From: a virus
Lineage: Duplodnaviria > Caudoviricetes
Reading direction: 5' to 3' (one strand)
DNA length: 64,000 nt
IMG/VR virus record: IMGVR_UViG_3300025875_000011
Location: 12,217 to 76,216 of that record
The notes beneath the pieces are model-generated. The model saw only the letters and a list, made by a program, of their open reading frames with translations, was not told where the DNA came from and ran no database searches. Each line of letters starts with the position of its first letter. Position 1 is the first letter of the stretch. The position numbers were made by a program, and so were the translations under genes. Positions 1-64,000 of this stretch are shown here, one piece after another.

Positions 1-1042
1 GGAGCATCGCCACCGGGGTCCTGGAGACCGCGGCCATGTGCTTCACGCGAGACTCGTACAGCGCGATGTACGGGTCGAGGGCGGTGGCCTCGAAGTCCCC
101 GAACTTGGCGTTCTCGTTCTCGGAGACCAGCATCCGGTTCACGGCCACGTCGAACGGCTCGATCGCCTGGCCGGTCTGCGGGTCGCGGGGGATCGACAGC
201 CCCGTCATCCACTTCTGCTTGAAGGCTCCGTACTCGGCCGCGATGAGCGCGTTCAGGGCGATGTGGTTGCACGCGTCCTGGTCGACGATGACGTCTGCGA
301 TCTCCGACTCGACCTGGCCGATCTGCAACTTGGGCCGGTTCGGGACCTCCCACACGGGGACCTCGCCCAGCGGGTTGCGCTCGTACTCGGTGCGCTCGTC
401 GCGGAGCGTCCAGTACAGCGGCTGCTGGACGTCGACGACGCCCAGCGGCCGGCGCGCCTGGAGCTTGTAGATCTCGGCGGGGAGGTAGAGCGTCCCGAAC
501 GTCTTCCCGGTCCACTCGTCGATCCACTCCTTCCACGCCGCCAGCCGCTCGCGCCTGTTCCCCGGCGCGTACGCGATGATCATCTGGGTGGCGTCCTCGG
601 CGTACAGCGACGGCCACTTGGCTCCCGGAGCGGTCGGCTCCACGAGAATGAACGCACGGCCGGCCGTGAGGGCCTCGTTGATCACCAACTCGAAGTCGGC
701 GTCGAAGTCGGACTGTTGCCAGATGGCCCACGCGTCCTTGTCGGCGTCCGGGGCGTCGCCGAAGCGGAACCCGGACACGGCCATGCGCTCGGCCGCCGCG
801 TCGATGATCAGGCCGGACAGGTTCGTCTTCGACAGGCCCATGATGCGGCGGAACGCGCGCGACGCCCGGGCCTCGATCGACGGGTTGTCGTGGTCGCCGC
901 CCGCGTAGCGCCGCATCTTCGTGATCTCGGCCTGACGGGCCACCAGCTGGTTGTGGAGGCGGGTGGCCCACCAGCCGGGGGTGAGCGGCTCGAACTTGGT
1001 GACCATCTGCGGGGGCAGGGTCTCCAGGGTCGTCAGGGTCAC
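1..1042 (-). CDS. Phage portal protein (SPP1 gp6-like), partial; runs off the window edge
   Basis: Manual translation from GTG at 1042 (overlaps the TGA of the upstream gene): MTLTTLETLPPQMVTKFEPLTPGWWATRLHNQL...KTNLSGLIIDAAAERMAVSGFRFG..., typical of an actinophage portal N-terminus. It lies directly downstream of TerL. It is absent from the ORF track because its stop codon is outside the window. Confidence 0.85.
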   Translation of the reverse strand, partial: MTLTTLETLPPQMVTKFEPLTPGWWATRLHNQLVARQAEITKMRRYAGGDHDNPSIEARASRAFRRIMGLSKTNLSGLIIDAAAERMAVSGFRFGDAPDADKDAWAIWQQSDFDADFELVINEALTAGRAFILVEPTAPGAKWPSLYAEDATQMIIAYAPGNRRERLAAWKEWIDEWTGKTFGTLYLPAEIYKLQARRPLGVVDVQQPLYWTLRDERTEYERNPLGEVPVWEVPNRPKLQIGQVESEIADVIVDQDACNHIALNALIAAEYGAFKQKWMTGLSIPRDPQTGQAIEPFDVAVNRMLVSENENAKFGDFEATALDPYIALYESRVKHMAAVSRTPVAML

Positions 1043-1248
1043 GACTTGACGCTCCGCGCGCGGGTCATGTCGCCGTACGACTGAGCGGCCAGGCAGCAGG
1101 CCACCCCGCCGAACCACGCGAGGAAGCACAGCGCGATGTTCTGCCACGACGGCTGGAGCACCAGGACGAGGACGAGCATGAGCGCCGCGAGCGCGAGCGC
1201 CGCGAGGATGAAGCGCCAGCGGTGGAGCCAGAGTCCGAAGGTCGTCAC
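1039..1248 (-). CDS. Small two-TM membrane protein
   Basis: VTTFGLWLHRWRFILAALALAALMLVLVLVLQPSWQNIALCFLAWFGGVACCLAAQS...; start trimmed to GTG 1248; GTGA overlap with portal. Confidence 0.6.
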   Translation of the reverse strand: MTTFGLWLHRWRFILAALALAALMLVLVLVLQPSWQNIALCFLAWFGGVACCLAAQSYGDMTRARSVKS

Positions 1249-1359
1249 GGCGTCTCCTCTCGTGTGACCGGAGTCACTGGGGGGTGGGAAGTGATCGGGC
1301 ACCTACGACGACTTACGACGGATCGCCAAGTCCTGGAGCAAGTTGGCGATCGCTTGGCG

Positions 1360-3063
1360 CTAGAACCCGAACGCCCCGGTCTTCTTCTCGGGGACGGCCT
1401 CAGCCCGCCGCCATGCGGCCGCGGCCATCGCGGCAGCTGGGACGGCGTCGACGCGGGTCCCGGTCGACTCCCGCTCAGGCTTGTGGACGCGGATCTGCTC
1501 AGGGTCGAACGGGGCCTTGCGGACTTCGGACGAGTCGAAGCAGATCTCGGCCACCGGGTTCCCGTGGTGGCGGAACCGGTTCTTCTTCACCAGGGCCATG
1601 ACCTCGTTCAGCCCCGGCGTCATCCGGGCGTACGTGTTCGCGTAGGCCAGGATCTCGGGGACCCCGACGCGCTTCTCGACCTCCTGGATCACGGGGGCCA
1701 TCGACCACTGGTCCGCGTCGCCGGCCTTCAAGTGGTAGCGGGTCGCGTCGGCGGCGATGTCGTCGTAGATCCGGTTGTAGTCGACGACGTTGCCCTCGGT
1801 GACGGTCAGCCACCCCTCCATCGACCAGTCCGTCCACTGGCGTCCGGTGGCCGAGTGCTTGTCCAGCTGGGGCAGCGCGTCCTCAGGGAGCCAGAACCGC
1901 CAGATGGCGTGGACCGGCGCGGTCGGGTCGTCGATGTGACCCTCCGGGATCAGCAGGCACCACGCGGTCAGGTCGAACTTGGCCGCGAGGTCCATCCCGA
2001 AGTAGGCCGTCTTCTTCTCCAGCCGACGCGGGTACCAGGCGGGGTTCGGCCAGATGTCGCCGGCGTTGGCCCGGTAAAGGTGCATCGGCATCCACCGGAA
2101 CGACTGGCGGACCCACTGCGCGAGTCGGTACTGACGGAACGCGTTCTCCTTGGCCGGGTCGTTCTTGGCCTCCAGCGCCTCCTGGCGCAGGGCCTCGAGC
2201 GACAGGAAGTCGCCGAGCGCGGGGTTCGCGTGAGCCCACAGCGACTCGTCGAACGGGTCGGCGTCCATCGGCGTGTTCCGCAGGTAGACGAGGACGTGGG
2301 GGGCCCGCTCCGGCTCCTCGTCGATCTTGACGTACTCGTCGTGCTGCTTCCCGCACCATGACGACGGGTCGTCGCCGGGGGTCGTCGCGGCGATCATCAG
2401 CGGCTGCGCGCGGGTACCCATCGCGGTGCGGAGCGCGTCCCACAGGTCGCCGTTCGGCTGGGTCAGGACCTCGTCGAACACGATCCCGTGGGGGTTGTGG
2501 CCCAGGTTCCCGGCCGCGTCGGCCGCGATCACCTCGTAGTAGGAGGCGGTCGTCGGGTCGACGATCCGCTTGGCCGCGTTGTAGATCACGAGCCGCTTCG
2601 ACAGGACGGGCGACAGCTCGACCATCCGCTTCGCCACGTCGTACACCTTGCGGGCCTGGTCGCGGTCCTTCGCGGCCCCGTAGATCTCCGCGCCTTCCTC
2701 GTCGTCAGCGCACAGCAGGTACAGCGCGACCCCGGCCAGGATCTCGCTCTTGCCCTGCTTGCGGGCGAGCTCGATCCACACGATCCGGTAGTCGCGGGCG
2801 TAGACCCCGAACTCCGTCGACCAGTGGACCCAGCCGAAGATCGGCCGGATCAGGTCCTCGCGCTGCCACTCCGACAGCACGAACCGCTTCCTGGCCCACG
2901 TCCCCTTCGTGTGGACGAGCACGTCCTCGAAGAAGCCGACAGCGTGGTCAGCGCGGGGGTGGCAGAAGTGGTCCCCGGTCTCCCCGCACTCGTAGTCGTC
3001 GAAGACGCGGGTGCAGGGAGGAGGGCTACCCGCTGAGGTAGCGTTCGGCCCCTGCTCCTGCAC
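1360..3063 (-). CDS. terL: Terminase large subunit (Terminase_1 type)
   Basis: Walker A ELARKQGKS, Walker B IVFDEV, motif III ATTPG, nuclease GMDLAAKFDLTA and C-terminal RVDAVPA; lies between TerS and portal. Confidence 0.97.
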   Translation of the reverse strand: MQEQGPNATSAGSPPPCTRVFDDYECGETGDHFCHPRADHAVGFFEDVLVHTKGTWARKRFVLSEWQREDLIRPIFGWVHWSTEFGVYARDYRIVWIELARKQGKSEILAGVALYLLCADDEEGAEIYGAAKDRDQARKVYDVAKRMVELSPVLSKRLVIYNAAKRIVDPTTASYYEVIAADAAGNLGHNPHGIVFDEVLTQPNGDLWDALRTAMGTRAQPLMIAATTPGDDPSSWCGKQHDEYVKIDEEPERAPHVLVYLRNTPMDADPFDESLWAHANPALGDFLSLEALRQEALEAKNDPAKENAFRQYRLAQWVRQSFRWMPMHLYRANAGDIWPNPAWYPRRLEKKTAYFGMDLAAKFDLTAWCLLIPEGHIDDPTAPVHAIWRFWLPEDALPQLDKHSATGRQWTDWSMEGWLTVTEGNVVDYNRIYDDIAADATRYHLKAGDADQWSMAPVIQEVEKRVGVPEILAYANTYARMTPGLNEVMALVKKNRFRHHGNPVAEICFDSSEVRKAPFDPEQIRVHKPERESTGTRVDAVPAAAMAAAAWRRAEAVPEKKTGAFGF

Positions 3064-3490
3064 TCGGCTTCTCCTTCGTGGACAGGCCCACCCGCGCGGC
3101 CGGGGAGAACCCGAACTCGTTCCCGAGGACCCGCAGCTGGGCTCCGAAGTCGCGGACGAACTGAACGGCGGGGTTCTTCACGATGTTCCCGTCGCGGCCC
3201 CGCATCACCAAGCCCGCGCTGTTGACGAGCCGGACGGCGTCGCGGTACTTCACGACCGTCACGCAGTACGCGTAGATCATGTCCTCGTCCGCGCCGGCCA
3301 GCATGTGCATGATCCGGAGGTCCTCGACGACCCGGTCCCACACGGCCTGGATCTCGGGGGTGACGTCGGTCGGCGGAAGCGGCTGGCGGTTCGCGGGGAC
3401 GGGCTCGTTCTGGTTGATCCTCGACGGCCGCGACTCCCCGCGCAGGAGCCGCAGGTTCGTCGGGGTCGGGGTCGGTCCGCGCTTACCCAT
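3026..3490 (-). CDS. terS: Terminase small subunit, P27 family
   Basis: MGKRGPTPTPTNLRLLRGES...KNPAVQFVRD...EFGFSPAAR, the P27 signature; start trimmed to ATG 3490. Confidence 0.93.
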   Translation of the reverse strand: MGKRGPTPTPTNLRLLRGESRPSRINQNEPVPANRQPLPPTDVTPEIQAVWDRVVEDLRIMHMLAGADEDMIYAYCVTVVKYRDAVRLVNSAGLVMRGRDGNIVKNPAVQFVRDFGAQLRVLGNEFGFSPAARVGLSTKEKPSAGAGAERYLSG

Positions 3491-3577
3491 GAAGGGTCTC
3501 CTCTCGATGAGGTGCGGGGCACCCTCCCGCTCCCGGACTACCCGCCTTGGATACCGGCCCGATCTTGCGTGTGGTGT

Positions 3578-3661
3578 GGGGGTTGGGACGTACTTCCGCA
3601 CGCTCACCCATTGCGCCTCGGGGTACGCGCGGGCGTCGTACGCAGTGGTGTCCCAACCCCC
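3578..3661. promoter_or_regulatory. Intergenic stem-loop between folE and terS
   Basis: GGGGGTTGGGAC (3578-3589) pairs perfectly with GTCCCAACCCCC (3650-3661), enclosing 60 nt. Confidence 0.45.
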
Positions 3662-3677
3662 GGTCTGGGGGCTGCTG

Positions 3678-4598
3678 TCAGCCGTGGTGGAGGGCCAGGA
3701 ACTCCGCTCGGAGGTCGCGCTCCAGGAACCGGCCGACGAGGTGGGAGGTGACCATCTCGCCGGGGGTCCGGACCCCGCGCATCTCCATGCACAGGTGCGA
3801 CCCGGCCCCGATCACTCCGACGTGGTCGGTCTCGGCCACCTGAGCGATCCGGTCACCGATGTTCGCCACCAGCCGCTCTTGCAGCTGGAGGCGGTGGGCG
3901 TACAGGTGAGCGATCCGGGCCAGCTTCGACAGGCCGACGACCTTGTTCTCGGTGAGGTAGCCCATCGTCAGGGTCGTCTTGAACGGGACCAGGTGGTGCT
4001 CGCACAGCGACCAGACGGTGACGCCGCGGACGACGACGAGTTGGTTGGCCGTGACCCCGTCGAACACCGTCGAGATCGTGCCCGGGTTGTAGTCGACGAA
4101 CTCGGCCCACATCCGAGCCCACCTCGCGGGGGTGTCGCGCAGACCCTCACGGTCGGGGTCCTCACCGATGGCCACGAGGAGCTCTCGCCCGATCCGCTCG
4201 AGCGCGCCGGTGTCGACCGTGCCGACCTGATCGAGGAACGCCTCCCAACCTTCGACCGCTGCTGCGGGCATGGCGGGGCGCACCCCCATTGTCTTCACGG
4301 GCTCGCCGATTTCCAAGTCCGGGGTGTCCTCGTCGGCGTGTCGCGGGGGTGGGATGTCCCCCGGCTGTGGTGGGCGACAGACCCAGCAGCGCGCGCCGGG
4401 GACCGCGCGGTGAGGTTCGTCCCCGAGCGCGTTACAGGCCACGTCGAGGGTGTTGTGCTCGCCGTGGCCTGCGAGTTCGCGCTCGGACGACGCGATGAAC
4501 GGGTCGCGCGAGACCGGGGCCGCGTCGGGGTACGGGTCGACCCCGGCCATCCACTTCGGGGTGAGGTCGTCGGGGGTGATCTCAGGCTCAGGTGCCAC
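3678..4598 (-). CDS. folE: GTP cyclohydrolase I with an N-terminal extension
   Basis: GEDPDREGLRDTPAR, SLCEHHLVPF, GLSKLARI, RLQLQERL and HLCMEMRGV motifs; about 120 extra N-terminal residues, so the start is uncertain. Confidence 0.95.
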   Translation of the reverse strand: MAPEPEITPDDLTPKWMAGVDPYPDAAPVSRDPFIASSERELAGHGEHNTLDVACNALGDEPHRAVPGARCWVCRPPQPGDIPPPRHADEDTPDLEIGEPVKTMGVRPAMPAAAVEGWEAFLDQVGTVDTGALERIGRELLVAIGEDPDREGLRDTPARWARMWAEFVDYNPGTISTVFDGVTANQLVVVRGVTVWSLCEHHLVPFKTTLTMGYLTENKVVGLSKLARIAHLYAHRLQLQERLVANIGDRIAQVAETDHVGVIGAGSHLCMEMRGVRTPGEMVTSHLVGRFLERDLRAEFLALHHG

Positions 4599-5364
4599 GC
4601 TGGTCTCCGTGGAGTAGGACCTGCTGGCGCAGGGACAGGTTGTAGCCCCGGGCCTCGACGGCCGGGGCGATCGCGCGGGCGTGGGTGAGGGTCTCCTCGA
4701 CGCTCGTCCCCCCGGGCATGACCCACACGTTCGTCAGGTCGTGGGCCTCCACCATCGCGTCGACCTCGTCGAGGTCGGACGGGGCCGTGGCGACGAACTT
4801 GAACGCGGTCGGGTAGTCGGCCAGGTCGTCCAGGTGGGCCTCAGACAGTTCACGGAGGGTGTCCGCGACGAGCCGCTTGCTCGGGGTGACCCCGGAGTTC
4901 GCCAGCTTCGGGGAGCACACGTAGCGCCTGATCCGGACCGACAGAGGGCTGCGGGTCCCGTTCGTCTCGATGTCGACGTTCACGCCGGAGGGGTAGGTGA
5001 CGCTGTCGACGAGCGCGGCCAGCGCGGTGCGTTGGAGCAGCGGCTCCCCCCCGGAGATCACGAGGAGGCGGGTGTGGAGCCCGAGCACCTCGCGGACCTC
5101 AGCCAGGGCGTCCTCGACGGACATCGAGTGGACCTCGCGTCGACGGTCGTGGGTGTCCCAGTCCCAGGTGTACGGGGTGTCGCAGTGCCAGGTGGCCCCC
5201 TCCCCCTTCCCGCAGTTCAGGTTGCAGTTCGCGAGCCGGAGGAACGCGCACCGCTCCCCGGTGGCCGGCCCCTCCCCCTGCCACACCGGGCCGAAGATCT
5301 CGTTGACGTTGAGCGCCGGGACCCGCGTCCGCCCGTAGACGTCGAGGTTCCCCGTGATCGTCAC
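4588..5364 (-). CDS. queE: 7-carboxy-7-deazaguanine synthase (radical SAM)
   Basis: VNEIFGPVWQGEG, FLRLANCNLNC...HCDTPY, SGGEPLLQ, IETNGT, CSPKL; GTG start at 5364 overlaps the queD stop. Confidence 0.93.
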   Translation of the reverse strand: MTITGNLDVYGRTRVPALNVNEIFGPVWQGEGPATGERCAFLRLANCNLNCGKGEGATWHCDTPYTWDWDTHDRRREVHSMSVEDALAEVREVLGLHTRLLVISGGEPLLQRTALAALVDSVTYPSGVNVDIETNGTRSPLSVRIRRYVCSPKLANSGVTPSKRLVADTLRELSEAHLDDLADYPTAFKFVATAPSDLDEVDAMVEAHDLTNVWVMPGGTSVEETLTHARAIAPAVEARGYNLSLRQQVLLHGDQRGT

Positions 5365-5807
5365 GGTCTCGCCCCGTGGGCCTCGGCCTCGGCCAGGAGG
5401 CGGGCGACCTTCTGCTCGACGGTCTCCTCGATCTTCCCGATCCCGGCCGACGAGGTGTAGAGCGCCCACGTCGCGGGGGTCTCCGACCAGCCGACTGACG
5501 CGACGGGCCACCCGAACTCGCGGACGGCGTGCTCGTAGACGTACTTCGCCATGAGCTCGGCGCTCGGCTGGAAGTCGACTCGCTCGTTCAGGTGGCGGTG
5601 GTCGAACCTGTCCCACAGCCAGTCCTTCAACGGGGCCAGATCGCCGTAGTCGACGACGAACCCGTGGTCGTCGAGGTCGGGGGAGACGAGGACCACCCGG
5701 ACGGCCACGTTGTGGCCGTGGAGCCTCATGCACTTGTGGCCCTCCTCCAGCCCGAGCAGCTGGTGGCTGAGGCACAGCGGCCCGAACTCCTTCGTGATCG
5801 TGTTCAT
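5361..5807 (-). CDS. queD: 6-carboxy-5,6,7,8-tetrahydropterin synthase
   Basis: HKCMRLHGHN, FVVDYGDL, FDHRHLN, PSAE motifs. Confidence 0.93.
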   Translation of the reverse strand: MNTITKEFGPLCLSHQLLGLEEGHKCMRLHGHNVAVRVVLVSPDLDDHGFVVDYGDLAPLKDWLWDRFDHRHLNERVDFQPSAELMAKYVYEHAVREFGWPVASVGWSETPATWALYTSSAGIGKIEETVEQKVARLLAEAEAHGARP

Positions 5808-5810
5808 GGG

Positions 5811-6323
5811 TCAGTCCTTCCAGGGGATGTCGGTGGCCTCGCCGAAGATCGGGGCGATGAGGAACTGGTCGTTGACGGCTGGGTGTCGGGTCACCGTGTA
5901 GCGGGTGACGCCGTTGTCGTGACCGATCTTGTCGTGGTTGGAGTGGACGTCGAGGTCGACGCCCAGCAGCTGGTAGTCCCCACCCCACTCGGCCCACGGC
6001 TCCTGGGTGGCCCAGTCGATGCTGTCGATCCAGGCGAAGAGGCGACGGGCCACGTCCTCGTTCGTCGCGTTGGTGAACAGGCCCTTCCCGGTGAGCGCGA
6101 GGACGTGCTTGCGGAGGGCGTCGTTCGTCGTCTCGAACGACGGGTAGCCGTGGCCCCCGTTCAGCGTCGAGAAGGCGACGGTCACCTCGCCGTGGTGGGA
6201 GTGGGACTTGAGCCCCATCGCCAGGTTCTGGTTGGAGAAGAAGATCGGGATCGGGCCGATCTCGACCGTCTCCATCACCTCGACCTTCAGCGCAGGGATG
6301 TCCGGGTCGCCGTGGTCGATCAT
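5811..6323 (-). CDS. Divergent QueD-like T-fold protein (candidate DpdL-type CDG decarboxylase)
   Basis: SHSHHGEVTV (HxH then beta strand) and NATNEDVARRLF (compare QueD PTAENLARWI); embedded between dpdA and queD; fold inferred from motifs only. Confidence 0.5.
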   Translation of the reverse strand: MIDHGDPDIPALKVEVMETVEIGPIPIFFSNQNLAMGLKSHSHHGEVTVAFSTLNGGHGYPSFETTNDALRKHVLALTGKGLFTNATNEDVARRLFAWIDSIDWATQEPWAEWGGDYQLLGVDLDVHSNHDKIGHDNGVTRYTVTRHPAVNDQFLIAPIFGEATDIPWKD

Positions 6324-6508
6324 CGGGGCCACACCTCCCGCCGTGGCCGACGGGTCTTCCCCTCACGCCAGTGCCACCAGCGGGTCAGGTGGTGGGTGTG
6401 GTCGAAGGCCTGGGGACACCGGCACTCCCGGTAGTTCAGCCGGTTCCGCAGCGCGGCCATCGGGCGCGCGGTCAAGTCGCGGAGACGCTGGGCCAAGCCG
6501 CGCTTCAC
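6320..6508 (-). CDS. Hypothetical small Arg-rich protein
   Basis: VKRGLAQRLRDL...CRCPQAFDHTHH; 4-bp start/stop overlaps with both neighbours. Confidence 0.5.
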   Translation of the reverse strand: MKRGLAQRLRDLTARPMAALRNRLNYRECRCPQAFDHTHHLTRWWHWREGKTRRPRREVWPR

Positions 6509-6933
6509 TGGACCTCTCCCGTGTCGGGGTCGACCCGGGGCTCGCGTCGGAGCATCACGATGTGGCGCTCGTAGATGTTCGTCGGCCGGGGGTCGCCGTC
6601 GATGAGGACGTGGAGCAGGCCGTCGGTGTCGGCCGCCCCGGAGTACACCGCGACCAGCTGCCCCGTGACCCACAGGCCGTTCGCGCCGGCGTCGAGCAGG
6701 ATCCCCACCCGGTCTCCGACCGCCGCGACCTCCTCGACCTCCTCGACCTCGGTGGTGTCGTCCAGGCCCAAGTGGGCGAGGAGCTCGTCGGCGATCTTCT
6801 TGGCCCGGTCGGAGTCGAACACGCCCTGGTGCTCGGTCATCCTCGACCAGCACACCGAGGCCGCCCCAATGGCTTCCTGTACAGCGGTCCTCGGGGACTG
6901 ATCGGTGAACCCCATCACTTCGTCTGGCTTCAC
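6505..6933 (-). CDS. Hypothetical protein
   Basis: VKPDEVMGFTDQ...; coupled to the dpdA stop (GTGA); phage-like codon usage. Confidence 0.65.
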   Translation of the reverse strand: MKPDEVMGFTDQSPRTAVQEAIGAASVCWSRMTEHQGVFDSDRAKKIADELLAHLGLDDTTEVEEVEEVAAVGDRVGILLDAGANGLWVTGQLVAVYSGAADTDGLLHVLIDGDPRPTNIYERHIVMLRREPRVDPDTGEVQ

Positions 6934-7826
6934 AGCCGGTGTCCTTCCAGGTAGGTCGTCTCGATCGCCTTCGACGCGAGACGGAACTGGCGGATCACGG
7001 TGTCCGCCACGTAGGAGTGGAGCCCGGGCCCGGACCGGTTGGTCTCGTCGCCCGGGATCATGATCGGACCATGACGCAGCCGGAGCCAATGCTCGGCCCG
7101 CTTGTGGGCGACCGCGGCCAGCATCACCGCGTACTGGCGCTCGTACTTTGCCGGGTCAAGGAAGATCAGCGGGTCTGCGCCGTGCTCACGGATCAGGGCC
7201 CGGTTGTCGATGATCGTCGAGTGGTCGCGGAGCGTGGCCGTCACCCACCGGCCGTTCTTGAACATCTTCAACTGCCCGTAGCGGAACCCCTGGCCCCACG
7301 ACGACGAGTCCACCGAGTAGAACGGGAAGTCGCGCAGGGCCTGCCACACGTTCAGGCCGAACCCGTGGAACACCGCGCGGTCCCCCGCGATCCGGAACGC
7401 CTTCGCCAGCCACGGCTCGAGGATCTTCCACGAGTTCCCGAGCAGCTTGCCGAGCGCGATGTACGTGTGGCCGGCCTCGATGTACTTCTCCAGCCACTCC
7501 CACGGCTCCCCGGTGTGGAACACGGGCAGGACCTTCAACCCGTGGACCTCCTCCAAGATCCGCTGGTTCCGCCAGGTGTTCGCCGGCGCGCCGATCACGT
7601 CGAGGTTCGACACCACGTCGAGGTGGCGTCCCCACCGCTTCACCCATGCCGCGTACTCGTCCACACGCAGATCCACACCCTGTGTACGAGCCGAGTGAGC
7701 GCCGGAGTCCGCGAAGACGAGCGGCTTCTGGCCGGTGACCGCGCCGACGACCTCGTCCATGTCGTGGTCCTTGAAGTACCAGTACGAGCACAGCATCTTG
7801 AACCGGCCGTCGATCGGCACGCTCAC
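6930..7826 (-). CDS. dpdA: DNA deazaguanine transglycosylase (TGT-family DpdA)
   Basis: FADSGAHS, NLDVIG, PVFHTGE, IALG, FHGFG and SVDSSSW motifs of phage DpdA/TGT; clustered with folE/queD/queE; start trimmed to GTG 7826. Confidence 0.88.
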   Translation of the reverse strand: MSVPIDGRFKMLCSYWYFKDHDMDEVVGAVTGQKPLVFADSGAHSARTQGVDLRVDEYAAWVKRWGRHLDVVSNLDVIGAPANTWRNQRILEEVHGLKVLPVFHTGEPWEWLEKYIEAGHTYIALGKLLGNSWKILEPWLAKAFRIAGDRAVFHGFGLNVWQALRDFPFYSVDSSSWGQGFRYGQLKMFKNGRWVTATLRDHSTIIDNRALIREHGADPLIFLDPAKYERQYAVMLAAVAHKRAEHWLRLRHGPIMIPGDETNRSGPGLHSYVADTVIRQFRLASKAIETTYLEGHRL

Positions 7827-8020
7827 CGCGACGCCCCCAGGCACGGGTTCGGACCGTCCGCGGGGCACGGGACGGCGGCCGGGTGCGCGAGGTGGCCGTA
7901 CTCGACGTCGGCCGACTGGCACCGGTAGAGCCCCGGGCGGCCTTCACGCGTCAGGTGGACCCACCCGTCGTGGCCGTCGGTGATCACCCCGACGCCACAG
8001 TGGACGCACGAGTCAGCCAT
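7823..8020 (-). CDS. Hypothetical small Cys/His-rich protein
   Basis: MADSCVHCG...; overlaps the dpdA start. Confidence 0.6.
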   Translation of the reverse strand: MADSCVHCGVGVITDGHDGWVHLTREGRPGLYRCQSADVEYGHLAHPAAVPCPADGPNPCLGASR

Positions 8021-8180
8021 TGGGCGGCTTCGGAGTGGTGGCCGCGACTATCTGGCCGATGACGACCAGGGCCTGGGTCTCGGTGAACCCCTCGAGCGTC
8101 AGGGCGAGGAACAGCTGGCGCAGCGTCTTGGCGAACTTCCTCGACGTGGCGTCCGGTTCGACGGGCCCGTTGTCAGCCAT
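8013..8180 (-). CDS. Hypothetical 55-aa phage protein
   Basis: Manual translation MADNGPVEPDATSRKFAKTLRQLFLALTLEGFTETQALVVIGQIVAATTPKPPNG; below the ORF-track cutoff. Confidence 0.65.
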   Translation of the reverse strand: MADNGPVEPDATSRKFAKTLRQLFLALTLEGFTETQALVVIGQIVAATTPKPPNG

Positions 8181-8317
8181 GAGCGGACCTCTCGACCCCG
8201 CACGTCAAGCAGACCTCGATCTTCACGGGACCGCCCAGCGCCGGGTCCCCTCCGGTGGGGTCCGTCCATCCCCACGACGGCGTGTGGGGTCGGCTCTGCT
8301 GGAGCCACTCCAGCCAC

Positions 8318-8707
8318 TTACCCACGGCCGGCCTCCGAGATCATGGCCGGGTCCGGTACGACCACGATGCGGGGGCCGACCTCCGCGATCCGGACGACGG
8401 CGTCGGTCAGCCGGTCGACGCGCTTCCGCTCGTCGTCGTAGTCGCGCCGCAGCGCGCGGGTGTCATGACCGGTCCCGCCGAAGTAGTCGGCCAGGGCCTC
8501 GTACAGCGCGCGGGCCTCCTCCTCGTTGAGCCGCAGGTACTCCGTCGACCCCTCGGGGACGACGGCCTGCTCACCCGGCTGGACGAACACCCGGCTCGGG
8601 CCTGTCTCCAAGGGCCAGACCCGTAGGCCCCCGGCAGCGCCGATGACGGCCCGGACCCCGAAGAACTGGGCGTCGTACTCGACGCGCGCGCGGACCGCGT
8701 CAGGCAT
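8318..8707 (-). CDS. Hypothetical protein with C-terminal coiled coil
   Basis: ORF track; LNEEEARALYEALADYF...RRDYDDERKRVDRL. Confidence 0.7.
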   Translation of the reverse strand: MPDAVRARVEYDAQFFGVRAVIGAAGGLRVWPLETGPSRVFVQPGEQAVVPEGSTEYLRLNEEEARALYEALADYFGGTGHDTRALRRDYDDERKRVDRLTDAVVRIAEVGPRIVVVPDPAMISEAGRG

Positions 8708-9326
8708 GGTCGGCCCGGTCGCTCGCGTTGTGACGGCCGGCCTCGACCTCGGAGAGCAGCGCCAGCAGCTTCACGACGTCGTTCTCGCCCTGGTGGTGGT
8801 CGAGCGCGTCTCGCCAGCGGTCCATCGTGTCGGGGGTGACCTTGAGCCGGATCTCGGGCCAGAACAGTTCGTCGTCCGGGTCACCACCACCCGTCCCGCC
8901 CGGACCGCCACCGGACTGCGGCACGGACATCAGGAGTTCGAGGTCGGAGAGTTCCCGGTCGGTGTAGCCGGACCCTGCGAGGTCGGCCAGCTCCTTGAGC
9001 GATGCGAGCAGAGCCTCCTCGTCGGTCGTGCCCTTGGCCCCGTACGCGTTGTCCCCGAGGTTGATCCGTCGGGCGTGGTCGGGGTTGTCGGTCTTGACGA
9101 GGAACACCGGGATCGTGTCGGCGTCGTCGACCATCGCGGCCTTGTACCGGTGGTTCCCGGCCAGGATCTCCTTTGTCTCGCTGTCGACGACGATGGCCCC
9201 GTAGAAGCCGTTCTCGTCCAGCGACTCCCCGATCGCCTCCACGTCGCCGCGGCGGGGGTTCCCGGGGAACTCAGCCAGTTGCCCCATCGGGAACTCGGCC
9301 ACGTACTCCTGCTCCAGCACTCGCAC
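8700..9326 (-). CDS. ParB/Srx N-terminal-domain protein
   Basis: FPGNPRRGDVEAIGESLDENGFYGAIVVD...ILAGNHRYKAA. Confidence 0.88.
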   Translation of the reverse strand: MRVLEQEYVAEFPMGQLAEFPGNPRRGDVEAIGESLDENGFYGAIVVDSETKEILAGNHRYKAAMVDDADTIPVFLVKTDNPDHARRINLGDNAYGAKGTTDEEALLASLKELADLAGSGYTDRELSDLELLMSVPQSGGGPGGTGGGDPDDELFWPEIRLKVTPDTMDRWRDALDHHQGENDVVKLLALLSEVEAGRHNASDRADHA

Positions 9327-9600
9327 TGGGTGATGCTCCTTCGGTCATGGCCGTCAGGCCTTCGAGGTCGTAGCGCAGCGTCGTCCACCACATGTCGTCG
9401 GGGTCCTCGGCGTAGTGGACGGTCTCCACCCGGTACGGGGAGCCGCCACCGTTCGGCCCTTCGAGCACGAGGATGTCACCCACGGCGATCCCGCGTCCCC
9501 AGCCGACGGCCTCCCCGTGCTGTCCTGCGGTCCCTGGCGTGGGGGTCCACGTGTAGTCGTGGCCCCACCCGCGCCGGGTGTAGTCGTGGATCTCAGCCAT
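9271..9600 (-). CDS. Hypothetical protein
   Basis: MAEIHDYTRRGWGHDY...GIAVGDILVL...YRVETVHYAEDPDDMW; overlaps the ParB-like start by 56 nt. Confidence 0.6.
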   Translation of the reverse strand: MAEIHDYTRRGWGHDYTWTPTPGTAGQHGEAVGWGRGIAVGDILVLEGPNGGGSPYRVETVHYAEDPDDMWWTTLRYDLEGLTAMTEGASPSASAGAGVRGRVPDGATG

Positions 9601-9853
9601 GACCAGGAACCGGTTCACCCTCATGTGCCCCGGAGCCCGGGTTTCGGGGGGTCGGAGCGTGAACGGCTTCACGGTCGCCGCCCGCATCGCCCTCGTACAG
9701 CGCGACCATGCTCCTCAGCGCCTCCGAGATCCCTCGACAGCGGTCCTCAGCCTCGTACCGAGCGCGTCCCCGGAACTCCTCGCCCGTCCTCTCGACCTCG
9801 CTCGCAGCACGGAGGACGATCTCCACGGCCTCCTGCTGGACGGTCCACGTCAC
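9593..9853 (-). CDS. Hypothetical protein
   Basis: VTWTVQQEAVEIVLRAASEV...; coupled overlaps on both sides. Confidence 0.55.
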   Translation of the reverse strand: MTWTVQQEAVEIVLRAASEVERTGEEFRGRARYEAEDRCRGISEALRSMVALYEGDAGGDREAVHAPTPRNPGSGAHEGEPVPGHG

Positions 9854-10110
9854 GACAGCACCGGCCCCTCCACCCGGAACACCCGCGAGCACGGAGCCCC
9901 GCCAGGTGGGACAGGCTTCGCTCGAGGCCGCAGCTCGACGACGTCAGGCTCGCCCAGGACCCGGCCGGCCGCGGCCGAGCGTCTCCACATCTCGACCGCG
10001 AGCGCGCGCTGCTCCGCGATCGCCTCGTCCGAGGTCACCGAGTCGAGGACCGGGTGCTCGTAGTTGTGGCGGGCCTGGTGGCCGAGCGTCCGGTACGACG
10101 GGACGCTCAC
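9850..10110 (-). CDS. Hypothetical protein
   Basis: ORF track; 4-bp overlaps. Confidence 0.55.
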   Translation of the reverse strand: MSVPSYRTLGHQARHNYEHPVLDSVTSDEAIAEQRALAVEMWRRSAAAGRVLGEPDVVELRPRAKPVPPGGAPCSRVFRVEGPVLS

Positions 10111-10373
10111 GACTTCGGGGGGACCGCGATCGTCAGGTTCAGACCGATCGACCCTCCCTGGCCTCCGCTGATGTTGTCCCAGCCCATGACCGTGACGGTG
10201 GCCCCGATCTCGGTGGGGTGCTCACCGCTGTCCTCGACGATCTGAGACGCGGCGATGAGGCCGGCCTCCAGGAGTGCGAGGTGGGGCACGTCGAGCGTGC
10301 TCGTGTCCAGCTGCGTGGCTGCGTCGCGGACCGACTGACGCGGGGCGACGGTGAGCGTACGGGTGAAGGTCAT
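10107..10373 (-). CDS. Hypothetical protein, first gene of the leftward operon
   Basis: MTFTRTLTVAP...; GGAGG RBS upstream of ATG 10373. Confidence 0.6.
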   Translation of the reverse strand: MTFTRTLTVAPRQSVRDAATQLDTSTLDVPHLALLEAGLIAASQIVEDSGEHPTEIGATVTVMGWDNISGGQGGSIGLNLTIAVPPKS

Positions 10374-10424
10374 GCCTCCGGAGCGTAGGGGAACCCCCTG
10401 GTCAGGGCCACCTCCTGGCACACA

Positions 10425-10510
10425 GAAACCGGAAAAACTCGTCCGCGACTGCGCGCGCTAAACCCAAGGTCGGGGTGCGCGGGTGCCCGGGGGGTCCCCC
10501 CCAGGGGGGC
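10425..10510 (-). other. Candidate cos/genome-end region
   Basis: Minus strand reads GGGGGACCCCCCGGG...TTTAGCGCGCGCAGTCGCGGACGAGTTTTTCCGGTTT (G/C-run hairpins, GCGCGCGC, T-tract). It is non-coding and lies upstream of the operon ending in P27 TerS/TerL. Call is by analogy with HNH/P27 cos phages. Confidence 0.4.
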
Positions 10511-10599
10511 TGAGGGCGAGGGGCCGGGTGCGCGGGGCGAGGCGGGGGCATGCGGGGCCAGGCGATGGGGAGGCGTGAGGAGGTGTGCCGCACAGGGGG

Positions 10600-10990
10600 A
10601 GGCGCGCAGGGGGCGACGTGTGACCACGCACAGGCATGAGGAGTTGATGATCTTGGTGTGTGTGGGCGTGTGTGTGCTCAGGCATGAGTGAGGGGGACGC
10701 ACATGCACCACGGGGAGGCATGAGCGGAGGGGGCGCAGGGCACAGGGATGAGCGGAGCGCACGCACATGCACCACCACCACCACCACGGGGTGGGGGGCA
10801 GGCACCACGGGGGACGCACGCACCACGCACCACCACGGGGACGCGTCGCACCACGGGGACGCACGCGCATGTGTGTGTGCGCGGTCGCAGGCGGGGGCGT
10901 GCTGGCCTCAGGGGGGGCGTGTGGCGTGAGGGACGCACATAGGAGCTCCGCTGGCAGGACCCCCGTGCAGGGTCGCGCAGGGGTATGTCG
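10600..10990. repeat. Low-complexity non-coding repeat tract
   Basis: CACCACGGGG at 10706, 10782, 10803, 10831 and 10849; GCACATGCACCAC twice; TG/CA dinucleotide runs; (CAC)n run at 10770-10787; no credible ORF. Confidence 0.75.
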
Positions 10991-11451
10991 ACCAGGCCGC
11001 ACAGGGGTAGGTGCGAAGGGGTAGGGGGCGAGCGCCAGGACCATGATCATTTGGGGCGCAGGGGTGGGTCTGGTCTCAGAGTGTGGGACGGATGATCATG
11101 GTTTCATCTCACCCCTTGGTACGGGAGGGGGTAGGGCCGGCACGAGTTTTCTGGACGTTCCTCCTAGTGGGAGCGTATTTCGGGGGGTCCGGCCAGATTG
11201 GTCTAGCGGGAAGGGTTGACAGGGGGGAGGGTGCGGACGCATGGTTTGACCAGTTCCACCGCAGCACCGCTCCACTTCTCCCCCCTCACGGGGGGAACGG
11301 GATCGGGTCAGTCTCGGTAGCGGACCCGGATCGTTGAAAACTTCACAGTGTGTTCCTCCTCCTGTCTCTCACAGGGGGAGCCGGTGACTTCGGTCCCCGG
11401 CTCCGCTTGTGTCCACTCGGAACCGTTCCGAGTGGCCTAACAGGAGGAACC

Positions 11452-12081
11452 ATGTCCACCACCACCACCACCAAGGTCACCCCGTCGTCCACCAAGGTCA
11501 CGGGGTCCAAGGTCCGGACCGCACCCGCGATCCCTGTCAACGCTGAGGGATTCTCGACCAAGGTCCGGGACGCGCTCGCTCTGAGCGTGTCCAAGGGTGT
11601 CGGAGAGGTCCGGGTCCGCGTCGCGGACGCTTCGGACCGCGCGGAGGTCCGGAAGGTCCAGAAGCGCGTCCAGGCGATCGGGTACAGCGCGGGTTTCAAC
11701 GCGAACTTTCGCGTGACGCTCGCTGGCGACATCCTCACGGGGAAGGTCCAGGACCTCACCCGGGAGAGCGGTCGCCCCGGTCAGACGGACCCCACGGCCA
11801 AGACGCCGGGGACCCGCTCCACGTTCGAGGGTTGGACCCCCGCGCAGATCAGCGCGTGGAAGAAGGCCCACCCCGTCAACGCGAAGGGGGACGCGAAGGT
11901 CACCCCGAAGGGGACCAAGAGCGCGACCAAGAGCGCGACCAAGGTCCCCGCGAAGCGCGTCACGGTCCGGAAGGTCACCAAGAGCGCGAAGGTCGCTCAG
12001 ACCGTCCCGCAGTCGCTCGCAGGGGTGACCAGCGCGACCCCCGTCGACACCGCGACGGTGACCACCACCAAGAAGTCCTGA
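11452..12081 (+). CDS. Lys/Thr-rich basic protein (histone-H1-like tails), paralogue of 17482-18531
   Basis: CAGGAGGAACC-ATG at 11452; KSATKSATK repeats; shared RKVQKRVQAIGYSAGFN motif. Confidence 0.8.
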   Translation: MSTTTTTKVTPSSTKVTGSKVRTAPAIPVNAEGFSTKVRDALALSVSKGVGEVRVRVADASDRAEVRKVQKRVQAIGYSAGFNANFRVTLAGDILTGKVQDLTRESGRPGQTDPTAKTPGTRSTFEGWTPAQISAWKKAHPVNAKGDAKVTPKGTKSATKSATKVPAKRVTVRKVTKSAKVAQTVPQSLAGVTSATPVDTATVTTTKKS

Positions 12082-12102
12082 CCAGGAGGAACCGAGCAAC
12101 GA

Positions 12103-12140
12103 CCGGGATACCCGGACCCCACGGGGTCCGGGTGTCCCGG
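12103..12140 (+). terminator. GC-rich hairpin (terminator or processing site)
   Basis: CCGGGATACCCGGACCCC / GGGGTCCGGGTGTCCCGG, about 17-bp stem with one G-U pair, just after the stop at 12081. Confidence 0.55.
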
Positions 12141-12176
12141 GGTCCGCTCGGACCGCTCACCACCACAGGAGGAACC

Positions 12177-12392
12177 GTGCCCACCACTATCCGGGCCGCG
12201 TACGTCACCCACGACCGTAGGGGCCGCCTGTTGCTGCCCGTCCGGATCATGGCCGACCCCCGCACCCGTACGGCCGTCGTCGCCCGTCCTGACCCTTGGG
12301 GCTACGGGTGCCTGACAGGCCCCGAGGTCCCCATGCCGGGACTCGTCTTCCCGCTCACCCGGCTCGACGCTCTCGGCCGACCTCACCCGTAG
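12177..12392 (+). CDS. Hypothetical protein
   Basis: CACCACCACAGGAGGAACC-GTG at 12177. Confidence 0.7.
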   Translation: MPTTIRAAYVTHDRRGRLLLPVRIMADPRTRTAVVARPDPWGYGCLTGPEVPMPGLVFPLTRLDALGRPHP

Positions 12393-12475
12393 CCCGAACG
12401 CTCAGAGATGGGCCATCTCCCCACAGGAGGTGGCCCGTCGGGTCCGTTCGGACCGCCACCACCACAGGAGGAACC

Positions 12476-12811
12476 GTGACCACCACTGCCTACAGGGCCG
12501 ACGAGTGGGATCGCTTCAACGCGATGCCCGCGCCGGCCGAGGTGTTCATCATGACGTGCCCCGAGGGCCACCAGTCCGAGTGGAGCCACCGTGAGTGGCA
12601 CATGCTCGACACCGGTGCCTGTCCTCGTGAGTGCCCGGGTCGGATCGACTTCGCCCACGCCCGTCGCCACGTCGACTGCCCGTGTGACGAGGAGGTCCTA
12701 ACCGCGCCTGGAGATCTCGATACCGCGCCTGCGGGAGAGACCCCTACCGCGCCTGCACTTCGGAATCCGCGGGCCGTCCGTCGCTTCCCCACCTTCATCC
12801 CGAGGGCCTAA
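12476..12811 (+). CDS. Hypothetical Cys/His-rich protein (111 aa)
   Basis: CCACCACCACAGGAGGAACC-GTG; CPEGH, CPxxCP and CPC motifs. Confidence 0.72.
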   Translation: MTTTAYRADEWDRFNAMPAPAEVFIMTCPEGHQSEWSHREWHMLDTGACPRECPGRIDFAHARRHVDCPCDEEVLTAPGDLDTAPAGETPTAPALRNPRAVRRFPTFIPRA

Positions 12812-12919
12812 CCGCGCCTCGAGATCGAAACCGCGCCTGGACCGTCGAAGGTGAGGCCACACCGCGCCTGGTGTGACCGCGCCTGGTCTGTCCAGACCAC
12901 CACCACCACAGGAGGAACC

Positions 12920-13255
12920 ATGAAGATCACCCGTGCCGCTGCCGCGCTCGCGCTCGCCGCTGCCCTCGTCGTGGGGGTACCGGCCACCGCGTCCGAGGCC
13001 GCGTCCAGGCCGACGAGGGCCGACCGTCACGCGATGGTCGAGGCCAACCACGCCTGTACCGCCGCGCCTGACGAGTCGACGTACGAGAACTGCGTCGTCG
13101 GTGCCTTCGTCCAGGCCCGCCACCGCTACATCGACGAACGGTTCTACGTCGCCGACTACTCGGACGCCGACCCCACCGTCTACTCCGAGCCCGAGGGAAC
13201 CGGTCCTGTGCCGTGTACCTGCGTCCGCCTCACCCGCGCCTCGAAGAAGATCTGA
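12920..13255 (+). CDS. Secreted hypothetical protein (111 aa)
   Basis: MKITRAAAALALAAALVVGVPATASEA signal peptide; consensus RBS motif. Confidence 0.78.
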   Translation: MKITRAAAALALAAALVVGVPATASEAASRPTRADRHAMVEANHACTAAPDESTYENCVVGAFVQARHRYIDERFYVADYSDADPTVYSEPEGTGPVPCTCVRLTRASKKI

Positions 13256-13344
13256 CCGCGCCTGAGCTGCCTACCGTCCCCCAGGGCCACACCGTCCCTG
13301 GAGGGCCAGGACTGCTCAGTCCACCGCCACCCACAGGAGGAACC

Positions 13345-13680
13345 ATGACCGCTGCCCACATCTACGGGGCGTGTGGCGTCGAGGACTGCCGGGACTGTCT
13401 CCCGACTTTCTCCGACGACAACCAGGTGTTGACCGAGGCCGAGACCTACGTCTCGGGCGAGCTCATCACGGGCGTCACGGCGGCCGGCTCCCACTTCACC
13501 GTGGACAGCCGCGTCGACCGGTACCACCGCGCCTCCAGCCACGTCATCACCGGCTACACCCCGAACGGGCGCTCCGACTACTACATGCGGAACGTGTCCT
13601 ACCGCGACGCCATGATGAACCTCGCGAACGCCGAGCGTGCCGGGTGGACGAACCTGGCCCTTGGGATCGAGGGGTTCTGA
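13345..13680 (+). CDS. Hypothetical protein (111 aa)
   Basis: CCACAGGAGGAACC-ATG; CGVEDCRDC motif. Confidence 0.75.
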   Translation: MTAAHIYGACGVEDCRDCLPTFSDDNQVLTEAETYVSGELITGVTAAGSHFTVDSRVDRYHRASSHVITGYTPNGRSDYYMRNVSYRDAMMNLANAERAGWTNLALGIEGF

Positions 13681-13765
13681 ACCGCGCCTGAGTGATCAGG
13701 GTGAGGCCCCCGTACGCGGGGACCGCGCCTGGACTACTCAGTCCGCCACCACCACAGGAGGAACC

Positions 13766-14221
13766 ATGCCAGCAGCACTCACCGTCCAGCACGCGGTCGG
13801 CTCGGAGGTCCACATCGTCCCCGAGTACGCCTCCAGCTGGCCCGCGCGGTCGATGGCCGAGCACGGGACGTTCATCGTGGAAGCGGTGCCGGGGACCCGG
13901 GGCCGGACGACGTACGCCTTGCGCCACAAGACGTCCGAGCGGATCCGGTTGAAGGCCCACGCCTACATGCTCGCAGCCGGCCCTCACCCGTCGTTCGCCG
14001 GGATCGAGGCCGTGCCGCTGCCCGCGGTCCACCTCAACGGCACGGTCGTCGAGTTCAAGGACGGCTCCCAGCCGGGCCTGTGGGTCGTCACCGGCTACAC
14101 CGAGCGCGGCCACAAGGTCTTCCGGCTCGGGGGTAGCGCCGACGGTCGCCGCAACGTGTCCGGAGCTCGCCTCGAGGTCGTCACGCTCGACGTGGGCGGG
14201 GACGAGACGGACGGGTCCTAA
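13766..14221 (+). CDS. Hypothetical protein
   Basis: CCACCACCACAGGAGGAACC-ATG at 13766. Confidence 0.75.
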   Translation: MPAALTVQHAVGSEVHIVPEYASSWPARSMAEHGTFIVEAVPGTRGRTTYALRHKTSERIRLKAHAYMLAAGPHPSFAGIEAVPLPAVHLNGTVVEFKDGSQPGLWVVTGYTERGHKVFRLGGSADGRRNVSGARLEVVTLDVGGDETDGS

Positions 14222-14297
14222 CAGCGCCTGAGCGAAGGGATTGGCCCACGGGTGGAGACACCCCTGGGCTGGTCGGTCCGCTCAGGACCCTGCCGCT

Positions 14298-14307
14298 CCG
14301 CTAGAAT
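14298..14307 (+). promoter_or_regulatory. Putative promoter, extended -10 CCGCTAGAAT
   Basis: TAGAAT -10 hexamer; CTCCGCTAGAATGGA is identical at 14296 and 17055. Confidence 0.6.
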
Positions 14308-14341
14308 GGAGTGTGACAGACCACCACCACCAGGAGGAACC

Positions 14342-14776
14342 ATGACCCGCCTCACCCTCAGCCTCGACAGCGCCAGCGCCGACGAGGCCAGAGCGTTCCT
14401 GCTCGCGTACCAGCGCGCCCTCACCGAGGACGACAAGGTCGGCCTCCCGGACGGAGACATCGCCTGGGACCAGCCCACCGTCAAGGTGATGGGCCTCGGG
14501 TGGCACATCACCACGCCCTCGATCAGCGTCGAGACCGCTGCCGAGCTGATGCGCGACTTCGCGCCGGTCCCCGACACCACGGGCTCCACGTCGGGCTACT
14601 CCGACACCGACGAGTGCCTCACGTGTGGCGTCCACATCAGCGACCCCCACGACAAGTCGTGCGCCGCGCCGGCCGCGGTCGCCCAGCGGGAGGAGGACGA
14701 GCGCCACTGCCTCCTCGTCGGGAACCTCGGGGAGAACGCCGACGACTGCACCACCCACGGCCACGTCTTCCAGTAG
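14342..14776 (+). CDS. Hypothetical protein with C-terminal Cys/His motif
   Basis: Consensus RBS; CLTCGVHISDPHDKSC. Confidence 0.75.
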   Translation: MTRLTLSLDSASADEARAFLLAYQRALTEDDKVGLPDGDIAWDQPTVKVMGLGWHITTPSISVETAAELMRDFAPVPDTTGSTSGYSDTDECLTCGVHISDPHDKSCAAPAAVAQREEDERHCLLVGNLGENADDCTTHGHVFQ

Positions 14777-14815
14777 CCGCGACACGCCGGGATAGTTATC
14801 CGGTCCAGGCGTAAA

Positions 14816-14846
14816 TCGGTCCCCCACAACTGTTGTGGGGGACCGA
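14816..14846. terminator. Perfect 14-bp hairpin
   Basis: TCGGTCCCCCACAA-CTG-TTGTGGGGGACCGA between two + strand genes. Confidence 0.6.
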
Positions 14847-14916
14847 GCCGCTATGTCATACTTGTTCTAGCGGGACCTCAGACAGGGGCCCGCGCCACCA
14901 CCAGGAGGATCAGATC

Positions 14917-15987
14917 ATGGCTCACGCACTCGAAGTCAACCCGGTCACCGGCCAGGCCTCGGCCATCTTCGGTCACGCGACCAGCGCCTGGCACCGCCTC
15001 GGGACGACGGTCCCGGGAGGGTTCACGGCCGAGGAGGGGATGAAGACGGCCGGCCTCGCCGGGTGGAACGTCCGGAAGCTGCCGATCTACCACATGGGCG
15101 ACGACCCCGACAAGGGTGAGGCCCACGAGATCGACGGCCAGTACGTCACCGTCCGCGACAACCCGTTCGTCGAGGGCCAGGTCGACGCCCTCGGGATCGT
15201 CGGCGAGATCTACCACCCGTTCCAGAACGAGCAGGGAGCCGAGTTCCTCGACCTGCTCGCCGGTGAGGCCGGGGCCCACTGGGACACGATGGGCTCGATC
15301 CGGGGAGGGACCCAGACGTTCATGTCGATGTCGCTGCCCGCGCACCTGATGGTCGGCGGGGTCGACCGCCAGGACCTCAACCTGACGATCCTCAACTCCC
15401 ACGACGGCTCGCTCAAGGTGACCCCGATGGTCACCGCCGTCCGGGTCGTCTGCGCGAACACGTTCGACTGGGCCATCCGGAACAACGTGGCCTTCGCGTC
15501 GCTGCGCCACACGTCGTCGACGTCGGCCAAGGTCGCTGAGGTCCGCGAGGCCCTCGGGGTCACGTTCTCGGCCAAGGACGAGTTCGCTGCGGAGGCCGAG
15601 CGGATGATCCAGGAGACCATGACCAAGGGTCAGTTCGAGAAGAAGATGTTCGGCCCGAGCGGTGTCTACGCCGCCATCGCTCCGAAGGTCACGGCCGGTC
15701 AGTCCGCGAAGAACAACTGGGCCGCGACCCGCGACGGCCTGTTCGACTACTTCCTCGGCGACATCGAGGGGGCCGAGTCGAAGATCGGGAAGACGGCGTG
15801 GGGTGCCTTCCAGGCCGTGACGTGGATGGAGGACCACAAGCGGAACATCCGGTCGGCCGAGACGGACGCCGAGGGTCGTCAGCGCGACCGGGCCGAGCGG
15901 GCCGTCAGCGGGACCGGGGTCAACCTCAAGAACCGGGCCTGGTCCGCCCTCCGCGTCCCGGAGAAGGGCCAGCTCGTCACCGTCTGA
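14917..15987 (+). CDS. DUF932 / TIGR03299 phage-plasmid-like protein
   Basis: SAWHRLGT, VRDNP...LGIVGEIYHPFQNEQ, GSIRGG, NSHDGS, VRVVCANT, TAWGAFQAVT; start trimmed to ATG 14917. Confidence 0.9.
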   Translation: MAHALEVNPVTGQASAIFGHATSAWHRLGTTVPGGFTAEEGMKTAGLAGWNVRKLPIYHMGDDPDKGEAHEIDGQYVTVRDNPFVEGQVDALGIVGEIYHPFQNEQGAEFLDLLAGEAGAHWDTMGSIRGGTQTFMSMSLPAHLMVGGVDRQDLNLTILNSHDGSLKVTPMVTAVRVVCANTFDWAIRNNVAFASLRHTSSTSAKVAEVREALGVTFSAKDEFAAEAERMIQETMTKGQFEKKMFGPSGVYAAIAPKVTAGQSAKNNWAATRDGLFDYFLGDIEGAESKIGKTAWGAFQAVTWMEDHKRNIRSAETDAEGRQRDRAERAVSGTGVNLKNRAWSALRVPEKGQLVTV

Positions 15988-16161
15988 CCAGACCGGGGGG
16001 AGGGGACCGCGACCCCTCCCCCCTCAGCGCGTCTGTGCGGTCCCGGACCCCCGGACCCATACCCGTACAAGGGTCCGGGGTCCGGGACCCCCGCAGATCG
16101 CTCCGCAGCGTCACCCGTGACCGGGGTCCCCTGGTCACGACACCACCACCACGGAGGAACC

Positions 16162-16608
16162 ATGAAGGACCTGCACATCACGGCCGGGGAGCTTCGCCCC
16201 GAACACCTGGGCCACGACATCATCGTCACGATCCCCGACCTCGGACGTGAGGGCGTCTACCTGACGACCATCACGATCAAGGCCGCTCCGGGTCGTCGCC
16301 TGGACACCCGGGTCGTCGTGGCCGGCCCAGGACGCCATGAGGTGTTCGAGGTCGACCCGGACGCCCCCGTCGAGGTCTTGGGCTGGGACGAGTCGACCCT
16401 GTCCGACAGGGACGCGGTCGACGCTCTGGCGACGCTGCTCGGGACGGCTCCGGACTGGGACGGGGCCGCCGACTTCCTCAGCGACATCGCCACGATCCTG
16501 AGCCGGACCAGCCGGCCTTCGGTCGACACCGACCCGGACGACTTCCGCCGCGAGTTCCTCAAGGCCACGGGTCGCCCGGTCGTGAACGCGTTCGACGGGA
16601 GCCTGTGA
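16162..16608 (+). CDS. Hypothetical protein
   Basis: CACCACCACCACGGAGGAACC-ATG. Confidence 0.75.
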   Translation: MKDLHITAGELRPEHLGHDIIVTIPDLGREGVYLTTITIKAAPGRRLDTRVVVAGPGRHEVFEVDPDAPVEVLGWDESTLSDRDAVDALATLLGTAPDWDGAADFLSDIATILSRTSRPSVDTDPDDFRREFLKATGRPVVNAFDGSL

Positions 16609-17039
16609 TGTTGCCCGACAAGATCGAGACGGGGCTCCACACGACGGCCGACGACCTGGCCCTCAACGTGATCCACGACGCCCTCGCGGCCGGGAAGATC
16701 GTCCGCTACACGGGCTCGGTCGAGAAGGCCCGTGGGTCTCAGGTGCTCGCGATGGAGCGGTGCGAGTTCCACGACGCCCGGGACCCGTTCAAGGACTGCT
16801 GCCACCGTCAGCAGGCCATCGTGTGGACCAAGGACGCCGAGCTCCGCCACGTCGCCGCGTTCAGCCTCACCGTCGAGGAGTGGGAGGTCGTGACGTGTGC
16901 CAGCTGCGGCGAGAGCGGGCCATGCACGCCGTGGTCGGACTACTACGTCACGCCGTTGCTCGAGGGCGGGGGTCGGGTGTGCGAGGGGTGCTTCGGACGG
17001 CTCGTCCGCGAGCACCTGTCGGGGGACGCCACTGCGTAG
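16608..17039 (+). CDS. Hypothetical protein with C-terminal CxxC...CxxC
   Basis: TGATG coupling; CASCG...CEGC. Confidence 0.7.
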   Translation: MLPDKIETGLHTTADDLALNVIHDALAAGKIVRYTGSVEKARGSQVLAMERCEFHDARDPFKDCCHRQQAIVWTKDAELRHVAAFSLTVEEWEVVTCASCGESGPCTPWSDYYVTPLLEGGGRVCEGCFGRLVREHLSGDATA

Positions 17040-17056
17040 ACCCGATCCCTGCCTCT

Positions 17057-17066
17057 CCGCTAGAAT
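17057..17066 (+). promoter_or_regulatory. Putative promoter CCGCTAGAAT
   Basis: Same motif as 14298, followed by TGACAG and a CCA run. Confidence 0.6.
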
Positions 17067-17107
17067 GGAACCTGACAGGTTCCACCACCACCATGAAAGG
17101 CCAGACC

Positions 17108-17401
17108 ATGTGTCAGGACTGCCAGACGCTGTACGGCGTCTCCGGTCACCTCGACGAGCCGACCGCGAGCGAGGTGTCCGACCACCAGAACTCCCGCGAG
17201 TTCGCCCTGGTCGAGTTGACCGTCAGGACCCTCGCGCTCGCCCTCCGCCTCGAGTTCACCGAGGACCAGACCCGGAAGATCGTCGAGGCCCTCGTCATGG
17301 ACGACCGCCGCTTCGACGGACACCACGACCTCACCACAGCTGCCCTCACCCCCGAGCGCGTGCTCGACCAGGTCCGCCTGTTCGGAGACCTCTCCGGGTA
17401 G
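17108..17401 (+). CDS. Hypothetical protein
   Basis: MCQDCQTLYG...; GAAAGG RBS after a CCA run. Confidence 0.7.
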   Translation: MCQDCQTLYGVSGHLDEPTASEVSDHQNSREFALVELTVRTLALALRLEFTEDQTRKIVEALVMDDRRFDGHHDLTTAALTPERVLDQVRLFGDLSG

Positions 17402-17481
17402 TCGGGGTGGGTCAGGGACCTCCTGCCCTGGCCCGCCCGGTCCACCCGGACCACCACCACCACCAAGATCGGAGCAAGACG

Positions 17482-18531
17482 ATGGCCACCAAGGTCACCA
17501 GCGTGAAGAAGGCCCCCACCAAGGCCACCCCCGTCAAGGCCCCCGGGAAGACGAACCCGGCCCGCGAGTTGAAGGTCCTCAAGGCCTTCACCGTGAGCCA
17601 CGACCTCGAGTCGTCGGCGCTGATCACCGCGATCAGCCTCGCGTTCGACAAGCACGGGAAGGTCGCGGTCACGGCCCAGGGAGACAAGGCCCTGGACCGG
17701 AAGATGCAGCAGCGCGTCCAGTCGATCGGCTACCGGCGCGGGTACAACTTCAACCTGTCGACGGCCGTCACGGACACCCACGTCGTCGCGTGCCCGAAGA
17801 ACCCCGAGGTGGCCAAGAGCGAGGTCCAGGCCCCGGCCACCCCCCGCGCTCCGAAGGCCGCGGCCGAGAAGAAGACCCCGGCCCGGAAGATCGCGGACGA
17901 CATCGCCAAGAAGATCGTCGCGGACCCCAAGGCCCGGGCCGCGGTCGAGAAGGCCGCGAAGACGGTCAAGGGGTCGACGACGAGGAAGGCCACCGTGAAG
18001 CGTCGGACGCCGGCCCAGGACGCCTACGACCGGACGTTCGCCGCGAAGGACGCGGAGATCAAGGCCCAGGCCGAGGCCGACCAGAAGGCCCAGGAGTCCG
18101 CGATCGCCAAGCTCCGGGCCGACAAGGAGGCCGAGGCCGCGGAGAGCGGGACGACCCCGGCCGACCTGGAGGTCCCGGCCGACCTGGCCGCGAAGATGGC
18201 CGCGAACCTCGTGGCCGACCAGGAGCGGATCGCTCGGGAGGAGGCCGGCGCTCCGGCCGACATCGTGATCGGCGGGACCACGGTCCTCGCGGTGGTCGCC
18301 CCGGACCACGACGAGCAGGTCCGGGCCGGTGTCCTCGCGGTGGGGGAGGCCCTCGTGAAGAGCGACGTCGCGCCGACCGACGGCCTGCGGATCGGTGTGC
18401 GCGGGAAGGACCCGGTGATCGAGACGAACTACGGCCTCGCGCTGGGCCAGCCGTTCAAGGGTCGGGCAGTCGCGGACGACGTGCTCCGCGAGATCGACCG
18501 GCTCCGCGTGGAGGCCACCACCGAGGCCTGA
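17482..18531 (+). CDS. Lys/Ala-rich basic protein, paralogue of 11452-12081
   Basis: MATKVTSVKKAPTKATPVKAP...RKMQQRVQSIGYRRGYNFN; PAK/KAA repeats. Confidence 0.8.
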   Translation: MATKVTSVKKAPTKATPVKAPGKTNPARELKVLKAFTVSHDLESSALITAISLAFDKHGKVAVTAQGDKALDRKMQQRVQSIGYRRGYNFNLSTAVTDTHVVACPKNPEVAKSEVQAPATPRAPKAAAEKKTPARKIADDIAKKIVADPKARAAVEKAAKTVKGSTTRKATVKRRTPAQDAYDRTFAAKDAEIKAQAEADQKAQESAIAKLRADKEAEAAESGTTPADLEVPADLAAKMAANLVADQERIAREEAGAPADIVIGGTTVLAVVAPDHDEQVRAGVLAVGEALVKSDVAPTDGLRIGVRGKDPVIETNYGLALGQPFKGRAVADDVLREIDRLRVEATTEA

Positions 18532-18609
18532 GCGGTCAGGGTGGCGTCCGGGACCTTCCCCCCGGACGTCGCCTGGTCCGCTCAGACGTTGGACCCCGGT
18601 CTAGCCGTT

Positions 18610-18619
18610 CCGCTAGACT
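18610..18619 (+). promoter_or_regulatory. Putative promoter CCGCTAGACT
   Basis: TAGACT -10 followed by CAGACCACCACCACCGAAGG. Confidence 0.55.
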
Positions 18620-18656
18620 TGATCTGTCAGACCACCACCACCGAAGGGACCAGTCC

Positions 18657-19538
18657 ATGCCTCACACCCCCGGGGATCTCCTCCCCCTGTCTGCCCTCGT
18701 CGACGTCACGGAGGCCGAGGGGTTCTTCGTCGGCCTCGACTTCCAGGCCGAGAACGCTCAGTGGCGCGTCTACCACAACCCGTGCGCGACCGACCTGTCC
18801 AGCCTCGACTACGACAACGACCTCGGGTCGGTGTTCCGGGCCATGATCGCCCACAGCTGCCCCCCGCCGCTGTCCCAGATCGAGGCCCTGAACTGGGCCA
18901 TCTTCGCGGTCAACAACCACACCGACCCCGACGCCTCCGAGGAGGAGGACGTGGTCCGGATGGAAGACAAGGCCGAGGAGGTCCTCGCGGCCTTGACCCG
19001 TCTCCGCGACTACGTCGTGGCGTCCGGGGAGGACCTGCCCGACTGGGTCCTCACCGGCGACACCGCGAAGGACGACGACCCCGACGGGACGGTGGTCCAC
19101 GACGCCGTGAGGCCGCTGTCGGACTTCGCCATCCACATCGGCCTGATCCCCGAGGCCGGCCAGGACGGGCCCGCGTACCTGTGGAACCGCGCGCCCGGTG
19201 TGGCCGCGTTCAAGGTCGACGGCTCCCAGGAGGACCAGAACCTCCACAGCCTCCCCGGCGCGTACATCAACGGTGACTGGCTCCAGTGGGGTGAGTACGC
19301 CGAGAACGGGACGACGCACGTCGTCTACGACATCCCGGCCAACCCGTGGACCGACAACATGAGCGACCTGCTCGCTGGCCTGCTCTCCTGGGTCAAGGGC
19401 CGGATGGTCGGCCGTCTCAGCGACGTCGCCTACATCACCGAGAAGGACAGCCACGACACCACGGTCGGATCGGTCTACGTCGGCGGGACGGACCCGAACC
19501 TCGACGTGGTGAACCCGAAGGACTGGCGGACCCGCTGA
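18657..19538 (+). CDS. Hypothetical acidic protein (293 aa)
   Basis: MPHTPGDLLPLSALVDV...; RBS motif; strong GC3 bias. Confidence 0.78.
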   Translation: MPHTPGDLLPLSALVDVTEAEGFFVGLDFQAENAQWRVYHNPCATDLSSLDYDNDLGSVFRAMIAHSCPPPLSQIEALNWAIFAVNNHTDPDASEEEDVVRMEDKAEEVLAALTRLRDYVVASGEDLPDWVLTGDTAKDDDPDGTVVHDAVRPLSDFAIHIGLIPEAGQDGPAYLWNRAPGVAAFKVDGSQEDQNLHSLPGAYINGDWLQWGEYAENGTTHVVYDIPANPWTDNMSDLLAGLLSWVKGRMVGRLSDVAYITEKDSHDTTVGSVYVGGTDPNLDVVNPKDWRTR

Positions 19539-19715
19539 GGTAGCGAGGGAGGGGACCTCAGACCGGGGTCCCCTCCCTCGCTCCCTGGTCCGCTCCCTGA
19601 CGAACGGACCCCGGACCTAGTACCTAGTACCCCCGGGACCTCCGGGTCCCGCAGATCGCAACGTCGTCCCCCGCAGGAGGGGGACGATTCCACCACCACG
19701 GAAGGAACCACCACG

Positions 19716-20288
19716 ATGAGCACGAAAACGCGACGACGGGTCGCCAGCTTCACCACAAAGGCCCGAGCCCTCCTCGACGCAGCCGACTGGCCCGAGGGGG
19801 TCAAGGTCATCGTCGACAGCCAGACCGGCGGTGACGCCATCCACGTCTACCAGGAGGGCGGCGGTGGCCGGTGCTTCTGGTACCTCGACGCCCGGTACCT
19901 GGAGTCGGCCGACCCGGCCGAGGTCCGGGCCACCGCGATCCGTCGCCTCGAGTCTCAGGGCCGTGACCCGAAGTACAGCGAGAAGTCGCGGGCCGAGGAC
20001 CTCGCGCTGGCCGCGCTCTTGAAGGGCCCGGTCCAGCCGGTGTTCACGACGCGGGCGACCGTGACGAGCGGCGAGGTCGACGGGATCGTGGTCATGGTCA
20101 ACGGCCACGACCTCCTCGGCGTGTTCCCCAGCCTCGACGTCCCCGACTCCCCCTGGAGCCTCGGCTACTGGGACGCTTCCTCGGGAGAGTGGGTCGACGC
20201 CGACTACGACGGTGACTTCTGCGCCCAGCTGGTCAAGTACCTGGCGCTGGGTGAGGAGACGTTCACCGTGGGGGAGGGGCCGTCGTGA
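19716..20288 (+). CDS. Hypothetical protein
   Basis: ORF track; CCACCACCACGGAAGG upstream. Confidence 0.75.
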   Translation: MSTKTRRRVASFTTKARALLDAADWPEGVKVIVDSQTGGDAIHVYQEGGGGRCFWYLDARYLESADPAEVRATAIRRLESQGRDPKYSEKSRAEDLALAALLKGPVQPVFTTRATVTSGEVDGIVVMVNGHDLLGVFPSLDVPDSPWSLGYWDASSGEWVDADYDGDFCAQLVKYLALGEETFTVGEGPS

Positions 20289-20521
20289 CGAGCCTGCTGG
20301 ACCTCCGCCCGGTCTACTCGCTGGCCGAGCTCGCCGAGGAACTTCGCTGGCGGGTCGAGGAGGCCGAACAGGAGATCGTCCGGCTCACGTTCCCGGGTGA
20401 GACCCTGCCGGGGATGAGCAAGCGGCCGACGCGGGGTCAGGTGGCCCGCTACACCGCCGTGCTGGAGACGAAGATCGACGCGTGGCGAGACGTCCTCGCC
20501 GCGATGGGACAGGAGACGTGA
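20285..20521 (+). CDS. Hypothetical protein
   Basis: GTGA coupling. Confidence 0.7.
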   Translation: MTSLLDLRPVYSLAELAEELRWRVEEAEQEIVRLTFPGETLPGMSKRPTRGQVARYTAVLETKIDAWRDVLAAMGQET

Positions 20522-20817
20522 TGGAGCGGACCCGTGAACAGCGCCTGGAGTTCCTGGCCCTGAGTCCGGAGCAGGTGCGGGTGAGGGACCAGGAGAACCG
20601 GGAACAGCGAGAGGCTCAGCGGGTCCTCACGCTGGACCAGGACGGGGCCGTGTGTCAGCGTCCGGGGTGTTCCCACAAGCGGGTCAGCCACGGTTCGTTC
20701 GACCCGGCCGGCCAGTTCGTCGGGATCGGCCTGGGTCGGTGCGGCGCGGACGGTCCTGACCACGACACCTGTCCGTGCCGCGAGTTCAGGACCCTGGCTC
20801 CGGTACCCGTAGCCTGA
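20521..20817 (+). CDS. Hypothetical Zn-finger-like protein
   Basis: CQRPGCSHKRVSH...C...CPCREF; TGATG coupling. Confidence 0.7.
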   Translation: MERTREQRLEFLALSPEQVRVRDQENREQREAQRVLTLDQDGAVCQRPGCSHKRVSHGSFDPAGQFVGIGLGRCGADGPDHDTCPCREFRTLAPVPVA

Positions 20818-20870
20818 CGCGGGTCCGGAAGGGGGCCACCGATCCTTGGGGGAGCGGTGGCTCCTTCTGG

Positions 20871-21425
20871 CTATCCGGACGCAGCAGCGCGGAGTTTGGC
20901 CAGGGCCCGGTGGTGAGCGACCCGGACAGCGTTCTCCTTCATCCCGAGCCGCTCCCCCACCTCGCTGGCGCTCAGTCCGTGGGCTCGGAGCATCACGATC
21001 CGACCGGCCTGCTCGGGGAGCGCCGCGACGAGGACCAGCGCGGCGTCGAGATCTTGGCGGACTTCTAACAGCGCCTCCGGAGACGGATCGTGGCTCGTCT
21101 GGTCGGGCAGCTGGTCGACGACGTGGAACGGGGTCCGCGAGTAGGCCCGTTGCGCGTCCCGGACCTTGTTCGAGGCGATCGCGTAGACGAACGCGCCGAA
21201 CGGGGAGCCGCGGTCGTCCCAGTGGGGGAGCGCGGCTGCGACCGCGACGCACACCTCCTGGGTCACGTCCTCTGCCGCTTCTCCCCCGCCGGCGTACGTC
21301 GCCAGCCGGGTCCGGGCGTAGCGGTGGACGGCCCTCCTCACAGCGCCCAGCAGGTCGTCGAGGGCGGCGGTGTCTCCGTGTTGGGCGTCGTGGACGAGGG
21401 AGCCGTCGTCCATGCTGGCGGTCAT
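20871..21425 (-). CDS. ECF sigma-70 factor (actinobacterial SigD/ShbA-like)
   Basis: Region 2 AEDVTQEVCVAV...PFGAFVYAIASNKVRDAQR; region 4 IVMLR...GLSASEVGERLGMKENAVRVAHHRALAKLR. Confidence 0.92.
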   Translation of the reverse strand: MTASMDDGSLVHDAQHGDTAALDDLLGAVRRAVHRYARTRLATYAGGGEAAEDVTQEVCVAVAAALPHWDDRGSPFGAFVYAIASNKVRDAQRAYSRTPFHVVDQLPDQTSHDPSPEALLEVRQDLDAALVLVAALPEQAGRIVMLRAHGLSASEVGERLGMKENAVRVAHHRALAKLRAAASG

Positions 21426-21439
21426 AGGTCACCTCCGGG

Positions 21440-21796
21440 TCAGGACTGCGCGGCGACAGCCCCTCCGGGGGTGTCGTGGGCGGTCCACTTCATGTGGCAC
21501 GACTGGCACAGGCCGCGGCCGTACTGGGGGTCGTTCGGGTCGAGCCCATCAGCGACGAGCTGCCTCCTCGTCTTCGGGTAGTGGTCAGCGTGTCGAGCGC
21601 GTTGCCCGCACACACACCACGGGGTCCGCAGGAGGACCGGACCCCGAAACCTGGACTCATGGTCGGACCCGTACCCGCGCGCGTCTGCGGACCCCCTGAC
21701 GCGCTCCGCAGCAGACCGGTGTCGGGGACAGCGTCCCGCTATGGTCCCCACCTCCGTGCAGCCCGGTGTGGAGCACACCTTCCGCGACGTCGGCAT
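21440..21796 (-). CDS. HNH endonuclease (packaging-associated type)
   Basis: MPTSRKVCSTPGC...GRCPRH...RGY...CVCG...HADH...N...GLCQSCH; start trimmed to ATG 21796. Confidence 0.88.
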   Translation of the reverse strand: MPTSRKVCSTPGCTEVGTIAGRCPRHRSAAERVRGSADARGYGSDHESRFRGPVLLRTPWCVCGQRARHADHYPKTRRQLVADGLDPNDPQYGRGLCQSCHMKWTAHDTPGGAVAAQS

Positions 21797-22197
21797 CAGC
21801 GGCCGACCGGCCAGCCCATCATCCGGTACCAGGCCTCGGCCTGGTCGTTGAGGACCGCGCCGCATTCGCGGCACCACACGCGAGCGAGGTAGCGGCCGAG
21901 CGTCATGATCTCGTGGGACTCGTCGCGGATGCGGATGGTCTGGACCAGGAACGGCCACTTCGTGACGCCGCCGTGGGTGACGACCCACGACTGGACCCAC
22001 GCTCGCGCGCCGTCGCGGGTCGGCCCGTCTTCCCGGTCGGGGGCGTGGACTCCCTCGAGGCGGAGGGACACGTCCTGCTTGGCCCGGTCGTGACGGTCCA
22101 GCTGGAGCCACAGGGTGTCGCCGTCGGTGACCGGCTCGGTGAAGTCGCGGCGGTCGGGGAGCCTCGCTGGTGCGATGAACAGGAACGGCTCAACCAT
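21796..22197 (-). CDS. Thermonuclease (SNase-like)
   Basis: VTDGDTL, VSLRLEGVHAPD, TLGRYLARVW...VLND motifs. Confidence 0.8.
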   Translation of the reverse strand: MVEPFLFIAPARLPDRRDFTEPVTDGDTLWLQLDRHDRAKQDVSLRLEGVHAPDREDGPTRDGARAWVQSWVVTHGGVTKWPFLVQTIRIRDESHEIMTLGRYLARVWCRECGAVLNDQAEAWYRMMGWPVGR

Positions 22198-22306
22198 CAG
22201 ACCCTCGGAAGGTTCGGGGACAGCCACGCGGGGGGAGGTCCGGGGCGACCAACGTGGCTGTCCGGTGCCCAGTATCCACAGACCGGCCGGGGTGCGGCGG
22301 TGAGGT

Positions 22307-23311
22307 TCACGGTGTGTCCTCGTCGGGGACGCGGCGGTACTGGTCGCGTCTCATGGCCCACACGTCGCGGAGCCGGTAGTGCCACTGGTAGTTCGCGACG
22401 AGGACGCCGTCGCGCCAGCGGGGCCGGTTCAGCGACTCGCGGGGGAGACCGTCGCGGGCGATCAGGTTGTCGAAGGCGTGCTTCGACAGCGGCTCGCCGG
22501 CCACCATCAGCATCTTGGTGATCTCGGAGTACGTGTGCCACTCGTCTTGAGCGGCGAGGACCTGGGTCCGCTGGTGCTCGACCAGCTCGGCGCGGTACCC
22601 GCAGCGGCGGCACCGGACGTACTCCCCCGGCGACACGCGCTCCTGACGCAGCGGGACCCGGCACGGCTGGCCGTCTTCGGTCTTCCCCGGGCACGGCCCG
22701 TACTCGAACAGGGTCGGGGGCCGGTCGATCACCCGGTGGGCCCGTGATGCGGCCGCGGTGACGTCGGCCATCTTCACGACCACGTCGGGGTCGCGGACTA
22801 GGCGGGCCCAGTCGTCGAGCCAGAAGCGGGCCACGACGTGAGGGGTCCCTCCCAGCGCCTGGTGGAGAGCGACGAGCGCGGCCGACGCACCCTCGGACCA
22901 GTCGAGGGAGGCTTCGTCGGGGTCGGACTCCTTCGGCGCGCCCTGGTCGAGGAACTCGACCTGCTTGGTGAAGGCCACCTCGAGCTCGGCGACGAGGAGC
23001 GGCACGTCAGCGACGACGGCGCGGAACTCGCCCTCGCACACCGAGCAGATCCACCGGTCGTCGCTGTGGCCGTGGTCGCACACCAGGGTCCCGGCCGGGT
23101 CGATACGCCAGTCCGGGCTGAGCGGGTCCCTCGCCGTGTGGATCCGGCCGGGGTAGTCCATCGCCAGCGGAACAGTCGGTGGTGGTGGGGGTGGAGGTTC
23201 GGCCGGGTGAGACGCGGCGTAGTTGGCCGACGCTGGCCGGGGTGACGAGTCGCAGTGGAAGCACGTCGCCCGGGGGAGGTCGGTGATCGGACAGTACGAG
23301 AAGTCAGGCAC
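22307..23311 (-). CDS. Zn-finger plus C-terminal HTH-like DNA-binding protein (putative late regulator)
   Basis: CPG...CRVPL...VRCRRCG, then a helical tail ending ...WHYRLRDV; located upstream of HNH as in many actinophages; function inferred. Confidence 0.6.
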   Translation of the reverse strand: MPDFSYCPITDLPRATCFHCDSSPRPASANYAASHPAEPPPPPPPTVPLAMDYPGRIHTARDPLSPDWRIDPAGTLVCDHGHSDDRWICSVCEGEFRAVVADVPLLVAELEVAFTKQVEFLDQGAPKESDPDEASLDWSEGASAALVALHQALGGTPHVVARFWLDDWARLVRDPDVVVKMADVTAAASRAHRVIDRPPTLFEYGPCPGKTEDGQPCRVPLRQERVSPGEYVRCRRCGYRAELVEHQRTQVLAAQDEWHTYSEITKMLMVAGEPLSKHAFDNLIARDGLPRESLNRPRWRDGVLVANYQWHYRLRDVWAMRRDQYRRVPDEDTP

Positions 23312-23577
23312 CCGACACCGGACGCCCCTTTACGCTCGACACGCGGCGAGAGTAACCGGTGGGGCTGGAGTTGTCACAGGTCGAACGCATCCGTGGGCGA
23401 ACTTCACCCGAACGGGTGACCCAGGGCTGGTCGACGCTCCTACCGCTGAGGATTATCCCTGGCCCTGGGTCGTGACGCCGTCCGTCTCTCCGCCCATCCC
23501 CGGTGCGGCTCCGGATCTTGTGGACTAGCGACGGCCGGCGTCGGCCGACACCCTAACAGCGCCTCGGTCGGGGAACC

Positions 23578-23925
23578 TTAGCGGCGGCGAGGGAAGTCCG
23601 GGGTGACCGGACCGATCCCGCCGATGGTCGGGTACGACGGCCTCGGGGTGAGGGGCATGGAGAACCCGCACGGGGCCGACAGGTCGATCTCTTCGGGGTC
23701 GTCGAGGGTGGCCCGGTAGTCGCGGTTCCCGACACACACCGCCACCCACCCGCTCAACGCGACACCAACGCCGTAGGTCACGGGGCCCGGGCCGGGGACG
23801 ACGACCTCCACCTCGTACGGGTGGAGACGGCCGGCCTGGCACGCGGGACACAGCGGCTGGCCGGTGTCGTACCCGCCGTTCAGGGGACGCAGCGAGTCCA
23901 GCGGTACGGCTCTGGTCCCGTTCAC
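23578..23925 (-). CDS. Hypothetical Zn-finger protein
   Basis: LCPACQAGRL...WVAVC...PCGF. Confidence 0.65.
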   Translation of the reverse strand: MNGTRAVPLDSLRPLNGGYDTGQPLCPACQAGRLHPYEVEVVVPGPGPVTYGVGVALSGWVAVCVGNRDYRATLDDPEEIDLSAPCGFSMPLTPRPSYPTIGGIGPVTPDFPRRR

Positions 23926-24176
23926 TGTCCTGCCTCCCTCACCAGTCGCCGCACGTTGTCCGCTCCGATCCCCTGACCCTTCCAGTCCCCCGGTCCCCAC
24001 CCCAGGTGGGCGAGCTCGGCCTGGACCGCGCTCGCGGCCTTCGGAGCGGACCCCATGCGCTGAGCGAGCCGGATCATCGCGGGGTCTCGAACCGTCTCGA
24101 GTTCGGCTTGCGCCCGTAGGTACCGGTCCATCGCCTGCGCGGCGATCATCGCGTCCCTCTGGGCGTCGTCATCCAC
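23922..24176 (-). CDS. Hypothetical protein
   Basis: ORF track; GTGA coupling. Confidence 0.65.
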   Translation of the reverse strand: MDDDAQRDAMIAAQAMDRYLRAQAELETVRDPAMIRLAQRMGSAPKAASAVQAELAHLGWGPGDWKGQGIGADNVRRLVREAGQ

Positions 24177-24179
24177 GCC

Positions 24180-24497
24180 TCACAACCCTAGGGCGTTGAA
24201 CAGTCCGAAGCCCCCGGTGAGGATGAAGACGACGAGGAGCACGGCCAGCTCGGACACGATGAACATCTGGCCCCAGATGATCCACAGCGGCTTCTCGTCG
24301 AAACTCATCGGCCGGGGAGACACGGGGAGCCCGCTCGGGTCGTACACCTGGACCTGCCCGCCGACGACGGCCTGGGACTGGCCGTACTGGTTGATCATCC
24401 CGTCGGGCCGGTGGGCGTACTTCAACGTGACCCTGGTGGCCACCCACATCGCGGCCAGTGTTCCCAGGCCGAGGAGGACCTGATAGAGCGTGTTCAT
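24180..24497 (-). CDS. Two-TM membrane protein (spread-protein-like position)
   Basis: MNTLYQVLLGLGTLAAMWVAT...IIWGQMFIVSELAVLLVVFILTGGFGLFNALGL; ATGA-coupled to the hydrolase gene. Confidence 0.75.
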   Translation of the reverse strand: MNTLYQVLLGLGTLAAMWVATRVTLKYAHRPDGMINQYGQSQAVVGGQVQVYDPSGLPVSPRPMSFDEKPLWIIWGQMFIVSELAVLLVVFILTGGFGLFNALGL

Positions 24498-26731
24498 CGT
24501 GCTCCTGTCAGCTGGGCCGTCTCGGGCCACAGCGTGGGGTGGGGGGCCGGGTCGTTGTTGTACCCCGACAGTCCGTTGCCGTGGTTCGGCCACGACCCCG
24601 TGATCTGCGGTGCGCTCTTGGTGCCCTCGTCAAGGAGAGACTCGCCGTGGACGTGGGACCCGGACCCGACGCTCGACCGTCCGGGGACGTTGCGGGCCCA
24701 AGCCGCGAACCCGGCCTGACGCATCGCCGTCTCCTTCGAGATGCAGTCGTCAGCGCCCGAGCAGGCGACGTCGACAGCACCCGGGTACTTGTGGGAGGTG
24801 CCCGACGCTCCGATGTGGCCGCCGCCGTACCCGCCTTGCATGAGGACCAGGTCCTTCCCGGTCTTCGACTCGACGAGGCGGATCTGGGCGGCGGTGATCG
24901 CGGACACGAACTTGCCGTCCATCGTCACCTTCTGCGACGGGACCGAGGGCGGGGCCACGACGCCGACCCCGATGGCCGCCTGGGCCGACGACGTCGCGAT
25001 CTCGTGCCACACCGCTTGACGGGCGGTGTGGTCGGACCCGAACTTGCCGAGGTCGTGGACCTCGTCGGGCATCCGGCCGGTGGTGGCGATGACGTCGATG
25101 GTCCGCTTGCGCAGCGTCGGGGACAGGTCGGGCATGTGGAGACCGACCTGGGCGTACATCCCGTTCGGGTCGCCGTCGAAGTTCATGTCGCCCATGACGA
25201 TGACCGGGCCGAGGGGGGCGTGCTGTCGGACGACCTCCTGCAACTTCTTCCACCCCCGGATGGCGACCGCGATCCGGTGGGGCTCGTCGGGGTTGAGGAC
25301 GCCGTGGCTCTGAATGTGGGGCAGCTGGTGCTGGTTGACGTACGTCTCGACCTGGCCGGTCCGGATACCGTCGGGTCCCTTCTTGGCCAGGACCATGACG
25401 ACGAGGTAGCGGTCGCCCTGGTCGGGACCCTCGACGTTGTCGCCGCGCTCGTAGTAGCCGATGGTGTCGTCGGCCACGAGGTCGTAGGTCTTGCGGTCGT
25501 AGAACATCTCGTGGCTGGTGTGCTTCCCGACGAACGCGAAGTCCTGGCCGTCCATAGCCGCGTTGACGGCCTCCTTCCGGTCGGGGTCGGACAACTCCTG
25601 GGTGGCGATCACCTTCGCCTGCTTGGTGAACCCGACGAGGGCCTTCACCACCCGCTGGTCGTTGCCGTGCTGCTCGCGGGGGTAGACGCTGCCGTGGTAG
25701 CCGTTCCAGGTGATGACGGAGGTCCCCGAGATCGGAGCCCCCGCCCCCGCCGTCGGCGAGCAGCCGGGCGTCGGGCCCGGGGTCGTCGGGACGGTCGGAG
25801 CCGGGGCCGGGGCCTCCTCGCCGGGGCCCACGCCGGACGTGTCGCCCGGGCCGGTCCCGTTCGTCTTCGGCTCGAGGAGCTTCCCGAGGCCCTTCCCGAC
25901 CTGCGGGGCCAGGCCGCCGACCTCGCTGCCCGGGACCGGGCTCCCACCGTCGCCGCTGGGCGGGGCCGTGGAGATCGTGGCGTAGCGGGCGTACTGGCCG
26001 ACGTGGGACTGGGCCGTCTTGTACGTCGACCAGTCACCGGCCCACGTTCCCCCGCGCCCCTTCCACAGCGCGTAGGCGTACTTCGCGTTGACGTACGGGT
26101 CGGTCCGGTCGCCCAGCTTCAAGTGGTCAGCGTTCGGGCCGGAGATCTGCCAGTAGCCGACGTGGTTGCTCGAGTTGGCGATGTCGTGGTCGTAGCCCGA
26201 CTCGTACTTGGCGATCGACACACCGAGCGGGATCTGGCCGAGCCACTTCGCGTCGGTCGGGGCCGCCGCGCGGAGCGCAGCCGCGGCCAGGTCGGGGCCG
26301 TCCTCGCCGGCCGTCCCGCTGGTCCCAGCGGGCGACAGCGGAGCGTTGGGGCTGGAGGGGAGGGTGACGGCTGGCTGGCAGCACGACGCGAGCGCAGCGG
26401 CCCGACGCTTCTCGGTCTCGACCTGCCACCCCGTCTGCCAGGTGCTGTCCTCGCCGGTCTTCACGTTGGAGTCGAAGTTGTCGAACCAGCCCTCGATCGT
26501 CCCGATCCCGCCCATGACGTTGCGGTAGATGTCGAGCGCCGACGGGGCGTCACCCTCGGTGAAGTTGTGGACGACCTTCCCGAAGGAGCCGACCTTCTCC
26601 CCGACGGAGAACGCGGCCGGGGTCCCGACCTCCCCGCCGCACGTCACCTCGACCTCGTCCATGTTGAAGGCGACGATCCCGACGAGGAGCACGCCGACGG
26701 TCAGCGCGGCGGTCTTGCGTCCGAGGCTCAC
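24494..26731 (-). CDS. Membrane-anchored multidomain cell-wall hydrolase: SLT transglycosylase + EEP domain + Zn-peptidase (M15-like)
   Basis: N-terminal TM; SLT: SIAKYESG...VGYWQIS...DPYVNAKYA...DWSTY; EEP: ITWN...ATQE...GDMN...SDH; C-terminus QGGY...SGTSHKYPGAVD...GFAAWAR...HVH, like actinophage endolysin peptidase domains. Confidence 0.8.
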   Translation of the reverse strand: MSLGRKTAALTVGVLLVGIVAFNMDEVEVTCGGEVGTPAAFSVGEKVGSFGKVVHNFTEGDAPSALDIYRNVMGGIGTIEGWFDNFDSNVKTGEDSTWQTGWQVETEKRRAAALASCCQPAVTLPSSPNAPLSPAGTSGTAGEDGPDLAAAALRAAAPTDAKWLGQIPLGVSIAKYESGYDHDIANSSNHVGYWQISGPNADHLKLGDRTDPYVNAKYAYALWKGRGGTWAGDWSTYKTAQSHVGQYARYATISTAPPSGDGGSPVPGSEVGGLAPQVGKGLGKLLEPKTNGTGPGDTSGVGPGEEAPAPAPTVPTTPGPTPGCSPTAGAGAPISGTSVITWNGYHGSVYPREQHGNDQRVVKALVGFTKQAKVIATQELSDPDRKEAVNAAMDGQDFAFVGKHTSHEMFYDRKTYDLVADDTIGYYERGDNVEGPDQGDRYLVVMVLAKKGPDGIRTGQVETYVNQHQLPHIQSHGVLNPDEPHRIAVAIRGWKKLQEVVRQHAPLGPVIVMGDMNFDGDPNGMYAQVGLHMPDLSPTLRKRTIDVIATTGRMPDEVHDLGKFGSDHTARQAVWHEIATSSAQAAIGVGVVAPPSVPSQKVTMDGKFVSAITAAQIRLVESKTGKDLVLMQGGYGGGHIGASGTSHKYPGAVDVACSGADDCISKETAMRQAGFAAWARNVPGRSSVGSGSHVHGESLLDEGTKSAPQITGSWPNHGNGLSGYNNDPAPHPTLWPETAQLTGAR

Positions 26732-27033
26732 CGGCGGAACACCCGCATCACGGCAGCGACCAGGAGGAGGACCAGCCCGATGAGGCCGATGACACCTCCC
26801 GCGTTGGGGAGGCCCGCGGTGGCGAACTTTCCGCCGCCCATGAGCACCCCGACACCGGTCGCGGCGACCCAGGTGGAGCGCCGGTAGGTCTTCTTCGGCG
26901 GGGTGGCGGGGTCAGCGTCTCGCGCGTCCTGGGCCTGGAGGTCGCGGCCGCGGCGGGACACGGTGGACTCCCGGACGTGGACGGTCCTGCCGTTGACGGT
27001 GCGGACGTGAGCTCGCCGGGTGAAGGTGCTCAT
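26728..27033 (-). CDS. Basic N-terminus, two-TM membrane protein
   Basis: TWVAATGVGVLMGGG...VIGLIGLVLLLVAAVMRVFRR; coupled to neighbours on both sides. Confidence 0.7.
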   Translation of the reverse strand: MSTFTRRAHVRTVNGRTVHVRESTVSRRGRDLQAQDARDADPATPPKKTYRRSTWVAATGVGVLMGGGKFATAGLPNAGGVIGLIGLVLLLVAAVMRVFRR

Positions 27034-29087
27034 TCGCTGTCTCCGAAGCCTGGGATGTGGGTGAGGTGGTCGCCGCCGACGAGGACCGGTTCACGTCGGG
27101 GGACCGGCTTGCGCTTCCGGGTCCGCGGCTTGGCCTTCGGCTTCGGCTCTTCGACGACGTCGACGACCTCGCCCTCGAGCACGACGGGAGCCGTCGCGTG
27201 GGGGTAGCCGCGGTACGCGTGGAGGATGTCGATGGGGGCCTGGTCCTCGAACAGGTCGGGCTCGACCGGCTCGGGCGTCTTGCGCTTCCGCTTCGGCAGA
27301 TCGAGGGGGGTGATCTCCCCGTCGCGGTCGAACTTCGGGCCCCGGTAGGTGAGGCGGGTCAGGTGGGTGGCCCGGTTGTTCCCCGCGCCGGCGATGTTGA
27401 ACATCGGCTGGAGGGCGTGGATCTCCTTCGACTCCCAGGCGAGCGCGGTCGGCTCGCCTGGGAAGACGCCCGACTCGGTCCAACGGACGTGGGTGGCCCA
27501 CCAGCGGCAGTCGACGTTGGAGCAGCCGGGGAACGGGCACCAGCCCTTCCACACGTCGTCGCGGCGGTGCTCGCCGTAGCGGCGGTCCCGCTTGTTCGTC
27601 TCCCCCGAGTAGATGTGGATGGCCCGTCCCTTCGGGGTGACGCCGAACGCGCGGTAGCCGTAGTGGGGACGCAGACCGTTGCGGAGTTCCCGGGCCAGGT
27701 CGCGGGTCATCATGTTCTCGGGCAGCTCGCCGGTCGTCATGAGGTGGCGGACGTGCTGCTTCCCGACGTCGGCGGTGCGGAACTTCATCCGCTCCCCCTC
27801 CTCGGTGACGTAGTAGCCGACGCCCCGCATCCCGAAAGGGATCTGGGAGCAGGGGACGCCTTCGTTCTCCCCGATTCCGAGGACAGCCTTCGTGTCCTCA
27901 GCCGACGTCTGACGCATCGAGGCCCGCAGCTGGAAAGCCTTTCGGATACCGCCGATCTCCTGGACGGTGGCGACCTGGACGCTCATCCACACAAAGTCGG
28001 CGGTGCTCCGACCCTGAGACATGTAGACGCCCATGTCGGTCTTCGCCATTCCGGCCTGGAATAGCGGGGCCACGTCGAGGCCTTCGTCGATGATCGTCAA
28101 GACGCCGGGAAAGTCGGGGTTAGGCCCGCCGATGTCGTTGAGGTCCATCGCCTCCTTTTCGGCCAGGATCTCTTGACGTTCGTGGAGTTCGGCGCGCATG
28201 GCCTTGAAGTGTTCGGTGGCCTCCTCCAGCGTGGTGAAGTAGCCGCGGATGCGGATGTTCCCGTGGCCGAAGGACTTGCCGACCCACCGCTGGAACCAGC
28301 GCAACTCGGTGCGCTTCGGGTCGACGATCCACACGTCGGTCGGCGTCTCGTCGCGGACGAGGTCGAACCACAGGTTCCAGGTGAACTTGCTCTTACCGGC
28401 CCCCGACGCGGCACCGACGAGGATGTTGAAGCCGTACGGGACCTGGGCCACCTTCCCGTCGTTCTGCCAGCCGAAGGAGATCGACGCCTTCCCCGACGGG
28501 GGGAGGTCGAGGATCGACCGGGTCGCCTCGAGCGGGCTCTTGTCCCAGAACGTCAACCACCCAGCGCCCTTCCCGGACGGGCTGATCGAGATCTCCTCGC
28601 ACTTCATCGTCCCGGGGAGGACGGTGACGGCGTCAGCGGAGATGCGGGCCATGTCGCCACCGAGCGAGCCGGGACTGACGTAGGCCCGGACCTGCCCGGT
28701 CGGCGTCAACTTCTTGCGGAGGAGCTTCGGCTCGACCCCGTTCCACGACACCTTCTGGCCGGCCGTGTAGATGGCCCACCGGGCGTCGATGTCGCCGAAC
28801 TTCTTCCCGCTGGTCAGGAAGTTGAACGGAAGCCGCCACCACGGGACCTCAACGCCTTCGTCGACGAGCTCGGCGCGACGGTCGATGATCTTCGTGACCA
28901 CCAGCCACAGCAGGACGGCGGCGATGGTGAGGAGGACGACCTTCCCGCCGCTGAAGATGTCGCCGGTGAGGTCCCAGCACAGCCACCAGTAGAGGCCGAG
29001 GACGGTCAGCGCGACCGGGGGTGGGAAGTCCATCCACCGACGGTTCGGCGTGCCGATCCAGTTCCACAGATCCTTCATGGCCTTCAC
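27030..29087 (-). CDS. FtsK/SpoIIIE (TraB-like) DNA translocase fused to a C-terminal GIY-YIG-like nuclease domain
   Basis: Two N-terminal TMs; Walker A GAASGAGKS; WIVDPKRTEL; Walker B TIIDEG; QGRS...MSVQ...IRKAFQLR; C-terminus YGYRAF...HIYSGET..R..R..EH...WW...E..EI....PMFN. Confidence 0.85.
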   Translation of the reverse strand: MKAMKDLWNWIGTPNRRWMDFPPPVALTVLGLYWWLCWDLTGDIFSGGKVVLLTIAAVLLWLVVTKIIDRRAELVDEGVEVPWWRLPFNFLTSGKKFGDIDARWAIYTAGQKVSWNGVEPKLLRKKLTPTGQVRAYVSPGSLGGDMARISADAVTVLPGTMKCEEISISPSGKGAGWLTFWDKSPLEATRSILDLPPSGKASISFGWQNDGKVAQVPYGFNILVGAASGAGKSKFTWNLWFDLVRDETPTDVWIVDPKRTELRWFQRWVGKSFGHGNIRIRGYFTTLEEATEHFKAMRAELHERQEILAEKEAMDLNDIGGPNPDFPGVLTIIDEGLDVAPLFQAGMAKTDMGVYMSQGRSTADFVWMSVQVATVQEIGGIRKAFQLRASMRQTSAEDTKAVLGIGENEGVPCSQIPFGMRGVGYYVTEEGERMKFRTADVGKQHVRHLMTTGELPENMMTRDLARELRNGLRPHYGYRAFGVTPKGRAIHIYSGETNKRDRRYGEHRRDDVWKGWCPFPGCSNVDCRWWATHVRWTESGVFPGEPTALAWESKEIHALQPMFNIAGAGNNRATHLTRLTYRGPKFDRDGEITPLDLPKRKRKTPEPVEPDLFEDQAPIDILHAYRGYPHATAPVVLEGEVVDVVEEPKPKAKPRTRKRKPVPRREPVLVGGDHLTHIPGFGDSE

Positions 29088-29170
29088 GGTGCGGGGGTCC
29101 TTCCGGGGGGTGGTGGTGGTAGACGAGGACGTCGGTACCCAGTGCAGGTACCGACGCCCTCAGGGGTGGC

Positions 29171-29401
29171 TCAGCCCTTCGACGGAGCCGAAGCGATGTC
29201 GAACGCCTTGTCGAACTTGTCGCCACCGCCGGAGAGGGAACCGGCGAGGACGCCGGCTCCCTGCTCACCGGTGTCGCGGACGGCGTTCGTCATGTTGGCC
29301 GCGGCCTGGACGTCTCGCATCTGCGCGATCCCTCCGATGGCGAACGACAGGATGATGAACGTGCCGAGGATCAGTCGGCTCAGGGATCCGCTCTTGAACA
29401 T
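29171..29401 (-). CDS. Small single-TM protein heading the FtsK operon
   Basis: MFKSGSLSRLILGTFIILSFAIGGIAQM... Confidence 0.65.
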   Translation of the reverse strand: MFKSGSLSRLILGTFIILSFAIGGIAQMRDVQAAANMTNAVRDTGEQGAGVLAGSLSGGGDKFDKAFDIASAPSKG

Positions 29402-29502
29402 GAGGTGGGTGCCTCTCGGATGGGGGTCGGGGGGAGCGGTTGGCCTGACCCCCCGGAAGGGGGTCAGTGCTTGGTCCTGCCGCAGGTCACACTCGCTGGA
29501 CC

Positions 29503-30091
29503 GGGGAGTCCGTCACTCCCCCGACGGGGTGGGACGTCTCGGTGCTGGAGTCCTGCTGGACGAGGGGACAGGGGCCTCGCGTTCCTTCCCTTGGTGGTGG
29601 TGTCGGGGCGGGGGTTCGGACCCTCCCCTGGCTGAGCAGCCCTCAGGATAGCGTGAACCGGTTCCACGGTGGTAGGCGGCGGCCCAGCGGGGCCTACGCC
29701 TACCACTCCAGCTGCCCTATCCACCGGTCGGGAACGGGCTGCTGTTGACGCCTGCTTGACATGGCGAATAGGATCGGCGTCGCACCACTCGCTCCGCTCC
29801 CCGCGCGGCGCCGGACCCCCCCACCTCGTCCGGCCAGGCCCCGCCTGCCGCCCTCCCCCAACCTGTTGCTCGGGCTGGCTGTCGAGGTACGGCTCAGGCC
29901 CCGCAGTGCCGCCTTCTCCCACCGTGGAACCGGTTCCCGCGATCCTGTCGGTCTGCCCAGCCCGGGTCGGGTCCTCTCCCCCGCCCCTCCCCCACCACCT
30001 CGGGAGAGGAACGCTCGTCCCCTGTCCCCGCGTCCGCAGGACTCCCGCACCTTGACGTCCCACCCCGGCAGGGGAGGGACACAGACTCCCC
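29503..30091. repeat. Long imperfect inverted repeat (two ~180-bp arms around a ~225-bp spacer)
   Basis: Arm 29503-29680 is the reverse complement of 29908-30091. Shared blocks: GGGGTGGGACGTC, GGAGTCCTGC, GGGGACAGGGG, GCGTTCCT, GGGGCGGGGG, GAACCGGTTCCACGGTGG. Confidence 0.9.
29745..29774 (+). promoter_or_regulatory. SigA/HrdB-type promoter facing the right arm of the inverted repeat
   Basis: TTGACG-N18-TAGGAT; no + strand gene follows. Confidence 0.5.
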
Positions 30092-30214
30092 TGGTCCCGC
30101 GAGGGTGTCTGCGGGGGGACCACGACCCTCCTCGCGGGGGTCGTCCCCTAGGGGGGTGTGGGGGGGACAGCAAAGCGCCCGCCCCCCTGGGTGGGGACGG
30201 GCGCTCGGGTTGCG

Positions 30215-30391
30215 TCAGCGGGGGGTGGGGGGCCAGGTGGTGACGGCCAGGACCTTCGGTGCGCAGTTCTCGCACGCGATGGGGTGGGCGATGAGAACGA
30301 CCCCATCCCGTAGGACGGCCTGCCACCGGGCCGTCATGACCCACACGCTGGCCAGGGAGTAGCGGGTGGTCTTGACCTGGCTACTCAGCAT
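30215..30391 (-). CDS. Hypothetical 58-aa protein
   Basis: Manual translation MLSSQVKTTRYSLASVWVMTARWQAVLRDGVVLIAHPIACENCAPKVLAVTTWPPTPR. Confidence 0.4.
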   Translation of the reverse strand: MLSSQVKTTRYSLASVWVMTARWQAVLRDGVVLIAHPIACENCAPKVLAVTTWPPTPR

Positions 30392-30650
30392 GGCTGGCTC
30401 GCCGTCGCGCTCCGGAGGATCGCTTCCCGGAGTCGCGGTGGCGCTGGTCGATCGCCGTCTCTCCCGTGGAGTGGCCCTTCCACCCGGAGAGGGCGTAGCC
30501 GGCCGCGGCTCCCCACTCCGGGTCGGGGACGATGTCCTGGCGGCCGTTGAGGGCAGCTGGGGTGTGCTCGGGACAGCGGGGTCCGGGCTGGTACATCCGG
30601 ACCCCCTTCGTGGCCGCGCAGGACTTCGTCTGGAGCCAGTGTTCGCACAT
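30381..30650 (-). CDS. Hypothetical Cys-containing protein
   Basis: MCEHW...C...RMYQPGPRCPEHTPAAL.GR. Confidence 0.65.
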   Translation of the reverse strand: MCEHWLQTKSCAATKGVRMYQPGPRCPEHTPAALNGRQDIVPDPEWGAAAGYALSGWKGHSTGETAIDQRHRDSGKRSSGARRRASHAE

Positions 30651-31012
30651 CATCCGACCACCTTGACAGGTCGGCCCGGGCAACGCGCGAACAGCGTCAC
30701 GCCCTCCCCCTCCCCCGTGGTGTCCTCCACGGGGAAGGACCGGTGGCCCTGGGGGAAGGGGTGGGAGCGGAGCCACGGCTTCTTCGGCCAGGTGGTGAAG
30801 CACTGGGGGCAGATCCACCACCCGACCGGGTCGAAGACGCGCTTGGTCGGGATCGGCCAGGAGCCGGACGACGACGCGCCGACCTGGGGGTGGTCGGTGA
30901 CGAGGTGGACGGTGGCCCGGTCGGGACACCACGGGTCCCCGCACACCGGGGCAGGGTGGGGTTCGGGCCGGAACAGCCAGGCCTCGAGGATGCGGGCCAG
31001 GGGGTGGATCAC
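30650..31012 (-). CDS. Hypothetical Zn-finger protein
   Basis: VCGDPWC...WICPQC...RCPG. Confidence 0.55.
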   Translation of the reverse strand: MIHPLARILEAWLFRPEPHPAPVCGDPWCPDRATVHLVTDHPQVGASSSGSWPIPTKRVFDPVGWWICPQCFTTWPKKPWLRSHPFPQGHRSFPVEDTTGEGEGVTLFARCPGRPVKVVG

Positions 31013-31272
31013 AGGCCACCTCCGCGACAGTTCGCGGTACACGTCCCGCCGTCGAGGATGTCGCACCACGGGAGGTGGAGGGCGAGCTCGGCCTCACGCT
31101 TTACCCAAGCGCGGCCAGCGAGCGGCGCGAACACCGTCTCGCCGGGAGTCACGTTGGCCAGGTCGTCCCGGATGAGGTTCAGGTAGGCCGGCCGAGCCGG
31201 GTCCTGCTCGGGGTAGAGCGGGACCACGTTCACGTCCAGGGGGGCGGGGTCGAGGTCCATCCAGTCGGCCAT
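31009..31272 (-). CDS. Hypothetical protein
   Basis: MADWMDLDP...CDILDGGTCTANC; TGATG coupling. Confidence 0.6.
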   Translation of the reverse strand: MADWMDLDPAPLDVNVVPLYPEQDPARPAYLNLIRDDLANVTPGETVFAPLAGRAWVKREAELALHLPWCDILDGGTCTANCRGGGL

Positions 31273-32351
31273 CAGCGCCACACCTTCGACTCGCGGTGGA
31301 CGAGGTCGAACCAGCGCATCGTCTGCTCGACTTCGGCCAGCGACTTGATCGTGACGATGGCGTTGGTGTTGTAGGAGCTGCCTCCCAAGTTCGCGGAGCC
31401 GGTGATCACCTCGTTGACCTTCTTCGACCGGATCAGGATCACCTTGGCATGGTCCTTCACCTCGGCGAACGACGTGTCGCGGGTGTCGATGTCGTATTTC
31501 CGGATCGCCTTCAACACGTCGGGCTCGGTCTGCTCGGACGCGATGACGAGGCGGACGTAGCAGCCCTGCCGCTTCTTCTTCCCGGCCTCGATCGCCACTT
31601 CCTTGCGGGAGTCGTTCCAGATCATCATCACGACCTCGATGGTCGGGCGGACTTTCTTCCCGTGGAGGGTGTAGGCGTCGCAGTTGACGGCCGCGACTTC
31701 CTTGGCCCGGTTGTCCGGCCCGCCCGGGAGATAGTCGATTTTCCAGCTGCCGTCCTTCGACTTGATCGACTTCGGCGACTTCACCTTGCGGTCGTAGCCG
31801 AGCGCCTTCACCCAGGCGGTGGTGGTGGTGTAGATCTTCCGGTCGTACGTCGAGGACCAGGTGTTCCACTTCACCTCGCCGGTGTTGGTGACGTTCCCGG
31901 AGGCGAGGAGCGAGCGGCCGGTCGTCTCGTTCCCGAGGAACTTGAGGTGCTGGACGCCCTTCCCCTTCTTCGCGGACGCGGGGGACCCGTCGGCCTTGAT
32001 CGCCCACGAGCTGGCCTTCGGGTTCGACCCGAGGCGGTGGACGAGGTCGTCCATCGCGTTGTAGTGGTCGCCCTTCCACGACAGGACGCGGACGTTGACG
32101 TGGCGGGCGATGGCGCGGACGAGCGCGGAGTGGACCTCCCAGTTCGACAGGCCGTACGTGGCGAGGGTGAGGTCGTCGCCGGCCTTGGCCCGGTCGATCT
32201 CCAGGCGCATCTGGTGGTTGAAGGAGTCGGCGGTGGTCTTGGTCCCACCGGCCGAGGAGGGGATGTTGAAGGAGATCGCCTGAGCGGGAATCGCCGGGGC
32301 GACGAGGAGAGCGGTGGTGGCCAGGCCGGCCAGGACGGGGCGGAGCTTCAT
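31272..32351 (-). CDS. Secreted phospholipase D-superfamily protein
   Basis: Signal peptide MKLRPVLAGLATTALLVAPAIPAQA; two HxK motifs, QHLKF...LASGNVT and DHAKV...ITGSANL. Confidence 0.82.
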   Translation of the reverse strand: MKLRPVLAGLATTALLVAPAIPAQAISFNIPSSAGGTKTTADSFNHQMRLEIDRAKAGDDLTLATYGLSNWEVHSALVRAIARHVNVRVLSWKGDHYNAMDDLVHRLGSNPKASSWAIKADGSPASAKKGKGVQHLKFLGNETTGRSLLASGNVTNTGEVKWNTWSSTYDRKIYTTTTAWVKALGYDRKVKSPKSIKSKDGSWKIDYLPGGPDNRAKEVAAVNCDAYTLHGKKVRPTIEVVMMIWNDSRKEVAIEAGKKKRQGCYVRLVIASEQTEPDVLKAIRKYDIDTRDTSFAEVKDHAKVILIRSKKVNEVITGSANLGGSSYNTNAIVTIKSLAEVEQTMRWFDLVHRESKVWR

Positions 32352-32401
32352 GGGGTGGGTCCTTCTGTGGTGGTGGTGCGGGTGGTGGGTTGGTGGAGGC
32401 G

Positions 32402-33142
32402 TCAGAACGGGTCTCCTACTTGGGTGGTGGTGGGCTCGGGGTCGACCTTCTTGACCCACGGGAGGCGGACGGACGTGAACCCTCGGTCGATGCTGGCCCG
32501 GAGGTATCCGGGCTCGACCAGGCCGATCGAGACCATGACCGCGAGGAGCGCCCACAGCTGGTCGCCCGTCATGGGGGTGTCGAGGTAGAGGTGGCCGTGG
32601 CCTTCGGTCGTCGACGGCACATAGGTGACGGGGACGTCGAGGTCGATCACCGGGGCGTGGAGGGCCGTGGCGAGGTGCTCGGGGTCGATCGTCCCGTCCT
32701 TGCGGGTCTTGGGCCAGAACTCCTCCTGGATCAGCGAGGTGACGACGTCGGCCCGGGCGACACCGGTCGGGGCCACGCTCCCCTCGTAGGACGACCAGTC
32801 GGCCACGGTCCCTGTGACCCGCTTCACGGTGCCGGGGACCACCTTCGCGTCGTGCTCCGCGAGCACAGAGGCCGGGTAGTCCTCGCGGGGCATGATCCCG
32901 GGGCTGGTGGTCGCGTCTTGGAACTGCTCGGCCGTGACCTCGAGAGCCAGGTTCGTGAGGGTCGCGCTGACGGCCTCGGCCATCCGGTCCTCGGGGTCCT
33001 CGTCGGTCCGGGAGTCGAGGAACCGCACGAACGCGCCGAGCACGCCCGCGGCGGCGGCGTCGACCTCAGCTGCCGTGGTCGTCCGGGGGAGGGTCTCCTT
33101 GATCGCCGCGGCCACCTCCTCGCGGAGCGTGAGCGTGGTCAT
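32402..33142 (-). CDS. Hypothetical protein with AEP/prim-pol-like C-terminal motifs
   Basis: HAPVIDLD (DxD) and STTEGHGHLY (GxHhY). Confidence 0.5.
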   Translation of the reverse strand: MTTLTLREEVAAAIKETLPRTTTAAEVDAAAAGVLGAFVRFLDSRTDEDPEDRMAEAVSATLTNLALEVTAEQFQDATTSPGIMPREDYPASVLAEHDAKVVPGTVKRVTGTVADWSSYEGSVAPTGVARADVVTSLIQEEFWPKTRKDGTIDPEHLATALHAPVIDLDVPVTYVPSTTEGHGHLYLDTPMTGDQLWALLAVMVSIGLVEPGYLRASIDRGFTSVRLPWVKKVDPEPTTTQVGDPF

Positions 33143-33507
33143 CACCACACCTGCCGTACGGGCTGCTCGTGGAAGGTGCAGGTCAGGACGTGCTCGACGC
33201 TGTGGAGGATCTGGCCCTCGCTGGCCTCGCAGTCGGAGCCGTCGTCCTCGTGCTCGTAGCGGGGGGCCAGGACGATCTCCTGGCCGTGGGTGGAGCAGAC
33301 GTGGAACTCGCGCTCGCCGCCGCCGGGGGTGTCCTCGATCTCCAGGAGGCGCTGGTTCTGGCCGGCTCCGCACAGGACGCCGTCGGTGTGGCGGTAGATC
33401 CGGCCGTCGGGCCACGCGACGCGCTTGGCCGGCGCGTGGTTCGGGGTCGTGTGCGAGACGGGGAGGACGGAGACGGCGTACGCGCCTTCGGTGGGGATGT
33501 CGTTCAT
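33142..33507 (-). CDS. Hypothetical protein
   Basis: MNDIPTEGAY...; preceded by TAGACT, a CCA run and RBS. Confidence 0.7.
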   Translation of the reverse strand: MNDIPTEGAYAVSVLPVSHTTPNHAPAKRVAWPDGRIYRHTDGVLCGAGQNQRLLEIEDTPGGGEREFHVCSTHGQEIVLAPRYEHEDDGSDCEASEGQILHSVEHVLTCTFHEQPVRQVW

Positions 33508-33553
33508 GGTGGAGCCCTTCTTCCTTGGTGGTGACCTCAGTCTAGCAGAAAGA

Positions 33554-33952
33554 CTAGACAGTGGGGGAGGTGCGGGCACCCGATCCGAGGAAGTCGTCCG
33601 GCATCGGGTCGACACCCTCGGGAGGACGGAACGCCCAGTCGAGGGCCTGGCGCACGATCTCGGCCTCCCACCCGCGCAGGCGAGGACCCTGGGTCTTGGT
33701 CAGGGTCTCCTCGCGGATCTCCAGCTCGGCCTCGGTGAACTCGTCGACGCGGATCGACACCTGGTGGACGAGCGGCGACGACGTCGACGGGCGACGGACG
33801 GCCTGGCTGGGGGCGTACCCCAGGTCCTTGATCGCCGTCTCGACCTTCGTACGGACGGCCTCCGCGACGAGCGCGGGGTCGTTGACGACGCGGCCGACCG
33901 TACGGACGGACACGCCGGCCTTGGTGGCGACGTCCTGAGCGGTGGCGGTCAT
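33554..33952 (-). CDS. LacI-type HTH DNA-binding protein lacking the sugar-binding domain
   Basis: ATAQDVATKAGVSVRTVGRVVN...V...RTKVETAIKDLGYAPS. Confidence 0.85.
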   Translation of the reverse strand: MTATAQDVATKAGVSVRTVGRVVNDPALVAEAVRTKVETAIKDLGYAPSQAVRRPSTSSPLVHQVSIRVDEFTEAELEIREETLTKTQGPRLRGWEAEIVRQALDWAFRPPEGVDPMPDDFLGSGARTSPTV

Positions 33953-34218
33953 GAGGAGGCTCCGATTCTGAACTGGGCGAAGGCGCGAGCGACCGCGCGG
34001 ACGGACTTGTTGAACTGGCGGAACGCGTGGTGAACACCACGCAACGCGAGACCGCGCCTCGCGGCCCTGACCCGTAGCCGACGCACCGCGAGGGTGTGAC
34101 GGTCGCGGGACCTGCGGGCCACGGCCGACCGGCCGGTCCACGTCTTGCGGTCGGGGTAGTGGTCGGCGTACCGACGAGCGACGAGCATCCGCCGCTTGAT
34201 CTTGGTGATGCTGGTCAT
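33949..34218 (-). CDS. Hypothetical Arg-rich protein
   Basis: ORF track; ATGA coupling. Confidence 0.6.
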   Translation of the reverse strand: MTSITKIKRRMLVARRYADHYPDRKTWTGRSAVARRSRDRHTLAVRRLRVRAARRGLALRGVHHAFRQFNKSVRAVARAFAQFRIGASS

Positions 34219-34517
34219 CTGGGGATCTCCGTGAGGGTGAGGTAGTAGGTCCGGCCGTACCCGTCGGGCGCGGTCGGGTCTGCGGTGTCGACGAGGATGG
34301 CGGTGTCGTCCTCGGAGAGCGGGAACTCGGGGAACGCGTGGGCCACCTGGGCCAACGCCAGCTTGGCGTCGTCGCTGGTCGCGGTGAGGAAGCGACGCAT
34401 CTCGCCGCGGACGTCGTCGAGGTCCTGAGCGGCCTTCTTCGGATCGTGGGTGGTCGCGGCCTTCTCGGCCAGGTGGGAGATCCCAGCGAGCGCACGGCGG
34501 GTGGCGATGTCGGTCAT
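34215..34517 (-). CDS. Hypothetical protein
   Basis: Preceded by CCGCTAGACT, CAGACCACCACCACCGAAGG. Confidence 0.72.
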   Translation of the reverse strand: MTDIATRRALAGISHLAEKAATTHDPKKAAQDLDDVRGEMRRFLTATSDDAKLALAQVAHAFPEFPLSEDDTAILVDTADPTAPDGYGRTYYLTLTEIPR

Positions 34518-34554
34518 GGTCTGGCCCTTCGGTGGTGGTGGTCTGTCTGGTCTT

Positions 34555-34564
34555 AGTCTAGCGG
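34555..34564 (-). promoter_or_regulatory. Putative promoter CCGCTAGACT
   Basis: Reverse complement of AGTCTAGCGG; same downstream CAGACCACCACCACC as at 18610. Confidence 0.55.
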
Positions 34565-34986
34565 GATTCCTGGTCTGTGGCTACCCCCTTCCGCACAAGA
34601 CGGTCTGCGACCCTGACCGTCCGCGCTGACCGATGGTTGAGGTCCCGGACCCCGTGCTCCGCAGACGCTCGGAACGACGGGTGCAGCGGGACCGGGGACA
34701 CGTAGTCCAGGACCGACCGAACGATCCGGCCGGTGGCGAGCGCGATCCGCAGCGCGAGGAGTTGGTGCGGTCCGGCCGCCGCGAGGCCGACGCCGACCCA
34801 GCCGGCGCACAGGTTCCCGTCCTTCTGGTGGCACATGAACAGTCGCGGCGGCTGGTTGAAGGTCTCTGCGTCGTAGGGGGGCAGCTTTGCGTACTCGCTG
34901 AGGGACCAGAGCCCCGAGGGGGCGTCCGCGCGCATCGGACAGGATCCGCACGGACGCCCCGCTACCGGGTGAGGGTCACTCAGCAC
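34558..34986 (-). CDS. DUF6283-like Cys-rich protein
   Basis: RPCGSCP..ADAPSGLWS..EY.KLP.YD...FMCHQ.DG.LCAGW. Confidence 0.7.
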   Translation of the reverse strand: MLSDPHPVAGRPCGSCPMRADAPSGLWSLSEYAKLPPYDAETFNQPPRLFMCHQKDGNLCAGWVGVGLAAAGPHQLLALRIALATGRIVRSVLDYVSPVPLHPSFRASAEHGVRDLNHRSARTVRVADRLVRKGVATDQESR

Positions 34987-35783
34987 CCGAGGTCACCGTT
35001 CCAGCGGGCCCGCTGGTAGGCGTACGGGTGGCCGGTGACGATCATGTCGGCCCCGGCCGCGATCCCGGCCTTCCAGGAGGTGAGGGTTTCCCCTCCGGTC
35101 CGGACCACACCCCCGGCCGCGTGGATGGCCTTGACGGCCTCCGGGGTCATCTGGGAGGCGGAGGTGAAGTTCTCCCCGGAGATCCCGGCCGGCATCGGGA
35201 GGAGCGGCGCGTCGACGTTGAGGCTGATGTTCAGCTTCGGGTTGTTGGCCTTCATCCGCTGCATCGAGGCGAGTTCCCAGCGGAACCCGGTCAGGTAGAC
35301 GCGGCCCTCCAGGCCGACCAGCTGGGGCTCGAGGACGGCCTGCTCGGTGGGGGTGAGGTACCGCTTCAACTCCAGGAACAGGTGCGCGTTCGGGTCGGCC
35401 CGGACCAGGGCCAGGAGGCGGACCAGGGTGAGGATCTGCTCCCCGTCGTCGAGCCGGAGCGCGGCGATCTGGGTGGACGACTTCTCGATCACCAGGCCGT
35501 CGCCGTTCGACACCCGCTCCAGGGTGTTGTCGTGGAACATGACGCCCTTGTGGTCGGTGGTGAACCACAGGTCGGTCTCGGCCCAGTCGACCCCGTCGAT
35601 CTTGTACGCGGCCAGGAAGGTGCGCTCGCCGTTCTCGGTCCCGCTCCCCTCGTAGGCCAGGCCGCGGTGAGCCGCGACGGGGGGACACCCGGCCGCCTGA
35701 GCGGTCGGAGCGACGAGGGTCAGGGGGACAGCGGCGAGGGTGAGGGTGGCCCCGAAAGCAGCGAGGCGGTGGCGGAGGTTCAT
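34980..35783 (-). CDS. Secreted glycerophosphodiester phosphodiesterase (GDPD)
   Basis: Signal peptide ...LVAPTAQA; AAHRG, EN, AETDL, FHDNTLER, FLELK and DMIVT motifs. Confidence 0.9.
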   Translation of the reverse strand: MNLRHRLAAFGATLTLAAVPLTLVAPTAQAAGCPPVAAHRGLAYEGSGTENGERTFLAAYKIDGVDWAETDLWFTTDHKGVMFHDNTLERVSNGDGLVIEKSSTQIAALRLDDGEQILTLVRLLALVRADPNAHLFLELKRYLTPTEQAVLEPQLVGLEGRVYLTGFRWELASMQRMKANNPKLNISLNVDAPLLPMPAGISGENFTSASQMTPEAVKAIHAAGGVVRTGGETLTSWKAGIAAGADMIVTGHPYAYQRARWNGDLGC

Positions 35784-36292
35784 CGGTGGGTTCCTTCGGT
35801 GGTGGAGGGGGTGGGGGTGTGGCCGTGGTTGTCCTTGGCGTCCTCGGTCCAGCACTCGTCGCACATGCTGTCGTGCTCGACGTCGGTCCCGCCCGGGACG
35901 TGCTTCGAGCACTCCGAGCACGCCCGGTTCCGGTGCTCCGAGCAGAAGAACAGGCCGTCGGTGGTCTCGGCCCAGTCGCTGTCGAGCGCCTCGTCACGAG
36001 CACCACCCGTGTCGGCCCAGGCGCTGTACTCGCTGTCCTCGGTGGACTTGACTCCGCACCCCGGCTCCTGGCAGACGATGAACCAGTAGGGCGCGGAGAC
36101 GTAGCCGGTGGTCGGAGGGTCGGGTTCGGCCAGCCGAAGGATTGCCTCAGCGGGGAACAGCAAGTCGATGGTCTCGACGAGCCGCTCCCGCATCTGGGGG
36201 TCGAACACGATCTCGGCCCCGGCCTGCTCGTCCATCACGACGAGGAGATCGTCGACGCGCTGGACGACGAGCCGGTCACTGAGGCGGGTCAC
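35780..36292 (-). CDS. Hypothetical Cys-rich protein
   Basis: IVCQEPGC...FCSEH...CSEC...CDEC. Confidence 0.7.
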   Translation of the reverse strand: MTRLSDRLVVQRVDDLLVVMDEQAGAEIVFDPQMRERLVETIDLLFPAEAILRLAEPDPPTTGYVSAPYWFIVCQEPGCGVKSTEDSEYSAWADTGGARDEALDSDWAETTDGLFFCSEHRNRACSECSKHVPGGTDVEHDSMCDECWTEDAKDNHGHTPTPSTTEGTHR

Positions 36293-36690
36293 GGGAGCAC
36301 CACGTCTCGGTCTTCGACGGGCTGGTAGTTCCCGCGCCGGGTCTTGACGATCGGGTCCCACCCGTTCCCGCGCATGTTCGCGGCGAGGGTGCGGAACTCG
36401 TTGCCCCACGACTCGACCTCGGCCAGGGTGTGGGTGGTGCCCCGGTAGATCCGGTGACGGTTGACCGGGGTGGCGACGGTCTCCTTACACGGCCGCCATT
36501 CGACGTCTCCCTCGTCGGTCGACCACCGCTGCCACCAGGCGTCGGTGACCTCCAGCGCGAACCATCCGGCCGGGTCGACCGCGTCGAGGGCCACGGCGGT
36601 ACCGGGGTTGTCGATGCGGATGGCCTCTCCCTCCTCGGAGAAGAACGACCCGGGGTAGAGCGGCTTGACGTGGAACCTGCGTTCGATCAC
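36289..36690 (-). CDS. Hypothetical protein
   Basis: VIERRFHVKPLYPGSFFSEE...; GTGA coupling. Confidence 0.7.
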   Translation of the reverse strand: MIERRFHVKPLYPGSFFSEEGEAIRIDNPGTAVALDAVDPAGWFALEVTDAWWQRWSTDEGDVEWRPCKETVATPVNRHRIYRGTTHTLAEVESWGNEFRTLAANMRGNGWDPIVKTRRGNYQPVEDRDVVLP

Positions 36691-38054
36691 TTTTTCCGAC
36701 CCTTCTCCTCGGCCTTGCGGTCGGCGATGATCCGCTTCTCGATGTCGGACAGGCCGTACCCCCACTTGCTGAGGATCTCGAGGTACGGGGCTGCGGTCGC
36801 CAGCTGCGAGCGCCACGCGTCGTCGGTGAGGTAGTCCTCGACCGACGCGACGACGATGCACAGCGTCAGGTGCGCGGCCCGCTTCGCGGAGGCCCGGTTG
36901 ATCTCGGTGGACACCTTGTCGCGGTCCAGGCCGACGAGGGGGAGGTGGGTGGCCGACGTCGGAATCCACGTCGTCAGGTGGCCGGCGACGAACTTCTCGG
37001 ACCCGGCCAGGGTCGCGGTCGACTTCCCCAGGGTGAGGAGCCACTTCGCGCGGACGTTCGTGGCCTCCTTCCACGCCTTGTTCGACTCGACGACGCGCTT
37101 CCGCTCGGCCTTCGCGGCCTCACGCGCCTCGTCGGACTGCTCGGAGGCCGGGACCTTCGCGGCCGGGGGCTGGGCGTACGACATCTTCTCGTGGCCGTTG
37201 GCCTTCCAGTCGGTGCAGACCTCGGTGGTGGTGACGTTCCACCCGGAGGTGCGCCAGTCCTGGTGGACGGTGAGGTAGACGGCCTTCCCGGGGCAGGTCG
37301 CGTGGTCGTTCGCGGAGACCTTGAGGTTGAGCAGCCGCTCCCACTCGGGAGCGAGCGGGCCGTGGTCGACGGGCCGCTCGACGACCTTGATCCCCTCGGC
37401 CTCCAGCGCGACGGTCGCGTCTTCAATGGCCTTCACCCGGGCCTTGTCCGACTCCCACTCGTTCCGGACGTGCTCGACGTCCTGGCCGGCCGCGGCGTCG
37501 TTGAAGACCTCGATCAGCATCTCCCCGTCCGCTCCGTCGGCCTCCATCTCCGCGACGAGCTCGGCGAACTCCAGAGACAGGCCCTCCTCGGCGTACGTCT
37601 TCGCGGTCGGGGACGCGACGATCTTCCGGGCCGCGTGGACCGTCTCGGGGTCGAGGTTCAGGCTCGACGCGAGCAGGTCGGCCGGGACACCGAACAGGGC
37701 CAGCTCGTCGACGGCTGCGACCTCGTCGGTCAGGTTCATCGCGGTGCGGTGGTGGTTCTCGGCCCACTGGTCGACGACCCGCTCGTACGTGGTGGGCTCG
37801 GAGGGGTGGACGTAGACGGGGACGGTGTCGCGCTCGGCCACGATCGCGGCCAGGGTCCGGCGCTGGCCGGCCTTGACGACGATGGCCCCGGTCGGGTCCC
37901 GCCAGGCGACGATGGGCTCGAGGACGCCCCGGTCGCGGATGGAGGCGATGAACTCGGGGTTGAGGTCGACGTGGTCGGCCGATCGGATGTTCAGGCCGAT
38001 GGTCAGGGTCTTCGGGTCGAGGTGCTCCAGCGTGGGAGCGGTGGTGTCGGTCAT
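36687..38054 (-). CDS. ParB/RepB/Spo0J-family protein with a long C-terminal region
   Basis: LDPKTL...NIR...FIASIRDRGVLEPIV...AGQRRTLAA...QWAEN..R..M; HTH segment PADLLASSLNLDPETV. Confidence 0.88.
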   Translation of the reverse strand: MTDTTAPTLEHLDPKTLTIGLNIRSADHVDLNPEFIASIRDRGVLEPIVAWRDPTGAIVVKAGQRRTLAAIVAERDTVPVYVHPSEPTTYERVVDQWAENHHRTAMNLTDEVAAVDELALFGVPADLLASSLNLDPETVHAARKIVASPTAKTYAEEGLSLEFAELVAEMEADGADGEMLIEVFNDAAAGQDVEHVRNEWESDKARVKAIEDATVALEAEGIKVVERPVDHGPLAPEWERLLNLKVSANDHATCPGKAVYLTVHQDWRTSGWNVTTTEVCTDWKANGHEKMSYAQPPAAKVPASEQSDEAREAAKAERKRVVESNKAWKEATNVRAKWLLTLGKSTATLAGSEKFVAGHLTTWIPTSATHLPLVGLDRDKVSTEINRASAKRAAHLTLCIVVASVEDYLTDDAWRSQLATAAPYLEILSKWGYGLSDIEKRIIADRKAEEKGRKK

Positions 38055-38248
38055 GCGGGTGAGCCTTCCTTGGTGGGGGTGGAGACGGAGCCGTAGACGA
38101 CGGGGACGTCGTCGGGCTCGGAGAGGCGGCGGTAGAACTCCTCGGGGAGACCCGGGGAGGCGGGGATCGTGATGTACCCGGGGGCGACTCGGACGGTCTC
38201 CCGCTCGGTGTTCATGGTCCCGCCGACGTACGCGATGATCACGCTCAC
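38051..38248 (-). CDS. Hypothetical protein
   Basis: Preceded by a long (CCA)n run and AGGAAGG RBS. Confidence 0.6.
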   Translation of the reverse strand: MSVIIAYVGGTMNTERETVRVAPGYITIPASPGLPEEFYRRLSEPDDVPVVYGSVSTPTKEGSPA

Positions 38249-38440
38249 GGCGTGTCCTTCCTGGTGGTGGTGGTGGTGGTGAGGGTGGCCCGTCCGCGCG
38301 CGGTGGGAGCGGGCGGGCCACCCGGTCAGTGGGTCAGTCGCGGTCTTTCTCGTCGCGGACGACTTTCGCGGCGGCGGCGAAGCCCCACAAGATGACGGCG
38401 ACGACGAGGCCGACCACGCCGATCAGCGCCCAGATAGAGA

Positions 38441-38965
38441 TCACGGGATCTCGTGTCCCTTCTGGATTAGGACGCCCTCCGTCATCGGCGCTGTCCAGGG
38501 ACCGTTGTCGATGGCGACCTTGAAGGCGTCACCGTCGATGGCTAGGCGGAGCCTGTCGATGTAGGGGTCCACGTTGAGGTCGCCCAGGACGTGGCCGGTG
38601 AGGGTGACCATGAGGTCGAAGGGGGGCGGGTTCTTCCGGTCGGCCCACGCGACGAGGGCCTCACCGAGCGAGCGGGCCAGCTCGGGCGGGAGGTTGACCC
38701 CCTGGCCGGACCACAGCGACAGGCACGAGCCGAGGTCGACGAGGTCGACCTGACGGCGCTCACCGCCGTGGGTCTGGCCCACGATGCTGATGTGGTGGTT
38801 CTTCGGGTCGACGTGGATCCCCTCGGCGTCGTGGTCGACGAAGCCGTCCAGGATCTCGGACTGGGCGAGGTAGGCGTCGAAGACCTCGCGGGTCAGGCCG
38901 CCGACGACGGGGGCCGCGGTCATGTACTCGCGGACCCGCTCGGGGAGGGACTTCTGGTCGTTCAT
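38441..38965 (-). CDS. Hypothetical protein
   Basis: ORF track; (CCA)n + GAAAGG upstream. Confidence 0.72.
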   Translation of the reverse strand: MNDQKSLPERVREYMTAAPVVGGLTREVFDAYLAQSEILDGFVDHDAEGIHVDPKNHHISIVGQTHGGERRQVDLVDLGSCLSLWSGQGVNLPPELARSLGEALVAWADRKNPPPFDLMVTLTGHVLGDLNVDPYIDRLRLAIDGDAFKVAIDNGPWTAPMTEGVLIQKGHEIP

Positions 38966-39001
38966 GGGTGGAGCCTTTCTTCGGGGTGGTGGTGGTGGTG
39001 G

Positions 39002-39376
39002 TCAGCGGGAAGCGCAGTCGGCCTTCTCAGCGTGGTAGTCGGGGGTCACGCCCCGGACCTTCTCGGAGAGCCGGTTGATCTTGGCCGTGTTCTCGGGGAT
39101 GCGGTCGTAGTCGCTGTCCGCGATGGCCTGGAAGCTGTCGCCCGCGATCTTGGAGGCGTCGCTGGACCAGCCGATGATCTGGTCGCCGTGGTCGATCGCG
39201 TCGAGGCACGACTGGGGGGTCCTGGTGACCGTGACGGTCGCGGTCGGGGCCGGGGCGGGGGCGTCGGACTTCGCGGTCGCGCTTCCGATGGTCAGGCCCA
39301 GGATCAGGGTCGCGCCGGCGACGAGGGTGGGGACCAGGACCCGACGCTTCGGTGCGGGCGGGGTGGGTGTGCTCAT
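39002..39376 (-). CDS. Secreted or membrane-anchored protein
   Basis: RRVLVPTLVAGATLILGLTIGSA hydrophobic segment, then PAPAPTATVTVT linker. Confidence 0.72.
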   Translation of the reverse strand: MSTPTPPAPKRRVLVPTLVAGATLILGLTIGSATAKSDAPAPAPTATVTVTRTPQSCLDAIDHGDQIIGWSSDASKIAGDSFQAIADSDYDRIPENTAKINRLSEKVRGVTPDYHAEKADCASR

Positions 39377-39418
39377 GGGGTGGAACCTTTCGCTGGTGGT
39401 GGTGGTCTGTCGTGTCTC

Positions 39419-39428
39419 AGTCTAGCGG
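39419..39428 (-). promoter_or_regulatory. Putative promoter CCGCTAGACT
   Basis: Reverse complement of AGTCTAGCGG, followed by GACAGACCACCACCACC; a second variant lies at 39442-39451. Confidence 0.55.
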
Positions 39429-39454
39429 AAGGGCGGGGATAGGTCTAGCGGGAC

Positions 39455-39868
39455 TCACAGACCGGGGAGCGCGCCGTCCGTCGACCCCTCCACGCCGTAG
39501 TCGGACTCGTCGAGGTCCCACCAGGTGTCATCGCGCCGGTCCCAGACCGTGTCCAGGTGGCAGCTGGGACAGCGCCAGACGTGGAGCCAGTACGTCGGAG
39601 TGGCCGGGATCTCCTGGGTCACCTCGTAGGTCCGTCCGGGCTGGTTCTTCGACCGCTTTAGCCGGGTCATGGTCACGGTCTCCCCCGCCAGCGGGTAGAC
39701 CAGGCCGGTGTTCATCGCGGACTTGTCCCGGGATCCGCACTCGTTGCAGGTGACCGGCTTCATGTGCCAGTCGGCCGTCGTCCAGTAGGTCTCCCAGCCC
39801 TTCCACTCCACCCGGTGGCCGTCCCACAGCGGCGGGAGGTCGTGGAGCGTGGGGAGCGCCCGGACCAT
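39455..39868 (-). CDS. Hypothetical Zn-finger protein
   Basis: LPPLWDGHRVEW...CNECG...WRCPSC. Confidence 0.7.
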   Translation of the reverse strand: MVRALPTLHDLPPLWDGHRVEWKGWETYWTTADWHMKPVTCNECGSRDKSAMNTGLVYPLAGETVTMTRLKRSKNQPGRTYEVTQEIPATPTYWLHVWRCPSCHLDTVWDRRDDTWWDLDESDYGVEGSTDGALPGL

Positions 39869-41274
39869 CAGTCCTTCACCACCGAGAGGTAGTCGCGGCT
39901 CGACTGGATCGGGGTGAGCCGTTCCGGCTGGGACAGGCGGGCGTACTCCCCGAACTTGATTAGGCTCCGGACTCCGGTCGGGCCGTTGCGCTGCTTGCCG
40001 AGGATGGCCTCGACGTCGTCGGACTTCTCCATCTTGCCGTTGATCTCGACCTCCTCCTCCCACAGCAGCCACACGTTGTCGGCGGTCTGCTCGAGGTCGC
40101 CGGACTCGCGCAGGTCCGACACCTGGGGGCGCTTGTCCTGTCGGCCCTCGGGGTTGCGGTTCAGCTGGGCGAGGACCAGGAGGTGGGTGTCGTACTGCTT
40201 GGCGAGGGCCTTCAACTCGACGATCACCTCCCCGATGTGCTGCTGGCGAGACAGTCGCGGGTTCACGGCCCGGACGAGGCCGATGTAGTCGATCGCTACG
40301 ATCCCGAGCCGGTTCCCGGCGCGGTGGGCGCGGCGGTGAGCGGCGACGATCGCGCTCTTGATGTCGAGGATGGTCTGGCCGCCGTCGTCGACGACGGTCA
40401 GGTAGTCGCGGTCGGCCCGCATCTTCGGCAGGGCCCGGTTGATCCGGTCCCAGTCCTTCGGTCCGAGCGCGTCGCCTCCGGTGAGGATCGAGGTGAGGTT
40501 GACCCCGGCCGTGTGGGCGAGGGTCCGCTGGGTGATCTCCTGTTCGGTCATCTCCAGGCTCACGATCAGCGCGTGCTGCTGGTGGCGGCGGACGAGGTCG
40601 GTGACCGCGTTCTCGGCGAACAGCGACTTCCCCGCGCCGGGGCGGCCGGCGACGATGGTCACCCCTCCGGGGGTCCAGCCGCGGAACAGGTTGTCGAAGT
40701 CGGACCAGGCCGTCGTCGGGACCCGCTGGTTGCCGTTCTGGGCGATGTCGACGACAGCCTCGAGCGCGGACGGCTTCACGTCGTTGGTCTCGCGGCGCTC
40801 CCGGATGCGGTCGAGCCACTCCTGGGTGGAGGCGAGGAGCCGCTCCGGGTCGGAGCCGGGGGTCCGTACGGCCTGGACCATCCGGAGCCCGACTTCCCCG
40901 CTCTGGCGCAGGAGGGAGCACTCGCGCAGCTTTCGGGCGTAGTGCTCGGCCTGGAACGAGAGGATGGTCGTGTCGCCGTTGAGGTCGGTCAGGAACACCG
41001 GCCCGTCGGGGAGCCGGTGGACGTGGCCGCCCATCCGGGCGATGAACATCGCCACCGAGGGGACCTCACCGTCCGCGTCGAGGTCGACGGCCAGCTGCCA
41101 CAGGTAGCCGTGCATCGGGTTCGCGAAGTCGTGACGGTCGACCAGCCGCTTGAGCCGGGGGATGTCGTTGTAGCCCTGGAGGACCGCGCCGACGACGGCC
41201 CGTTCCCACCACGCGTCTTCGGGGCCGTCGAGGGCGTCGACGGCCTCCACCTCGGTGCTCACCGTCTCGCTCAT
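39868..41274 (-). CDS. dnaB: DnaB-like replicative helicase
   Basis: AGRPGAGKS, SLEM, IDYIGL, LAQLNR, DLRESGDLEQTAD, KQRNGPTG. Confidence 0.96.
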   Translation of the reverse strand: MSETVSTEVEAVDALDGPEDAWWERAVVGAVLQGYNDIPRLKRLVDRHDFANPMHGYLWQLAVDLDADGEVPSVAMFIARMGGHVHRLPDGPVFLTDLNGDTTILSFQAEHYARKLRECSLLRQSGEVGLRMVQAVRTPGSDPERLLASTQEWLDRIRERRETNDVKPSALEAVVDIAQNGNQRVPTTAWSDFDNLFRGWTPGGVTIVAGRPGAGKSLFAENAVTDLVRRHQQHALIVSLEMTEQEITQRTLAHTAGVNLTSILTGGDALGPKDWDRINRALPKMRADRDYLTVVDDGGQTILDIKSAIVAAHRRAHRAGNRLGIVAIDYIGLVRAVNPRLSRQQHIGEVIVELKALAKQYDTHLLVLAQLNRNPEGRQDKRPQVSDLRESGDLEQTADNVWLLWEEEVEINGKMEKSDDVEAILGKQRNGPTGVRSLIKFGEYARLSQPERLTPIQSSRDYLSVVKD

Positions 41275-41999
41275 GCGATGTCCCAGTTAGGCTCGCGGGT
41301 CGGACGGCCCTCGGTGAACGAGTACGCGTCCCTGGTGGCGACCTTCGCGCGGAGCCCCACGATCTCCTCCTCCCAGCACCCGCCGTTCAGCCACGGGAGC
41401 GACGTCTTGCGGTAGCCGTCCGGGGTCTGCTCCTGCTCCCACCAGGCCACGCGGGCCTTGATCGCCTCGACGATCATCTGGGGGTCGACGCCGGCCTTGA
41501 CGACGGTCCGGAACTTGGCGAGGTTCTTCGCCTTCGACCCCGCTCGACGGGTGCTCGGGTAGGTCGTCCAGAACTCCTCGAAGGCGACGAGGATCGGGTC
41601 AGGCGCTACGTCTACTTCCCTTCCATCGTTCCCTTCAATCGTTAGTAGGTCTGTGGGACACCCCTGGGGTGTCTCTGTGACAGGGGTGGGGTGTCTGTGT
41701 GACACCCCTTCCTCGGGGCCTCCGAGCGTGTAGATGTTCGGTGCCCGTCCGGGCCTTCCCTTCGGGTCCACGGTCCAGGTGACGAAGCCACGCTCGCGGA
41801 GCGAGTCGAGCGCGCGCCGAGCTGTCGACTCCGAGACGGACGCGTCCTTGGCGATCACAGCGAGCGACGGCCAGCACTGGAGTCGAGCGTTCGCCCTCGA
41901 CGACAGCGCGAGGTAGACGATCTTCTCCTGCACAGAGATGTCGGGGTCGCGCTGGATCGCGCGGGGGATGGTGGCGAAACCTTCAAGGTCGCCGCTCAT
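41271..41999 (-). CDS. Phage replication initiator (N-terminal wHTH)
   Basis: IVYLAL...CWPSLAVIAKDASVSESTARRALDSLRERG...N.Y; C-terminus FEEFW..YP...WLNGGCW; immediately upstream of dnaB. Confidence 0.82.
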   Translation of the reverse strand: MSGDLEGFATIPRAIQRDPDISVQEKIVYLALSSRANARLQCWPSLAVIAKDASVSESTARRALDSLRERGFVTWTVDPKGRPGRAPNIYTLGGPEEGVSHRHPTPVTETPQGCPTDLLTIEGNDGREVDVAPDPILVAFEEFWTTYPSTRRAGSKAKNLAKFRTVVKAGVDPQMIVEAIKARVAWWEQEQTPDGYRKTSLPWLNGGCWEEEIVGLRAKVATRDAYSFTEGRPTREPNWDIA

Positions 42000-42204
42000 C
42001 GGACGGCCCCCTTGCCGGGTGCCGTCGGGGTCCTGTACCTTTGCTCACGCATCAGTCGTTCGCTTCCGCTGGTGCCCTTCCACTTGGTGGTGGAGAGCGG
42101 GCCTGGTCTTCGGACCGGGCCCGCTTGGGCGTTTAGGACGACCACCGGCTGGTGGCCGCTTCGCACTTCTTCGATCCCTTGGTGGTGGGGTGCTGCTGGA
42201 GCGG

Positions 42205-42235
42205 ACCTTACCCCTTCCTATCGCCGCCGTGTCAA
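42205..42235 (-). promoter_or_regulatory. Possible promoter of the replication genes
   Basis: TTGACA-N19-TAAGGT on the minus strand (spacer is long), followed by a CCA run. Confidence 0.35.
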
Positions 42236-42616
42236 CCCCCCGTCTCTGCCGCTGGTCGGTAGCGGGTCCTGGATCGGGAGCCCCATCAGGACGGCCCGGA
42301 TCTCCCCCGAGATCAGGTCGTACGGCCGCCACACGTACACCTCGACCCCGCACGCGGCGAGGTCGTCGAGCCATTCCCGCTGCGCCGGCTCGGGATGCTG
42401 GGCCTGTTGCTTGAGCTCGGCGAACAGCAGACGCGGAGGATTGACCAGGGTGTTGTCGGGGAAGCCGGCCGTCACCTTCTCGTTCACCGCTCGTGGCGGG
42501 TGGTACCAACGCCAGCCGAGAGCTTCGGCCAACTCGTTGAACCTGACCTGGAGGCCACCCGGGCCCTTCTCCTTCATCGCGCGGGCCTGGAACATCCACG
42601 CCTCCTGCGGGGTCAC
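42218..42616 (-). CDS. VRR-NUC domain nuclease
   Basis: WYHPP...AGFPDNTLV...LFAELK...AQREWL..L...G..V.VWRP.D. Confidence 0.88.
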   Translation of the reverse strand: MTPQEAWMFQARAMKEKGPGGLQVRFNELAEALGWRWYHPPRAVNEKVTAGFPDNTLVNPPRLLFAELKQQAQHPEPAQREWLDDLAACGVEVYVWRPYDLISGEIRAVLMGLPIQDPLPTSGRDGGLTRRR

Positions 42617-43278
42617 CAACGCGTCCCCCCGTGGACGGGACAGGCCCGGACCCGGATGGGGATGGCGACTTCCCCGCCGAACATGGTCATCGTCTCGAAC
42701 TCGCACTCACGGCACGGCGTGTGGAGGTCATAGGTCACCTTCGGCGTGGTCGCGGTGACGTGGGGGAGCGACACCGCGTCGTGGGCGCGGATCCGGTCGG
42801 CGTCCCGGCGGAAGACGCGGATCCGGTCGGCGTCCCGGTGGAACCGGTCGACCTCCAGGGCCACGATGCTGTTCACGGGAAGGTCCCCGGGGATCGCTTG
42901 GCCGAGGGGGACGTACGCGGCTACCTCCACCCCCGACATCGGTGGCCTGGCCGGACCCTTCGGGGGGTCGGGGCGCTGCTGCTCCTCGCGGGGGACCGAC
43001 GCGTTGTGGAGGCGGTAGGCCAACAGCTCGGCCTCGACGATCACCTCGTCGAGGGGACGGTTCGCGGCCAGGGCCACGCGGACGCGGGGGTCGCACCCCT
43101 CGTACGGGTCCGGGAGTGCGGGTGGTGGCTTCGCCGGCCCGAACGCGATCCGGGTCCACGTCTTCTCCATCCCGGTCCCGAGGCCGCGCATCAGCCCGAC
43201 CATCCCATGCTGGACGACCAGCACGATCAGGGTCGAGACCACGGCGGCCAGGAAGATGAGCAAGCCCACGTCGGTCAC
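42613..43278 (-). CDS. Membrane-anchored hypothetical protein
   Basis: N-terminal TM GLLIFLAAVVSTLIVLVV; C-terminal CxxC...CPVH. Confidence 0.6.
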   Translation of the reverse strand: MTDVGLLIFLAAVVSTLIVLVVQHGMVGLMRGLGTGMEKTWTRIAFGPAKPPPALPDPYEGCDPRVRVALAANRPLDEVIVEAELLAYRLHNASVPREEQQRPDPPKGPARPPMSGVEVAAYVPLGQAIPGDLPVNSIVALEVDRFHRDADRIRVFRRDADRIRAHDAVSLPHVTATTPKVTYDLHTPCRECEFETMTMFGGEVAIPIRVRACPVHGGTRW

Positions 43279-43700
43279 AGGGGTCTCCATTCCAGGTAGG
43301 CCGCGACGGCCTCACGCCAGCCGTCGGGCAGGTGCGGATGGTCGTCTTCGAGCCAGGACACCGTCAGGTCGGGCCACCACAAGCGCCACCCGTTCAGCGA
43401 CCACCACGGACGTTCGAGCGGGTCCTGGGCGCGGTGGAGGACCCAGCCGAGCGCGTGTCCGAGGTCGGGGTGGTGCTCGACCCACCCGTGACAGCCCGTC
43501 GTCCCCGACCCGCACAGACACACCCCGTTCGTGGGGTGGCTGATCTTCGCCAGCTTCGTCCCGCCCATCCCCCGCGCGATCCGGTGCTGGGTCGTCAGCG
43601 GGGACGGCGCTCCGCACCCGACGCAGCGCCACAGCGCGGCCGTGATGATCGCGTCCCGCGCGGCCGGGGAGAACGACCCGTCCGGCGTCTCGAACGTCAC
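43275..43700 (-). CDS. HNH endonuclease
   Basis: RCVGCG...QHRIARGMGG...NGVCLCGSGTTGCHGWVE; start trimmed to GTG 43700. Confidence 0.82.
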   Translation of the reverse strand: MTFETPDGSFSPAARDAIITAALWRCVGCGAPSPLTTQHRIARGMGGTKLAKISHPTNGVCLCGSGTTGCHGWVEHHPDLGHALGWVLHRAQDPLERPWWSLNGWRLWWPDLTVSWLEDDHPHLPDGWREAVAAYLEWRPL

Positions 43701-43891
43701 CGGCCGTCCCGGACGATCTTGGCCTGGGTCTCCTCGACGGTTCGCTGGGCCCCGTCGCAGAACTCGGCACCCTTCCCGGGGTGCTGGTTGTGGTAGCGCA
43801 TCACCCCAGCGTTCGACACTGACACCCTCCGGTAGCAGGATGGACACTCGACCTGCTTGGTACTCGCGGGGCGGTTGGTAGCTAGCCACAG
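43697..43891 (-). CDS. Possible small Zn-finger gene with no canonical start (CTG start or frameshift)
   Basis: Frame reading ...ASTKQVECPSCYRRVSVSNAGVMRYH...FCDG...; its stop overlaps the HNH GTG; the only in-frame start candidate is CTG 43891. Confidence 0.35.
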   Translation of the reverse strand: MWLATNRPASTKQVECPSCYRRVSVSNAGVMRYHNQHPGKGAEFCDGAQRTVEETQAKIVRDGR

Positions 43892-44226
43892 TCGACCACC
43901 AGGAGATCGTCGACGAACGCGGCCGGGTACTTACCAGGGGCCAGGCCGATGTACCGGATGAACTCGGCCGCGCCGATCATCCCCGACCCCCCGGCGCGGA
44001 ACGTGGTGTCGCTGGACCCCGCGCACGCGCGGATCGCGATCCTCTCGCACCACGGCCCTGACGCGGTCGTGACGAGCGGGGGCCCGTCGTAGAGCAGGTG
44101 GACGTACGTCGGCTGGTCGAGGGCCCGGTACGCGGCCATGTTGAGCCGCAGGACCCCGTTCTCCTGGACCGTGACCAGCATCGGACCGCGCGCGGCGCGC
44201 GGCCGGTGGAACACCTCGAACGTCAC
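43882..44226 (-). CDS. Hypothetical protein
   Basis: VTFEVFHRP...VTVQENGVLRLNMAAY. Confidence 0.65.
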   Translation of the reverse strand: MTFEVFHRPRAARGPMLVTVQENGVLRLNMAAYRALDQPTYVHLLYDGPPLVTTASGPWCERIAIRACAGSSDTTFRAGGSGMIGAAEFIRYIGLAPGKYPAAFVDDLLVVDCG

Positions 44227-44525
44227 GGGGTCTCCACCTTCCACGCCTCCCACTTCTCGAACGGGCCGCAAGGGACCTTCCAGCCGCCTTCCCGGGTCTC
44301 GCCTTCCAGGCTCAGTTCGGGGAACACCCGCTGTGCGCCTGGAAGGACTTCGGCCAGGTCACTGTCGCGGATGAACCGCTCGTGGCTCGACGGCTTTCGC
44401 TTCGCGTGCGACCACTTCCTGCACTTCGAGCACCGCCACAACGTCTCCGAGATCGTCGGCTGGGTGGCCTTCGTGATCCTCGGGGGCGGGACGTACGGCT
44501 CGAGCGGAGCCACGCTCCCCTTCAC
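44223..44525 (-). CDS. Hypothetical Zn-finger protein
   Basis: WRCSKCRKWSH...VPCG. Confidence 0.6.
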   Translation of the reverse strand: MKGSVAPLEPYVPPPRITKATQPTISETLWRCSKCRKWSHAKRKPSSHERFIRDSDLAEVLPGAQRVFPELSLEGETREGGWKVPCGPFEKWEAWKVETP

Positions 44526-44971
44526 GACGGCTCCAGGGCGTCGGGGTGGGTCTCCGCGAACGCGGGGTGCTGGCCCTTGATGTGGTTGCGGACGTTCTCG
44601 AACGACCGCTGGCAGCACGGACACACCCCGTTGGAGATCCGGTTCCGGAGTCGCGTCAGGTGACCCCGGACGGCGGCCGCGGACCGACGCTCGTGCGCGG
44701 CGCGCTCCCGGTGGAACTGCTCGTTCTCCCGCGCCGTCTTGGCCTGCGCGCGGAGCCGCTCGTTCTGGAACCGCAGATTCTCGGCCTCGGTCTCGTGGTC
44801 GTAGACATTCGAGTGGCCGTTCGGGCAGTAGAACGTCCCGTGGTCCTCCCGGCGGCGGCGCTCGAAGTCCTGGCCGATCCCGAAGTCGATCCCGCACCCA
44901 GCGCACTGGATGATGTCGATCGCCTTCTCGACGTAGACAGTGCGGGTCTGGGCTGTGATGGTGATGCTCAT
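44522..44971 (-). CDS. Zn-finger / coiled-coil protein
   Basis: CAGCG..F...FYCPNGH, coiled coil, GVCPCCQRSF...H. Confidence 0.78.
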   Translation of the reverse strand: MSITITAQTRTVYVEKAIDIIQCAGCGIDFGIGQDFERRRREDHGTFYCPNGHSNVYDHETEAENLRFQNERLRAQAKTARENEQFHRERAAHERRSAAAVRGHLTRLRNRISNGVCPCCQRSFENVRNHIKGQHPAFAETHPDALEPS

Positions 44972-45237
44972 CGAGGTTCCTCCTGGTTGATGTCGGGGTC
45001 GTCGCCTTCCTGGATGAAGCGGACCCCGCGCAAAATGTGGGTGAACAGGGCCGCGAAGATCACCAAGGCCAGCAGGTACTCGAGGCGGTCGAACCACGGC
45101 CGGTCCTGGTGGAAGACGTTGCCGACCCACCCGACAGCGAGACCGAGTGGCACCCCCCACAGCACGAGACGACGCCGGCGCTCGGCGTCCTCGACGTCGC
45201 GGTAGACAGCGGTCGCCCAGTAGCGGCGCTCGCTCAC
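44968..45237 (-). CDS. Two-TM membrane protein
   Basis: LVLWGVPLGLAVGWVG...YLLALVIFAALF. Confidence 0.65.
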   Translation of the reverse strand: MSERRYWATAVYRDVEDAERRRRLVLWGVPLGLAVGWVGNVFHQDRPWFDRLEYLLALVIFAALFTHILRGVRFIQEGDDPDINQEEPR

Positions 45238-45539
45238 GACGGCTCCTTCACCTGGAAGTAGTAGGTCCGGCCGTCTTTCTCCGCGCCGAGCTGGTGGTCG
45301 CCTCTCGGGACCCACGCGACGAGGTCGGCCTGCTCGATGAACTCGACCACGTCGGCCAGGTCCCAGTCGGCCCCGAACGAGCCTCCCCGCGAGTGGACGA
45401 TCACGCGCTGCTCCCCGCAGGTGTGGTCGCAGTGGTCGCACCCCTGACGGATCGTGAACGCCTGGTCCTTCACCGCGGCGACAGCGGCCGGTCGCTCCTC
45501 GGGGGTGAGCATCCGGGCTACCCTGACCTGCTCGCTCAT
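45234..45539 (-). CDS. Hypothetical protein
   Basis: MSEQVRVARM...HSRGGSFGADWDL. Confidence 0.68.
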   Translation of the reverse strand: MSEQVRVARMLTPEERPAAVAAVKDQAFTIRQGCDHCDHTCGEQRVIVHSRGGSFGADWDLADVVEFIEQADLVAWVPRGDHQLGAEKDGRTYYFQVKEPS

Positions 45540-46255
45540 GCTCCGATCTCCTTCACGCCGACGAGCTTGGCGAACTGGGACACCTGGTCGAGGATCAGGC
45601 CAGCGGTCTCGGCCTTCTTCTCCTTGTCGAACCGGCCGGACCACGTCACCTTCTTCGGGACGGCGGTGGCCCACGGCCACTCCTCCCCCGTCTCGGAGTC
45701 GACGACGACGAGGCGAGACGACCGGTCACGGTCCGGATGCGTCTCATCCGGCCCCGGCTCCTCCCAGGTGACGATCTTGGCCCGCTCGGTGAGGTACGGG
45801 ATCACCCACTCGGCGATCTTCTCCGGGACCGTCCGGGGAGGGAACGCAGCCCGGAGCGCAGCGAGAGCGATGGTCCTGGCAAACACCTTCTCGAACACGG
45901 GGGAAGACACCGACTCCACGGCGGTCACCGCGCGGCGCAGCTGGTGCTCGTCGAACGTGTCCTCGTCGTGCTCGGGGACGACCGACAGCACCTCCTCGCG
46001 GCCCTCGCGCGGGTCGTAGGGGAGGTTCTCCACCAGCCACGCGCGGAGGTCGGCCGACGACAGGATGTCGACGTGGGCCTCGCTGGTGGAGGTGTAGACC
46101 TTCCCGAACGGCGTGGTGAAGGTGCTCGTCCCGGTGGCCTCAGCGGTCGGGACGACGTTCTCCTCTAGGACCACGTCGGCCGCGGCCTTTGCGGCGTCAG
46201 CGATCACGCGGAGCGCGGCGTACGCGTCAGCGGGACGCACCGTCAGCGCGGTCAC
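45536..46255 (-). CDS. Hypothetical protein (partner of the SSAP gene)
   Basis: ORF track; coupled to Rad52/Sak. Confidence 0.75.
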   Translation of the reverse strand: MTALTVRPADAYAALRVIADAAKAAADVVLEENVVPTAEATGTSTFTTPFGKVYTSTSEAHVDILSSADLRAWLVENLPYDPREGREEVLSVVPEHDEDTFDEHQLRRAVTAVESVSSPVFEKVFARTIALAALRAAFPPRTVPEKIAEWVIPYLTERAKIVTWEEPGPDETHPDRDRSSRLVVVDSETGEEWPWATAVPKKVTWSGRFDKEKKAETAGLILDQVSQFAKLVGVKEIGA

Positions 46256-47103
46256 GACTGGACCTCGTCGGTGCGCTGCGCGTCCTCAGCGGAGGGTGCG
46301 TCGGGAAGCGCACCGTCCCGCTCTACCTCGAGTTCGGTGGCGAAGCTGTTGAGGTCCGCGAGGTCGGCCCCGTTGTACTTCCGGGCGATGAGCTCGGCGC
46401 GGACCGCGTCCATCCGGGCCGACGGAGACAGGTCCGGGTAGAGGTCGGTGTGGACCGCGAACACCCGGTCGCGGGCCTCCTGGAGGAGACGCTGCTCCCG
46501 GTTCTCCTCCGGGGCCTGCGACTCCCGCGAGGGCTGGGTGTTCCCCTCCGGCTCAGGGTCGGTGTGGAGGTTCGCGGCGTGGTCCGACTTGCTCCACAGG
46601 TAGGTCCCGATCCCGAACCGCATCCCCGCGTTGCGGAGAGCGTCGCCGATGGTCTCCTTCGTGGCGTTGTGGCCGGTCTTCCCCTGCGCGTCGCCGTAGC
46701 CCTTCTTCGTCACCCCGAGGATCGTCAGGGTGATCCACATCCCGCCGTCGATGATCCCGGGCGTCCCGGACGGGTGGTGGGCCATCGAGTCCCAGTCCCA
46801 GTTCTCCGGGCCGACGACGGTGTTGAGCCGCATCGTCAGACCGGCGTGGCCGACGTAGTCGAGGTGGACGGAGCGCGCGTGGCGCTTCCCGCAGAACACG
46901 CCGTCCGCGGAGTAGCGCGACCCCTGGACGCACTGGCCGTAGTCCTTGTCGTCCTTCGACACGGCCTTGGGCAGCTTCTCGATCTCGGCCTCGGGGAACG
47001 GAGCAGCGAGCGCAGCCCAGCGCGGGTCGCGGTGGGAGGCCAGGTAGTCGCGGACCTGCTCCTCGGTGATCTCGACCTTGGGGGCCGGAGCGGTGGGGCT
47101 CAT
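46252..47103 (-). CDS. Rad52/Rad22-family (Sak-like) single-strand annealing protein
   Basis: LAAPFP...LDYVGHA..TMRLN.V...W.W...LTILGVTKKGYG...KE.IGDALR.AGMRFGIG.YLW. Confidence 0.88.
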   Translation of the reverse strand: MSPTAPAPKVEITEEQVRDYLASHRDPRWAALAAPFPEAEIEKLPKAVSKDDKDYGQCVQGSRYSADGVFCGKRHARSVHLDYVGHAGLTMRLNTVVGPENWDWDSMAHHPSGTPGIIDGGMWITLTILGVTKKGYGDAQGKTGHNATKETIGDALRNAGMRFGIGTYLWSKSDHAANLHTDPEPEGNTQPSRESQAPEENREQRLLQEARDRVFAVHTDLYPDLSPSARMDAVRAELIARKYNGADLADLNSFATELEVERDGALPDAPSAEDAQRTDEVQS

Positions 47104-47285
47104 CGGATGCCTTCCGTGTTGCTGGTCTGGTGGTGGGCGCGGGGAGGGACGACGCAGTAGTGGTACCGCGTGATCCGGGGGCCGGCTGGGGTGGCGACGA
47201 CGTCGAAGCCGAGGACCCCGTACCCGTTGCACCCGACGGAGTGGCCGTCCTCGCGGACGGGAACCTCACTGGTGGTGGTGGACAT
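47100..47285 (-). CDS. Hypothetical protein
   Basis: ORF track; first gene of the leftward unit at the divergence point. Confidence 0.55.
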   Translation of the reverse strand: MSTTTSEVPVREDGHSVGCNGYGVLGFDVVATPAGPRITRYHYCVVPPRAHHQTSNTEGIR

Positions 47286-47334
47286 GCCCCGAGCCTAGCC
47301 GCCCTGGTCATTTCGGTCAAGACACCCACGATGG

Positions 47335-47363
47335 TTGACAACGGACAATCTGCCCGCCAGGAT
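47335..47363 (+). promoter_or_regulatory. Putative SigA-type promoter
   Basis: TTGACA-N17-CAGGAT, 6 nt upstream of ATG 47370. Confidence 0.5.
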
Positions 47364-47369
47364 GGAGCC

Positions 47370-47549
47370 ATGCCACCACCCACCGAGCAGACCTGGGTCA
47401 CCCCAGAGGAAGCCGCCAAGGACCAGGGGGTCGACGCGCGGACCGTCCGCCGCTGGGCCCGCACCGGGAGGATCGCCGCGAAGCGGACCCCGGGCAACCG
47501 CTGGCGGATCCTGTTCCCCGTCACCACCACCGAAGGAGACCAGCCGTGA
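47370..47549 (+). CDS. MerR-like/Xis/BldC-type HTH DNA-binding protein
   Basis: [39 protein letters not shown]. Confidence 0.85.
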
Positions 47550-47809
47550 AGTTCCGCAAGAAGCCCGTCGAGGTCGAGGCCGTCCTCTGGACCGGACACA
47601 ACCTCGTCGAGGCCATCACGTTCGTGAACACCGAGGACGTGGTGGCGCGCGGCGACAAGTTCGAGATCGTCACTCTCGAAGGAACGATGACCGCCTCGCC
47701 GGGGGACTGGATCATCCGGGGAGTTCACGGCGAGTTCTACCCCTGCAAACCGGACATCTTCGACGAGACCTACGAGCCGGTCACCACCACCGAAGGAGAC
47801 CAGCCGTGA
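47520..47809 (+). repeat. 30-bp perfect direct repeat flanking one gene
   Basis: GTCACCACCACCGAAGGAGACCAGCCGTGA at 47520-47549 and 47780-47809. Confidence 0.92.
47546..47809 (+). CDS. Conserved phage protein (PGDWII type)
   Basis: [11 protein letters not shown]...[29 protein letters not shown]. Confidence 0.88.
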
Positions 47810-48075
47810 TGGAGTACCGGATCACGTTCGGCCAGCGGTACCCCCGGGAGCCCCACCCCACGTTCCCCCAGGCCCACAAGGACGGTTACCTGACCGTCGT
47901 CGCCAGAGACTCGGAGGACGCTCGGACCCAGACGAACGACGCCCTCGGACCCCGCTGGGCCGCGGCCTACCCCCCGGGATTCCTCGACGACCACTGGGTC
48001 CCGCTCGGCGAGCTCGGCCGCTTGGAGAACGGCGTCCTCACCCCCACCACCACCACCGAAGGAGCACAGGCATGA
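47809..48075 (+). CDS. Hypothetical protein
   Basis: [15 protein letters not shown]. Confidence 0.72.
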   Translation: MEYRITFGQRYPREPHPTFPQAHKDGYLTVVARDSEDARTQTNDALGPRWAAAYPPGFLDDHWVPLGELGRLENGVLTPTTTTEGAQA

Positions 48076-48485
48076 CCGCGCCCGCGTACGGACCATCCCG
48101 AGCCGGCGGGACCGGCATCATCGAGATCGAGGACCTCCGTCGCCGCATCCAGGCCCTGGAGGACACCCTCAACACGATGATCCAGACGGCCTCCCGCGAA
48201 CTCACCCGCCGCCTCGAGGACGAGCTCGCCACCTGGGGAGACGTCCCCGACCGGCTGGCCCGCGTCGAGGACCTCCTGTCCCCGCTCACCGTCGACCCGA
48301 CCGGCCCCGACGTCGAGTGGTCCTACCGGCGCAGCGACGGCATCCTCCGACCCGTCCCGGCCGACCCGGAGGAGCGACTGGCCCTGATCACGGCCGGCGT
48401 CCCGCTGACCCCCGTCGTCCGCAACACCCGCGAGGACGGCCGGATGGTCGTCCTCCCCCTCCCCGAGATGGCGAAGGCTCCGTGA
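48072..48485 (+). CDS. Hypothetical coiled-coil protein
   Basis: ORF track; (CCA)n GAAGGAG RBS. Confidence 0.7.
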   Translation: MTAPAYGPSRAGGTGIIEIEDLRRRIQALEDTLNTMIQTASRELTRRLEDELATWGDVPDRLARVEDLLSPLTVDPTGPDVEWSYRRSDGILRPVPADPEERLALITAGVPLTPVVRNTREDGRMVVLPLPEMAKAP

Positions 48486-48913
48486 CCCCCGGAGACGAGA
48501 AGCAGGTCGACCGGTTCGCCGCGTTCCTCCGAATCATGGCCGAGGCCGTCGTCGACCCGAACGGTGGACGCCTCGTCACCGACGAGACCAGGCGGTACGC
48601 GCTCGGTGAGGACGTGGAGCCCGTCCCCGTCGACGACACCCACCCGGCCACCTGGACGCTCCGAGGTCCGAGCCGAGCCACCAAGATCGGTGGAGACGTC
48701 GGTGAGCGGGTGCATCGTCCCGGTCCTTCGTGGCGGCCACCGGACGCGAACTCGACCCCAGGGGACCATCGCCTCTTCCCGCGCGAGCCCGAGGGGGACT
48801 GGTACTGCACCGGATGCGTGTGGGCGTTCGGGTACCGGGTCCCCGCAGACCGCGCCCGGGAGGTGTGGTGGAGCGACGAACGCCACCCTGACCCTGAACT
48901 AGGAGGCTCGTGA
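48482..48913 (+). CDS. Hypothetical protein
   Basis: VTPGDEKQVDRFAAFL...WYCTGC. Confidence 0.62.
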   Translation: MTPGDEKQVDRFAAFLRIMAEAVVDPNGGRLVTDETRRYALGEDVEPVPVDDTHPATWTLRGPSRATKIGGDVGERVHRPGPSWRPPDANSTPGDHRLFPREPEGDWYCTGCVWAFGYRVPADRAREVWWSDERHPDPELGGS

Positions 48914-49245
48914 TGATCACCGAGAAGGTCGCTGTCCTGTACCGGGGCGGTCCGGAGTCCGACGCCCGCCTCCACCTGGGAGTGGGGAACCATCCGACCC
49001 CTCCGGGGTGCGCGGGAGCGAAGCCGCAGCAGGTCCTGGCCCGGACGTACCCCTACCTGGTGTCGCTCCTCGCGCCGGCGTCGACCCCGCTCCTCGCGGC
49101 GCTGAACGAGGTCGCGGAGCAGCTGGCGATCCGGGCCCTGGGCCAGTCGCTCACCGACTCCCAGCGCGAGCGGCTGTGCCAGCGGTGCGCGACGGACCTC
49201 GCAGACGCAGAAAAGCCCCCCACCTCCGAAGAGGTGGGGGGCTGA
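48910..49245 (+). CDS. Hypothetical protein
   Basis: AGGAGG RBS; ORF track. Confidence 0.62.
   Translation: MMITEKVAVLYRGGPESDARLHLGVGNHPTPPGCAGAKPQQVLARTYPYLVSLLAPASTPLLAALNEVAEQLAIRALGQSLTDSQRERLCQRCATDLADAEKPPTSEEVGG
49214..49243 (-). terminator. Rho-independent, probably bidirectional terminator
   Basis: 13-bp stem AGCCCCCCACCTC / GAGGTGGGGGGCT; minus-strand loop TTCG followed by TTT; at the convergent junction. Confidence 0.85.
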
Positions 49246-49284
49246 TCCGGCCTGGTCGCCAGGGGCGAACCTAGCGGGTGGTGG

Positions 49285-49392
49285 TCAGGCGCGACCGGAC
49301 GCGCGGCCGGCCGCGCTCGCCGTCTCCGCGAGGACCGTGATCAGCGGGATGCTCACGGCGACGGCGGTGGCGATGCGGGTGCGGATCTTCAT
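49285..49392 (-). CDS. 35-aa secreted peptide precursor
   Basis: Manual translation MKIRTRIATAVAVSIPLITVLAETASAAGRASGRA*; preceded by CCCACCAGGAGGAACCCC, the same RBS motif as the early genes; not in the ORF track. Confidence 0.65.
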   Translation of the reverse strand: MKIRTRIATAVAVSIPLITVLAETASAAGRASGRA

Positions 49393-49518
49393 GGGGTTCC
49401 TCCTGGTGGGCCAGGCTCCAGAGCGGGGCCTGTTGAGGGAGAACCTATGGGCCGTCGTTACGGATCGGGCCGTCGTAGGAGCAGCAGGAACCGGACATGT
49501 CCGCTACTTGCCACCCGG

Positions 49519-49758
49519 TCAGCCTCGACGCAGCGGGTCCCGCTTGAGGTAGGACGAGATCGTCGTCGCGGCGCTGGTGAGGACCGCGAAGACGAGGACC
49601 CCGAGGATCGGGCTGTGGATCGGCAGCGAGTCCGGGTTCGCGATGATGTAGACGATCGTCGCCAGGATCGCGGGGGCCAGGAACGACGCGACAGCCGCGG
49701 CGATCACCTTCGGGCTCCACGTCGTCTCGGGGTTGACGTGGGCGGGGACGGTGGACAT
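49519..49758 (-). CDS. Holin
   Basis: 79 aa, two TMs, SPKVIAAAVA..., basic C-terminus YLKRDPLRRG; in the lysis cassette. Confidence 0.8.
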   Translation of the reverse strand: MSTVPAHVNPETTWSPKVIAAAVASFLAPAILATIVYIIANPDSLPIHSPILGVLVFAVLTSAATTISSYLKRDPLRRG

Positions 49759-49778
49759 GGTGCTCCTTCGGTTGAGGG

Positions 49779-50492
49779 TCAGACCAGCCGGACCGGCCGG
49801 CCGTACAGGTTGAGGGTGGTGTGGCCGAGCTGCCCGACCGAGAACCCGACGATGACCCACGGCTCCCCGTCGATCTCCGCGACGGTGACACCTTCGGGCT
49901 CGTAGCGGCCACCGATCGGGTTCCCCTTCACGTCGCGGGCCACCGCGTCGAGGTCGATCCGCCCGACCTCCACGGTCCCGTCGATGACCTGGAGCCACGC
50001 GTTCTCCCCTGGGTGCCAGGCCGGGTCGGTCTTGATCGACCCACCGTGGAGCCGGACCCACCGGGTCCCGCCGAGGTGAGCGTCTCCCTGGGACCCGTTC
50101 GGGCGGGGGAGCGGACACGACGGCGGGGCCTTCGTCGGCTCGGTCGTGAACTCGGGGCCGAACGTGACCTTCGACCACACGCCGTTGATGCGGGTGACCA
50201 TGTGGCCGTCGGCGTGGTCGGTCCGGTCCCCGTGACCGCCGCCGATGACCGTCCGCGTCTCCACGGCCAGGCCACCGCCCGCCTCGTAGCGGGACAGGAC
50301 CAGGTCGTCGCCGGCGTTCGTCGGCTGGTCGGCCCGGTCGCGTCCCTGGGTCCCGCCCCACCCACCGGCGATCGGGACCCCGTACTGCGGGACGACGTCG
50401 GTGTCAGCGGGGACGAGGTTGACCAGGAACTTCCAGCCCGGGTCAGGCTCCGGGGGCAGGGGGAGCGGGGTCGGGAAACGGGGCGGCCCCAA
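49779..50492 (-). CDS. Hypothetical beta-rich protein (TagC/RBP-like), start unclear
   Basis: GGGHG...YEPEGVT... beta-propeller-like text; overlaps the endolysin 3' end by 50 nt; only a TTG start with poorly spaced SD. Confidence 0.55.
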   Translation of the reverse strand: MGPPRFPTPLPLPPEPDPGWKFLVNLVPADTDVVPQYGVPIAGGWGGTQGRDRADQPTNAGDDLVLSRYEAGGGLAVETRTVIGGGHGDRTDHADGHMVTRINGVWSKVTFGPEFTTEPTKAPPSCPLPRPNGSQGDAHLGGTRWVRLHGGSIKTDPAWHPGENAWLQVIDGTVEVGRIDLDAVARDVKGNPIGGRYEPEGVTVAEIDGEPWVIVGFSVGQLGHTTLNLYGRPVRLV

Positions 50493-51795
50493 GGGCCTCC
50501 ACGGCCGCCGTCAGCGCGTCGACCTTGGCCTCGATCCGGTTCGACTTGTCGCCGAGCTGGTGGATCGCGGTCTTCGGGGCCACGTTCTCGTTGTCGGGGT
50601 TCGCGGTCAGCGCGCCCCCGTTCGGGACGTAGTCCTCGTCGAGGACGGCCTGGGCGATCTTGTGGAGCAGGTCGTCGTCGGCCTTCATCGCCGTGATCAG
50701 CGCGGGCACGACGGCCTTGACGACTTCGGATGTGGTGGTCATGGCGAACTGGTCCTCCTGGACTTCGGGTGGGTCGATCAGGGTGTAGCCGTTGCCCTCG
50801 ACGAGGGCGTATCCGGCGTAGGTGAGCCCCCAGTGGACGCGGGGCATGGTGATGTCGCATTCCCCGATCCGGCCGTAGCGCGGACCGGAGTCGGTCATGT
50901 CGGTGGACACGATCCGACGCCCGCCCAGGCCGACAGCGGCGTGGCCGTGGTCAGACGACCCGCCCGTCCAGTAGTGGTAGACCCCGGGCGGGATCTGGTC
51001 GTACTTCACGTCGGCGGCCTTCACGACCCGACCGTTGGCGACGGCCTTCTTCCAGCCGTCCTCCGCGTCCGCGGCCGCGTCACCGTCGTAGTCGCCGACC
51101 GATCCGGTCTGGCCGCACTCGTTGGTGAACTTCTGGCACCACGCGATCCCGTACGAGTCACCGACCCGGCCGCGCGCGTACGCGGCCAGAGCCTTTCCGT
51201 GGCGGGGGGCGAGCTTCACAGGGACCTCCTCGGTTGTGGGGAGCAGGTCGTCCCCGATCTTGAGCCAGGCGTCGTACCAGGCCCGTCGTGCGCTGATCCC
51301 GTTCGGGGTGGCGCTTGAGGTCGGGTTCCCGAGGTTCACGGCCCGCTGGGTGGCGAGGAAGTCGCCGCGGTTCCCGTACGCCCAGATCCCGTTCTTGCGC
51401 CAGAACCAGACCCCGCCGAGCCAGGCCCACCGGATCTCGGCCAGCTTCTTCGGGGAGTCGACGAACGTGTCCGGGTCCGACAGCAGGCCCCGCTCGGAGC
51501 ACCACTTCCCGAACGCGGCGTAGTTGTCCTTCCACGTCACCATCTCGAACGTCCGCCCGATGAACGGTGCGTAGCGGCCGTTCTTCGCGTACTCCTCGGT
51601 GACGCGGAACGACGCGGACTCCTGGGCCATCGTGGCCAGGAACGCAGCCGCTCCCTTCACCGTCAGGCCCTCCGGGGCCGTCGACAGGGCCGCGTCCGCT
51701 CCCGACGCGAGCACCGCCAGACTCGTCACCTGGCGGCCGTACGCGCCGGGGATGGCCCGTAGGACCTGCTCGACGTGCTTCGCGGTCAGTGCCAT
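50443..51795 (-). CDS. Endolysin: GH19-like glycosidase + CHAP-like amidase domain
   Basis: ATMAQESASF...EY...PFIGR.F.MVTW..NY...AWLGGVWFW; WCQKF...PPG..HYW.GG...GHAAV. Confidence 0.9.
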   Translation of the reverse strand: MALTAKHVEQVLRAIPGAYGRQVTSLAVLASGADAALSTAPEGLTVKGAAAFLATMAQESASFRVTEEYAKNGRYAPFIGRTFEMVTWKDNYAAFGKWCSERGLLSDPDTFVDSPKKLAEIRWAWLGGVWFWRKNGIWAYGNRGDFLATQRAVNLGNPTSSATPNGISARRAWYDAWLKIGDDLLPTTEEVPVKLAPRHGKALAAYARGRVGDSYGIAWCQKFTNECGQTGSVGDYDGDAAADAEDGWKKAVANGRVVKAADVKYDQIPPGVYHYWTGGSSDHGHAAVGLGGRRIVSTDMTDSGPRYGRIGECDITMPRVHWGLTYAGYALVEGNGYTLIDPPEVQEDQFAMTTTSEVVKAVVPALITAMKADDDLLHKIAQAVLDEDYVPNGGALTANPDNENVAPKTAIHQLGDKSNRIEAKVDALTAAVEALGAAPFPDPAPPAPGA

Positions 51796-51796
51796 G

Positions 51797-52234
51797 TCAG
51801 CCCTCCATCGTCTCGTTGTGGTCGTCCTCGTTGTGCTCGCGCAGCGACTCGATCGCCTCGTTGACCCGGCTGTCCCCGACCGCTGGTCCAGCGGCCTTGC
51901 GGAGCGCGGAGATCGCTTCGACGAGCGCGGCCGTGATCTCGCGGCACCGCTTCATCTGCCGGTTCCATCGGTCCTCCCACTGGGTGCGGATCCGGTCCAC
52001 GTCGGCCCGGGCCGTGTCGAGGAGGGTCTGGAGGCGGACGATCTCGGCGTCCTTGCGGGTGATCTCGTCCTTGCGTGCGTCGGCCACCGTCTGGAGTTGG
52101 TCGAACGTCTGCTGGTTCTCGAGGCGCTGGTTGTCCTCGCGCTTCCCGCGACGGGCCAGCCACACCCCCAGGAGCGTGCCGAAGATCCCCAGGGCCGTCA
52201 GCAGCGAACTGACCCAAGGGGAGACGTCCTCCAC
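51797..52234 (-). CDS. Membrane-anchored coiled-coil lysis-cassette protein
   Basis: TM SSLLTALGIFGTLLGVWL, then heptad repeats. Confidence 0.75.
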   Translation of the reverse strand: MEDVSPWVSSLLTALGIFGTLLGVWLARRGKREDNQRLENQQTFDQLQTVADARKDEITRKDAEIVRLQTLLDTARADVDRIRTQWEDRWNRQMKRCREITAALVEAISALRKAAGPAVGDSRVNEAIESLREHNEDDHNETMEG

Positions 52235-52237
52235 GCG

Positions 52238-52777
52238 TCACGCCCTCTTGCGGCGGCGGCTGATGGACTCCTCCAGCGGGACGCGCATCGGTTGGGCGGT
52301 GACCGCGAAGTCCTTCACCGTGACCGCGATCATCACCAGCATTAGGAACGGCGACGGTGGGGACGGGGCCACCGCGACGAGACGCGGTGGGTACGTCACC
52401 TGACGCGACACGAACAGGGCCCACGCCTCAGGCCAGGTGACGGTCTCGATCCAGCTGGCCCACACACTGACGAGCCCGATGGTCAGGCCGGCAGCGAGGA
52501 CGAGAGTGATCGACGCCGACAGCACCATCCCGACTCGGGCCAGGTCACCGTTCCGCGCGATCCACGACGCCGTACACACGATCCCGCAGAGCAGCATGAT
52601 GATCCCCCAGGCGGTCAGCGGCAGCAGGTTGAAGATCGGGACGAACAGGGCTGCGGAGAACAGCCACGGCGTCGCGATCAGGAACAGGCCGAGCACGGTG
52701 TGTCGGAACCCAGACGCCGCGAGATACACCCGGGCGCGGTTGGTCATCGCTTCTGGCGAGCGGTCGACGATGGTCAA
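52238..52777 (-). CDS. Multi-pass membrane protein (lysis cassette)
   Basis: Four hydrophobic segments; GGAGG RBS before TTG. Confidence 0.75.
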   Translation of the reverse strand: MTIVDRSPEAMTNRARVYLAASGFRHTVLGLFLIATPWLFSAALFVPIFNLLPLTAWGIIMLLCGIVCTASWIARNGDLARVGMVLSASITLVLAAGLTIGLVSVWASWIETVTWPEAWALFVSRQVTYPPRLVAVAPSPPSPFLMLVMIAVTVKDFAVTAQPMRVPLEESISRRRKRA

Positions 52778-52799
52778 TGGGTCCTCCGTTGGTCGGCAG

Positions 52800-55097
52800 T
52801 CAGAACCGCAGGGTGACGCCGTCAGCGGCCCGGGGCGTGAGGGCTGTGACTGGCCGCGCTTCGGTCCCGCTGGCGGTCCTCGCGGTGAGCGAGGGATTGG
52901 GACGTGTGGTCCGGCCCTGGTTGGGCCGGGCTGTGATCTGGCGGTAGAGCGCGACGATCGAGAAGTGGACGGTTCGGGTGGTCGTGACGAACGCGGCGCT
53001 CGCCCAGCTCGCGGCGCGGACCGTGCTCACCGGCTGGACGTCGACCACAGCCCAGACGGCCGTCCGGTTCGCGGTGACCCGGACCCGGACTGTCCACCAG
53101 GCCGGCCGGGTGGTCGCGGCGGCGGCGGCCACGGCCCACAGCGTGGAGCGTGAAGCGATACGCGTTACGCGGATCGCATAACTCGTGGCCCACGACGAGG
53201 AGACCCCCGTCAGGACCGCCCACGCGGACGTGCGCGACGAGGAGGTCTCAGCGCAAGTCGTCCACAGGGTCGGGCGTCCCGTCGTCGCAGCGGCTCGCAC
53301 AGCCCACGACGTGGCCCGTGTGACCGCGACCGTCAGGTTGGTCCCCGCGACGGCCCACGTCGTCGTCCTGGTGGCCGCTACGGACGATGACACCGACCAC
53401 AAGGCCGCGCGCGCGGCGCTGGCCCGGGCCGACACCGTCCAGGACGCCGGCCGCAGGGCCGTGCTCGTCGAGGTGACCGTCCACGACGTCGCCCGCGCGG
53501 TGCTCGCGGGGGTGGTGACGGTCCAGGTCGCGGCCCGGACGGTCGAGGCCGGGGTGGTGACCGTCCACGACAGCGGCCGCAGCACGGTGGTGCGGGCCGA
53601 GCTCGCCCAGGTGGTAACGCGGGCCGTCGACACCTGGCCGGTGGAGTCCGCCGACCACGTCGTGGCCCTGGTCGTCGTCGTCGCGGCCGACACCGACCAC
53701 GACGCGACCCGGGCCGCGGCGGTCTGAGCAACGGTGGCCCAGGTGGTCGCTCGGACGGCGACGGCGGGGGAGAGGACCGTCCACGTCGACACCTTCGCGG
53801 TGGTCGTGGAGGCCAGCACGGTCCAGGTGGCGGTCTTGGTGGTCGTGGTGCGGGTCTGCGTCGTCCAGGTGCTCGGCCGGGTCGCGGAGGCCGGGGAGCG
53901 GGTCGTCCAGGAGGTGGAGCGGGTCGCGGTGGCTCCCGCGCTCACCGCCCAGCTGGTCGGGCGGACGGCCGCGCTCGAGGCCGTCGTCGTCCACGTCGTC
54001 GACCGGAGCACCGCGATGGTGGCCGCGGCCTTCCACTGGGTCGCTCGGGTCACGGCCACCGACGAGGTCACACCCCACGACGCCGACCGGACAGCGACCG
54101 TCCGGCCCGCGACGGCCCACGACGTCGACTGGGACACGCTGGCCCGCGCGAGGACCGCCCAGGAGGTGGACCGCGACGTCGCGGCGGCAACGGCCACGCT
54201 CCAGGACACCGAGCGGGTCGAGGTGACCTGCGCGGGCTGGCTCCCGGCCAGGACACCACCCGACCAGTCGTCGAGGACCGTCACGCCCGAGACGGTGGTC
54301 CCGTACGCCATCCCGACGTAGTTCTGACCGCCGATGGGGTTCGCGGGGGTGGCCGACAGCACGGGGACGCCGTTGATGAACCCGGTCAGGGTCGTACCGT
54401 CCCACTCGACCCGGACCACGTCCCCGGCCGTCAGGCTCGGACCTCCCGTGGCCAACCCGGTGTGTCCGCCGCCGCCGAGGTTCTTCTGGACGAGTTCGGT
54501 CCCGGCCCCAGCGGTCGTCTGCCGGAACACGTACCAGGTCGGCGTGTTGTTGCTCGTCCCGGTGGGAAACGCGGACAGCGCCGCGGCCACACCCACGAAC
54601 GACCCGCCCCGGTAGGTGGCCTGGCTGAACTGAGTCCCCGAGCCCAGGTCGGTCGTCCAGCGGGCCGCGTTCGACGAGGCCCCGGTGATGACCGCGTTCC
54701 CGCCGACCGCCAGCGGAGCACCGCTGGTCGTGGCCCAGTTCGCGCCGAGTACCCCGTTGGCCCGGTTGAAGTCGTCGGAGTACCACGCTCCGAGGACCGG
54801 CCCCAGCACAGCCCACGATGTCGACCGGGTGACAGCGGCCGTCGTCGTCACGTCCCACGAGGCGACCCACGCCGAGCTCGTCGCCGTCGACACGTCCCAG
54901 GAGATGTCCCGCGTCGAGATGGTCTTGGCCCGGACCGCCCAGGCCGTCGACCGGGCCGCGGTCGTCGCGGTCAGGCCCGTCCACGTCGTGGTCTTGGCCG
55001 CAGCGACGGGAGCAGTCACCGTCCAGGAGGTCGACCGGCTGGCGGTGACCGACTGCGCGTCGGCGTAGCCACCGGAGTACCCGGAGGCGTAGGCCAC
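52800..55097 (-). CDS. Minor tail/fibre protein with tandem ~11-aa TRxTxWxV repeats and a lectin(LamG)-like insert
   Basis: Dozens of (A/S)TRxT(S/T)W repeats; insert SDDFNRANG...VVRVEWDGTTLTGFING. Confidence 0.72.
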   Translation of the reverse strand: MAYASGYSGGYADAQSVTASRSTSWTVTAPVAAAKTTTWTGLTATTAARSTAWAVRAKTISTRDISWDVSTATSSAWVASWDVTTTAAVTRSTSWAVLGPVLGAWYSDDFNRANGVLGANWATTSGAPLAVGGNAVITGASSNAARWTTDLGSGTQFSQATYRGGSFVGVAAALSAFPTGTSNNTPTWYVFRQTTAGAGTELVQKNLGGGGHTGLATGGPSLTAGDVVRVEWDGTTLTGFINGVPVLSATPANPIGGQNYVGMAYGTTVSGVTVLDDWSGGVLAGSQPAQVTSTRSVSWSVAVAAATSRSTSWAVLARASVSQSTSWAVAGRTVAVRSASWGVTSSVAVTRATQWKAAATIAVLRSTTWTTTASSAAVRPTSWAVSAGATATRSTSWTTRSPASATRPSTWTTQTRTTTTKTATWTVLASTTTAKVSTWTVLSPAVAVRATTWATVAQTAAARVASWSVSAATTTTRATTWSADSTGQVSTARVTTWASSARTTVLRPLSWTVTTPASTVRAATWTVTTPASTARATSWTVTSTSTALRPASWTVSARASAARAALWSVSSSVAATRTTTWAVAGTNLTVAVTRATSWAVRAAATTGRPTLWTTCAETSSSRTSAWAVLTGVSSSWATSYAIRVTRIASRSTLWAVAAAAATTRPAWWTVRVRVTANRTAVWAVVDVQPVSTVRAASWASAAFVTTTRTVHFSIVALYRQITARPNQGRTTRPNPSLTARTASGTEARPVTALTPRAADGVTLRF

Positions 55098-55098
55098 G

Positions 55099-55788
55099 TC
55101 AGGCCGCCCGGAGTTCCATCACGGGGACGTCGGTCGACCCGGAGATCGCAAAGGACTGACCGGCCACCGGGAGCGCCGTGACACCCGAGACGCGGTACCC
55201 GCGTGCGGTCTGGCCGATGCCGAAGGAGTCGGGGTGGGGCAGCTGGTACCCGTTGTTACCGATCATCTGCATCGTCGGGATCGTGGTCGGGGCCGTGCTC
55301 GCGTTGTACTGGAACGCGGCCCAGTAGATGCCCGGGTCGAGGGTCCGAGGGCCCAGCGGGATCGACCTCTTCCCGGCCGCGCCGCCCGCTGAGGTCAGGT
55401 TGACCGAACCAGACGCGAGCAGAGCGGTCGACGACAACACCAGGTAGCCGTTCGTCTCCGCGTACAGACCCAGGCTGCACGTCACCGCCCCGCCGACCTG
55501 GAGGACCGCCAGCTGGAAGCCGAGGGCCTGGAACGACTGGCGGACGTGGACGGTGAGCGGAGCGAACGAAACCGTCCCCGAGACAGGCGCTGCCGCGCTG
55601 GCCCCCCAGCTGAACAGGTTCCCGCCCCACCACCCCGAAGGGACAGCGTGGCCGGCGATGAACCGGAGCGCCGTCAGGTCGTTGACGGCCCCGTGCAGCG
55701 TCAGGTGGTCGTCGAGGTGGTCTTCGGGTGTGGTGGCCGTCGTCCGGTCGGTGGGGAGGGTGGTCTGTTGACCGGGTGTGTAGACCAC
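55099..55788 (-). CDS. Tail fibre/spike-associated protein
   Basis: N-terminal HLDDHLTLHGAVN motif; beta-rich C-terminus. Confidence 0.65.
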   Translation of the reverse strand: MVYTPGQQTTLPTDRTTATTPEDHLDDHLTLHGAVNDLTALRFIAGHAVPSGWWGGNLFSWGASAAAPVSGTVSFAPLTVHVRQSFQALGFQLAVLQVGGAVTCSLGLYAETNGYLVLSSTALLASGSVNLTSAGGAAGKRSIPLGPRTLDPGIYWAAFQYNASTAPTTIPTMQMIGNNGYQLPHPDSFGIGQTARGYRVSGVTALPVAGQSFAISGSTDVPVMELRAA

Positions 55789-55796
55789 GGGTCCTC

Positions 55797-56912
55797 CTAG
55801 GCGGCGAGTTGGTACTGGGCGACGAAGGCCTGGAGGGCCCCGACCGACGCCGGCTGGGTGAGGACGTCGGAGTACGTCGTGGCCGTCGACTCAGGGTTCG
55901 GCCCGTAGTTGTACCAGAGCGCGAACAGCGGAGGCATGGTCGACTTGAGCCACTGGTTGCCGAGGTAGTTGATGAAGGTGTCGGCCAGGACCTGGTTGTT
56001 GGCGTCGGCCACGACTGCGTTCGAGTAGGTCCCCCACTCCGGGACGCACCAGCCGACGAGGCCCCGGTTGCGGACCCACTGCTGGGCGTTCTGCATCCGG
56101 TTGGCCTGGAGCGTCGGGTAGGGCAGGACGTAGTTCCCCTGCGCGTCCTTCCCCGGCTGGATCCCGTCGAAGTCGAGCCCGATCACGTCGTGGGGGATCG
56201 ACCCGTAGCGGGCGGTGAAGGTCCCGTTCGACCAGGCGGTGTTGGAGTCGGAGAAGCCGTACGCCTGGTAGGTGGCGACGACGTTCAGGTCCGAGTTCGC
56301 GTTCTTGATCACCTGGTAGGCGTGGGCCTTCAACTGCTGGCCGTTCGACAGGGTCAGCCACCCGCCGTTGACCTTGGTGTCCAACTCGTGGAGGACTTCC
56401 ACGAACCAGTACGCCGGGTCCAGGTTCGCCACGGTCGCGCTGATCTGGGCGTCGTACTGGCCGCTGATCACGGCCTGGGCCATCTGGTTGTTCGACGCGA
56501 TCCGGGCGTCGATCTGGGCCTGGGTCGGGGACCCGCCGAGGACCGCGATCCCGAACGACCAGGAGATGTGGTTCCCGCTGGCCCCCGCCAGCTTCGACGG
56601 CGGGGTGGTGGTCGGGACCCCGTTGAAGCGCCGGACCATCGCCTTCTGGCCGAACTGCGCGACGATGTCGGCCTCAGAGCCCGTCGTCGACGCGGTCCCC
56701 GGCTTGTACTGAGGGACGCACGCCCCGAACCGGGTCCCCGTGACCTTCGGGCCCCCGGTCGCGTCCGACTGGACGAGAGGGACGTACCCGGCCGCCGTCT
56801 TTCGGACCAGGACCACGTCGACCGCGCCGGTGTTCGACTTGAGGTCGTAGAAGTTCCCGGCCCCAGCAGTCGAGGACACCCGGAAGATGTCAGCCGTCGC
56901 CCCCGTAGGCAT
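55797..56912 (-). CDS. Tail-associated glycoside hydrolase (GH26/GH-A clan-like TIM barrel)
   Basis: EVLHE (acid/base), DVIGLDFD, VPEWG (nucleophile), FALWYN. Confidence 0.68.
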   Translation of the reverse strand: MPTGATADIFRVSSTAGAGNFYDLKSNTGAVDVVLVRKTAAGYVPLVQSDATGGPKVTGTRFGACVPQYKPGTASTTGSEADIVAQFGQKAMVRRFNGVPTTTPPSKLAGASGNHISWSFGIAVLGGSPTQAQIDARIASNNQMAQAVISGQYDAQISATVANLDPAYWFVEVLHELDTKVNGGWLTLSNGQQLKAHAYQVIKNANSDLNVVATYQAYGFSDSNTAWSNGTFTARYGSIPHDVIGLDFDGIQPGKDAQGNYVLPYPTLQANRMQNAQQWVRNRGLVGWCVPEWGTYSNAVVADANNQVLADTFINYLGNQWLKSTMPPLFALWYNYGPNPESTATTYSDVLTQPASVGALQAFVAQYQLAA

Positions 56913-58252
56913 TAGGCCGTCGCGGGGATCGCGATGGTGGCCGCGAAGACAGCAGCAGCCGCGTTGAGCGTCCACCCGGTCGGGGTGATCGTCCCCGCCG
57001 CCTGGACGGTTGGGAACTGGGCCGTGGCCAGGGCCGTCTCACCACCGGTCGACGTTCCGTTCGACGTGGGGGAGCCGACCATCGTCTCCCCGCTCGGCTG
57101 CGTCGACCCGGTGAACGTGGCACCGGTGACGCGCTTGGCGATGAAGGTGAAGATCAGCGCCCGCTTCGTCGTCGTGATCGGCGGCGGGGTCGCGGTCGCA
57201 CTGCTGGCCGTGACCACGATGCTCCCCGTGGGGACCCCCGCGTTGGCGATGACGAGAGCCGCGCCGGTCGGCTTCTGAGGACCGGCGAAGGTGATCGACA
57301 CCGACCCGGCCGTGATGTCGGCCGCGGTCAGCACCTTGTAGGTGACCTCGAACCGGTTCGTCGAGTTCAGCGTGTTCGAGGCCACGCCCGTCGTCCCGGG
57401 CGGGCTGTAGGTGTACGGGTCGTTGATGGTCGTCCCGTCGGCCTTCAAGCCGGGGGAGTGCATGTGGGGGACGACGATCAGGTGACCGGCCGCGCTACCC
57501 GTGGGGAGCGCCATCGTCAGCGTGGCCGAGGTCCCGCTCACCGGCGCGTACCCGACGAACGCCGGGTCAGCGACACCGGTCGTCCCGGCCGTCACCTCGA
57601 GCGCCACGATGCTCCCGACCGGGAGGCCGGCCGGGATCGGGTCGCCGGCCTTCACGTACGCGGCGATCGCGTTGATGGAGTCGGCCTTGTTCGCCAGCGC
57701 GGTCTCGATCGCGTTGAGCCGCGTCACCAGGCCCGCGATGTCGGCCTGGGTCAGCGACCCGTCCGGGATGGACACCGCGCCGCCGTTGGGGACGACGAGG
57801 CCGTCCTTCAAGGTCAAGACCCCGGCCTTCGACTGGTTCCCGGTCAGCTGCACGGCACCGGACCCGCCCGGGTCCGTCCCCGACCACGGGTCCCACTCGT
57901 CGAGGCCGAGGACCATCCCCCCGCCACCAGCCGTGGACCCGTCCGTCCCCGGCTGGGTCACCCCCCGCCAGACGACCGGACGGCCGGTCGCGGGACGGGC
58001 CGGGTAGGCCCCGGTCCCCTGGGTCGCGGCCGACACGATCAGCGGGGTGTCGGTGAGTTCGGACGGCTTGTAGAGCCCCGAGTTCCCGTCGAACACCGGG
58101 ACCTGACCCTGGACCGGAGCCGCGTCCACGTCGTAGCGGTTGGCGAACTTGTGGAGCGCGTCGTGGTGCTGCTGGTGGGCCTTGACGGTCGGGTCGGTGC
58201 CCGAGTCGGAGTAGGTGGTGTCGACGTTCAGCGGAAGGTTCGGACCAGCCAT
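56912..58252 (-). CDS. Minor tail protein / fibre
   Basis: HQQHHDALHKFAN motif; short coiled coil; Gly/Thr-rich beta C-terminus. Confidence 0.7.
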   Translation of the reverse strand: MAGPNLPLNVDTTYSDSGTDPTVKAHQQHHDALHKFANRYDVDAAPVQGQVPVFDGNSGLYKPSELTDTPLIVSAATQGTGAYPARPATGRPVVWRGVTQPGTDGSTAGGGGMVLGLDEWDPWSGTDPGGSGAVQLTGNQSKAGVLTLKDGLVVPNGGAVSIPDGSLTQADIAGLVTRLNAIETALANKADSINAIAAYVKAGDPIPAGLPVGSIVALEVTAGTTGVADPAFVGYAPVSGTSATLTMALPTGSAAGHLIVVPHMHSPGLKADGTTINDPYTYSPPGTTGVASNTLNSTNRFEVTYKVLTAADITAGSVSITFAGPQKPTGAALVIANAGVPTGSIVVTASSATATPPPITTTKRALIFTFIAKRVTGATFTGSTQPSGETMVGSPTSNGTSTGGETALATAQFPTVQAAGTITPTGWTLNAAAAVFAATIAIPATA

Positions 58253-58283
58253 CACCAACCTCCTAAGGAGCCGTCAAGGCCGG

Positions 58284-58832
58284 TCACAGCGAGCCCGTGT
58301 CCCCGGTGATCGCCACGGTGCCGCCGTCGTTCGACAGCGCGGCCGTGTTCGCGGCGGTGCGGCGGACCCACAGGCCCTTCACCTGACCGGTCGGGATCGT
58401 CCCCAGCGCCACCCCGGCCGCAGCGGTGGTCGGGGCCGTGTACGACAGGGCCGTCTGGGGTCCGGCGAGCTCCGACGTACCAGCGACCATCTGGGCCGCG
58501 GCCGACCCGATCGCTGAGGCCGCGGTGGGGTCCGCGGCCAGCGACAGCGACGCACCGCCCGCGGTCTCGGCCGACAGGTAGGCCACCGCGTTCACGAGGG
58601 CGTTCGCGCCGTTGGAGTTGTGGACCCCCACGCAGCGGTAGTCCACCGTGGACGCCGCGTTCTCCGCGCCGGTGATGTCGTCGAACAGGTCGTTCGGCGC
58701 ACCTCCGGGCCACGGCGTGGTGGAGACGTACTTCCCCAGCGACCCGGCCGGGGTCGACGTGGTCGAGTTCCCCGCCGCACCGGCCAGGGTCGTGTACTTG
58801 ACGAGGATCTCGCCAGAGGTGATCGCGGCCAT
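58284..58832 (-). CDS. Virion structural protein (tail region)
   Basis: GSLGKYVSTT...NDLFDDITGAEN...DYRC..VHN...KGLWVRRT. Confidence 0.72.
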   Translation of the reverse strand: MAAITSGEILVKYTTLAGAAGNSTTSTPAGSLGKYVSTTPWPGGAPNDLFDDITGAENAASTVDYRCVGVHNSNGANALVNAVAYLSAETAGGASLSLAADPTAASAIGSAAAQMVAGTSELAGPQTALSYTAPTTAAAGVALGTIPTGQVKGLWVRRTAANTAALSNDGGTVAITGDTGSL

Positions 58833-58834
58833 GC

Positions 58835-59134
58835 TCAGATCTCCCAGTCGTCAGGGTTGGCCGGCTGGACGGCGTTCTCGTCGACCAGGCCGTGCTCGCG
58901 GTAGAAGTCCGCCAGCGGCGGGGTGACCTCGGTCTCCACGGCCGGGTCGACGGCCGTCTCGTGCTCGCGGAGGTGCTGCTTCCCGCGCGCGGCGGCGAGG
59001 TCGTGGGTGGGCCAGTTCGTGGACACCCACGGGAAGTGGCCCTCCTCGGTGTCGTTCCCGCAGCCGCTGGGGTGGGGGCACGTGAACGTGTGCGTCTTGT
59101 CCCGCGCCTGGGTGACCAACTTCTTCTTCGCCAT
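58835..59134 (-). CDS. Hypothetical protein
   Basis: FTCPHPSGCG...AARGKQH. Confidence 0.68.
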   Translation of the reverse strand: MAKKKLVTQARDKTHTFTCPHPSGCGNDTEEGHFPWVSTNWPTHDLAAARGKQHLREHETAVDPAVETEVTPPLADFYREHGLVDENAVQPANPDDWEI

Positions 59135-59136
59135 GC

Positions 59137-59337
59137 TCAGTCCTCTCGGTGATCTGGGTCGCCCCAAGCGTCGGACTTGGGTGCGGTCGGGGTGGTCGCA
59201 GCGGCGGCCTTCTCCAGCTGCGCGGCGTAGGCCGTCAGCTGGGCGACCTCCTCGACGAGGTCGCCGACGATCCGCTGGTAGCGGGCCGCTACGCGCCGCG
59301 CGACAGCGTCGCTGTCGAGCGGGATCTGGTCGCTCAT
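59137..59337 (-). CDS. Small coiled-coil protein
   Basis: VARRVAARYQRIVGDLVEEVAQLTAYAAQLE. Confidence 0.68.
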   Translation of the reverse strand: MSDQIPLDSDAVARRVAARYQRIVGDLVEEVAQLTAYAAQLEKAAAATTPTAPKSDAWGDPDHRED

Positions 59338-59663
59338 GTGGTCCTTCCGTTGGCGATGAGGCGGTCGCGTGACCCGCCCGCGTAGCAGAACTGGAGGAAG
59401 CGGGCCCCGTCGCCGTCCGGGTCGAGGTCGGTGGCCAGCAGCGCCGACTCCACCGACCGCGAGGGGAGCGCGGCCCCGTCGTCGGAGCAGTGGAGCGGGG
59501 ACGTGGTGTCGTTGACGAGCCCGTCGAGGACCACCTCGCGGCACCCGCCGACGTAGCAGAAGATCAACTCCTCCACCTCGCCGTCGACGAGGTGGGAGAC
59601 GACGAGGCCGTAGATGACCCCGAACCCGGGAAGGTCGATCCCGCACCGGCTACAGACGGTCAC
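59334..59663 (-). CDS. Hypothetical Cys-containing protein with an internal repeat
   Basis: CSRCG...FCYVGGCR / FCYAGGSR. Confidence 0.62.
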   Translation of the reverse strand: MTVCSRCGIDLPGFGVIYGLVVSHLVDGEVEELIFCYVGGCREVVLDGLVNDTTSPLHCSDDGAALPSRSVESALLATDLDPDGDGARFLQFCYAGGSRDRLIANGRTT

Positions 59664-62600
59664 GTCGGCCTCCCAGGGACTCGAGGCGACAGCGCGTCGA
59701 CCTTGTCGGCCAGCTCCGACACCGCGCCCCACAGCAGCCCGATCATGGAGCCGAGGTCGACGGTCCCCGTCCGCTCGACCTCTCCCTCACCGGCCGGGTT
59801 CCCGGGCCGCTTCACCTCGTCGGGGAGGTCCTCGTGCATCGGGCCGACGTGCCAGCGGTCGGCCTTCTCGATGTCCGCGTCGTACTGCCACTTCCGCGAC
59901 GGGGCCCTACGGACGGCGGCGAGCGGACGGTCCAGGGCCTCGACGTTGTTCTTGACCCGGCTCTCCGACGACACGTCGAACCCCGAAGCCCGGATCGACT
60001 TGTAGGAGGACGCGTCAGCGTCGGTGACCATCGCGCAGTCGGAGTTCCCGGACAGCCGGATACCTACGTCGTTGCCGCTGTCGCGGCCGTAGATCAGCGC
60101 CGAGCGGGTCCCGGTGTCGTACTGGCCCCACCGCCTGATCCCGAGGGAGTTGGAGGCGATCGACACCGACTCGGCGTGGTTGGTGGTCCCCGTGTTCCTC
60201 CCGGGCTGGAGGAACAGGGTCCCCACCCCGTCACCGGTCGACGCCCCGATCTCGTTGTTGTCCATCCAGATGTGGGGTCCACCGGGCCGGCCGACGAGGA
60301 ACGGCGGGTACTCGTCGCTGTACTCGCCGTCGGACACGTTGTAGATGGCCAGGGCCGCGCGGACGGTGACGGTGTGGTCGGCGTCGGCCGGGAACACCCC
60401 GGTGTCGGCCGCGGTCGGGAACCCGCCCTTCCGGCCGCCGATGAACACGGGCCCGCCCTCAGCGTTGATCAGCACCGAGCCGTAGGTGCCGTTGAAGCGG
60501 CCCATGATCTCGTTGTTGTCGATGATGATGTTCTGCGCGGTGCTGTCGCCGAACTGGAGGCCGTGGCCGGTGGAGGTGTGGGAGGCGTCGGTCGAGTTGT
60601 AGATCCGCAGCTGCCCCAGCGACGTCATCCAGTTGCCGGTCAGCGTGGTGCCGTTGTACATCCGGAGGCCGGTGGAGTCGAACTCGACCCGGTTCCCGGC
60701 CGTCGCGGTCCGGAACCGGCCGGCCAAGATCATGTCCGCGCTGATCGTCCCGGCCGTCAGCTTGCCGACCGACATGTCCGCGATCTTGGCGTTGTTCACG
60801 GCCAGGTTGTCGATGAGCGCGTTGCTCACGGCCAGGTCCTCGATGAACGACCGGGACACGGTGTCGCGGACCTCGACGGCGTCGACCCAGTACGTCCCCG
60901 TCGTCGCGGCCCCGTCGACGGCCACGCTGATCCGGAACGACACCGCACCCACGGGCGCTGGCAGCTGGCCCGCGACCTCCTGCCACGAGTCGGTCTTGGT
61001 GAACCCCTCGACGAAGGAGGCGAACATGACCGTCCCGGCCGTGTTGACCCACTCGACGTTCAGCCGCAGCGTCCCGTTGGCCCCGGCCGAGCCCCGGTAG
61101 GCCATCCGCACGAACCGCTTCTCCCCAGGGGTGATGGGGTGAAGGTCCGGCTCGAGCTCCAGGCGACGGACGGTCCCGGCCCCCACCGACGCGTCGATGG
61201 TGGCCGACCACGTCCCGTGGAAAGCCTGGACCTGGGTGAACGTCCACGCGGTCGACGACCGGGCCGCGACCCGGGCCCGGTAGACCGCATCCTCGAACGT
61301 CCCGTCCGGAACGTAGGAGCCGATGTCCTTGTACGCGAACTGGGCGAAGGTGATCGCGTCGGGGTCGATGTCGGACCCGACGAGCCGCAGCGGGGTCGCG
61401 GTCCCCTGCTCCGACGGGTCCGACTTCAACCCTGACCGGTTCACCGCGATGAGGCGGACGTAGACGGGGATTCCGTAGGCCCGGTCGGAGATGACCCACG
61501 TCCCCGACCCGTACATGTCGCCCTGGTCGGTGGTGGCGTCGGGGGTGAACTGGGAGGTGGGGGAGGCGTGGACCTCGACGTGGTCGAAGTTCGCCGGCCA
61601 CACCCCGAACGCGGGCAGGCCGTCCCACTTCACCGTCAGCGTCCCGAGCCGGTTCGTCACGGTCGGGGTGCTCGGGGCCTGCGGCGGGGTGACGTCGCTC
61701 GCCATCCCGTGGTCCACCTCAGCCGACAGGGCCGACCGGTTCCCCGACTTGTCGACGGCCCGGACCGCGAACGTCCAGTTCGACCCGGCCGGGTAGGCCG
61801 GGAGCGCGCTGGTGCTCGTCGCGGGGGTGACGAACACCTGCTCCATGCTCGTCGGCAGGGCCGCGTACGGGCGCTGGAGGATCTCGAAGTAGTCGAGGTC
61901 CAGGCACGGCGTCCCGTCGACGTTGAAGTCCGGAGCGACCCACGACAGGGTGACCGCAGCGGAGACGTAGCCACCGTCGGCCATGAACGGCAGCGACGAC
62001 ACCAGCAGGTGCGTGGGGGCGGTCGGGGCGATGCTGTCGCGGCCCGAGTCTGGAGGGTCGGTCGGGGCTGGAGCGTTCCCCGACGCGCCGTTCGTGATCC
62101 CGTTGATCCGGCGAGCAGCGCGGACCTCAGCCTCGAGGAACCGGTCGTTGAGGACGACGGCCCCAGCCATCGCTCCCGCAGCGTCTCGGGTGATCGTCAG
62201 CTGGCGGATGCGGAGCCGCTCAGGAAGGGCCCCGGAGACCGTCGACCACACCCAGTCGCCGTTGTCGTACCCGAAGAACGGGAGGGCCTTGGCGCGGACG
62301 AAGTCGATCGTGCGGGTGAACTCGGCCCGGACCTGGGACCGGCCCTCGAGTTCGGACTGGCCCAGGATCGCCATCGTCGCGGCGTCGGACACCCGACCGT
62401 CGGAGCGGGCCACTTCCTGGCGGCCCCACGGGGTGACGGCCTGCGCGTTGCGCGTCTCGTAGAAGTTGGCCTCGTCGCCGGCCACGAGGACGTAGTCGGC
62501 CAGGTTGTCCCACGTCCGCTTCCGCGCGGCCTCGCGCAGGTCTCGACCGGCTCGCAGCGTCACCGGCGACGGGCCCACCGTCAGGTCCGAGCCGAGGGTC

Positions 62601-63616
62601 TCGTAGTTGTAGACGTACAGGTCCCGGCCGCGCATCTCGAACTCGATGAAGCCCTGGTCGACGAGGTCGAGCAGCACGGTGAGGTAGTCCAGGCCGGGGG
62701 CGTAGTAGATCGTGAGGACCTGCGACCAGGGGGCCCCGTTGGAGTCGGTCGTGTTCGACCACGACGCGTGCCCGATCCCCTTGAGCGCGGGCTGGCCGTC
62801 GAGGGAGAACCGGGCCTGGGCCTCGTTGAAGAGCGTCTTGAGGATGACGCCGGGGGTGGCCGACAGGAACGCGCGCTTCCCGTCCGGGCGGGCCAGGACC
62901 TGCTTCTCCCCGAGGTGGCCCTGGACGTACGCGGGCAGGACGCGGGCCTTCTTCAACCGGGACACGTACCCGAGGCAGTCGATGTCGCTCAGGTCGGTCG
63001 GGTCCAACTGGTCGAGGCTGTCCTGGGTGTAGACGTAGCGCGCGTTCGGCGGCTCGTACCAGGTGACGCCGTCGTCGGGGGTGACCTCCAGCGCGATCTC
63101 GCACGGCTTCCCGAGCAGCTCGGCCTTCGGGGCGCGGGGGTGGTAGTTGAACCGCATCGACGGGACGTCGCAGAACGGCAGCGCAGCCTGGACCGCCGTC
63201 GGGGACGGGAGCGGACCCATGTCGGCTCCCACCGGCGCGTAGACCCGCAGCCGGACCCCGGCCGACGCGGTCGGGCTCCCCAACCGCAGCGTCTGCCACA
63301 CGACGACTCTCGTCGCGGTGGCCCACGCGGCCGTACGCCACGACGTGGGGCGGGTCGACGGGGCCACGGGGACCCGGACGGTCCACAGCGTCGAGCGGGT
63401 CGCGGTGGACCGCCCTGCCACTCTCCACGCGATGGCCCGCGAGATCGTCGCGGTCGGAGCGGGGGCTGAGGCGACGGACCACGACGCGGACCGGGCGGTG
63501 GTCGCGGTCCCGCCCGAGGTCCACGTCGTGGCCCGCGTCGTGGTGACCTGGGAGGTGGTCAGCGTCGGGGTGGAGTAGCCCGCGGTGTAGCCCTGGCCGT
63601 ACCCGGTGACGGCCAT
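59660..63616 (-). CDS. Large minor tail protein (baseplate hub/central fibre) with FN3 repeats and a C-terminal S74 intramolecular chaperone
   Basis: Tail-hub N-terminus; two FN3-like units (VRAVDKSGNRS, VRLIAVNRSGLKS); carbohydrate-binding-like module; SSESRVKNNV...HVGPMHEDL...DLGSMIGLLWGAVSEL. Confidence 0.9.
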   Translation of the reverse strand: MAVTGYGQGYTAGYSTPTLTTSQVTTTRATTWTSGGTATTARSASWSVASAPAPTATISRAIAWRVAGRSTATRSTLWTVRVPVAPSTRPTSWRTAAWATATRVVVWQTLRLGSPTASAGVRLRVYAPVGADMGPLPSPTAVQAALPFCDVPSMRFNYHPRAPKAELLGKPCEIALEVTPDDGVTWYEPPNARYVYTQDSLDQLDPTDLSDIDCLGYVSRLKKARVLPAYVQGHLGEKQVLARPDGKRAFLSATPGVILKTLFNEAQARFSLDGQPALKGIGHASWSNTTDSNGAPWSQVLTIYYAPGLDYLTVLLDLVDQGFIEFEMRGRDLYVYNYETLGSDLTVGPSPVTLRAGRDLREAARKRTWDNLADYVLVAGDEANFYETRNAQAVTPWGRQEVARSDGRVSDAATMAILGQSELEGRSQVRAEFTRTIDFVRAKALPFFGYDNGDWVWSTVSGALPERLRIRQLTITRDAAGAMAGAVVLNDRFLEAEVRAARRINGITNGASGNAPAPTDPPDSGRDSIAPTAPTHLLVSSLPFMADGGYVSAAVTLSWVAPDFNVDGTPCLDLDYFEILQRPYAALPTSMEQVFVTPATSTSALPAYPAGSNWTFAVRAVDKSGNRSALSAEVDHGMASDVTPPQAPSTPTVTNRLGTLTVKWDGLPAFGVWPANFDHVEVHASPTSQFTPDATTDQGDMYGSGTWVISDRAYGIPVYVRLIAVNRSGLKSDPSEQGTATPLRLVGSDIDPDAITFAQFAYKDIGSYVPDGTFEDAVYRARVAARSSTAWTFTQVQAFHGTWSATIDASVGAGTVRRLELEPDLHPITPGEKRFVRMAYRGSAGANGTLRLNVEWVNTAGTVMFASFVEGFTKTDSWQEVAGQLPAPVGAVSFRISVAVDGAATTGTYWVDAVEVRDTVSRSFIEDLAVSNALIDNLAVNNAKIADMSVGKLTAGTISADMILAGRFRTATAGNRVEFDSTGLRMYNGTTLTGNWMTSLGQLRIYNSTDASHTSTGHGLQFGDSTAQNIIIDNNEIMGRFNGTYGSVLINAEGGPVFIGGRKGGFPTAADTGVFPADADHTVTVRAALAIYNVSDGEYSDEYPPFLVGRPGGPHIWMDNNEIGASTGDGVGTLFLQPGRNTGTTNHAESVSIASNSLGIRRWGQYDTGTRSALIYGRDSGNDVGIRLSGNSDCAMVTDADASSYKSIRASGFDVSSESRVKNNVEALDRPLAAVRRAPSRKWQYDADIEKADRWHVGPMHEDLPDEVKRPGNPAGEGEVERTGTVDLGSMIGLLWGAVSELADKVDALSPRVPGRPT

Positions 63617-64000
63617 TACTGGAGGTACTTCCGCCGAGCTCGGACCGAGATGGCCGTGGCCGAGGTGAACCCGGCCCCCGACACGGTGACGCGGACCGTC
63701 CGCGCCCCGGCGACGTAGGACGGGACGAGGCGCAGGAACCGGGCGTTCCCGCCGCCGCTCTCGGTGTACGGGTCCCCGCTCGACCCGGACGTGTCAGCGG
63801 ACCCGAGCGACAGCCCCGTCCCGTACTGGGTGGCCCACGTCCCGCAGTTCAGCCGCCACGACTCCCCGGCCGCGAGGACCCGGTTGAGTTTGACGTAGGC
63901 CGACGTCGTCACGTCGGTGACGACCGGGTTGTTCGCCGGCCCGGTGACGAGCACGACCGCGTCCGACACCGGCGCGTTCCCACCGGTCAGCGGCGGGACC
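63616..64000 (-). CDS. Distal tail-type minor tail protein, C-terminal part (runs off the window)
   Basis: Frame stays open to 64000 (VPPLTGGNAPVSDAVVLVTGPANNPVV...); ends ARRKYLQ, TAATG-coupled to the hub gene. Confidence 0.75.
   Translation of the reverse strand, partial: VPPLTGGNAPVSDAVVLVTGPANNPVVTDVTTSAYVKLNRVLAAGESWRLNCGTWATQYGTGLSLGSADTSGSSGDPYTESGGGNARFLRLVPSYVAGARTVRVTVSGAGFTSATAISVRARRKYLQ

Follow-up and report, generated by a model that had tools for sequence, protein, structure and literature searches.

The window analysed, a 64,000-nucleotide stretch of a 76-kb viral record, carries on its minus strand a translationally coupled operon (positions 24180-29401) comprising five open reading frames of coding-type composition (GC3 0.86-0.95). 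The first gene (29171..29401, GC3 0.86) encodes a 76-aa protein with one N-terminal hydrophobic helix (residues 10-28) and a Gly/Ala-rich tail, and is followed by the genes for a 685-aa ATPase (27030..29087), a 101-aa protein (26728..27033), a 745-aa wall hydrolase (24494..26731) and a last small protein (24180..24497). Four-nucleotide start/stop overlaps join the ATPase gene to the 101-aa gene (ATGA), the latter to the hydrolase gene (GTGA), and the hydrolase gene to the last small gene (ATGA). The last overlap places the start of the final gene at the ATG at 24497 and not at 24593, giving a 105-aa protein (GC3 0.92) with two transmembrane (TM) helices, at residues 39-57 and 111-129 as numbered on the long ORF. 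The 101-aa protein is basic at its N-terminal end and hydrophobic at the other; hydropathy reveals a strong C-terminal segment (residues 81-99) and a weak Gly-rich one, corresponding to one or two TM segments. An initial sequence-only reading had described five start/stop-coupled genes. All five ORFs are real and three junctions overlap, but the 76-aa gene lies 83 nt from the ATPase gene. The TM counts it proposed hold for the 76-aa protein (one), the ATPase (two), the hydrolase anchor and the last protein (two), while the 101-aa protein does not clearly have two. The 83-nt gap contains a hairpin (29125..29161, minus strand, inverted repeat I9) with a perfect 15-bp stem and a 7-nt loop, followed by a CCACCACC run, the ribosome-binding site GGAAGGA and the GTG start of the ATPase. 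No T-run terminator was found; the hairpin may be an attenuator or processing site. Downstream, after a 3-nt gap, an 84-aa ORF (23922..24176, minus strand, GC3 0.82) without a family match may be a further operon gene.

The ATPase is a membrane-anchored FtsK/SpoIIIE-type protein of the TraB clade, in which the motor is followed by a GIY-YIG nuclease and then by a basic, disordered tail. Its two N-terminal TM helices (28884..29018, residues about 24-68) were located by hydropathy at ~24-42 and ~50-68 and in the AF2 model at 23-41 and 44-76, and the basic residues on both sides of them suggest an N-in/C-in topology. The motor domain (about residues 115-460, 27708..28745) contains a Walker A motif GAASGAGKS (K232) and a Walker B motif IIDE (D334, E335); G231, K232, D334 and E335 are invariant across 91 sequences. 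As a single sequence the protein had no Pfam match at 0.01, its match being phrog_1358 (2e-9). In contrast, the family profile matched PDB structures of the FtsK motor (3.9e-26), EccC (4nh0; 7.7e-24) and TcpA (2e-15), and PF01580 was matched by 54 of 75 family members. The AF2 model (pLDDT 85) retrieved the FtsK motor (4e-15) and TcpA (2e-14) in Foldseek, with ~400 columns alignable to the FtsK alpha+beta motor. The FtsK/SpoIIIE assignment made from the window sequence was thus right, although it is visible through the family profile or the predicted fold and not through the single sequence.

The region following the motor (about residues 475-570, 27378..27665), which bears a Cys-rich insert, CPFPGCSNVDC, was identified through the family profile, positions 463-543 of which match the UvrC GIY-YIG domain (6.7e-5); PF01541 was matched by 42/75 family members. 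Residues Y478, G495, R503 and E552 are invariant, while Y493, H507 and N564 are at least 90% conserved. As judged from these alignments, a predicted GIY-YIG nuclease with its catalytic residues kept is a family-wide trait of the motor. The Lys/Arg/Pro-rich tail (27033..27364; pLDDT <50 from residue 593) ends in HLTHIPGFGDSE, a motif kept in 4/5 close homologues. No FtsK_gamma-type (clt-reading) domain was detected in the 75 family members.

The hydrolase begins with a TM segment (residues 3-21), and the remainder of the protein is predicted to be extracytoplasmic. Searches with domain slices identified an SLT-type, lysozyme-like domain (2.2e-5) and an endonuclease/exonuclease/phosphatase (EEP) domain (2.4e-5). 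The SLT domain (about residues 145-250, 25982..26299, pLDDT 65-88) places its catalytic Glu in an ES motif (E177, S178), and E177, S178, W194 and Q195 are invariant in eight homologues. The EEP domain (about residues 335-575, 25007..25729) keeps the WN, QE(379), GDMN and GSDH motifs in the alignment; the hydrolase profile matched the EEP structure 3g6s (1.9e-10), and Foldseek paired the EEP fold with Tdp2, CNOT6L and PDE12 (about 4e-11). Of the SLT, EEP and Zn-peptidase architecture originally proposed, the first two domains were confirmed, whereas the third corresponds to an SxHxxGxxD...HxH motif in a C-terminal region (24497..24934) of low AF2 confidence that gave no significant family match. 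This region is possibly a LAS/M15-type metallopeptidase, to judge from the motif. At the same position relatives carry M23, VldE, NlpC/CHAP or beta-propeller domains.

Upstream of the operon lies a large imperfect inverted repeat (29512..30080; pairs I1-I4) with nested arms at about 29512-29700 and 29891-30080, which are 77-87% complementary in four blocks. The repeat noted earlier is therefore real, but no comparable repeat was found 5' of the module in the relatives L002, L004, L008 or L009, and it does not belong to the conserved module. It had no Rfam match at threshold.

The carrier is a tailed phage whose host is presumably an actinobacterium of high GC content. The record constitutes a complete siphovirus-type genome (GC 70%) encoding TerS, TerL, portal, capsid and tape measure, as well as an endolysin (50443-51795) that lies apart from the module, in agreement with the earlier view that virion and lysis genes are present and separate. 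The nearest TerL relatives belong to phages of Mycobacterium smegmatis. Also as proposed, the 76-kb record gave no match to AAA_10/VirB4-type ATPases or to the Relaxase and TrwC families, and neither an integrase nor a plasmid-type Rep was found in it. The operon is surrounded by early/middle genes, namely a sigma factor (20871-21425) and replication genes (31-47 kb). The phage also encodes a GTP cyclohydrolase I and a queuine-tRNA-ribosyltransferase-like protein, which we take to be consistent with deazaguanine modification of its DNA; from this gene content, modification of the phage's own DNA is probable. In both the window and L002, a gene for a PLD-like, DrmC-like nuclease neighbours the module.

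The ATPase family comprises 583 representatives at 50% identity, and all contexts examined are phage-like. A membrane-anchored lysozyme-like hydrolase lies 3' of the ATPase in 10 of the 11 loci with downstream DNA: as a separate gene in the window, L002/L007, L004, L008, L009, L010, L017, L020 and L021, and fused in L011. The fusion protein (P0053, 973 aa) has a TM helix at ~595-617, between GIY-YIG and SLT_3, indicating that the motor is cytoplasmic and the hydrolase outside. Counterparts of the 76-aa protein, of like size and build and 18-59% identical, immediately precede the ATPase in L002, L004, L009, L010, L011 and L021. In L002 a 104-aa gene occupies the position of the 101-aa gene, whereas L004 and L009 have no such gene and their hydrolase directly follows the ATPase. 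Very divergent relatives thus keep one order, a small TM protein followed by the ATPase and the wall hydrolase, and the synteny search suggested in the initial reading came out in its favour. In temperate relatives the module sits between tail/lysis genes and integrase/repressor genes.

A maximum-likelihood tree places the ATPase family beside actinomycete plasmid/AICE TraB as its sister group (family plus TraB 100/99; TraB 100/93; ATPase family 93/90), away from cellular FtsK, TcpA and EccC. TraB was represented by sequences from pMR2, pGRS1, pAmy1, Nonomuraea p2, a Streptosporangium plasmid and M. avium pS2b, and the tree was built without Streptomyces TraB, SpoIIIE/SftA or the FtsK-like proteins of cultured phages. 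The family core HMM scored the six TraB proteins at 118-170 bits, compared with mostly ~80-83 for cellular FtsK, 59 for TcpA and 31 for EccC D1, and its last 40 profile positions aligned to TraB only. Best tblastn matches in PLSDB included the same Gordonia, Nocardia and Micromonospora TraB genes, and the TraB references possess the same two N-terminal TM segments as the window ATPase. The proposed grouping with TraB is borne out, and TraB ancestry together with conserved synteny is supported. In this tree the family forms a separate sister clade, apparently phage-specific, and not a recently captured plasmid tra gene. Such a position fits a phage-adapted role, not necessarily conjugation, and since the family is not nested in TraB its function may have diverged.

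The closest known systems are those of plasmid/AICE TraB, of which pSVH1 TraB and pIJ101 KilA are experimentally characterised. Shared with them are the FtsK-type motor with two N-terminal membrane segments, the motor-end extension PGVGY...FR.A.V.D, which is absent from cellular FtsK, and the lack of an accompanying relaxase or VirB4. As in TraB spd operons (PMC4447253), neighbouring small membrane-protein genes are translationally coupled. In contrast with TraB, the carriers are tailed phages, the phage motor is followed by a GIY-YIG nuclease and not by a detectable FtsK-gamma-type domain, and an exported muramidase/peptidase partner is present (10/11 loci), while none is annotated beside the TraB references. 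In addition, no DUF2637/SpdB (Spd) homologue was found, and no GntR family (TraR-type regulator) Pfam match was obtained on the five module proteins and the five nearest genes. Gram-positive T4SS-type modules (pCW3 Tcp TcpA/TcpG, ICEBs1 ConQ/CwlT, pIP501 TraG) likewise combine a membrane FtsK-like ATPase with a membrane-anchored multi-domain muramidase/endopeptidase, and TcpA ranks among the best structural matches of the phage motor. However, the phage motor is nearer TraB and FtsK than TcpA, it is nuclease-fused, its hydrolase has an EEP domain, and no VirB6/VirB8-like proteins were found in the phage alongside the missing VirB4-type ATPase and relaxase. Cellular FtsK/SpoIIIE share the alpha/beta motor fold, Walker motifs and N-terminal membrane anchor, although the phage-encoded ATPase lacks the gamma (KOPS-reading) domain and long linker. 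Actinophage-encoded FtsK-like ATPases without an assigned role are also annotated in cultured Streptomyces phages, among them Mandalore, Naboo and Geonosis, and BFVD viral FtsK-like models align structurally with the phage ATPase (8e-18 to 3e-14). When three family members were compared by tblastn with 50,697 deposited phage records, none found a match to its motor domain, so the Streptomyces phage genes are at best remote relatives.

By analogy with these systems, the operon may encode a TraB-ancestry membrane apparatus for conjugation-like transfer or spread of phage DNA through the envelope, a tentative reading to which we assign a probability of about 0.4. TraB forms a hexameric membrane channel for dsDNA (Thoma et al., PMC4447253). 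The phage motor would similarly form a hexameric pore, like FtsK and TraB, the hydrolase anchored beside it would open the overlying peptidoglycan, the small membrane proteins might serve channel assembly or gating, and the nuclease could make or trim the DNA end threaded through the ring. The likeliest use would be the virion-free delivery of replicated phage DNA to a neighbouring cell or hyphal compartment, in a conjugation-like or ‘spread’-like transfer alongside normal virion production. Transfer machines that span the envelope characteristically have wall hydrolases of their own: TcpA and a glucosaminidase-domain protein are both encoded by pCW3, and CwlT and VirB1 are further examples. 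Several observations argue against transfer, and with it against the phage-conjugative hybrid suggested from the sequence alone. Expected TraB-system parts (FtsK-gamma-type domain, SpdB, GntR match, integrase, Rep) were not found, and with no integrase the phage looks virulent, leaving little time for transfer. M. smegmatis, host of the nearest TerL relatives, does not grow as a mycelium. A nuclease-like EEP domain outside the cytoplasm would be hard to reconcile with DNA being exported next to it, unless it acts on a wall polymer.

A pump that bears a predicted nuclease could destroy DNA just as well as make DNA ends, and prophage-expressed exclusion genes often sit where the module lies in temperate relatives, near integrase and repressor. 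The module could act in superinfection exclusion or entry-point defence, the motor-nuclease capturing and cutting incoming foreign phage or plasmid DNA while 7-deazaguanine modification would protect the phage's own. The conserved GIY-YIG residues, the two deazaguanine-type genes and the adjoining DrmC-like nuclease are consistent with this explanation. We nevertheless consider it unlikely, as it leaves the coupling, and sometimes fusion, of an exported muramidase/endopeptidase to the motor unexplained, a lysogen-protecting role is improbable in a phage without integrase, and PADLOC gave no convincing match (mad8 1e-3 for the ATPase and 7.5e-10 for P0025, P-loop region only).

Host takeover, in which the pump-nuclease tracks and shreds the host chromosome for nucleotides or shut-down while the hydrolase acts separately on the wall, appears improbable. 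The host-DNA-degrading endonuclease II of T4 belongs to the GIY-YIG enzymes, and the fusion of motor and nuclease with both active sites intact, the probable modification of the phage's own DNA and the early/middle gene setting would suit such a role. Two TM helices and a fused extracytoplasmic hydrolase would, however, be needless in a cytoplasmic shredder, and the motor's closest relatives are envelope DNA translocases. A septum-, cross-wall- or spore-directed function, already offered as an alternative by the sequence-only reading, is held to be improbable to the same degree. Here the pump and a septal hydrolase would carry phage DNA into daughter, prespore or neighbour compartments as the host divides, a form of genome carriage and not of horizontal transfer. 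Septa or hyphal tips are the site of action of FtsK, SpoIIIE and TraB (PMC4447253), and the homology basis is identical to that of transfer, with which this function overlaps mechanistically to the point of being inseparable in silico; the nuclease would have no clear role. Type VII-like export of the hydrolase or small proteins is very improbable, because the EccC resemblance (family profile against 4nh0 as above; a weak NCBIfam EccCa match of 1.5e-4 and 20.7 bits against a 509-bit cut-off) is opposed by one ATPase domain and not three, by EccC domains that are distant in the tree and score at most 31 bits with the core HMM, by the hydrolase's own signal-anchor and by the DNA nuclease domain fused to the motor.

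No description of this ATPase family was found in the searchable literature. Many uncultured phages carry the same module of motor-nuclease and hydrolase.

Single-sequence searches of Pfam, NCBIfam and the PDB with the 685-aa ATPase (minus strand, 27030-29087) and its partner hydrolase were nearly empty, so profiles were required. As a single sequence the ATPase had neither a Pfam match at 0.01 nor any PDB match, and hit only a generic phage FtsK-like PHROG (2e-9). A profile of five close homologues gathered 583 family representatives at 50% identity (E<=1e-3), 199 of these at <=1e-10, and a 91-sequence family profile matched the FtsK motor 2iuu (3.9e-26), EccC (7.7e-24) and TcpA (2e-15), its C-terminal part matching the N-terminal GIY-YIG domain of UvrC at 6.7e-5. 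FtsK_SpoIIIE (PF01580) was matched by 54 of 75 members and GIY-YIG (PF01541) by 42 of the 75; members seemingly lacking the C-terminal match mostly have the domain too. The Walker A and B residues G231, K232, D334 and E335 are invariant, and the GIY-YIG set Y478, Y493, G495, R503, H507, E552 and N564 is invariant or at least 90% conserved; by this motif set the C-terminus is a predicted member of the GIY-YIG nuclease superfamily. In the confident AF2 model (pLDDT 85), two transmembrane (TM) helices precede an alpha/beta motor, which is followed by a compactly folded GIY-YIG domain and a basic, disordered tail; Foldseek aligned the motor with DNA-bound FtsK (6t8g; 4e-15 over ~400 columns) and TcpA (2e-14). 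Family profile, PF01580 matches, structural search and invariant Walker residues thus bear out the FtsK/SpoIIIE ATPase named in the sequence-only reading, and its P-loop core and alpha+beta fold place it among the FtsK/SpoIIIE motors of the FtsK-HerA superfamily. Past the basic tail, a terminal motif, HLTHIPGFGDSE (27033-27070), is conserved in close homologues and may be a docking motif. The window protein and close relatives also carry a Cys-rich insert, CPFPGCSNVDC, inside the GIY-YIG domain (27510-27560, residues ~510-527), which may bind metal.

The family was compared with six TraB proteins from small actinomycete plasmids or AICE-like elements, a set from which Streptomyces TraB is absent, and with TcpA of pCW3, EccC of a mycobacterial plasmid and cellular FtsK proteins. 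With a motor-core HMM of the family, the TraB proteins aligned along the whole model and scored 118-170 bits, against ~80-83 for most cellular FtsK, 59 for TcpA, and 31 and 14 for EccC domains D1 and D2, respectively; the final 40 positions of the model were alignable to TraB only. This short motor-end segment common to the family and TraB could be DNA-binding. In an IQ-TREE analysis (LG+C20+F+G4 by PMSF, 57 rows, 263 columns), small in reference sampling and comprising neither Streptomyces TraB nor FtsK-like proteins of cultured phages, the split uniting the family with TraB received 100/99 (UFBoot/SH-aLRT); TraB and the phage family were each monophyletic, with 100/93 and 93/90, respectively. 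Within this reference set, HMM scores and tree therefore favour TraB over FtsK, TcpA and EccC as the closest kin, and the aligned motor cores place the phage family as a sister clade of TraB, not nested inside it. A tblastn search of PLSDB with the window ATPase returned matches that include the reference TraB genes, and the nearest Atlas clusters, to be read only as a lead, are 454-477-aa FtsK-domain proteins of Actinomycetota.

Like actinomycete TraB, the ATPase has an N-terminal membrane anchor, with two hydrophobic helices in both the window protein and the TraB references. In TraB a C-terminal domain reads 8-bp repeats of a clt locus; FtsK_gamma gave no match in any of the 75 members, and in the phage family a GIY-YIG domain comes after the motor. 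The carrier replicon also differs: TraB elements are plasmids or AICEs equipped with Rep and Int, and here it is a tailed phage. Among the reference plasmids, pMR2 has int-xis-rep plus a DUF2637 gene, and on two a GntR regulator adjoins tra. No DUF2637 (Spd) protein was found for the phage module, and the GntR family (TraR-type) was not matched by the module proteins and nearest genes scanned; unlike in TraB elements, then, these scans detected no Spd proteins, integrase or GntR-type TraR (kil-kor pair). What is new in the known TraB-type translocase kind is the nuclease, the obligatory hydrolase partner and the phage carrier. No dsDNA conjugation system other than the TraB type is known, and until now this type had been linked with plasmids and AICEs.

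The clt loci of TraB systems are direct short repeats. In the window the motif ACMGCGCCTS occurs in 17 copies against 1.3 expected, 16 of them on the plus strand; 11 copies lie within 1 kb (12701-13731) and the others at 14221, 20538, 21068, 23556, 34051 and 36018. The motif may mark an array of operators or some other cis site. Flanks of related loci showed no enrichment of the motif, and nothing ties the polar 10-mer cluster at 12.7-13.7 kb to the ATPase.

The module comprises five minus-strand genes (24180-29401), all present as originally read, with coding-type GC3 (0.86-0.95) and the anticipated start/stop coupling visible as 4-nt overlaps at three junctions. The last small gene starts at an ATG at 24497, and the 83-nt spacer between the first small gene and the ATPase contains a perfect hairpin. 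Hydropathy supports the proposed membrane segments except in the 101-aa protein, which has one clear TM segment, not two. The inverted repeat assigned to the upstream end of the module does exist, as imperfect arms of ~189 nt each (29512-29700 and 29891-30080) set ~190 nt apart in a non-coding gap; relatives lack it at this position and it matched no Rfam family, and it was therefore rejected as part of the module and handled as a separate feature. Upstream of the module, 31272-32555 encodes a 427-aa PLD-like putative nuclease (PLDc_2, DrmC-like); a PLDc_2 gene also adjoins the module in one related locus (L002).

The 745-aa hydrolase (24494-26731) displays an N-terminal TM anchor, an SLT-type domain with its catalytic Glu conserved, and an EEP domain with canonical motifs and a fold like that of Tdp2 and other nucleic-acid phosphodiesterases. 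Its AF2 model, of low overall quality (pLDDT 53), supports the SLT and EEP domains only; of the three activities first ascribed to the protein the Zn-peptidase is reduced to a LAS/M15-like motif. Its separation from the lysis cassette was upheld, a distinct endolysin being encoded at 50443-51795 beside a spanin-like gene. Given this separate endolysin, an endolysin role was rejected for the hydrolase, which has a TM anchor and is coupled with the ATPase.

The hydrolase is kept in relatives. Of 11 loci with sequence downstream of the ATPase, 10 have a gene for a TM-anchored lysozyme-like protein (SLT_3, SLT or Phage_lysozyme2) there, either immediately next to the ATPase or separated from it by one to three small genes; in the eleventh the contig stops 540 nt past the ATPase. 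The arrangement is thus syntenic. The ATPases of these relatives share only 22-70% identity, yet the partner is retained, with interchangeable add-ons (EEP, M23, VldE, NlpC/CHAP or beta-propeller). In two loci (L008:12426-14456 and L021:9081-11228) the partner matches a phage receptor-binding beta-propeller instead of EEP, one of these matches being weak (3.5e-3, below the Pfam cut-off); the swap hints that the middle domain may target a wall polymer. A small one-TM protein always lies upstream of the ATPase in the loci compared. In one locus motor and hydrolase are fused: P0053 (L011:10001-12922) is a single 973-aa protein with the order ATPase, GIY-YIG, TM helix (residues ~595-617), SLT_3 and VldE. 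The domain order around the predicted helix would leave motor and nuclease inside and hydrolase outside, and the fusion argues that motor and hydrolase work as a single machine. All contexts are phage-like, with tail, holin, endolysin, integrase and repressor genes, and in temperate relatives the module lies close to the integrase. Close to the ATPase, no more than a few genes away, four loci (L009, L010, L011 and L021) have a DUF6221 gene, which was not found in the window phage. The phage-like contig of the fusion also encodes a 546-aa Ro60/TROVE and vWA protein (L011:14617-16257), which lies downstream of the module, a few genes away.

The source record (76.2 kb, ~91% complete, ~70% GC), of which the window covers positions 12217-76216, is a siphovirus-type genome; immediately to the left of the window are portal, scaffold and major head protein genes and the gene for a 1448-aa tape measure. 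Virion genes include TerS (3026-3607) and TerL (1360-3063), a tail fibre is encoded at 59660-63616, and further phage genes specify DnaB, an Erf-like annealing protein, a ParB-like protein, an ECF-type sigma factor (20871-21425) and a DUF932 protein (14833-15987), of a family common on conjugative elements and phages. By TerL, the deposited phages nearest to this one are Mycobacterium phages of ~75 kb, Porky and Bask21 among them (48% identity). Neither a tyrosine nor a serine recombinase was found in the phage genome, and the phage is thus probably virulent. GTP cyclohydrolase I and a queuine-tRNA-ribosyltransferase-like protein are encoded at 3678-4598 and 6930-7922; these genes suggest 7-deazaguanine modification of phage DNA, which would be relevant wherever the phage's own nuclease must spare that DNA.

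Among 50,697 phage records, neither the 6.2-kb module (blastn) nor the protein queries P0001, P0019 and P0024 (tblastn) gave a motor-domain match, the searches matching free-standing mycobacteriophage GIY-YIG genes only. A family pattern scan, too insensitive to show absence, found none in GTDB genomes and four IMG/VR loci, and most of what the 91-sequence profile retrieved in a word-index search was cellular FtsK. Viral FtsK-like models in BFVD align structurally with the ATPase. Full-text literature searches for FtsK with GIY-YIG, TraB-like phage proteins and FtsK-HerA with GIY-YIG did not retrieve a description of this architecture; Streptomyces phage genome papers mention FtsK-like genes without known function.

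Motor and peptidoglycan-opening enzymes in combination are otherwise typical of envelope-spanning transfer machines. Since the motor's homologues are dsDNA membrane pores, and the motor is membrane-anchored and tied to a peptidoglycan opener, the module may move DNA through the envelope; the reading favoured by this analogy, at a probability of roughly 0.4, is that phage DNA passes independently of virions to an adjacent cell or compartment. The nuclease would supply or trim the DNA end entering the motor ring, the TraB-derived pore would pump the dsDNA of the phage into the cell or hyphal compartment next to it, and the hydrolase would open the wall for transfer. A role for actinophage-borne Spd homologues in phage DNA spread has been suggested (Thoma et al., PMC4447253). 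Against transfer, no clt-reading domain was recognised and neither Spd nor TraR homologues were found; the missing integrase of a probably virulent phage also speaks against it, as do the EEP domain on the outside and an active nuclease, which could just as well serve to destroy DNA. That a widespread group of actinobacterial tailed phages possesses such a second route, with a TraB-derived pore, end-making by their own nuclease and wall-opening by their own hydrolase, is a tentative extension and somewhat doubtful.

Among the rival readings, exclusion of incoming DNA appears unlikely, PADLOC offering nothing convincing; a known defence system was rejected, no meaningful PADLOC match being obtained for the module. 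Shredding of host DNA would also draw on the nuclease and is distinctly improbable, a standing shared by septal or spore-directed DNA handling. Gram-positive T4SS conjugation likewise uses a membrane-anchored bifunctional peptidoglycan hydrolase, represented here by TM anchor, SLT and a possible peptidase and in relatives by SLT_3 with M23, VldE or NlpC. Unlike in those systems, neither a VirB4-type ATPase nor a relaxase was found beside the motor, as the sequence-only reading had held: AAA_10, Relaxase and TrwC were without a match in the 76-kb record. Export of the T7SS type was rejected as highly improbable on phylogeny and domain count, EccC/EssC having three tandem FtsK-like domains and the phage protein one ATPase domain, distant in the tree.

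If virion-independent passage is correct, phages with the module would be true phage-conjugative hybrids and the missing step of TraB-type transfer, namely end-making, would be filled. For experiments, the protein that fuses motor and hydrolase offers a clear handle, and so do the catalytic residues that are conserved. A large phage-borne sister family of TraB, with its built-in nuclease and obligatory wall hydrolase, suggests either capsid-free movement of DNA between cells or a motor re-used for membrane-level DNA processing. Re-use would define a new class of phage membrane machine, and transfer of DNA by phages in this way would change the view of phage spread, receptor-based resistance and actinobacterial gene flow.
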